Below, one piece after another: positions 1 to 53,021 of a DNA stretch of 53,021 nucleotides. Positions within the stretch are counted from its first letter, which is position 1. Each line of letters begins with the position of its first letter. The notes below the pieces were generated by a model, which saw only the letters and a list, made by a program, of their open reading frames with translations, did no database searches and had not been told where the DNA came from. The stretch is from Octopus bimaculoides (Eukaryota), in the NCBI RefSeq assembly GCF_001194135.2, contig NC_068985.1:108354048-108407068 (forward strand), written 5' to 3'. The position numbers were made by a program, and so were the translations under genes.

Positions 1-31
<31 letters not shown>

Positions 32-459
32 TTGTGTGTATATATACATGTGTGTGCGTGTGTGTATGTACTGATTTCTATATCTCCTGTTGGTTCAACA
101 AAAGATATATTTACATATATATTTGTATGTGTGTTTGCGTTCGTGTTTTAGTCTGTCTCTCAACAAGCCAGTGTTGTTTTTTTCCTTCTTATTTTGGGTC
201 TCTGTGATTTTATTTTTGGGCAATTAATTTCTGATACAGTAATTATCCGAGTTGGAAAATATTATGGTGGTCGAGTTGATTGACGTAAAACTACAAGTTA
301 ATGCTCCATCACAGCTATTGTACAATAAATTAGAGCAGTAAAAATTAAAAAAATAGCATATATCGGACATCGACTTATATCATTGACTAATAAGAAATAA
401 ATCCTATTATTTTTTAAAATAATAAAAATGTAATTGATCATAACATCCTTTTTACTCAC

Positions 460-1148
460 CTTTAGAGCCAAATTAAGAATATCATGTCGCACTTCCTCTG
501 TTCTGTCTTCTTTGAGAAGTTGTTGCAAGGTGAGGTAAACGTAAGTCTTTTCGGTAATTTCAGAAAATGACTGAATACTAGTCAAACTGGAATTTTGCGA
601 AAAATCATCAGCGTATGTGATAAAGTCATCTCCATATAATTCTAGTTCTAATATTTCGTTATCAGCCCCGTAGCTGTTTGTCATTGTTACACTCACATTT
701 ATAGTTGGTTGGTATTCTTGCGGCAAAACACCAGAAACAACTAATTCTGAGCCTTGGAAGTAGTTGCTAAATGATGTAGAACTAGTATTAACAACACCAT
801 CTAAGTAAACAAATGTAATATCCTTTAATAAAATGTTAGATATTTCTTTATAAAGATTTTCAATTTGAAGTTTACTGTCAGAGTCTACGTAGATCTTTCT
901 ATTGAAGCCTCCGTTTTCTGTGGCAAGCTCACGAAGAAATTTACTGTCACAATTATCTCCGAAACAAAGTGCAAATAATGAAATATCTTGGTTGGCTTCT
1001 CTCACGTTTTTCTTGATTTGTTCGTGGTTAGTGACTCCTTCTGTTGGCTCTCCGTCAGTGAGAAATATGATCATACTTTTCTCTGTAGGGGATAAGGTTG
1101 GCTTGTATTTGTCTATACTTTGAAGGAGAGCAGCGTTAATATTTGTAC
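460..1148 (-). CDS. ITIH: Gene A exon 7, vWA C-part and following domain; gene continues left of the window
   Basis: gttgtttcag|GT...AAG|gtgagt, phase 1-0; TNINAALL...IIFLTDGEPTEG...YFQGSELVVSG...HDILNLALK. The ORF-track tail after 460 is intron read-through. Confidence 0.96.
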
Positions 1149-2002
1149 CTGAAACAACAGTAAATTTACATACTCAGAAAAAATAACAGGATATTTGTAC
1201 ACATAAAGAATTAGCATCAGTGATACAAACTTTACAGGAAAGCAGAGCAAACGTATATTTAAAAGTTAAATGAAAACAAATTATTTCAAAATGGAAAGAA
1301 GATGCGTTAAATGATAAAATGATAAAATATAAAACTTTCTTAAAATGCCTATGCAACATGTTTGTTCAAATAAGATGATGAAAATTTCATGATGATTGTA
1401 GCTCAGTAGTACATAGTAATAAAAGCTTTAAAATAAGGACATGAAGAACCGCTGTCAAATAGTGAACTTAAATTTTAACATAGAATATTAAGATTGTAGG
1501 ATAAAAAATGCTATGCTAAAGAGGAAATCTAATAGTTTAGGACTATAAGTTGATGAAAGCTACTGCTATAGCAATGATAATTTTCGTCTAAATAGAACGA
1601 AATTGCATCACAGCTTCAAAGGAAAACAACACTGCATAACGTAGTGTTGGCACTTCAACGTGTGCCATCACTCACACTAATATACTATGCATAATACATA
1701 TGAGGAAAATAAAGAAGAATTGAGCTAACCGAACAACTTTGTTTTTATCATTTGGATGAGGAACATAAAATAATAATTTAGAGAGTAAACAAAAATAAGC
1801 ATGTAACAAAAGCTTTAGCCATAATTTGAAGGACTATATATTCATGAACTCACGATATTAGAATTAAAATTAACCTTAAATCTTCCTTAATATAATCTAA
1901 TAAAATTTAATAATAGATTGTAATGCAATATACGTTCTGGAAATAGGTTCAGACTGTCATAAATTAAATTCGATACAGATATAAGAAATTTTTTTTACTT
2001 AC

Positions 2003-2291
2003 TTCCACTGGCTTCAAGTTTCTTAGTGTAATTTTTGCCTAATATTTTGTTAAGATTGTTTGCTATCAAAAATTCGTCATTCATCCACGAGACATCACTG
2101 CTGAATTTTCCGATGAGAAATTTATCAAGTTCTGGATCGAGTTGATCAAGGATACTTTCCATAGCTTGTCTCAGTTGTTCAATTTTACGTCCATACATTG
2201 ATCCACTGACATCAAGCATAAATATGATGTACTTTGGAAGAGTTGGCATGGAATCAGAAGTGAAGAAGTGCACAAAGTAGCCATCAACTGC
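2003..2291 (-). CDS. ITIH: Gene A exon 6, vWA N-part with MIDAS DxSxS
   Basis: tttcgcag|GCA...A|gtaagt, phase 0-1; AVDGYFVHFF...LPKYIIFMLDVSGSMYGRKIEQLRQAM. Confidence 0.96.
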
Positions 2292-2924
2292 CTGCGAAAT
2301 TTGGACAAGAAATAAAATATTAATGAATATTTCATATAATTGTTTACTGAAAAGTATTCCAACTAATATTTAGTATGAGATATTACAAGTATACATGACA
2401 ATATTTAGAGTCATACTATACAGCATACTAAACATGGCTTCTGGCTATGTTCAAAACCTTCGCTGCCTTCTGAGACTAGTAATAATTCGTTGTATATGTT
2501 ATAATGCTCGAAGTTGTCTCAAGTTCTATAAATCTGTATATGGTTAGCTCTCTGCTTAATTTTCAAGATTTTGCTTATTTGATTAGAATTGTAGCTGGTT
2601 AAACAAATGACCATGCCCACATTTCTGTGATCATCACTTTAGACGTTACCACCGATATTTCTACTACTGTCTCTTGGGGTTTAACTACCCAACAAACTGA
2701 ACAAAAGATCGATGACTACAGTTCTGATCCAGTAATTTAATTCTCCTTTCAATGTCCTAATCAGCATGTATTACAAAGTGACCAGTCACAATAACACAGG
2801 TATGGTTCCGGGCCCATTTCCACTGCGCGGTACTTTAGGTAAGTGTCTTCTATTTTAGTCGCGAGCCGACCAAAGACGTGTGTGAATTTGGTAGTCGGAA
2901 ACTGAAAGAAACCCGTCATATGTA

Positions 2925-3540
2925 TATATATATATATAATAATAATAATATTAGGGATAAAATCCAAAATTACAGGTAAAAACTCAATTAAAATCAATTT
3001 ATAAAAAATCAAAATTAAATTGAGCTTTATAGATAAAATATATATAAAATATATAATTTTAGGGAAAATAACCAAGTTTCAAGAACTCATCGATGAAAAT
3101 CCACTATCACATATAGAAAAATTAACAATTAAAAGCACAAATAAATATCATAAGATATCTTTATCTAATGATATTTACTTTGTTTTATATTATACTCATT
3201 TATTGTGCTTTTAATTGTTAATTTTTCTATATGTGATAGTGGATTTTCATCGATGAATTCTTGAAACTTGATTATTTTCCCTAAAACTATATATATATAT
3301 AATATTAGGGATAAAAATCCAAATTTACATGGAAAATTCAATTCAATTTAATTTATCAAAATTTAAATTAAATTAAATTTCACAATATATAATATATAAA
3401 TATATAATTTAGAGAAAAAAAACACAACTATAGAATTCATCCATGAAAATCCACAGTCACATATAGAAAAATTTAAAAAGTAAATACACTAAAAAGACCT
3501 ATAATAAAAACACAAAGTAATGAATATAAAAATAATAAAA
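2925..3540. repeat. Fold-back repeat (Penelope-like terminal repeats)
   Basis: Arms 3051-3145 and 3199-3292 with few mismatches; diverged third copy at 3300-3480. Confidence 0.8.
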
Positions 3541-3749
3541 CGACTACACGTGTTTCATAACCACATTTTCAAATAGAAAATAAAATCAAATCAAATCGAT
3601 TCACAACTAAAATGTTGCCTCCACAGATCATATGTGCCTTCACATGTGAATTTATCCTTCGCCCCACAGTAACAAAAATATAGTGTTATCCTCTAAAGAC
3701 GATTTTTCGCACTAGACATTAGATAACGGAGCGACTATCTAATACATGA

Positions 3750-4100
3750 AATCTGCGCGCATGGATGGTATGGAAAAGAAACGGCGACTGCTATCTCATA
3801 TTTGATGTGAGAAATGGTCATATCTTATTGATGCTGTTGAGATAAAATGCAGATAAATAGTCTTGGGAGACAACTAAATGAGCTATTAATCTAGAGTTAT
3901 TTCCCTTACCCTTAAAAAAAAATGTTAAGACAGCTGTGATGCTGTATGTGTCTGGTGAGAACGAAAGCGTCACAGATAAAATTGAATATGAAATTGAATT
4001 TCTTGGAGAAACGCAAGCTTTAATTTCATACTTGCAGAAAATGAAGCTTAAGCTTAACTAGGGAAAAAATTATGTTAAAATATTTTCATCATCCAGACAT
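3750..4100 (+). mobile_element. Possible RTE LINE C-terminal remnant
   Basis: Weak similarity (ISLTLKKNVKTAVMLY) to the post-RT region of RTE elements. Confidence 0.3.
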
Positions 4101-4514
4101 CTACCTAATCTGCAGAAAGGAAATTTTTAGTGCTTGCCAACTTGAAAGAAGGTATATGAAAGAAGGTATATGTTATATTACGGGCTCCACTAGTATTATG
4201 ATTACTAGGTTCTCCGTCTTCGGTTTTTCTCACAGTTGAGACTTTAATGTACATAACATAGTACATAACACATAACACAGTACATAACACATATAAGCAT
4301 ATGCAACCAAACAGGGTTAAAAGCTTCTGCTTCCACATACCATTAGTTTTTGTAGTAATTATTGATAATTACTTATATTAAAGATATATATATATATATA
4401 TNNNNNNNNNNNNNNNNNNNNNNNNNNNNNNNNNNNNNNNNNNNNNNNNNNNNNNNNNNNNNNNNNNNNNNNNNNNNNNNNNNNNNNNNNNNNNNNNNNN
4501 NTATATTATTCATA

Positions 4515-4808
4515 TAAATACAGTGTACATTCAAACACATAAGAGGTATCCATCCATCATAGGATTCCCTCACGCCAGAAAGAACAGCTAGAAAGAACAG
4601 GTAAGTTCCAAACTTTGCCTGGCAGATTATTTTATTTGCTAAAATAAGTCAGAAACCATTGGTCCAGGAGCTAGATGGTAAATGTTTTTATTTTTCATTC
4701 CCTTCGAAATTTTATCCCTAATAGTGGTTTGGGACTTAGCTGTTCTTTCTAGCGCGAGGGAATCCTATGATGGATACCTCTTATGCGTTTGAATGTACAC
4801 TGTATTTA
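4515..4808. repeat. Fold-back repeat, ~72-bp arms
   Basis: 4515-4590 versus 4737-4808: three substitutions and one 4-nt insertion. Confidence 0.9.
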
Positions 4809-5614
4809 AATGTACACTGTATTTTATATTCTCTAATAATTCTGTCCTTTTCGTTTGCATTCAAGTAACCTAATAAAAATTATATTAACTAGTTTTTATT
4901 TGTTATTCTCGCACAAAAAAATGTCTTTTTTTAAAAAAGATTACTTCTTTAAATATACACCATATCTTATATTACTTGTATATAACTGTCAAGTCATATC
5001 CTAATTCAAATATAACTATGCTGTCCCATTGGACATCTCTATCTCACTTCCTATGATAAATGCTTTATTTGAAGTGTATATTACTTTATTTTTATATAGA
5101 GCGAATGTTTCTTAAACATATTTCACTTATATTTTCAAATAACCGTTAGCCGCATCAGCTTCAGTTTTTTCACAACTAGACTCAACAACACTTTTTGTAG
5201 TATGCTCTTGATTTTTTATAAGGATAAAATATATATATCCAAATATGTTATTTGCTAGTTCCTCAATCAAGTCTTTTGTAACAATTATAATAATTTTTTG
5301 ATATATTCTCTTTTGCACTGAAGAGAACAGTAATATGTAATTAATTTAATTTAATTTAATTAATTTCTAATTATTCTACCATATTATTTCCATGTTAATG
5401 TTGCTGTTCGAAACGATCGCATGCATGTATTAAAATTCTTTTTTAAATTTGAGCATTTCTTCTTCATTTTTAACAGTTTGTTGAGTTTCTATGGGATACC
5501 TTTCCATAAATTCTCATCACATACCATATACACGCACACATATAAGATATGATTATAGTATAATAATCCATTTAAAATGACAAGATGAGAATTTGATGTA
5601 CAAAAATGACTTAC

Positions 5615-5778
5615 ATATATTAAATTTGAATTATTTTGACGATCCACATCATATTCTACTCTGAGTAAACCTGCAACACCATCTTTCTCTGTTATTTCTT
5701 CTTGCTGTTTACGACTTGGGTTGTATTTGATGTAAACCTCTCTACTGCTGATGTACTCAATTGAAGCCGAATCTAGAT
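5615..5778 (-). CDS. ITIH: Gene A exon 5
   Basis: tttcaaacag|AT...TAT|gtaagt, phase 1-0; LDSASIEYISSREVYIKYNPSRKQQEE...LRVEYDVDRQ matches the ITIH P...QQ and V.YDV.R motifs. Confidence 0.92.
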
Positions 5779-7039
5779 CTGTTTGAAAAACAAACATCTT
5801 AATATATATCGATAACAGAGTCGAATAAATACCTATTATTTCAATATCACCAAGCCCAATGAGATATAACTTCACCGGCTTGATGTACTATCTAATGTTG
5901 ATATGAAACTGTGTCATATTTACTGTGTGATAATGTAAAGTGAACAGCGGCAGAATTAAATGCCTACCTTGGGCGAATAATGTTATGTCAGTGCAGGACA
6001 TCTTAATACTATTTTTGTCCAATCTTTAATAAGGGACTACGTAACATTTGATGGTGAGATAGCGCGAAATATTTATTGCAAGATATTTATGTTACAACGG
6101 GGAAGAGTTGAACAGCCGAATGTCTTTAGAGAACAAGCATCTACTCTTATGCAAGTATTTCGGCTCTTAACGTCCGAAATTCTAAGCAACAGAATGCATC
6201 CAGGGTACCTCCTGCTATTCCTTTTTTGCTTCTCTTTGCAATGTAATTAACACCAGCTGGGTGGTCAAGTTGCTCCAGGGACAAAAATTCTTTGGATGTT
6301 GTAACCACTTCACTTTAGCTGAACATAGGGTAAGTTATGTCTTCGGAAATTTCTTTTCATTATTCCTTGACTACTAACGTATCTAGCGAGGAATATTTAT
6401 GTTTACTTTCGGAATGTGAACAATTATGTTTGGAATTTATTGTAACGAAATGTATTGTTTGTCAAGGGATATCTTGTTAAATGGTAACCACTATAGTGAT
6501 GCAGTGAGAGTGGTAAACAAGAGAATGTGTAATATGTGCGTGCCGTAGCTAGAGGTAGTATATCATTTAATTTGGTATATTTATGGGCGATACGTAACAC
6601 TTAATCTGCAGGAAAACGTAATGTTTACTGCAGAACAATGAAATGTTTATTGCAGCGCAGTGTAATTCTATTTGGAAAAGGATGCATTGCTACAGTAGCG
6701 GGCACTTGGACATTATATTGTTGACCCTAGGATAATATAATGTTAGGGAAGAGACAAAACTTTATCCCAGAAACGTTATAATATTTGAAAAATGTAAATG
6801 AAATGACATTTGTCCGATTCTGGAGAGTATTATTTATTCTAAGTGAAGTGTTTTCTTTATACAAGAATAAAGATCATTTTGTAGACACTTTAATTATACT
6901 ATCAGGAATGTTATCTATTTCCCGTATTTATCAGTGCATCCACTTTGTGGAACTTAAAAGAATCAGTGATTAAAGGAAGTTTATGACGATAATGGCAAAT
7001 GAAAATATAGAGTAAACCAAACATAAATGACCTGCCTAC

Positions 7040-7290
7040 CTTTGTCGATAGCAATATCAGTTAATTTATCATCTGTTATTTCTGGTACAAATACATTAAT
7101 GATGTCTTGCGGTTCCCTAATGAAAACCTCGACTAAAAAGTTATCAATAATTTCACCATTGGAGAGATGAATGACGTGCCTGTATTTATTATTCTGACGT
7201 GTCAGAAGCTCTTGATAAGTCAAGTTATAAATTACATACTTGTTGGGTTCAACATTAATAGATATATCAAAGACATTTGTGAAGCGGTGT
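7040..7290 (-). CDS. ITIH: Gene A exon 4, VIT C-part
   Basis: ttttccag|A...G|gtaggc, phase 2-1; HRFTNVFDISINVEPNKYVIYNLTYQELLTRQNNKY...; F..S.NV and LTYQELL are ITIH signatures. Confidence 0.93.
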
Positions 7291-7386
7291 CTGGAAAATA
7301 AGAAAAAAATAGATGAAATATTTCTGAAATACTGTTACTGGAATACTAAGAGCAAGAAATATAGAATGAGGAAAATGAGATATTAC

Positions 7387-7497
7387 TTGACTTCAATATA
7401 GCCAGCCCCTTGCCCTGTTTCAACGGCATGTTCGTAAATATCTTTAGCGACAAATCTGTCTTTTACTTCGCCCACAGTCACATTTCCATCAATTTCC
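7387..7497 (-). CDS. ITIH: Gene A exon 3, VIT domain
   Basis: gattgcag|G...AA|gtaata, phase 2-2; EIDGNVTVGEVKDRFVAKDIYEHAVETGQGAGYIEV. Not in the ORF track. Confidence 0.92.
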
Positions 7498-7603
7498 CTG
7501 CAATCAACAATAAAATTAAAAATAACCAACATTAAAAAAATCACAAAAATTATTTTAGAATTTCTGAAATATTTGAAACATGTGAAAAATGAACAATACT
7601 TAC

Positions 7604-7761
7604 ATAGAAAAATTCGATATAAATGAACTACGAGGCATGTTTACATGTAAGTTTGCGCTGACTGAAGAACTGTGCGGGTTATAATATTTCATAGAAACTA
7701 GAGTGGTAGCAAATCGATATTTAATATCACTGATTACATGAAGGGATTTCAGGCTTGCTGT
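7604..7761 (-). CDS. ITIH: Gene A exon 2, VIT domain N-part
   Basis: ttttttcag|ACA...AT|gtaagt; TASLKSLHVISDIKYRFATTLVSMKYYNP...MPRSSFISNFSM resembles the ITIH VIT motif (RFA.T...LP..AFISNFSM). Confidence 0.93.
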
Positions 7762-8829
7762 CTGAAAAAAAAGCCAAGAAATACCATAAATCACTTAAAT
7801 AGATCTTTATTGGATGTTAACTTTTATGCAGAAACACAAAATATCCTTAAAAGCAGTTTGTTTACGTGATGAGTAATAAAGTTCTAAAATCGACAGATTT
7901 AATACTATTAGGGCATTTGAAAGAAAAAGACAAGCATTATAGTGTATAGATTTCCAAAGTTAGCCACCCACAGGAAAAGCAAATATCTATTGCTTCCCTT
8001 ACATGTTTTATATTTTGGTGAGTATAAAATCAATTACAATTACGTTCTCTCTTAATGAGTGCACGTGGTGACTACGAAGAATCCGAAGCTATTAGTATTC
8101 ATACTTACAGACGTGTTAATGTTTAGCTCTACATGATCTCTGGCGCGAGCTAACCTATGTTTAGAGGCGTTCCAGCCAGGACCATTCAGTCTTGTTAGGT
8201 ATATCTAGGAATGCATATTCCAATGTGTCTTTTCTTACATATTATGATTTGAAGAAAACTTAGCTGCTATTAGAAACAAATCAATGAGATATGATGGAGA
8301 GGCTTCATTTAGAGGATCCGGAAAGAATACTGTTGGTATATTTTAAACAATATACTAATTGTAAAATACTTGTGCCCATCGACAACAAATAATGACCATT
8401 AGTTAATAAGAGATGAGATTTGGTTTGAAAATCCATTGGATGTATGTAATCAATGTTTTACTAGGTAAATTGCAACACACAGATAAAATCGATCTATGTT
8501 TCATCTTCTGCTTATAAAATAGATGTTCAGACATATAATATAAATATTTACGTTTTAAAGTAATAAAAAGACAACATGGATACCTTTCTGATTTTTCAGA
8601 AAACACATTTACTTGATAATTCACATAGTCTAGTGGTTAGGGTGTTGGGCTCACGATCATAAGACCGTACTTTTAATTCCTGGAAGAATCGTCATTTGGC
8701 ATTGCTCCAATCTACTCGGATCTTGCTAAAGTACTAGTTGCTATAGTAGATGCCATTGAAAGACTGATTGTAACTTAGTCCATACAGTTGTCACTGACAA
8801 CTACAAAAGCATAACCTGTGGTTACAAAC

Positions 8830-10215
8830 AATTAAGCTATCAACAAGCATATTCAGCATATTCCAGGATGATTGCTTATATATAATACTGTTTGTGCTGG
8901 CAGTGAATTCCTTGTCAGCCCTGTTAGCAAAATGCCATGGCTACGTGCTGGAATATGCAGAAAAGAATAGAATTAATGTCACCCGCTCATTTTTGATAAT
9001 ATGACCAACATCAAGTGACGAGTAGAACTAGTCACAACATTCTCACGAGGTATAAGAATGAAGTCTGGGCAAGATAAATGCTCGCATACGATAGTCAGTT
9101 GAGTAAAAGTTCCCGACCAAGCAGAGAACATTTACATCAACGGCTTGTCTATCTCTGCTGCTATCTCAAATGATGGAAGCTACAATTATCTCGGAATCAA
9201 TGAGAATGTTGCATACATTGGTGCTGTGTTTAAAGCCAGAATAAAAAATAGTACTTCTGTAGACTCCGGAAAATATGGAACTCAGAGCTGTCTTCATTTA
9301 ATGAGACCATATCTCACAATGCTTTTGCAGTTCCAGTGCTAGTACTAACATTTAGGCTATTGGATGAGATACACGATGAGAGAAATAGCCTAGACATCAA
9401 ATCGAGAAAAGAACTGACCACTTCTGGCCCCTTCCACATTAACAGTGACACCAATAAGATTTATGTGGGCGAAGTGCTGGCGCTAGAGGTATATGGTCAC
9501 TCCAAACAACCATTCAATGTTACATCGTATTAATCACACAATACCTGCTGAACAGGAAAGAATTGAGTATATTCCTTTATTCAAAAGTGAGGGCAACAAC
9601 ATTTCCAGAGTTGGTGAACTACTGTAGAAGTACTCTGGGGATACAACTGTCTCATGCTGTCCGAATGAGGCCGAACTAGCTTACTTAAACAGAATCTTAG
9701 AGGAGAATCACTCATCTTACCAATAAAAGAGCGATGCATGGGTACATATTTCGCAAGCTAGAGTGCAACAACAGCATTGATAAAAAGAGTAGCCTCTTCT
9801 GGACCTGTAATAGATACATTACATCCCACCTAGAAGGATATGCCTTTGCTACCCATGAACAGAATATAGCTACTAAATACCTTATAAACGAGAGAGACAA
9901 ATATACCATCACATTGTGATAAAAAAATAAATAGACCATAAACAAATAAACCTTCATTTTGTGATAAAAAATGTCGACTCTGCTGTTCTAGGGAGAAAGA
10001 TATCGGCCACATGATCATCAGATACCCCAAAATGTCTACGACCTACCATCTGACGCATGTTATAGTTGCAAAGAATATTTACAATGTTGACCGTAAGAAT
10101 GACAGCAATGTCGGATATATCAAAGGCATGTCAGTACCAGAAGGTATTCGCCAAATCCAATCTGTCATTGGCACAGGGAAGATTAGTAAGATATTCCAAA
10201 AGGTCTCCTTCTAAA
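8830..10215 (+). mobile_element. Decayed R4/Dong-clade non-LTR retrotransposon (RT to CCHC)
   Basis: IFQDDCL; FSRGIRMKSGQDKC; GSYNYLGINE; SRKELTTSGPFHINSDTNKIY; MHGYIFR; EGYAFATHEQ; KCRLC. Confidence 0.85.
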
Positions 10216-10382
10216 CTTATGTGAATAGATGTATACACTTGGCTGTATACATTGACAGTTCAAACCAACACACAAACTCCACGACAACCTCACCGGAAAA
10301 TTTCTTAATACGCTTTGCCGCTTTGTCAGCGATCGGTTTGAACTTTCACAAGAATACGTTAAATCACACTCAAAGAAAAATC

Positions 10383-10442
10383 ATACATACATACATACAT
10401 ACATTCATGTGTGTGTTTGTGTGTGTGCTTGTGTGTGTGTGC

Positions 10443-10541
<99 letters not shown>

Positions 10542-10547
10542 TGTGTG

Positions 10548-10579
<32 letters not shown>

Positions 10580-10600
10580 TATATATAGGCATGTATATAT
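10383..10600. repeat. Compound (TACA)n/(GT)n/(TATG)n microsatellite, representative of many
   Basis: Seen directly; others at ~12115-12225, 23898-24055, 32430-32545, 46125-46192, 49080-49265 and 50090-50190. They produce spurious low-complexity ORFs. Confidence 0.98.
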
Positions 10601-11749
10601 GCATAACATTTAATTGGGAGAAGTTACAAACTGACTCAACGTCCAAGAGTTTCACCGTGGTCCTTTTGCGCCTATGTATGTGCGTCTCTCTGTGTGTATA
10701 TTTATATTGTGTGTGTATGAGTGCATATGTGCATGTATGTATGTGCATATGAACGTGCTCGTGCATATTGAGAAATTGTGTATAAACAATCAGAAAGATT
10801 GCTTATCAAAAATGTGTAACTGCTACAATAATGCTCATGGGAAATTGTTTTGCCGTTTCAATTTACACATACGATCAGATATATGTGTATGTTGTGTGTG
10901 TGTGTGTGTGTGTGTGTATCTGTGTGTCTCTGTGTGTGTACATTTATGTATGTGCATGTATGTGTGCGTAAGTATATGTGTTGTGTTTTTGGAGCGTTGT
11001 TTAAAGGGAGAAAGAAAGTGAAAAAGACAAAATGATAGGAAGACAGAAAGAAGGACAGAGAGAAAGAAAGAAAAGTATGGTCGAAATGCCGCAAAGCACT
11101 TTCCCCTGCGTGTTAACGATTCTGCGAGCTCACCGACTTACCAGATGCATTAATATTGGTTTCAAATTTCGCCAAAAGGCTATGGGGTAATTCTATTACA
11201 TCGACCACTGTGCTCTACTGGTATATATTTCATTAGTTGCGATTGGATGAAAGGTAAAGTCGACCTCAGCGGTATTTTCACTCAGAACAAGAAGACGGAC
11301 AAAAATGCTGCTAAGCATTTTTTCTGGGGTGCTAACTTTTCAACCAGATCGCCGCCCTGGCTGACGCATTAGTATTAAATAACATTAAGGCGACGAGCTG
11401 GCAGAATCGTTAGCATGCCGGGCAACATGTTTCTTTCTTTCCTTCTTTCTTTCTTTCTTTCTTTTCTAATTTCTTTCTTTCTTTTTTCTTTCTTCTCTAA
11501 CCAAGCCTTCCAAACCTCACCACACACACACATGTTCTTGCGCAATGCAAATACACGTGCATATATACACGGATGCCAGCGTGAAAATAAAAAATGCCAC
11601 CCTCATCCGTGTAGGTTACACTGATCGAAATAAATGAAGAACAGCCACTTTTCTTCACGATGCCTTTGCAATGGTTACCAAGGACATATTTTTTCAGTGG
11701 CTATTGGGAATCTATATCATTAATCAACAAGGTTAATTACATCATTTTT

Positions 11750-11900
11750 GATGGTCTCTATAAAGCCCATTTATAGTGATTTGAATAGTGCCTCAACAAA
11801 ATGAAGTCCTTTATTCAAAGATACAACTCCAAGAACATATTGGTGATGGGCGATTTTAACTTCCCTTACGTAAACTGGCAGATGAAAGAGCAAACATAAT
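11750..11900 (+). mobile_element. CR1-like endonuclease fragment
   Basis: ILVMGDFNFPYVNWQ. Confidence 0.55.
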
Positions 11901-12113
11901 GTCAAAAATAATGGCATATAGACCCTTTTACCATTTTTCATCTTCGTTCTCGAATATTTCTAAAGAATATCTGTATAGATAACCGTAACAAGTGATGTTA
12001 AATGCACTGCTAACATAGTAGAACACGGTGTTAACTTGTAGAAATATTCAATATATTTTATAGTATATTATGGTTGCATAACGTAATACTGCGTCTATAC
12101 AAGCCATTAATAC

Positions 12114-12144
<31 letters not shown>

Positions 12145-13169
12145 TGTATGTATGTATGTGTGTATGTATGTATGTATGTATGTATGTATGTGTGTATGTA
12201 TGTATGTATGTATGTATGTATGTCTACACACACAGACTCATACATACAGAGAAACACACATATATAAAAAGTAGATGTTCAAATGGTAATATATATCCCT
12301 GTTTCGCAAATATTTAATTTATCAGTCGATTAAGTTTCTAATATCTCATTATATAAGTTACGAAAGTAAAGTCAATTTATTTTATTCCTGGTCGTCTATA
12401 TTACAATAAATAAAACTCTTTCTTTTTTAGTTATGAGTCCTTAACTTTGCTTAAACGAAGCAATATCTACATTGTCACAAAATCCTTAAAAATTGTGCTT
12501 TTAATAGTTTCATTTTTTTGTAACACGATTTTTGTGATTTATTACTAAAGATTTGGAGTATAGAAATCTAATTTCAATTCAGTCATGGATATTGTTTTTA
12601 ACACAAATATCACGTAGAATGTAATGATAACACAATACCCACAGAATATACATACATAAGTACATTTGGTAGTAGGATGTTATATAGGCAAACATATATA
12701 TATATATTTGCCTACATAACATCTATAGCCGATTACATCGACCCCAGTATGTAAATGGTACTTACTTCATCGACCTCGAAAGGATGACAGCAAAAGTCAA
12801 CAAGTCAACCTCAGCGGAATTCTGAGGAATGTAATGTCGGACGAAATACCTTTAAGCATTTTGCTGGGCTTGAAAACGATTCTGCCAGCTCGCCACCTTT
12901 AATTATGTATATATATAGAAATATATATGTGTGTGTGTGTGTGTGTATACATATATATATATATAATGAATGACACAATTATAGAACATTCAGGACTGAA
13001 TTTGTTCCAATAAATCACTTAATGTTTGAATGTTGCATTTCCTCGCTTCGGTTTGTTCTATACATACGCACAAAGACGTGCAGCAAGCGTGGAGTGAGAT
13101 ATGATTTCAAAATCAAATATCCATTATATTTTGAAACTCTGTCACTGAAAACGCTACATCACAAATATA

Positions 13170-13870
13170 GTTTATGTTCTCAATGAAGATGATCTGAACC
13201 GAAGCGTGCTATTTTGTGAGAGGTACTTGGCTAGATGTGTAGATGTTCACTTTCCGATAAATATTGCTTCGAGCAATGAGGCTACATTTTCATTAATTAG
13301 TGTAATTAACCGTGATGACCATAACTCGTGGGGGCCAAATAATCTGCATATTATCATGTTACCAGAAGTTACAATATAGAGTGGTTTATTACCCACTTCT
13401 TTGAAGTTTGTGTCACAACCTTTCATGTCATTCTTTGAAGAGAGATTTGAATAAAAGGAGTTTGTTTGCAGCAGTATGTGCCATAGTAGTGTAAGAGCCT
13501 AGTTTGATGAGATTTTTCCGAATAAGTGAATTGGAGGTAGAGCTTCATTTGAATATCCCCCGCGTTCACCGGACCTCATACCACTGAACTGTTTTTTATG
13601 GGGGATACTTAAAGACAAAGTTTAGGGCACAAAACCAGTGACAGCCGACGAATTGACAGCAACCGTTGAACAACAGTGTTTCTTCATGTTTGTGATAACA
13701 TTTCTTCAGTAGTGATTAAAACAGAATGATCATGAAATAGAAAACCGGCATTCATGAAAACAAGTAAATTCTGTCCTGCAGATCCTGTTGAATTTTGAAA
13801 ATGTAACGTATTTTAATAAACACTGCCTTTATAATCATTCAATGTATGTAGACATTTTTGGTACCACCTC
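13170..13870 (+). mobile_element. Tc1/mariner-superfamily transposase fragment
   Basis: LNEDDLNRSVLFCE; SNEATFSL (FSDEATFHL-like); EYPPRSPDLIPLNCFLWGILKDKV. Confidence 0.8.
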
Positions 13871-13999
13871 TCTTCCCTCACACATACACACGCACAGATA
13901 TACACATACATATTTTTATTTGATCATTTGTCGTTGTCCACGATGACCAAGGACGTCACATGGGTGAAGAAGATAGGGCACAGTGATTCCAGCTATGGC

Positions 14000-15325
14000 C
14001 AATCACTCCAATGCATGCTCGAAAAGCTCTGACACAGGTCAGGCATTGGTGATCTGCTGGGATTGAAGGCGAGCAGTTGGCTCAGTTCGCGTTTTACTTT
14101 TTGTGCTATTGCAATTCCGTTCTCTTTGTAGACAATGGCACCTCTGTTGGTTCATCTTCACCAGGCTGTGAGGCTTTGAGTATTTCCTTGAAGCGCTTTT
14201 TCTGTCTACCTTACATGTTCTTACCTTCCACATATACACTGTAAAACAATCTGTTAAGGAGTTGTATGTCAGGCGTTTGAACAAGTTTGCCTGCCCACTT
14301 GACTTGCGTTCTCCTCAGCATCGTGACAGATCAGTTCAAGAGAAGATGTCCATATCTGGGACCTGTCTTTCCAGGTAATTTTCAACAGCTTTGGTCAAAC
14401 AGTTCATGTGGAAGCAGTTTAACTTTTTGCTGTGGCGTTCATAAACCGTCCAAGTCTCGCAGGCATACGGAAGAGAAAGGCAATAAAATTACACCATCAA
14501 TTCGGTAGCCGCCTAATGCCACTCACCCTCCACCCGAATGTTAAGCCTTTTTTGGGGCGATTCGTGTGCCGACTTCATCGTCAATGTTCATAGATCTGGA
14601 GAGTGAGTTGCTGAGACACGCGAACTTACCAACACTCGTCAGAGTTTCTTCTTCACAATGATAGCTGGTTCCACATGCGATTTCCGCGGGGCAGGTTGGT
14701 ACATAAACTCTGTCTTCTGAGTACTAATTGTGATGTCAAAGTTGTTGCAGGCAGTGAAAAATCAGGTCATTCTCTGTTGTATCTGCACCTTTGTGATGAC
14801 ATTGAGTGCGCAGTCGTCTACGAACGGGAAGTCGCACACTTCATCCACTATTGTCTCGACTTGTAGCCCCGCAGATTGAGGAGTCTGCCACCAGTCTTGA
14901 ATCTGAACTACTAGTTTTTCCGTCGTTGAAGAAGGTATCCAACAGCATCACTAATAACATCATGCTTAACAGTATAGGTGTGATCGCACAGCTCTGCTTG
15001 ACTCCGGTAGTGACTGGGAATGCGTCGGAAGAATCTTAAATGTCCAGTACTCGAGCGAGCAATACTATCATGGAACTGTCGCACTATGTCAAAAGCCTTG
15101 GTTAAGTCTACAAACGTCGTGTGCAGGTCACTGTTTTTTCCTGGCACAGCTTCTGAAGACGCACGGCAAAGATCATGTCGACTATACTACGGCTTTCTCT
15201 GATGCCACACTGACTCTCTGGCAGATTCCCGTCTCTCCTGAGCTGAGTGAGGCGGTTAAGGAGGACTCTTCCTCGGTGGTTATCACAGGACTGCCTGTTT
15301 CCTTTTCTCTTGAGTATATTCACAG
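14000..15325 (-). mobile_element. Decayed RTE-clade LINE
   Basis: KGNRQSCDNHRG; LPESQCGIRESRSIVDMIFA; FVDLTKAFD; VKQSCAI.PILL. Confidence 0.9.
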
Positions 15326-17247
15326 AATGATGATGGTGATGGTGGTGGTGGTGGTGGGTGGTGTTGGTGGTTGTGACGGAGGTTATAAAAACAATTTGTG
15401 AAACAATCTGTTGTGAGAAGAAAATCTGATCCTTTAAAAATATTTTGTTTTATCACAACAACAAACCATATTTCCTTGCAAAATATTGTTATTAATGTTG
15501 TGTTATAATACAATCTTGAGTAACTCGATCATACACCAAAGTTTGAGATCGTAGCAGAAATAAAATCAGTACATGTACCACACGTTAAATAGAACGAGAT
15601 GTGGTGTTCATGGCTGGAATTCCTTTTATCATCAATCTGTCAACAAGTGTGTTTAGACAACAAATGGTGTTATTGCAACAAGAAAAAATGGTGATCCTAA
15701 TTTAATTCGAGTTTAGTGGAACTTAAATAAAAAGAACAAATTATATGAAACTATAGTTCAGAAAACAAGGCGAATATATAAATAATTCTAAATATCGTGA
15801 GATATAAACTCTACATTTTCTGTTGAATAATTTTATCTCAATTACACTATGACGATAAAATAGCCAGAGAATTGTTTGGAAGAACGATTAGTGATATTCG
15901 CAGCCGGTACTTTTTTCAAGCACAACGCGTTTATTTTAGATCTACCGATGAAAAGGATAGTCCGAATATCAATGACGCCAGAGGTCTGTCCCACAACTGG
16001 CGCGAAAAGAATTCAGTCCGTCAGTGACGCACACTACGTCTTTTTTCAGTCTTTGATAGCACCCGGGTTTATGAGAATAACATGGAACTGGAGAATGTGT
16101 CACAATAGGTAGCGTTCAGATCAACAACTATTCCCTACCCTTTAAAACGGGTCGTCTTGACTGTATGCTTGCCATGACGGAAAAAGAATTGTCGTCGACG
16201 TTCCTTTTAATTACATCTTTCAGTGTGAAATGATGAAAGAGAAACGCCATGCACTGCATCGACAAGAAAGCGAGTGCAGTCCGAATTCCTTCGTAGTATA
16301 TCCATAGTAACATCTGTAATGTTTACACTAAGAAAACTAGGTGCAAAATAGCTTTAATGTGTGTGCACTTATCAACGAGCAGGGTGTCGGTCGACTAGGA
16401 TGTCCCATTGAACCAGGTGCTGCAGTTTAGCCTATAAGGTAGTGCTGAAGCAGTCGCTGCTCGAGTGATTGAAGTAAACGAAATATCTGTAATAAAGTAT
16501 ACAGACATTTTGTTTTTCGCAAGATTAACCGAACGTTTTAGTAAAAAGTATCAAAGAAAAAATATAATTTCGTCGGGTGAAACTTTAATGGTTATGCATT
16601 AATTATTAGATTGCATTAAATTTAGTAAACGTTTGTTTTTATATTTCAAATAGAAGAACAAAAGAGTGAAACATAAAGACTTTTAACACGATCTTTTGTA
16701 AATGTGTATTAGAATGATTTTTCTGAAATAATCAGTACAGTACGGGAAGAATAATAAATGACTTTAGGTTGCAAAATAAAAACACCCAAAGACGTAATCG
16801 TTCTCATTTATCCAAACTAATTAACCTTGAAAGCGCAGTTACATTACGCAAATATTCACGAAACAAGCATTTAGTTAAATATTGCTACGATGCACAGTTG
16901 TTGAGATAAAGCGCTTATTTTCTTGCTTGTTTGACAATGGATTCATAATCTAATATGGTTTATTCAACATTTAACTGCAAATGTTAGACTGAAAGGTCGA
17001 TATGTTTTATTATAACAGAATATTACTAGAGTTACAATATACGAGTTCGATTTCGGCCAATACTAACCAAAACTTTTCCAAACTCCACTAATTATCGAAA
17101 TAAAATCTGCGATAGAAATTAATATTGTAAAGTGATCGGAACTATGGTTTCAAATAGAAAGTCTATCTCTTCAGAAATTACTGTAAAATTAATAACACTA
17201 AATGACAGAAAGATTCCTTTGAAATGATTATTGTAAAATTGACTTAC

Positions 17248-17325
17248 TTGTCTAGGTTCTCCATTGGCTGTCATCCCCAAATAAAATACAGTTCCCAACA
17301 TTACAAACAACAATCGCGGGGCCAT
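17248..17325 (-). CDS. ITIH: Gene A (ITIH-like) coding exon 1, signal peptide
   Basis: ATG at 17325; MAPRLLFVMLGTVFYLGMTANGEPRQ has a hydrophobic core; donor CAA|gtaagt, phase 0, matching exon 2 across a ~9.5 kb intron. Linkage to exon 2 is inferred. Confidence 0.75.
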
Positions 17326-17936
17326 ATTGTTAGCGATTCTTTTAACTGCCTCTGTCTTCAGGTTACTTCAGTTTCAAATAATTCTTTAAAAGTTTTCAAA
17401 GCATTAAACAAATATCATAAGAGTAGACAGCTTGGTAACCAGTCAAACATTTAAAGAAAAGAAATGGTANNNNNNNNNNNNNNNNNNNNNNNNNNNNNNN
17501 NNNNNNNNNNNNNNNNNNNNNNNNNNNNNNNNNNNNNNNNNNNNNNNNNNNNNNNNNNNNNNNNNNNNNNNNNNNNNNNNNNNNNNNNNNNNNNNNNNNN
17601 NNNNNNNNNNNNNNNNNNNNNNNNNNNNNNNNNNNNNNNNNNNNNNNNNNNNNNNNNNNNNNNNNNNNNNNNNNNNNNNNNNNNNNNNNNNNNNNNNNNN
17701 NNNNNNNNNNNNNNNNNNNNNNNNNNNNNNNNNNNNNNNNNNNNNNNNNNNNNNNNNNNNNNNNNNNNNNNNNNNNNNNNNNNNNNNNNNNNNNNNNNNN
17801 NNNNNNNNNNNNNNNNNNNNNNNNNNNNNNNNNNNNNNNNNNNNNNNNNNNNNNNNNNNNNNNNNNNNNNNNNNNNNNNNNNNNNNNNNNNNNNNNNNNN
17901 NNNNNNNNNNNNNNNNNNNNNNNNNNNNNNNNNNNN

Positions 17937-17993
<57 letters not shown>

Positions 17994-18075
17994 CGTCCAC
18001 GCGCACGCACACATGTATATACAAGCACACTCACATAAATTTAGAATAACGCTGTTATTCTAAAATGTATTTCTA

Positions 18076-19345
18076 TACGAGGTAGTATCAAAAAGTTACA
18101 AGAATATTTATGTAGCTTGCCAACAGACGGCAACACACGGTTCCGTGCTCAGTAAGAGCTAAAGGTGAGCTTCACAAGGCAGTGTGTATCGAGTGACATC
18201 GCTGTATATACTTCACAAGTTGTGAAATTAACGTTTATATGATCACGCGTATGCTGTAGTCTGCAATTTTGTCATGGACAGAAACAAAGACCCAACGTGA
18301 AATTATGCATTAACCTTGAGAAGCCTGCTACAAAGACATTGAATATGCTTCGGCAAGTTTATGGCGACGAGGCAATGAGTCGTACGTAATGTTTCGAGTC
18401 GTACGGGCGCTTCAAAAGCGGAGGAACCTCCTTGGAAAAAGATGATCGTTCTGGAAGACCTGCCACGCGCCTCACCTCCGGACATGTGGAGAAAAATTCA
18501 TCGGCTTGTGCATGAGAATCGCTGGAGAACAATCAATGGCATTTCTGATGTTGTTGGTCTGTCGTATGGACCCGTATAGGTATGTTGTATGGGTCCCAAC
18601 GTCTGAGTTGAATATGCGATGTGTCTCTGCCAAGTTCGTACCCCGCTTACTGACCACTAAGTAGAAAGAACTGGGCGTTGAAGAATATCAAAATCTTTGC
18701 CAGCGTGCCGCTGATGACCTATCCTTCATGTCATGGCTCATCCCCGGCGACTTGAGCAGGGTGTATGGGTACGACTCTGAGACAAAACAACAATCATCAC
18801 AATGAAAGAGGCCTTCATCTCCACGGCCGAAGAAGCAAGACAGAGCTGTAGCTGTCACGAACATGCTCATCCTTTTTTTCTTCATCCACTATATTTTGCA
18901 TCGAAAATTCGTCCCTCAGAACCAGACCGTCAATCGGAAGTTCTATTAAGACGTTTCGAAGCGTCTGAGGGAGGACAGTCGGCGAAAACAACCGGATCTG
19001 TGAAGCGCGAAGAATTGGATTCTTCACGAAGACAATGCAATCTGCCATCAATCTCTCCTCACTCGTAAGTTTCTCGTTAAAAACAACGTGTTATTTCTTC
19101 CGCACCGGCCCTATTTGCCAGATTTAGCACCAGCGGACTTCCATCTCTTCTCTAAGATGAAAATGCAGCTCAAAATCGCCGTTTTAACACTGTTGTCGAG
19201 ATTCAGAGCGAAACGTAGAAGGTTCTCGACTCGCGTATGGAAAACGAATTCCAGGCTGGATTCCAAAATTGGCAAGAATGCTGGACTGGGGTATTCCTGC
19301 GCAAGGTGACTATTTCGAAGAAGATGATATTAATACTTAGGTAAA
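18076..19345 (+). mobile_element. Degenerate mariner transposon
   Basis: Starts TACGAGG...AAAAGTT; HTH region (LRQVYGDEAMS, DDRSGRP); HRPYLPDLAPADFHLF; AQGDYFE; right TIR not seen. Confidence 0.88.
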
Positions 19346-19349
19346 TAAG

Positions 19350-19380
<31 letters not shown>

Positions 19381-19784
19381 ACAGAAATAAGATGAAAAAC
19401 AGATTTATCTTACGAGACTAAAAAATATATTCAAATCGTCATGGCAAAAGTATTATACAACATTATACAAAATAAGATTCTTTTCCTCTAATAAAATGAT
19501 CGGTCTCACTGAAGCTTTTCAAATTTTGAGTGTTAGTTGCAATTCGAAATGAGAACTTTTGTTTGTTGGGGTTGGTATAATTGGTAACCAAGGTATTTTC
19601 CAGTAAAAGAGAAATAAATTTGTAATTTTCAATATGAGTTTATATTCAGTTCTAGATGTGAGATATGCAGGGATATTGTATCTGCAATATCCCTGCATAT
19701 CTCACGTCTGTTTTCCTTCCTCCATTTCACTCTCTATTTCATATGTTCTCTAGAATAACTATTGCTTAACCATTTTCTCGCACC

Positions 19785-19832
19785 GTCTCCGATGAAGGGA
19801 TGTATAAAATATCCCGGAAACAGCTGTAAGAC
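19785..19832 (+). ncRNA. Minimal type I hammerhead ribozyme motif in a Penelope-like repeat
   Basis: GTCT-CCGATGA-A-GGGAT(gtataaaat)ATCCC-G-GAAA-C-AGCT-G-TA-AGAC: stem I GTCT/AGAC, stem II GGGAT/ATCCC, palindromic AGCT loop III, GUA cleavage triplet; U4 replaced by C. Confidence 0.6.
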
Positions 19833-20563
19833 CCTTTCTTTATAAATGTTCTGAAATCTTTCACAGACTTTGATTTTTATCTCATTCTGTTAATATATAT
19901 GTATATATATAATGTTACAACGTTAGAGGGAGTAACGTATTTGTGCAGTGACGAAATAAATCCCTCATGACAAAATATAATCATATCCTGAACCAAAATC
20001 TAAACAAGCCATATATTTCAAGTATATATTATACATTTTTTTTTCAAAGTTACTGGTTTTAATACAATTAGTTATTTTCCTTATAATAAATTGTTTCACT
20101 TTCATATCAGTATGTTTTTAAATAAATTTACGAAACTAATGATTTTGGTTACGAAACTAATGATTTTAAATTTACGAAACTAATGAATTTGCTTAACAAC
20201 CATATTTAATGTCCGCTTGTTGATGAATACCTTATGATATCAGTATAGTACTGCTTTCTCTTTCATAAAGGTAATATTTAATTTCTCCTTAAGTTGGTAA
20301 GCTGGCAGCCTTTATGTTCTGAGTTTAAATTCCTCCCAGGTTGACTGCGCCTTTTATCCTTTCGGGGTCCGTAAAATACCAGTTGCTATTAGAGTGCGTC
20401 GAGCCGTCTGCAAAGCTAAGTGCTTTATAGATGCGAAACCATTGGTCACTCTATGACCTGCCATATACTTAACTCACTCTAAATACATTAGGGCTATAAC
20501 GTTTAGAGTGTGCTTTATGCTTCTTCGGATATATGATCTACTAAAGATATATAATAATAATTA

Positions 20564-20598
<35 letters not shown>

Positions 20599-21059
20599 AT
20601 AATAATAATAACAATAACATATTGTAATTGGTTAGAGTTCAGCATTAGATGTTCCAAATGCAATTGAACGATTAACCACATTATGTTGCAGAAACATTAG
20701 TTCTCTGAGCATGTGATAAATTGTTTGCCGATGATCCGTTATGGTTAAGCATTCATTTTGTCGTAGCGTAGATATTTACGTCACCACTTTTATAACGTGG
20801 TTATTATATGTGTGTCACCTTAGTGTCGTGCACTAATAGCAGTGTGATATATAATACCACGGAACGGGTAGCTACCAACTGTCTCTACTTGATATTTTCC
20901 CAAATACTCTGTCAACAACTGTATCCAATCCCAAATAACTCACAACGAACTATAACAGCTTCTCAACTATTTTCTGCGACTTCACGAACTTACAAATGAC
21001 ACCTTTCGACTTCCTGCGATTACCCGATCTTGCTCTCAATCAAACACGCTGCTACTTAT

Positions 21060-21258
21060 AGCGCAAGTTTTGAAGAGTGCAGTTCGATTTTAACAGTTAT
21101 TTTTTCAAAGCTAGAATGGAAATGACAAGGAAGCATATTCGCTATATTTTGCTTTCATGATTTCAATAAAGGCAACAACGTAACGAAAAATACCATGAAT
21201 ATCAATTCAGTATATGGGGATTAGACAATAAGCGTAAGCTAGTGTCAACGGTGTTTCC
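21060..21258 (+). mobile_element. Mariner 5' fragment, truncated by an R4/Dong LINE
   Basis: MEMTRKHIRYILL..DFNKGNN..NINSVYGD, a mariner N-terminal HTH. Confidence 0.7.
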
Positions 21259-21259
21259 C

Positions 21260-23480
21260 AGTGCATTAATGAGTAAAGTGTTAGGAAAAATGCCGAAGTG
21301 GAAGGGCCCAGGACCAGATTGAGTTCAAGGGTACTGGTTAAAGAAATTCAGTAGTTTTCATGGGAGGCTGAGAGAACAACTTCAAGGTTGCCTTAAAGGA
21401 AGAATAATACCAGATTGGATGACTAGCGGGAGGACAAAACTCATCATGAAAGATAAGAGCAAGTGTAATACAGCTAGCAACTATAGACCAATTATTTGCT
21501 TACCATTAGTGTGGAAGCTGTTAACAGGAATGTTTTCAGAAAGCATTTACGAGCACCTTGACAACTAGAATTTACTGCCAGAAGAACAGAAAGTTTGCAG
21601 GAAGAAGGAAGATTAGAGAAGCGTATGATCTACTACACATAGACCAAGCTGTTCTAAATGAAGTAAAAGAAAGAAAAATCTAACAATAGCATGGGATAGA
21701 TTATAGGAAAGCTTATGACATGATCCCAGACTCATGGATAAGTGAATCTTTGAGTATATTCAGTATAGCAGACAACATAAGAGAGTTAATTAGCTGTAGC
21801 ATGAAAGAATGGAAAATAGATCTCAGTTTAAGAGAGACAGAAGTTCCCGAAGAAACTCTGATTGTAACAGCGGAAATGAAGCTGAATCATTAAGGGAAAG
21901 AAAGCCTTTCGCTCCTCAGTGGTTCAGTAAAGATGCATTTTCTAGGGGGACTCGTTATCCCCTTTAATATTTGTCTTATGTTTTATCCCCCTCAGTATTA
22001 AGGAAAGCAAAGGCAGGGTATCAGTTCAGAAATAGTAAAGGAAAAATTAACCATTTGCTCTACATGGATGATCTGAAGCTTTTTAGTAAGAACGAAAAAG
22101 AAGATTCCTTAATACAGACTGTAAGACTCTTCAGCAAAGATATAGGCATGGAATTTGGCATAGATAAGTGAGAATAGGACAGTTAGTCAACAGTGAAGGT
22201 ATCCAATTACCAGATGGTCAGGCATCAAAATCATTGAAAGGAGGAGAGTATCTAGGAGTATTACAATTTGACAGGGTACTAACCACAGAAATGAAAACGA
22301 ACATTTAGAAAGAGTACATCAGAAGGGTGAGGAAGCTAATGATGTCAAAGCTAAATGTTCCGAATTTAGTGAAGGCTGTAAATACTTGGGTAGTATCATA
22401 ATTTAGATACCGAACAGCTTTTCTAAATTAGACAAAAACTTGCAAAGCTAGACAGGCGAACTAGGAAGGAATTCAATACGAACGGAGAATTCTACCCTAG
22501 GGCTGGAGTAGCAAGATTATACCTACCTAGAAAGGAAGGCAGAAGTAGGTTAATATCAGTAGAAGACTGCGTGGAGTTAGCTAGTGTAGATATAGTCTTT
22601 TATGTAGGTAATAATGAAGAAAGGTTTTTAAAAGCTGCTAGAGTCACAGCAAAACAGGGAATCCAAAAACCCAAATGATGTTAAAAACCAGAAAAAAGAA
22701 CAAAATATCTGACTGGCAGAAGAAGGTGTTGCATAGCAGATTCCCAAAGATAGTTGCATCAAATAGTAATAGTGAGACATGGTTATGGTTGCAGAAAGGA
22801 AAGCTGAAGGAGACAGAAAGTTTGTTAGAAGCTGCACAAGATCAAGCATTAAGGACTAATTGGATAAAAGTCAAGATGGGCAAAAACTAAGTAGATTGAA
22901 ATGTAGATAATCTAAATCAAGAAGAAAGCTTTACTCACATGGTAAGTGAATGTAGCATGCTGGCACAGAAAGAATACAAGAAAAGACGTGACAATCTAGG
23001 GAAAGTAACCCACTGGGAGCTATGTAGAAAGCTAGGATTTGACCATACTGATAAATGGTATGAATATGAACCTAGCTAAGTACTAGAAAGTATGAAATAA
23101 AAGATGTTGCGCGACTTCAAAATTCAGACTGACAGAGTAACAGAAGCTAGAAGGCCTGATTTGGTAGTAGTAGATAAAGAGGATAGAAAGGGCCAGATAA
23201 TTGACTTTACAGTCCCAAATGATGAAAACATTAATATGAGAAGTATAGAAACATATCAAAGTGCCAGGACCCAGCCATTGAATTACAGAGACTATGGAAA
23301 GTGTAGGTAAAATGTATCTCAATAGTTATAGGTGCATTTGGAACTGTCCTTAAAGACCTGAACAGATGGATAGAGGAAATAGTCATAATACCCAGTTAAG
23401 TACAGCTCCAGAAAACAGTGTTATTAGGGACAGCTAGGATAGTTAGGGTGGTTCTTGGCAGCTAAGGTTACTTGTAGCCC
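21260..23480 (+). mobile_element. Decayed R4/Dong-clade LINE (RT plus restriction-like endonuclease)
   Basis: KGPGPD..QGYWLKKF; NYRPIICL; IDYRKAYD; HLLYMDDLKLF; FSKDIGMEFGIDK; DFKIQTDRVTEARRPDLVVVDK..IIDFTVP. Confidence 0.93.
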
Positions 23481-23534
23481 GATGTAGGATTTTTTTCTTT
23501 CCCAACAGTCTAATCTGTTGAATGTGTGTGAAAA

Positions 23535-23567
<33 letters not shown>

Positions 23568-24049
23568 GAATAATAATAAGAAAACCCAGTGTTTATTGCA
23601 TTGAAAGAACTCTGGGGTGGTTTTAATGAAAGAATGGTGTTGGTTGTAGCGACACACATCTGCCTGTCTGGTAATGACATAGCTAAGTTGTGTCTAATAC
23701 ATCTAAGATCATATTGTAATATGATCTTAGATATATTTGTCATGACACCAAATCGCTGGTGGTTTTAATAACCTATTTAGTCGTAGTTCAATGACAGTTA
23801 GCAGTCCTTGTATTGAAATTGCCTAGTTGTTGTTGTAACTTCAAAAACTGTTCAAAATGCATGTTGATGTGTACTTTTATAAGTTTGGGTTCATACTCAG
23901 AGAGAGAGAGAGAGAGAGAGGGAGAGAAAAAGAGAGAGAGAGAGAGAGGAGAAGGAGAGGGAGGGAGAGTGCGAGAGAGAGAGAGGAGAAGGAGAGGGAG
24001 GGAGAGTGCGAGAGAGAGAGGAGAAGGAGAGGGAGGGAGAGTGTGAGAG

Positions 24050-25450
24050 AGAGTTGGAGATATGGTTTATTACTTTTGGACCTAGCTTGAAATCGTGCAC
24101 TGTATACAAGAAAGGTGATCCGTCAGAATCTGTTGTAAAATTTAGCGTTAGTGACCGTAAATATTGAGGGAGGTTAGCTTGAATTGGGCAACAAACTAGT
24201 GTTCTGCTGTTTATATGATAATGTGGTCGATAAACTGGAAGAATGTTATTTATAAAGCTATTTTCGATGGAGAGATATTACATGCAGGAGTATCTAATAG
24301 GATGATATGAATCTTTAAAAAATGTGAAGGTTCAGCTGGTTGCAGTTCGAGAGATGAGAAGACTTACAATGATATCTCCTGATTATTTGATGTCCTGAGG
24401 TAAAACGAAGCACATCTATGGTCAGTATAGTTGGAATAGAAATGAGAGAAATTCGGAGTAATTAATTCAATGTATCTGAAGATCCAGAAGGAAGAGCACG
24501 TTATGCGTAAGATCGATTTGCTATAGGTTTTCTTGATTAGATATTCAGATAGGCGTAGGTGTGGCTGTGTGGTAAGTAGCTTGCTTACCAACCACATGGT
24601 TTCTGGTTCAGTCCCACTGCGTGGCACCTTGGGCAAGTGTCTCCTACTATAGCCTCGGACCGACCAAAGCCTTGTGAGTGGATTTGGTAGACGGAAACTG
24701 AAAGAATCCCGTCGTATATATATATGCGCGTGTGTGTATGTGTGTGTATATGTTTGTGTGTCTGTTTGTCCCCCCAACATCGCTTGACAACCGATGCTGG
24801 TGTGTTTACGTCCCCGTAACTTAGCGGTTCGGCAAAAGAGACCGATAGAATAAGTATTAGGCTTCCAAAGAATAAGTCCTGGGGTCGATTTGCTCTGAAA
24901 CAAGTAAAAGAGTAAAGATTATACTCCCAAGAAATTGGCCACTGCAGTAAGACACAAACATTTTAGAACTTAATGTGTTAATAGGTTGGTAAGGTTGGCA
25001 CGTATACAGGTTGGCGATAAGTCTAACATTTTTGTCTCTGTCGTGTGAGAAGGAAAATTATCACACGAAGTGGCGTTCCATTTGTATGACTTTTAATAAA
25101 ACGAAGATATAAGCTGAAAGCAGAATGAGAAGTAATTGAACAATCGTTGATGAATGAAAGCGTTCAGTATGGAGAAGAGAAGCCGGATGTATATATTATG
25201 AGAAGGAAACTTATGGACTGCATTGAAAGTGAATAAACTCCTACATTTGGACAAACATTCAAAAGTAGGGATTAGGATAATGGATATAGAGTGAGATAAA
25301 TCGATCTCAGAAAACTGTAAATACGAAATACGTCTGATCTTAATCACAGTAGAAGCTGATGGGAGAATCGATGAAGTATCAATGTCAATGAATGTTTTTT
25401 ATGTCAGTCGTATAACGGTTTGCTAGTATATTAGCCTATGTTATATTGGT
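24050..25450 (+). mobile_element. Possible highly decayed CR1/L2-like LINE interrupted by a SINE
   Basis: YKKGDP at ~24105 and LKVNKLLHL at ~25225, in the expected order; very degenerate. Confidence 0.3.
24552..24895 (+). mobile_element. Cephalopod tRNA-derived SINE, type 1, near full length
   Basis: A-box TGGCTGTGTGG and B-box GGTTCAGTCCC; partial copies at ~2800-2920 (+), ~28750-28960 (+) and ~48110-48235 (-). Confidence 0.88.
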
Positions 25451-25650
25451 GCAACAGAAAAATACAATATTTGTGATGTAAGTGGTGACAAAGCTATTTC
25501 AGCTTTGTCGTGACAGAAAGAGATTATATACCGGAAGTTTATTGCTGTCAGTTTGGTTGAAAACATATTACATTAATTAAAAAACAACTCTAAATCGTGA
25601 CAATTCAGCAGACGAGCACCTGTTCAACAAATCAGATACCTTCTCACAAA

Positions 25651-25665
25651 TTACACTCTACTAAC
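25651..25665 (-). CDS. Gene B candidate terminal coding exon (VSRV*)
   Basis: Strong acceptor gttcttttttcag; phase 0 gives GTT AGT AGA GTG TAA; AATAAA on the minus strand at 25538-25543. Confidence 0.4.
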   Translation of the reverse strand, partial: VSRV

Positions 25666-25960
25666 CTGAAAAAAGAACATATTCAATAATATATTCATAG
25701 AGGTACGATATTTAAAGACAAGCTGGGATGATGAAGAATACCTTTGATAATAAAGGGCCCAATGAGTGATAACAACAACGAAGCAACAATAATAATTTCA
25801 AAATACATTTATTAGCTGGAAAACGTGAGTGACTAGTACATATTTTTCTGCTTCAAATTTGATTAGGAACAAACATTTGTTGAAAAATGTACACCGTCCT
25901 CCAAATCCGTGTAGCAATTTCCGTGTAACAAAATATGCTGCTTTTTAGATATGTACTCAC

Positions 25961-26042
25961 AATATTTAAGTACAGTAGTTCTATAATGATTTTATTAATC
26001 ATTGGAGGTAATATATCCATGTGAAACAATTTAATGTAATCT
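25961..26042 (-). CDS. Gene B candidate exon (82 nt)
   Basis: catatttag|A...ATT|gtgagt; only the phase-2 entry is open, matching the previous exon; DYIKLFHMDILPPMINKIIIELLYLNI. Confidence 0.45.
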
Positions 26043-26064
26043 CTAAATATGTAACCAATAGTAG

Positions 26065-26107
<43 letters not shown>

Positions 26108-26204
26108 GTTATCAAATTCAGATATATTTCTATATAAAACAATTTTAATAAGGTAGATTGTTATTTCGCATTAAATCAGTATCAAACTCGTTCTTGCCTC
26201 TCAC

Positions 26205-26334
26205 ATTGTAAAACAGGGGGATAAACTTCCACTTGATGTCTTGTAATTTACTTTATTAAAAGTAGCTTCTTTGTGAGACAATACCATCTGGTTCGGTGCT
26301 TTTTCAATACATTGGAAGACCTTTGTATAGTCAC
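26205..26334 (-). CDS. Gene B candidate exon (130 nt)
   Basis: gtttctattttag|GT...AT|gtgaga; phase 1-2; DYTKVFQCIEKAPNQMVLSHKEATFNKVNYKTSSGSLSPCFT, 42 open codons. Confidence 0.5.
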
Positions 26335-26537
26335 CTAAAATAGAAACGCATTAACAAATGATTAATGCATATTCATCAGACAGTGGATCTTCGTAAACGT
26401 TTTTTTTTAGATGAATTTAAGACAGAAAACAGACTAGTTGTTTATATATAAATGTTTAAATAAATGTATTAATAAATATATAAATAAAACGTATAAATAA
26501 AACGTATATATAAAAAATACCAAATACCCATTTCCTG

Positions 26538-26754
26538 TGCGAGGAGGTGCTAAAAAGTTTCTGGTTTGGGGTAAGAGAAATACGGGGAAGTTAATTATGA
26601 CTTTAATTAACATATTCCCCTCTCAAATTCATACACTTATTGCAGCGGCCCTTTAGTTTTCCTAAGCACTGTAAAAGAACTCGGAAGTTTAGGCCTCCAA
26701 AAATAACTTTTGCGATACCCTTAAAGCTAGGAACTTTTCAGGAAGCCCCTCGAA
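26538..26754. mobile_element. Mariner-derived MITE (~215 bp)
   Basis: Imperfect TIRs gcgaggaggtgctaaaaagttt and aacttttcaggaagcccctcg; internal minus-strand remnant of a transposase C-terminus. Confidence 0.75.
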
Positions 26755-27002
26755 TATTATTCAAAATTTGGTTACTTTGGTTTTAAATAAAAATATGTTT
26801 TATTCATTTGCTAAAAATATTTTGTAAAAATGGCTATAATTTCAAATGGAATTCGGTCTACAAGAATAATTATACAGGAGTTTATTGGATGAATAGTAGA
26901 AGTCGCAAATAGTCAGTAAATGAATATTCCATGGACAACAAAAAAGTAGTTGTGTGTTGCTCCGCACAACTGACGTTTCATATACCGATTGAATTAATAT
27001 AA

Positions 27003-38137: not shown

Positions 38138-41100
38138 GGGGGTCAAGAGATCTCCTCCCGCTATTTGATGGCTACGAGAGACTTTCTCTCCGGGCTGTTC
38201 TGCTGGCGGGAGTGGGGTGTTGGTCCTGTTAAAAAGAAACCGGGTTTCTGAGAAAAAGTTAATATTTTCAGATCCAGAAGGTAGGCTGGTCGTCGTGGAT
38301 TTGACGCTCAGTCGTGGTAAGATTACCAGACTGGTTGCGATTTATGCACCCACTGAAAATGGGCAAAGTGCTCGGTACATCACGGTACATCTCGGTACAT
38401 CACATTCTTTAGGAGACTATAACATTCTACGACGCACGCGTAGATTATGATGGCTCGTGTTCTGATAGAAGAGTTAATGCTTGCTTCCTGGAACTGCTAA
38501 GCCACTTTGAGCTAGCAGATCCTTATAGGCTGAAATTTCCGAACGCTCCATTGTGGACATGGTCAAACAGCGACGGATCTTCTAGGTCATACCTAGATAC
38601 GGTGTTAATTAGAAAAGCAAATAAGGATATTGTTAGGTGTCCACAATTTTCCCCGGTCAGCTACAGTGATCATAAATTGGTCACCTGTACGCTCGACATA
38701 GATAAGTTATATAATAGAGGATCCGACTACTGGAAACTTAATACGTCCCTCTTGGCGATTAAGTAGTACAGAGGTGGAGTTAAGTTATTGATTCAGAGGG
38801 CGTTAACCGGATCTGTTATTAATAACAAATGGTGGTATGCCCTCAAGTGAGCCATTAAATTTGAGTCTATTATATATAGCATGAGTTTAGTGGCTAGAGA
38901 GACTAGGAAGGGATTAACATTAGCTAAGGACTTAGAGGAAGCAAAGGAATCTGGCTCTGCAGCTCAGGTGACCGTCAAGAGACTGGCGTTAAACCAGCAC
39001 CTCGAAGCCCAACATATGGGGTGCATTGTCAAAGCTAGGATTCTTACATTGGGTTGGGAAGGAATCAAGGCCGCAGGATGGGCCCGAGTGGTGGAAGCCC
39101 AACGTGGCAACGATGGCACAATTGGATCTTTGACGAACCAACGAAGTAAGTTGACAAACGAGCCTGTAGAGATGTGTAAGGTCTTTCAGGAGCCCTTCAC
39201 TCAGCTTTTCGGGGGTGGCGGTGGACGGGATAGTAGGAGGGACCTAACGGACTTCCTCGCCGGGGCAGGACGCGGAGTGTTGTGAAGGGCTGATCAAGCC
39301 TGAGGAGGTAATTGAGGCTATGGCGGACTGTGACACGGGTAAGGCGCCGGGACTGGATGTTCTGCCCTATGAACTGTATAAGAGTATGCCAGACTTGTTA
39401 GGGCACCTGCTGGCGAATGTCTATGCGAACTGGCAGCAGAATGGGTTCATTCCCAGATCTGTGCGCCGGAAAGTTGTGACTCTTATCAGAAATGAGCCGA
39501 ACAAGGGGGATTGCATTGATGACTATACTGAACACAGAGTTGAAGATTTTGGCCAAAGCGTTATCGAAAAGATTGGCGCGTGTCGCGGATGGCTTGATCG
39601 GAAAGGCACAGACATGTGCCGTTCCTGGTAGAACCATTCAGGATAATCTCCATGTTCAACGGTACACTGTAGCGGGGTTTAATAATGATTCTGGCAAAGG
39701 AGAGGTAGTGGTCCATTTAAACCAATCAAAGGCTTTTGATAGGGTGGACCATCATTATCTGGTGTCCATTCTGGCACAGTTCGGCTTCCTCAGGTGGATC
39801 ATTGAAATTTATCACAACATCGACTCGGTAGTTCGGGTGAACGGTTTTTATCTAAGCCGTTCAGCATCAAACGCTCGGTTCGTCAAGGATGTCATCTCTC
39901 CCCGCTTTTGTATGTAATGTCTCTTGAGCCATTGCTGCGAAAATTAAGTGACATTCTGAGACAGCCAGGTTGTGGAGAGTCGGTTTCAGCGTACGCGGAC
40001 GACATCATCATCACCGTAACCGAAATGGATCACCTACAGAGGGTAGGCAAGGCCATTGAGAAATACGAGGCGGTGGCAGGAGCAAAGGTTAATCGTGAAA
40101 AGTCAGTCGGCTTGCAGCTCGGTACCTGGAGAGGCAAGTCGATGCCTCCTGACAGCGTCGTAGGACGTTGGACGGAGGGTCCGATTAAGCTGCTAGGAGT
40201 CTGGTTTGGACCAGGCCTCCAAATAGAGAAGAACTGGACCGAGGTAGCGAGCAGGGTGGCCCTCATAGCCAAGACCTGGTCTCGGCGGTGGCTATCCCTG
40301 AAAGGGAGGGCGGAGGTGGCCAATGTGTTCATCGCNNNNNNNNNNNNNNNNNNNNNNNNNNNNNNNNNNNNNNNNNNNNNNNNNNNNNNNNNNNNNNNNN
40401 NNNNNNNNNNNNNNNNNNNNNNNNNNNNNNNNNNNNNNNNNNNNNNNNNNNNNNNNNNNNNNNNNNNNNNNNNNNNCGTGGTTGAACAAGCTGGAAAGCT
40501 GATGATGCGCAGGCACGCGCTGACGTTGAGGCATATGTGGTTCTATCTAGATGGCGAACGGGTGTGGTCACCCCGACAAAGCAGATGTTTTCCAAGTTCA
40601 CTTGTTTCGGTGGACTGGAGATCTGGTTCTATCATAGATCGAAGTTGAGTACATGGTTTACGGAGTGTCGTAAGTTTCTCAGGATATTCCATCTCTCGGG
40701 CAACGCCTGCGGTAGTGGTTCTACCACATTCTTCTTTAGAGGGTTGGTAGAGGCGAAATGTGACGATACCTTGGGGGAAGCCCTAGGTCTCGATGATAAT
40801 CCGCTGGCCAGTCTGGTCCAACGTACACTTGGGCCGAAGACACTGGATAACTTCCAGAAGTCTTTGGTATGGCAATGTTACCGAGGAGCCTTACCTGTCC
40901 GAGACAAGCTCGCAAGGCGTGGTGGCCCCGGCACACCGACCTGTCCAAGATGTGGGCGGGACAGGACAGAGAAACCGTCCCGCATGCTATTGTTCAGTGT
41001 TCGGAGGTGTCACATGTGTGGGTTTAAGCCGAACAACTGTTGTCAAGTACAGGAAGAGTACAGCTATCGACTGAGTCAATGGTAAAAAATTGACCCACCG

Positions 41101-41455
41101 GATTTCCTGTCGGAAGAAGGTAAGAATTGCTTTCTCATCATAGTAGCAATTGCGAGAGGTGATTTGGAAGACGCGAGTGAAAGGGTTAATAACAGGCATT
41201 TTTATTTCTGGCCCTGGGCTGGTGAATTTCTTCACCTTCCACCTAAGAAGGAAAATAGGGTTAGAGAAAAAACGCCTGTCCGTGAAAATATTTCAAGATC
41301 GATGGAAGAATGTCGCACGAATGTTGCGTATGGATGGGACCGCATGAATACAATGCAGGATGAACCTAAAGCATAAGTGGTGAGGCGGGGCTCGTGGGGT
41401 CCGAGCATATCCCGCCTTCCCACTCCATTCTGTAATGTTGTCTTGTAATCATTCG
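38138..41455 (+). mobile_element. Tx1/L1-clade LINE ORF2, 5'-truncated and frameshifted
   Basis: APE: EGRLVVVD, VAIYAP, WTW..SYLD, SDHKLV, YWKLNTSLL. RT: KAPGLD, QSKAFDRVDH, SAYADDI, KLLGVWF. C-terminal CPRC. Confidence 0.93.
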
Positions 41456-41484
41456 AACTCTTCATATTTATGTAAAATTGCGAA

Positions 41485-41660
41485 ATGCTTAGCGGTATTT
41501 CTTCTGTTTTTACGTTCTGAGTTCAATTTCCGCCGAGGTCGACATTGCCTTTCATCCTTTTGGGGTCGATAAATTCAGTACAAGTTGCATACTGGGTCGA
41601 TCTAATCGACTGGTCCCCTCCCACTAAATTTCGGGCCTTGTGCCCAGAGTAGGAAAAAGT
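41485..41660 (+). mobile_element. Octopus tRNA-derived SINE, type 2 (Nin/Deu-like core)
   Basis: Core gttctgagttcaa..ccgccgaggtcgac..gcctttcatcctttt.ggggtcgataaa; other copies at ~11150-11430, 12730-12900, 20290-20400, 32085-32370, 49270-49460 and 50735-50935. Confidence 0.88.
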
Positions 41661-42399
41661 ATGTTATAAACTCCACGGACACGAAGGAATTTCTGAAGTA
41701 AATCCATTCGTATTATATCCATACATTTGATGACATTTTGTCGAATGGATGTGTTGAGAGCAAATTATTCTCACAACAAAATTTCCATTTCATAATTTCG
41801 GAACCAAAAGAAGAATACAACTGATTCATTTCATGGACTTGCAGAAATTACTTTCTCTTCCAGTACGAAACTTTCAGAAGAAATCTGAACATTGATACTA
41901 CCAGACATGAAGAAATCACCAAAAGAAGCAACGTACTTGAAAAGTATTTTGATTTGTACAGAAATGAACAAGTCGTTGATTGGTTGAAATTACTCAAATA
42001 CAGCTATAACACGAAATAACTTCTAAAATGCCAACTTATGTCAAAAATGTTCAAAGTAAACCGTGTTCTGCGAGAGACATTCCACCAGTTTACGAAGTTT
42101 GAAACTGCTTAGTTAAAAAAAAAAAAATGAACACATCCGAGGGTATAAAGATTTAAGCTGTTGTTGAGAAAAATATTTCCGACATGGAGGATTAGAAAAC
42201 ATAAATATTGGAAAAGACCTCCCTGTAAAACGATGATTCACATTGGTTGTCTATATGCCGAAAACATGACTGCGGCTCAATGTTCTGTAAATACTGTAAA
42301 GGCTATAGAACGTGACTGGACAGTTGCATCGGAGACAACAAAATTGCGACATTCATGAATAGACACTTTCGACTACGTTTGCACGCGTGGGTTTATTGC

Positions 42400-42932
42400 T
42401 ACAGTTTTAAATAGAGCCTTAATCTCAATTCAGACGACTATGTGAAGCAGCTGGAGGGTGAGGTCAACCCTTGACTGTATAGGGCTGCTGCCTGAAGGCC
42501 ATATGTGTAGCTGCAGGATTCAACTCTTTGTCATACTACTGGAAAGAGTCAGAAATGGCTGTCGGAGAATACTTATAGCTACACAAACCCAGGTTTCGGG
42601 CATCCTGATTCTCCGATTTTAATGAAATGGATTATCGTGTATGGAAGCAAGTGAGAAAGATAACCATCTACTCTACTTGCAACACAGAAGCCAGGCTGGG
42701 TGTCAAGAGGAAGGTGTTCAAAAATCTTGTCAGGAACACAGCAAGGAACGCATGCACCAGGTTCCGGAGCCGTTGTGGAAGCTGGGGACGGCTCCTTTCA
42801 GTAAATACCCATTTGCTGGCCATTTAGTTGATATGTTTAGTTATTTAAAAATCCTTCTAATTCAGGATGGGATATTGTGTTTTCTTTTCCTTGTATTCAA
42901 ACTGTTAAATTTAGTCCGAACATCCTGTACAT
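42400..42932 (+). mobile_element. maT/DD37D-like transposon 3' fragment
   Basis: RPYV.LQDSTLCHTTGKSQKWLSEN; end ccgaacatcctgta resembles a TIR. Confidence 0.7.
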
Positions 42933-43133
42933 GCATGATCTTTTGTGTTTATGTAATATTATTAGTTATCCATATTTTCAGATTGTTGATATAATAAAAT
43001 CAATCTGAAAATATAAACACAACGTTTTATGAATTCAATGATGTGAATTAAAACCTCAAATTAATGTTTTAAACTAGAAAATGACTGATTTAAACGAGAA
43101 AAATGTAATTGGAAATATTTAATAGTTACATAC

Positions 43134-43148
43134 CGTGTGAAGGACGAA
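43134..43148 (-). CDS. Gene B micro-exon 5 (15 nt, family B)
   Basis: Exon identical to 43437-43451, 303 bp away; could be a real duplication or an assembly duplicate. Confidence 0.65.
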
Positions 43149-43436
43149 CTGAAAAAAAGAAAAGATAAGAATGATGTACATATAAATTATAAACCTGTTA
43201 AGATATACATTTTTTGGTTCATTTATAGTTACTCAAAGGAAATAATTTAACATTTTCCTCCAAATAAAATTATTATTTGCTAAAGTGAATTACTAACAAA
43301 TCAATTTGAAAATATATACACAGCATCTTATGAATTCAATAATGTGAATTAAAACCTCAAATTAATGTTTTAAACTAGAAAAATGACTGATTTAAACGAG
43401 AAAAATGTAATTGGAAATATTTAAATAGTTACATAC

Positions 43437-43451
43437 CGTGTGAAGGACGAA
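43437..43451 (-). CDS. Gene B micro-exon 4 (15 nt, family B)
   Basis: ctttttttcag|TTCGTCCTTCACACG|gtatgt; phase 1-1, VRPSH. Confidence 0.72.
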
Positions 43452-43650
43452 CTGAAAAAAAAGAAAAGATAAGAATGATGTACATATAAATTATAAACCT
43501 GTTAAGATATACATTTTTTGGTTCATTTACAGTTGCTCAAAGGAAATAATTTAACATTTTCCTCCAAATAAAATTATTATTTGCTAAAGTGAATTACTAA
43601 CAAATCAATTTGAAAATATATACACAGCATCTTATGAATTAGTTACATAC

Positions 43651-43665
43651 CTTGTGAAGGACGAA
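43651..43665 (-). CDS. Gene B micro-exon 3 (15 nt, family B)
   Basis: (t)ncag|TTCGTCCTTCACAAG|gtatgt; phase 1-1, xRPSQ. Confidence 0.75.
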
Positions 43666-44089
43666 CTGAAAAAAAAAAAAGATAAGAATGATGTACATAA
43701 AAATTATAAACCTATTAAGATATACATTTTTTGGTTCATTTATAGTCGCTCAAAGGAAATAATTTAACATTTTCCTCCAAATAAAGTTATTATCTGTTAA
43801 AGTGAATTACTATTGAATTTCTTAAAATACTTAAAGCGTTCGCTAAAGCATTGTTATTTAAAAAAAAGTATATTACTATTTAAACATAGAACATACGTAG
43901 TCAAATCCAGTTGTAGAGCACAGTTTGAAACCATTAATTGCTCGCCTATGGGACTCCAACGCATGGTCAGGAAGACAAGAAAAGGATTGATCTCTAACAT
44001 TCACCACCTTAAGGTAGACGTTGACGGTTTTTACCAACATAAAACTAATAAGGGAAAAGGAATGTTATAATGCTATGGAAACTCCACTA

Positions 44090-44884
44090 TAGGAATGAAC
44101 ATATATTTATGTAGTGCAGAGGATTACATGCTGCGAACATGAAAAACAGTTGCATTCTGTTGTCAAGGAAGCTTGCAAATTCGCAAGAAAAATTGACGCT
44201 AACTCTATATTATACCCACGTGTTTATACATTTTGTGTGGGCCAACTTGATGCTAGTGTCTAATTTAATGGGTGTTGTTTGTTTGAGCTTCTGTCTAGCC
44301 AAATTTGCTTTAGCAAACTTCTCAAGGCCAAAATCCATCCAGATATCATTGCTAAACTCTTTAACACTTGTTCGCAGCCCGTCTATCTCTTGGTGATTTT
44401 TTGCAAACGGTCTCAGATTGTCCATGCAAAAAGAAATGGTTTATTATCCTAAAAATTCTGTAGCCATTCCAATGTTCAATCGGTTTGAAAGTGGGACTAG
44501 CGCCATACAGAAAAGTAATGAGGAAAGGGAGTCACTTTAATGGATGCCTCGCGTGATACTGAAGCTGTTGGAATGGCTTATTTCATTACTATGGTTAAGA
44601 AAAAGACGTGTTCTATTTGGCCATGGTGTTTCGTATATTTTTGGGAGATGACAAGATCTTATATATATACTCGAAGTCCTTCATATATAGATGTGAGTTC
44701 GTGTCCACAGCTAGCCACATACACTTTTTTCTGCAAAATAGGGGTAGTTTATCCTGTTCAGGCTATATTATTAGCATTATTCTGCGATTGAGAATTTAAA
44801 ATCATTTCTTTAACTTTCTAAGACATCTCAACGCTTCTAAAAGCAAACTTCGTTTGTTTATTTACGTTTGTCGTAATTTGAATT

Positions 44885-44933
<49 letters not shown>

Positions 44934-46121
44934 ATTATATGCATATATCCATACATATATGTACATACCGACATCTATATGTATACATACAAGCATATAT
45001 GGGTACAGGACCTCACAAAAAAACCAAAAAAAAAAAAAACGTTAAACACAATGAGAAACGAAGACATAAAGACGAAGACAGAAAACGAATTTTTTTTTGA
45101 ACAACGAAAGAAACAAACAGAGAAACGAGACATGCACCATATTACCCTTCTTCAGTTGTCCCTGCTCCATCTACTCCGCGTTTCAAAGGCAAGGACAATA
45201 CGCGACTTCGTTGGAGCAGTCCTTTCCGCAAGCAAATTAATTAAAATTTGGAATACCCATATATGCTTGTATGTATACATATAGATGTCGGTATGTACAT
45301 ACATGTATGGATATATGCATACAATTATATTTTATATATGTTATTATATACCTCCAAGTAAGTTTTATCTTAATATTTTCTAGTGTGCACCCTACTACTA
45401 TTGCTGTCACTTTTCTGTCTATATCTCTCTCCATCTCTTGTTCTTCATCCTTTCTTACTTTCTCTCCCAACCCTCCCCGATTCTTCTCTTCCTTTCACCG
45501 TTCCCTCTCTCACTCCTCCTCCTTGACCCTCTCGTCGCTGATACGTGACGAAAGGGATTCTTTCTTTCTACTTCCTGCCTTCCTACAGAAAAGACGTGAA
45601 TATTTTTCTCTCTCATTCACATCTAATTTCGGGTTCAAAATAATTTTTCTATCGTCTTGGCCTAACAGCCCTTACCGTTTGTTCTCACTGACCTGTCTTA
45701 TTTTTACTGTCTTGTTCTCACTGTACTGTTCTTGTTTACACTTTCACCCTCCGCAAAAATGTCCAAATTTTAATTAATTTGCTTGCGGGATGGACTGCTC
45801 CAACGAAGTCGCGTATTGTCCTTGCCTTCGTAAAGCGGAGTAGATGGAGCAGGGACAACTGAAGAAGGGTAATATTCTTCATGTTGCATGTCTCGTTTCT
45901 CTGTTTCTTTTTTTAGTTGTTCGAAAAAAAAGTTCATTTTATGTCTTCGTCTATATGTTTTCGTCTCTCGTTGTGTTTAACATTTTTTGCGATGCCCTGT
46001 ACTCGTATATGCTTGTATGTATACATATAGATGTCGGTATGTACATATATGTATGGATATATGCATATAATTATATATTATGTTATTATATGATCAAAAG
46101 CCACGCATTGCCTCCAAGTAA

Positions 46122-46195
<74 letters not shown>

Positions 46196-46850
46196 GACTT
46201 CGAGTATCCATCGATGTTGGACACTACCAAATGCTTTCCTGTAGTCTATCCTCGGCGTACGCAGTATTTTGTTTTGCTGCGGCAACTTTCTAAACTTTTT
46301 CTATTTATGAGTTATTGATCTTTGCACCCATAAGAATTATTTTAGTGCCTTTTTGTGCTTGTGGAAGGATAACGTTCTCTGTAAAGAAAGTGTACATTCT
46401 TTCAGTTATTATAGATTTGGGGGTCATTTAAGTGGTGTTGAGAAATGTCATTTGTCGGTAATTCTTCAGGATTTTCGTATCATCAGATTTTGGTAGATAT
46501 TTGCTCAGGATTCTGAATGATATTTATGGACACAGTAAAAATTTCGTGTACATCTCTCAAACAATTCAGCTATAAGTTAGGTCGCGGGATTTTCCATTAA
46601 TAAGGCTTTATAAGAGTACACCCTATCTCTTCAATTACATCCTGTGACCCCCTTCTCACGTTCTATCCCGTCAATTTCAGCATTAAACTCTTCCTTGTTA
46701 TCTTCTTCCAGAACTCTTCCACGTCCTCAATTTTAAATGTCTCCTTTACCTCTATCCTCGTTTTGCCAATTTGCCTATGCAATTTCTTCGCGTCTGTTTT
46801 GAATATTTTTTTCTGACAATAAAGTTAGCATCTTTTTTCATACCTTCTAA
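44090..46850 (-). mobile_element. One R4/Dong LINE remnant split by an internal insertion (44880-46195)
   Basis: Motifs in the correct minus-strand order: KNYRQMTFL and YGCKDQ (46450-46310), IDYRKAFGSVQHRWILEVL (46250-46195), RGIH.SDSLS (~44540), FSNDIWMDFGLEK (~44340). Confidence 0.8.
44925..46095. mobile_element. Penelope-like non-autonomous element with inverted and direct terminal repeats
   Basis: 44925-45250 is the inverted copy of 45765-46090; 45254-45350 directly repeats ~46000-46090; microsatellites on both flanks; related sequence at 52660-53021. PLE assignment inferred from architecture. Confidence 0.6.
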
Positions 46851-47026
46851 GCCGTAGGGCTTTGTAACAATATACGCTGTTTCGATAATGTGTATTTCGA
46901 ATATATTAATTTTTTTTCGTAGCGACACATGCCATGTTTGTTGATAGAAATAAAAATCGGCTGTTTAAGATTTTAACTAAAGAAACATATATAAAGTGAA
47001 ATGAAACAACAAAATAGTCTACTTAC

Positions 47027-47056
47027 AATAATTAAATCTGAATGGATTAGTCGCAC
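47027..47056 (-). CDS. Gene B micro-exon 2 (30 nt, family C)
   Basis: ttcttacatttcag|GTGCGACTAATCCATTCAGATTTAATTATT|gtaagt; phase 1-1, GATNPFRFNY. Confidence 0.75.
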
Positions 47057-48352
47057 CTGAAATGTAAGAATTTTAATTGTTAGGAAATACTTATCAATTG
47101 TCATATACGGTCGTTTAAACGTATTAAGCTACATATAGTTTAAATTAATTGTTTAATGTAAATCTGTTATAAAGTAATAATACAACTACTTGACTAAGAA
47201 ATGTGATTTTTATTTGTGGTCATTTAGTAGTATGCTCAACGGAGATATTTCCTTCACAGCTATATTATATCGTATATTTTACAGTGATATATAATTTCTG
47301 TTACATAAATATTTTATGCTTATTTTTCATAAACCTGATTTACATTAATGTTGTATACTAAATATGAAATATCTGAGAATAAATATTTTAGGAATGTTGA
47401 ACGAAAACGAAACAACTATGCCGTGCTTGTGAAAATAATTTCTGAGGAAATACATATTTACTGTTAGGTTTTAAAATAACAGGAAAAATATAACAGATGT
47501 TCAGAAAAATTGTATCAGAAAAGGTTTTTTTAGCTAGATACGAAATATACAGAGATTAAAATAAAACATATTGAATTCAACATCAAATCAAATTAAGTAG
47601 GACTAATTGTAAAAGGCGAGACGACTATTTTTTTTTTAAAAACTACTCCCCAGCGTTGGTGGGAGACAAGCACAGACGCAAAGACATGCATAAACATGTA
47701 TGTATGTATGTATGTATGTATGTGTGTGTGTGCGTATATATATATATGTATATATATATATTGTTGTGTCTGAGGAGAGTCATTCTCTTTTAGTACCTTA
47801 TTATTTAAAACACTCTCTGGTAAAATTTTCATTCATTTACTTATTTATTTTTCCTAAAATTTTCGTTGCGTCTTGCAACCTTTTCAATGGTCGTTGACTC
47901 TGAGTAGTTGGTAGATACTTCTGAGGAGAAACATGACGTTATTGGTTAAATTTGGAAATCACATGATAAAGCTTTGTCCAACCATTACTTTTTGTGGGTT
48001 CATCTCCCAAGGGAAAGATTGTTTTCGTTTGCTGTGCCCGCTTCCCGTAAATATAATGAGGTTAGTGGTTTTTGTGGCTTTCAGAGTTAAGTTCGACTCT
48101 TATTTTTAGCAATCGCTGGGCTTCTTTCAGTTTCTGTCTGCCAAATCCACTTTCTTTGGTCAGCTCGAGACTATAGCAGAAGACTTAACATGGAACCATA
48201 TAGTTGGAAAGCAAACTTCTTACCACTCATTCATCCCAGTACGGTGCAATGTTAAATGTAATCTCGAAAGACTTAAACACCTACTTTAAAATTTTTTTAC
48301 CGAATAAGACATATACAGAAAGTAAAAGGAAAAAAAGGAATATTCTACTTAC

Positions 48353-48367
48353 CAGTGAGAGTTATCT
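48353..48367 (-). CDS. Gene B micro-exon 1 (15 nt, family C)
   Basis: cctcaaatttcag|AGATAACTCTCACTG|gtaagt; phase 1-1, xITLT; upstream intron homologous to that of the 47056 exon. Confidence 0.7.
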
Positions 48368-49081
48368 CTGAAATTTGAGGAATTTTAATTGTTAGGAAAT
48401 GCTTTTCAATATTCAAGTTCTATTGTTTTAATCATATTAAATTAAGCACAATTCAAAATTAGTTAGTTGATATAAATCAGTGAAAAAGAAGAATACGATG
48501 ATCAAAATAAGAAATATGGCTGCACTTCTAAATATGTGCAAGTGAACTTTTTTTGTCTGAATCAATGTCAGTTTTCCACCCTTTTGTCACCACCACAATC
48601 TTTGATGTCTTTCCACCACTACAAGTAATTGACCTGGGTGTCTAATTTGGTCCCTTTCACTATGTTGTGTTGTCATTTTCATTAAACTTCAGGAATAATA
48701 ATGAGCATCTTTAAAGACAAACGAAAGGGTTTAAATATTAAAAGTACATAAATTAAAGCTTTAATTATCTCGAACATGCAAAGGAATTGATCGATGGACC
48801 TCAGATTTAATAGAGACAGGAAGTTGTAAAGATAATTAATGGACATGCTGTAAACAATATATATATTTACTGTATATGTTATTATTTCCATTGCATCCTG
48901 TTGCGATGGCATATTTATAACAGCAACGGTGTTTCAAATTCCTTATTTAACAGTTGAAATTTAGCTAAATTAATTATGTAAAAATTTCTATAGTTCATGA
49001 AGTTTGTGCCATGAACAATTTTGAATAACAGGAAGGGAATTTTGTAATATCTTTGAGATGTCTTGCTTTATATTCTTCCAA

Positions 49082-49125
<44 letters not shown>

Positions 49126-49224
49126 GTCAGTCTGCCTGCCTACCAGCCTGCCTACCTACCTACATACTACCTACCTACCTACCTATCTATCTATCTATAT
49201 GTGTGTTTGTGGTTTGCAAAATCA

Positions 49225-49268
<44 letters not shown>

Positions 49269-49585
49269 GCCGGTGAATTGGATATAATGCTTAGAGGCCT
49301 TTCGTCCGTCTTTATGTTATGAATTCCCCGAATTCCACGTGGGTTGAATTAGCCTTTGATCCTTGGGAGTCGATAAAATAAGTAAAGTTCAACACTGTGG
49401 TTGATGTAATCGACGACTAGTCCCCTTCCCCAAAATTCAGACCTTGTGCCTATAGTAAAAAGGATTATTATTATTGTTTGACTATCGACAGGTATTGCAC
49501 ATCTCTCACGTTAGCTTGTTATTATTTCTATTGTGACACGAAGTTGTATATTAAACATTTGCTTTTGTTTTATGGATCTTTTGAC

Positions 49586-49912
49586 GATCTTTTGGTTAAA
49601 GTATCACAATAATGAAAATGTTTGTTCGGCAATTTCCGTACAATTTTTCTTTTCTTTAATCGTGTATGTTTATGTATTTTTGTGTATCTATTATGTGCTT
49701 GCATGTATGAATGTATGTATATTTGAGTATGCATGTTTATACATATACACATATATGCAGTACTTACATAAAAATACATACATACAAACGTATAAAGACA
49801 TAATGCATACACAAAAAATACGCATAAACACAAGCGATTCTGCTAAAAAAATAAAAATTTTATACGGAAATTGCCGAACACTTTCGTTATCGTGATATTT
49901 GAATTAGAAGAT
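49586..49912. mobile_element. MITE-like fold-back element
   Basis: Imperfect ~60-bp TIRs (49586-49648, 49853-49912) sharing gttcggcaatttccgta. Confidence 0.6.
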
Positions 49913-50939
49913 TACCGGTAAGTTTGTTTCCCTCTGTAGTCCTTAGGAGCCAAATTGACATTTGCTTAGCGAACATGCTCCTCAGTTCTTGTTTAAAAAA
50001 GAAAGATGGCAGACGAGGATTGTTCATTGGCGGAAAAGAACAGCCAGCTATCCGCAGAACAGAACAGCCAAGATGTGAAAACACTGACGCCAACAGCAAC
50101 CACAGTAACAGTAGCAGCAGTAGTAGCAGCAACAATAGTAGTAGAAGCAGCAGCAGCAACTACTACTACTACTACTACCACAACAGCAGCAGCACAAAAT
50201 AGTATGAATCTAACTTTCCATCATTAAAGCCTCACCATCGCAGGAATAACAAAAGTGAAGAATACAGTTCTATATTTAAGAGATGAGGAATTATGTACAT
50301 TATTTACAATTGACGGATATTTGTCCTCATCTTGTTTGTTGTTAACACAACGTTTCTTGAATAATGGTTGTTGAACAAAACACCAATGTTTCGAGAGCTG
50401 AATTATTCAAACTCCAAATAATTACTTTCAACACATGGCTATGATACTCCCCCACTACTTCTGCTCGTGATCAGAGATACCCATAACGTCAGATACCAAA
50501 GGACAGGCTCAACTGGTGAAGGTCAATCAACTGACAAACAAATCTGTAATATTGAGCAGACTATTTGCTGTAGCCCATCTTTTACACCAATACAAAACAA
50601 TGTACGCAATAACTCTTTCAATCATTTAAGATTAGAAGTCATGAGAGCCACTGCTTCGTACTGCATCAGGGCATTCTTCTTCTTCTTCTTCTTCTTCTCC
50701 TTCTTCTTCTCCTTATTATTATTATTAGAGAATGCAGTGAGCTAGCCGAATCTTTAGAACGCCAGGTAGAATGCATAGTGGCATTTTGTCCGTCTTAACG
50801 GTCTGTGTTCAAATTCCGGCGAGGTCGATTTCGCCTTTCATTATTTCGGGATCGATAAATTAGTACCGGAGTCGGGGTGATCGATTATCCCTTTCCCCAC
50901 AATTTCCAGGCTTCCTGCATTTTCTAGAAGGGATTATTA

Positions 50940-51460
50940 TTATTTGCCGATTCTGCGATGAAGAGATTGAAATAGTGGACCTCTTAGTCTCTGGATTTAA
51001 ACTTTGAGCACTAGTAGAGCATGAATGAAGATATAAGAGGTTAATATGTCGGCATTATAGAATCAAAGCTGTTCACAAATGGTATAATTATTCCTTTGAG
51101 TCTATAACGTTGTACTGATTCTTTGGGGCTTTCCTGTACGTACAGACAAAGCTATCAAAAGTAATAAACCGGATAGTATTGTAAAAGTCCAAACTATATT
51201 CTGTTTATTGACATGTGTATTTTTTGTTTGTGATCATAATATTGAGGGAAAGGAGTTTGACAAACTTAGGAAACAAGTTTGCTAATTGAAATCTAGAAAA
51301 TGTGACATCTCAAAGCGGTTACAATACCAGCACTTGGAATTATCAAAAAAGGATCTGACGATATTTTGAGAATTATCTCTGTCTTACCATCTCTGCAAAA
51401 ACGTACACAAGATTGTTTTAACAGTTTTTCTCACGCGTATTGAGAAAAGCATTGTTGCTG
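50940..51460 (+). mobile_element. R4/Dong LINE 3' fragment (CCHC/RLE region)
   Basis: CRFCDEEIEIVDLLVSG; WGFPVRTDKAIKSNKPD; ALGIIKKG. Confidence 0.7.
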
Positions 51461-51649
51461 TGAGAATGACAGCCATTCATATTAATATTTTTTTCCTTTT
51501 TCATAACTTTATTCGATTTTGTAAACGAACGATCTAGAGTATTTATTTTAATAGACTATCAATCTATACAGTGGGTCTCTTTGCCCTAGGTACCAGGAAG
51601 AAACAGAGCAAGAAGTGCAAACAAAATTGAAAGAAGAAAATCTCATAAC

Positions 51650-52585
51650 AATAATGGTTTCAAATTTTGGCACATGACCATAAGTTCGCGGGAGGGCGTA
51701 AGTCAATTACATCGACCCTGGTGTTCAAATGGAATTTATTTTTGTCGACCCCAGAGACAAAGTTGACCTCGTCAGAATTTGAATTCAGAACATAAAGACG
51801 GGCAAAATGCCACTAAGCATATTACCTGGCGCAGTAACGATTCTGCCAGCTCACTACTTAAGTTTCAAATTTTGACACAAGGCCAGGAATTTTGGAGAGG
51901 GGGTAAATCTATTACATCAACCCCATGCTCTACTGTTGCTTACTTTATCTACCCTGGAAGGATGGAATGTGAAGTCGATCTCAGCGAATTAATAATAATA
52001 ATAATAATATTTTCTAATAAAGGCACAAAGCCTGAAATTAAGGGGAAAGCAGATAGTCAATTACATCGACCCCAGTATGCAACTGGTACTTGTTTGATCG
52101 ACTCCGAAATAATGAAAGGCAAAGTCAAGCTCCGCAGTATTTGAACTCAGAAGGTAAAGACGAACGAAATGCCGCTAAACATTTTATCTGACGTGCTAAA
52201 GATTCTACCAGCTCACCGCCTTAGGTTTCAAATTTTGGTACAAGGCCAGCGATTTTAGGGAACTGGGTTGGCCGATTACATCAATCCCTGTTACTTAGTT
52301 TATCGACCCCGGGAGGATGAAAGCTAAAATCGATCTCGGCGAACTCATAATCATAATTATTATTTCAAATTTTTGCCACTAGGGCAACTTGAAGGAGGTG
52401 GGGTTGAGTCGATTACATCGACCCCAGTGTTCAACTGATACATATCTTAATCGACCCCGAAAGGATGAAAGGCTAAGTCGACCTCGGAAGAATTTGAACT
52501 CAGAACGTAGCGACGGGCAAAATACCGTTATGGATATCATCCAGCATGCTAACGTTTCTGCCAGCTTACCGCCTCCGTCATAATA
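51650..52585 (-). mobile_element. Cluster of about five same-orientation type-2 SINE copies
   Basis: Repeated attacatcgacccc..gtac..gatgaaaggc.aagtc.acctc blocks. Confidence 0.85.
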
Positions 52586-53021
52586 ATAGTATTGAAATGT
52601 GAAGAAGCTGTGAGTTTGTTTATATTCAAATAGGCACAAAAGAAATAATTGATATAGATTAAAATATCAAAACATTTCTCCAGCGTTCGCTATTTTACAC
52701 TCGTTCTGGTCTAACGACCCTCAATGTTTCTTTTCGTTCGGTTTCCTTGTATATCTCCACTGTCCTGTTTTTGTTTCCAACTTTGACCCTCCATAAATCC
52801 AAAATTTCATTTTGCTATTTATGGGAGCAACTGTCTTCGAAGACACATATTGTCGTTCAGAGCTCGAAATGAGGAGTAGATAGAAAACCGACATCTGATG
52901 AAGGGTCGTTCATTGTGTTACTTGTCCTGTTTTACATTTTTCTCTCATTGTTTGCGTATTTAACTCTTTTGTTTTCTTTTTTCATGCTGTTTACTATTGG
53001 TGATGTCCTGTGCCCATATAT

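What the first reader, a model, noticed from the sequence alone, without database searches (positions are those of the whole stretch)
25651..48367. Hidden minus-strand gene built from a chain of symmetric phase-1 micro-exons
Thirteen AG/GT-bounded segments (15,30,15,15,15,18,18,30,18,18,18,84,105 nt) all lie on the minus strand, are all multiples of 3 and are all phase 1-1. Most have a polypyrimidine tract and a gtaagt/gtaggt/gtatgt/gtaaga donor. Joined in order they give a stop-free peptide: xITLTGATNPFRFNYFRPSQVRPSHVRPSHGLLAMKGLNGMRPHDIPFDSSRNHHVMRGHHVMRGNHGMRVLPALGKPATTGKPTTTGKPLPIFPHAPAIALKPLNCKLDLCFTDNSLCRNQTRIMFLNDKYA. None of this appears in the ORF track. Because every exon is symmetric, any subset can be skipped in frame, so combinatorial isoform diversity is possible. 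This architecture is known from Schistosoma micro-exon genes; I know of no description in cephalopods but cannot search. The 5' end was not found in the window.
Basis: partly seen in the sequence, partly recalled or inferred. Interest (0 to 1): 0.9.

Follow-up and report, generated by a model that had tools for sequence, protein, structure and literature searches.

The report
Tandem micro-exon array, probable unannotated gene
A 19-kb stretch of the minus strand carries thirteen small, same-phase, in-frame segments with good splice signals, made by repeated local copying of exon-plus-intron units; it looks like part of a real gene for a basic, repetitive protein, but I found no RNA or cross-species evidence.

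Summary
All 13 segments lie at the stated places on the minus strand. Each is bounded by AG and GT, is a multiple of 3 in length and is phase 1-1. Joined, they read open in one frame only. No segment touches an assembly gap; the gaps lie in inferred introns, three of them inside microsatellites.

Plus-strand and shuffled controls give almost nothing. The segments are not 13 independent events. They sit in tandemly duplicated exon-plus-intron units: family A (e3, e4, e5, e8), family B (e6, e7, e9, e10, e11) and the pair e1/e2.

In two families the exon has diverged significantly more than its flanking intron, without indels. Length differences between paralogous exons are 15 nt. Family B keeps Met plus a basic residue through different codons. 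This is most simply explained by coding constraint.

My reading is a real micro-exon array inside a gene whose 5' end, and probably 3' end, are unresolved. It encodes a basic, Pro/Leu/Arg/Thr/Gly-rich modular protein. It is separate from the inter-alpha-trypsin-inhibitor-like gene downstream. The likeness to schistosome micro-exon genes is architectural only. Combinatorial splicing, secretion and the cephalopod origin are untested here.

The parts
48353..48367 (-). e1, 15-nt phase 1-1 micro-exon (x-ITLT-G)
   Evidence: Context tttcag|AGATAACTCTCACTG|gtaagt. Recovered by the GC-contrast scan. Paralogue of e2: flanks 71% identical, exon 5/15 identical. The pyrimidine tract is weak.
47027..47056 (-). 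e2, 30-nt phase 1-1 micro-exon (ATNPFRFNY)
   Evidence: Context tttcag|GTGCGACT...TTATT|gtaagt. Its flanks are homologous to those of e1, and the exon is 15 nt longer.
43651..43665 (-). e3, 15-nt micro-exon, family A (RPSQ)
   Evidence: Recovered by the strict scan. The unit 43812-43637 is 94% identical to the e4 unit.
43437..43451 (-). e4, 15-nt micro-exon, family A (RPSH)
   Evidence: Recovered by the strict scan. Context ttttttttcag|TTCGTCCTTCACACG|gtatgt.
43134..43148 (-). e5, 15-nt micro-exon, family A (RPSH)
   Evidence: Recovered by the strict scan. The unit is 96.8% identical to the e4 unit over 343 bp.
38073..38090 (-). e6, 18-nt micro-exon, family B (LLAMK); the most diverged copy, with a weak acceptor
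   Evidence: Context tatttag|GCCTTCTCGCCATGAAGG|gtaggt. Flanks are 75-78% identical to the other B units and the exon 50-61%.
37547..37564 (-). e7, 18-nt micro-exon, family B (LNGMR)
   Evidence: Recovered by the strict scan. Flanks are 91-93% identical to those of e9-e11 and the exon 61-72%.
37021..37050 (-). e8, 30-nt micro-exon, family A (HDIPFDSSR)
   Evidence: Recovered by the strict scan. Flanks are about 75% identical to the e4/e5 units. The 3' 15 nt align with the 15-nt A exon, and an upstream acceptor adds 15 nt.
35007..35024 (-). e9, 18-nt micro-exon, family B (HHVMR)
   Evidence: Recovered by the strict scan. The 1.09-kb unit is 84.7% identical to the e10 unit.
33779..33796 (-). e10, 18-nt micro-exon, family B (HHVMR)
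   Evidence: Recovered by the strict scan. Aligned with the other B units in A1.
32844..32861 (-). e11, 18-nt micro-exon, family B (NHGMR)
   Evidence: Recovered by the strict scan. Aligned with the other B units in A1.
30179..30262 (-). e12, 84-nt phase 1-1 exon (LPALGKPATTGKPTTTGKPLPIFPHAP), with an internal in-frame 18-nt repeat
   Evidence: Context ccgcag|TTCTTCC...CTCCTG|gtaaga. GC is 0.50 against flanks of 0.18-0.36. Recovered by the GC-contrast scan. The acceptor is weak.
29150..29254 (-). e13, 105-nt phase 1-1 exon (IALKPLNCKLDLCFTDNSLCRNQTRIMFLNDKYA). An alternative in-frame GTAAGT donor follows 24 nt (exon end 29231). If neither donor is used, the ORF ends ...YASK-TGA.
   Evidence: Context ctttctag|CCATTGCC...ATGCAA|gtaagt.
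22939..23019 (-). Unconfirmed further phase-1-compatible exon candidate: 81 nt, or 21 nt from 22959, using a shared gtgagt donor
   Evidence: It is the only other multiple-of-3, phase-1-open hit on the minus strand in both scans. Nothing links it to the chain.
25651..25665 (-).
   Evidence: Sequence only. Speculative.

Best explanation
The chain is a real array of coding micro-exons that belongs to one minus-strand gene.

How it arose (shown): repeated local tandem duplication of exon-plus-intron units. Family A is e3, e4, e5 and e8. Family B is e6, e7, e9, e10 and e11. e1 and e2 form a pair.

How it would work (inferred): because every unit is symmetric and phase 1-1, each duplication or loss adds or removes a 5-10-residue module without breaking the frame. 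The spliced message would encode a strongly basic, low-complexity protein (pI about 11, no Glu or Trp). Its modules are [F/V]RPS[Q/H] three times, G-x-x-x-M-[R/K] five times, and a Thr-rich GKP(A/T)TT repeat, followed by a short tail with three cysteines.

Less certain (inferred): phase-1 symmetric exons are typical of extracellular proteins, so I take the protein to be most likely secreted. No signal-peptide exon lies in the window, so the 5' end is probably beyond 53021. The 3' end is either e13 itself (...YASK*) or an exon between 29.1 and 17.5 kb.

The gene is distinct from the downstream inter-alpha-trypsin-inhibitor-like gene. In-frame exon skipping is possible but not shown.
For: The strict scan gives 10 hits, all multiples of 3 and phase-1 open, against 0 on the plus strand and a mean of 1.32 in shuffles. 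The GC-contrast scan gives 11 of 16 minus-strand hits as multiples of 3 and open, against a 6:6:4 modulo-3 spread on the plus strand.

Only one frame of the 399-nt concatenate is open: 0 stops against 6 and 12. Exon GC is 0.30-0.61. The 50-nt flanks are 0.16-0.28, except 0.36 upstream of e12.

The exon evolves differently from its surroundings:
- Family B has 12/18 variable exon columns against 103/347 in ungapped flanks (Fisher p=0.003). For e7, e9, e10 and e11 alone the figures are 8/18 against 47/352 (p=0.002). The exon has no gap columns; the flanks have 39-44.
- In e1/e2 the exon is 5/15 identical and the flanks 172/242 (p=0.007).
- Both exon length differences within families are 15 nt.

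Family B keeps ATG in all five copies. The next codon is AAG, CGC, CGT, CGT or CGC, so it stays basic through differences at up to all three codon positions.

The units occur only locally, in one orientation and in transcription order. A dispersed repeat in the same window occurs in both orientations. The e12 internal repeat has an 18-nt, in-frame period.

Splice consensus matches the neighbouring gene: ttttcag| at the acceptor of its VIT-domain exon and |GTAAGT after its candidate first exon.
Against: There is no transcript, junction or cross-species evidence of any kind. No homologue was found in 5.8 billion proteins or in Pfam. The database evidently lacks the host lineage, so this is weak evidence against.

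No first exon with a signal peptide was found in the window, and the 3' end is unresolved.

The statistics rest on about five independent unit types, not 13. e3/e4/e5 and e9/e10 are too recent to be informative. e1, e2, e6 and e12 have weak pyrimidine tracts.

A rough hand count of codon changes in family B, made by eye on 5 codons and not by any tool, gives about 7 non-synonymous and 4 synonymous changes. That does not show positive selection.

Homogenisation of the flanks by gene conversion could produce part of the exon/flank contrast.
Confidence: 0.62

Rival explanations
1. Variation-generating micro-exon gene in the schistosome sense. The array is spliced combinatorially, with exons skipped in frame, to give a pool of secreted protein variants. 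The exons are under diversifying selection.
For: All exons are symmetric phase 1-1, and none of the 78 possible joins creates a stop. Exons are hypervariable relative to their conserved introns in two families. Several acceptors are weak (e1, e2, e6, e12), which often goes with alternative use. Exon sizes of 15-30 nt and introns of 0.2-5 kb fall within the ranges reported for schistosome micro-exon genes (PMC10526429).
Against: No isoform data exist. No signal peptide was found. The hand count of codon changes in family B (about 7 non-synonymous to 4 synonymous) does not exceed neutrality. Arrays of symmetric exons in collagen, elastin and the titin PEVK region are largely constitutive (my own knowledge, not checked here). 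Micro-exons are 210 of the 399 nt seen.
Confidence: 0.2
2. Not a functional gene. The region is tandemly duplicated non-coding DNA, or the decayed remnant of a former gene, whose units happen to carry splice-like signals. The frame properties were inherited by copying, not kept by selection.
For: Duplication alone explains why many copies share AG/GT boundaries and length. e4 and e5 are identical in the exon, e3 differs from them by one base and e9 from e10 by one base. No homologue, no gene start and no clear gene end were found. AT-rich sequence gives many weak AG...GT pairs: 102 relaxed candidates of 36 nt or less on the minus strand, with a uniform length modulo 3.
Against: It does not explain why the short segment between AG and GT is GC-rich and diverges faster than its flanks yet never gains indels. 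It does not explain why paralogue length differences are 15 nt, or why Met plus a basic residue is kept through different codons. It does not explain why the unrelated unit types e12 and e13 share the same phase and open frame.
Confidence: 0.14
3. The chain is an N-terminal extension or an alternative 5' part of the downstream inter-alpha-trypsin-inhibitor-like gene (VIT plus VWA domains) on the same strand.
For: It has the same orientation. The nearest recognisable coding exons downstream belong to that gene, at 17325-298. e13 ends in a good donor.
Against: The exon that begins the VIT domain starts in phase 0 (ttttcag|ACA GCA...). Joining e13, which ends in phase 1, to it gives a stop after 11 codons (read from the sequence). 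A typical signal-peptide first exon with a phase-0 GTAAGT donor lies at 17325-17248: MAPRLLFVMLGTVFYLGMTANGEPRQ. That gives the gene its own start.
Confidence: 0.04

Closest known systems
Schistosoma micro-exon genes (MEGs)
   Same: Many very small symmetric exons, mostly 15 bp in schistosomes and 15-30 nt here. Ten to twenty exons are separated by introns of 0.1-5 kb. The products have no homologues elsewhere. The coding parts evolve fast. In-frame exon skipping is possible (PMC4350168, PMC10526429).
   Different: No sequence relation. No signal-peptide exon was seen. Micro-exons are only 53% of the CDS seen. Alternative splicing and secretion are untested. These genes are reported as apparently restricted to platyhelminths (PMC4350168), so any likeness would be convergent. 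Here the array is visibly built from recent tandem copies of whole exon-intron units.
Spider flagelliform silk gene (Nephila Flag) and Argiope MaSp2
   Same: Iterated exon-intron units within one gene, whose introns are nearly identical to each other while the repetitive exons differ more (PMC3563967, citing Hayashi and Lewis 2000). Here the flanks are 91-94% identical against 61-94% for the exons among e7, e9, e10 and e11.
   Different: The silk exons are large and encode long ensemble repeats, not 5-10 residues. The protein composition is unrelated.
Small-exon arrays of structural proteins (collagen 54/45-bp exons, tropoelastin, titin PEVK)
   Same: Tandemly duplicated, frame-preserving small exons, each encoding one peptide module (my own knowledge, not checked here).
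   Different: Those exons are usually 27 nt or longer. Collagen exons begin in phase 0. The families are defined by recognisable motifs such as Gly-X-Y that are absent here.
Neural microexons regulated by SRRM3/4
   Same: Exons of 3-27 nt with strong splice sites and conserved flanking introns (my own knowledge, not checked here).
   Different: They are single exons inserted into conserved genes, not tandem arrays making up a repetitive coding region. No UGC motif is evident next to the acceptors here (one search lists the acceptor sequences).

Membership tests
Schistosome-type micro-exon gene (MEG) | Most of the coding region is made of very small symmetric exons, multiples of 3 and typically 6-36 bp | tested here: inconclusive
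   Eleven of 13 exons are 15-30 nt and all are multiples of 3. They make up 210 of the 399 nt seen (53%), and the ends of the CDS are unknown.
Schistosome-type micro-exon gene (MEG) | An N-terminal signal peptide encoded by a longer 5' exon | tested here: not met
   No ATG exon with a hydrophobic core and a phase-1 donor compatible with e1 lies in 48368-53021. The 5' end may lie outside the window, so the feature is absent from the data rather than shown to be absent from the gene.
Schistosome-type micro-exon gene (MEG) | Protein variants produced by alternative splicing (exon skipping) | not testable with these tools
   No transcript data are available. Only the permissive property was shown: all 78 joins are stop-free.
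Schistosome-type micro-exon gene (MEG) | Accelerated evolution of the part that encodes the mature protein | tested here: inconclusive
   Paralogue exons diverge more than their flanks (p=0.002-0.007). No orthologue dN/dS is available, and the hand count for family B is about 7 non-synonymous to 4 synonymous changes on 5 codons.
Schistosome-type micro-exon gene (MEG) | Sequence membership in one of the described MEG families; platyhelminth host | tested here: not met
   No hit in Pfam or in the protein database. The window carries a metazoan inter-alpha-trypsin-inhibitor-like gene, and its taxon could not be verified.
Tandem exon-duplication array of a repetitive protein (generic class) | Exon-plus-intron units that are homologous to each other, in one orientation and adjacent | tested here: met
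   Families A and B and the pair e1/e2. Units of 0.3-1.1 kb are 73-97% identical and have no copies elsewhere in the window.
Tandem exon-duplication array of a repetitive protein (generic class) | Frame-preserving units: symmetric phase and open frame across all copies | tested here: met
Tandem exon-duplication array of a repetitive protein (generic class) | The units are transcribed and spliced into one mRNA | not testable with these tools
   No RNA data are available.

The most novel reading that the evidence does not exclude
A micro-exon gene of the schistosome type that arose independently outside flatworms. It would be a cassette array of 15-30-nt symmetric exons with hypervariable coding segments held in conserved intron scaffolds. 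Combinatorial splicing would give a family of secreted basic peptides or proteins.
Probability: 0.2. Interest if true: 0.75.

Novelty: new variant of a known kind. Interest (0 to 1): 0.5.

Why it matters
If the array is transcribed, it is a gene that ORF-based and most homology-based annotation cannot see.

It would also be an example, outside flatworms, of an architecture reported as apparently restricted to platyhelminths (PMC4350168). The window preserves the copying steps, whole exon-intron units at 73-97% identity. It therefore shows directly how such arrays grow, and that the coding segment diverges faster than its intron scaffold.

The predicted product is a basic, Pro/Leu/Arg/Thr/Gly-rich protein with nine histidines, a Thr-rich segment and a three-cysteine tail. 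That would be a candidate secreted or material protein worth locating by tissue.

If it is not transcribed, it is a caution that tandem duplication can multiply splice-like, in-frame segments.

Tried and rejected
- Protein homology for the joined peptide: nothing in 5.8 billion proteins or in Pfam, even at E up to 10.
At 34 aa, any detectable hit would already have shared words with the query.
- Identifying the host, to test whether its proteome is in the database. The inter-alpha-trypsin-inhibitor-like exon has a best hit of 63% identity on an unnamed Logan contig. The LINE reverse transcriptase has a best hit of 48%. No names or accessions were returned. A literature search for the two run accessions found nothing. 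The taxon stays unverified, and the negative homology result says little.
- An exact scan of metagenome contigs with a 29-mer from the invariant family B intron stretch: no match.
- Literature: 'micro-exon gene' with octopus gave 0 papers. 'microexon' with octopus gave 4 papers, of which 3 were listed; judged from their titles and abstract openings, none concerns arrays of this kind. A broader mollusc query gave only irrelevant papers.
- Search for a signal-peptide first exon upstream of e1, with strict and relaxed donors. Candidates either create TAG with e1 or lack a hydrophobic core or a usable donor.
- Poly(A) signals after e13. Two ATTAAA lie about 500 nt downstream, but such hexamers occur about 1.9 times per kb in this window, so they are uninformative.
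- Proximal against distal intron conservation in the e9/e10 units. The units are uniformly similar and too recent to show a gradient.
- Rfam and tRNA scans of the whole window found nothing.
- A transposon origin for the A and B units was rejected within the window, because the units are local and in one orientation. Genome-wide copy number could not be checked.
- CpG decay as the cause of exon hypervariability was rejected by inspecting alignment A1. Only one or two of the 12 variable columns are CG to TG/CA changes.

Full report
WHAT IS THERE

Translating the minus strand located all 13 segments of the finding. The exact coordinates are in the parts list. Each segment follows an AG and precedes a GT. 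The donors are gtaagt (e1, e2, e7, e11, e13), gtatgt (e3, e4, e5, e8), gtaggt (e6, e9, e10) or gtaaga (e12). The lengths are 15, 30, 15, 15, 15, 18, 18, 30, 18, 18, 18, 84 and 105 nt.

The other two frames contain 6 and 12 stops. The inferred introns are 199 to 5043 nt long.

GAPS

No exon is nearer than about 150 nt to a run of N, and all five gaps lie in inferred introns. The gaps at 33017, 34017 and 35257 have (TA)n or (TG)n on both sides. They sit where the other family B units carry the same microsatellite, so they look like ordinary assembly breaks in simple sequence. The gap at 40336 interrupts a LINE reverse-transcriptase ORF on the plus strand.

Because every exon is symmetric, the reading frame does not depend on any gap length. 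What the gaps leave open is the number of units. More copies could be hidden in them.

IS IT MORE THAN CHANCE?

- Strict scan. It requires at least 70% pyrimidines upstream of AG, a length of 9-36 nt and a GTAAGT-like donor. It returns 10 minus-strand hits, all multiples of 3 and all open in phase 1. Eight are claimed exons. One is the 24-nt internal-donor version of e13, and one is new, at 22959-22939. The plus strand gives no hit. In 200 dinucleotide shuffles the mean is 1.32 hits (maximum 6), and 0.28 (maximum 2) for hits that are also multiples of 3 and open.
- Looser scan with GC contrast. It adds the requirement that the segment be at least 15 points richer in GC than its flanks. It returns 16 minus-strand hits, of which 11 are multiples of 3 and phase-1 open and 10 are claimed exons. 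The 16 plus-strand hits have lengths modulo 3 of 6:6:4.
- Relaxed scan without GC contrast. The background is uniform modulo 3, at 38:36:28.

The signal is therefore specific to these segments. Exon GC is 0.30-0.61. The 50-nt flanks are 0.16-0.28, except 0.36 upstream of e12.

THE EXONS ARE COPIES

- Family A. e3, e4 and e5 lie about 200-300 bp apart and are 94-97% identical. e8 is about 75% identical to them.
- Family B. e6, e7, e9, e10 and e11 share homology over 0.34-1.09 kb, at 76-94% identity.
- e1 and e2. Their flanks are 71-73% identical.

All copies have the same orientation and lie within the chain. Neither family recurs elsewhere in the 53 kb. A dispersed repeat of about 170 bp, with copies at 52.5, 41.5, 32.3, 12.8 and 11.3 kb, occurs in both orientations. 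This is local tandem duplication, not transposon insertion, as far as one window can show. It also means there are about five independent unit types, not 13.

WHAT THE COPIES SAY

Copying alone would explain the shared boundaries and lengths. It does not explain how the copies have diverged.

In family B, 12 of 18 exon columns vary, against 103 of 347 ungapped flank columns (Fisher p=0.003). Without e6, the most diverged copy, the figures are 8/18 against 47/352 (p=0.002). The exon has no gap column and the flanks have 39-44. For example, e7 and e9 are 61% identical in the exon and 93% in the flanks.

The e1/e2 pair shows the same pattern: 5/15 identical in the exon against 172/242 in the flanks (p=0.007).

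The two length differences between paralogous exons are both exactly 15 nt (e1 15 against e2 30; e3, e4 and e5 15 against e8 30). In e8 the extra 15 nt come from an acceptor that has moved upstream.

Within the variable family B exon, ATG is invariant. The following codon is AAG, CGC, CGT, CGT or CGC. It stays basic even though AAG and CGC differ at all three positions. Only one or two of the 12 variable columns look like CpG decay (by inspection).

A short GC-rich segment that changes faster than its surroundings, never gains indels, changes length only in threes and keeps Met plus a basic residue is most simply explained as coding sequence under its own constraint.

The contrast could arise from diversifying selection on the exon. 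It could also arise from homogenisation of the introns, as in the Nephila Flag gene, whose introns are nearly identical within the gene (PMC3563967). My hand count of codon changes in family B is about 7 non-synonymous to 4 synonymous on five codons. That is too small to tell the two apart.

e3, e4 and e5, and also e9 and e10, are too recent to be informative. e8 against e4 (10/15 in the exon, about 75% in the flanks) shows no contrast.

THE PRODUCT

The joined peptide is strongly basic (pI about 11) and has no Glu or Trp. It is rich in Pro, Leu, Arg, Thr, Gly, Asn and His. It is made of short modules:
- [F/V]RPS[Q/H], three times;
- G-x-x-x-M-[R/K], five times;
- GKP(A/T)TT, from an in-frame 18-nt repeat inside e12;
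- a tail with three cysteines (e13).

Pfam finds nothing in it.

Phase-1 symmetric exons are characteristic of extracellular proteins (established knowledge). I therefore infer a secreted, disordered, modular protein. This step is not shown.

THE ENDS OF THE GENE

Upstream of e1 there is no ATG exon with a hydrophobic core and a compatible phase-1 donor.

At the 3' end, e13 has two in-frame GTAAGT donors, after 24 nt and after 105 nt. If neither is used, the frame stops two codons later, at ...DKYASK-TGA. e13 may therefore be the last coding exon. The other candidates are a segment at 23019/22959-22939 and the acceptor at 25665, which is probably why the finding starts at 25651. None of these can be chosen without RNA.

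THE NEIGHBOUR

The minus strand from 17325 down to at least 298, near the window edge, carries a gene with a VIT domain (Pfam E=8e-18) and a VWA domain. These are the domains of an inter-alpha-trypsin-inhibitor heavy chain.

The exon that begins its VIT domain starts in phase 0 at 7765. A textbook signal-peptide exon with a phase-0 GTAAGT donor lies at 17325-17248: MAPRLLFVMLGTVFYLGMTANGEPRQ. Joining e13 to the 7765 exon gives a stop after 11 codons (read from the sequence).

The micro-exon chain is therefore a separate upstream unit, not the 5' part of that gene. The splice sites of this neighbour match those of the micro-exons: ttttcag| at the 7765 acceptor and |GTAAGT after the candidate first exon.

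EXTERNAL EVIDENCE

None could be obtained.

- The joined peptide has no homologue.
- The database holds nothing close to the host. The neighbouring gene's exon reaches 63% identity at best, and the intronic LINE 48%. All hits are unnamed. The negative result therefore says nothing about whether the gene is annotated in the source genome.
What can be said is that this is AT-rich metazoan DNA (35% GC), with GT-AG introns, LINE elements and microsatellites.
- A metagenome scan with a 29-mer from the invariant intron stretch found nothing.
- I found no paper describing micro-exon gene arrays in octopus.

COMPARISON WITH WHAT IS KNOWN

The architecture matches the description of schistosome micro-exon genes: 10-20 exons, mostly 15 bp and multiples of three, and introns of 0.1-5 kb. 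Their products are secreted proteins without homologues that evolve fast, and the genes are said to be apparently restricted to platyhelminths (PMC10526429, PMC4350168).

Membership is not established. There is no sequence relation and no signal peptide in the data. Splicing is untested, and micro-exons are 53% of the CDS seen. Any likeness would be convergent.

The pattern of conserved introns with more divergent exons within one gene is closest to the spider Flag gene (PMC3563967). The generic class is the tandem exon-duplication array of repetitive proteins such as collagen, elastin and the titin PEVK region (my own knowledge, not checked here).

VERDICT

I put about 0.6 on a real coding micro-exon array, within which combinatorial splicing remains open. 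I put about 0.2 on the fuller schistosome-like reading. About 0.14 goes to non-functional splice-like repeats or a dead gene, and about 0.04 to a link with the downstream gene.

The finding is worth a junction-level look in RNA data. Until then it is an in-silico gene model.

Noticed in passing
window 298-17325, minus strand: Inter-alpha-trypsin-inhibitor heavy-chain-like gene. The candidate first exon, with a signal peptide, is at 17325-17248. The VIT domain is encoded from 7765 down to about 6984 and the VWA domain at 2288-421. The gene appears to run off the low end of the window. An unnamed Logan contig carries a 63%-identical homologue of the large VWA exon.
   Followed up: partly
window 38881-41085, plus strand: A degraded LINE-type retrotransposon, with RVT_1 and zf-RVT domains, frameshifts and the 40336-40476 gap inside it. 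It lies antisense in the 5-kb e5-e6 intron and accounts for most of that intron's length.
   Followed up: partly
window 36007-35933, minus strand: A partial copy (73% identical) of the upstream intron part of a family A unit, between e8 and e9. A (TA)n microsatellite lies where the exon would be. This may be a dead unit of the array.
   Followed up: no
window 46083-45762 and 44921-45252: An inverted repeat of 340 bp at 86% identity, with arms about 500 bp apart, inside the e2-e3 intron. It may be a foldback or terminal-inverted-repeat element.
   Followed up: no
window 52574-51645; also 12898-12725, 11356-11184, 41482-41662 (opposite orientation), 32375-32130: A dispersed repeat of about 170 bp at 70-79% identity, present in both orientations and tandemly at the high end of the window. 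It behaves like a SINE or other interspersed element and served as a contrast to the local A and B units.
   Followed up: partly
window 13000-15500, minus strand, and 36261-36563, plus strand: Further open stretches that read by eye like retroelement or transposase remnants. Pfam found nothing in the pieces tried.
   Followed up: partly
window 22939-23019, minus strand: A segment with good splice signals, 81 nt or 21 nt long with a shared gtgagt donor. It is a multiple of 3, open in phase 1 and encodes three cysteines. It is the only such hit outside the chain, and whether it is a downstream exon of the same gene is unknown.
   Followed up: partly
window 49887-50159: A trinucleotide repeat that reads as a run of about 19 leucines on the minus strand and as a serine-rich run on the plus strand. 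It lies upstream of e1, in a region with a 326-bp self-complementary stretch (49587-49912).
   Followed up: no
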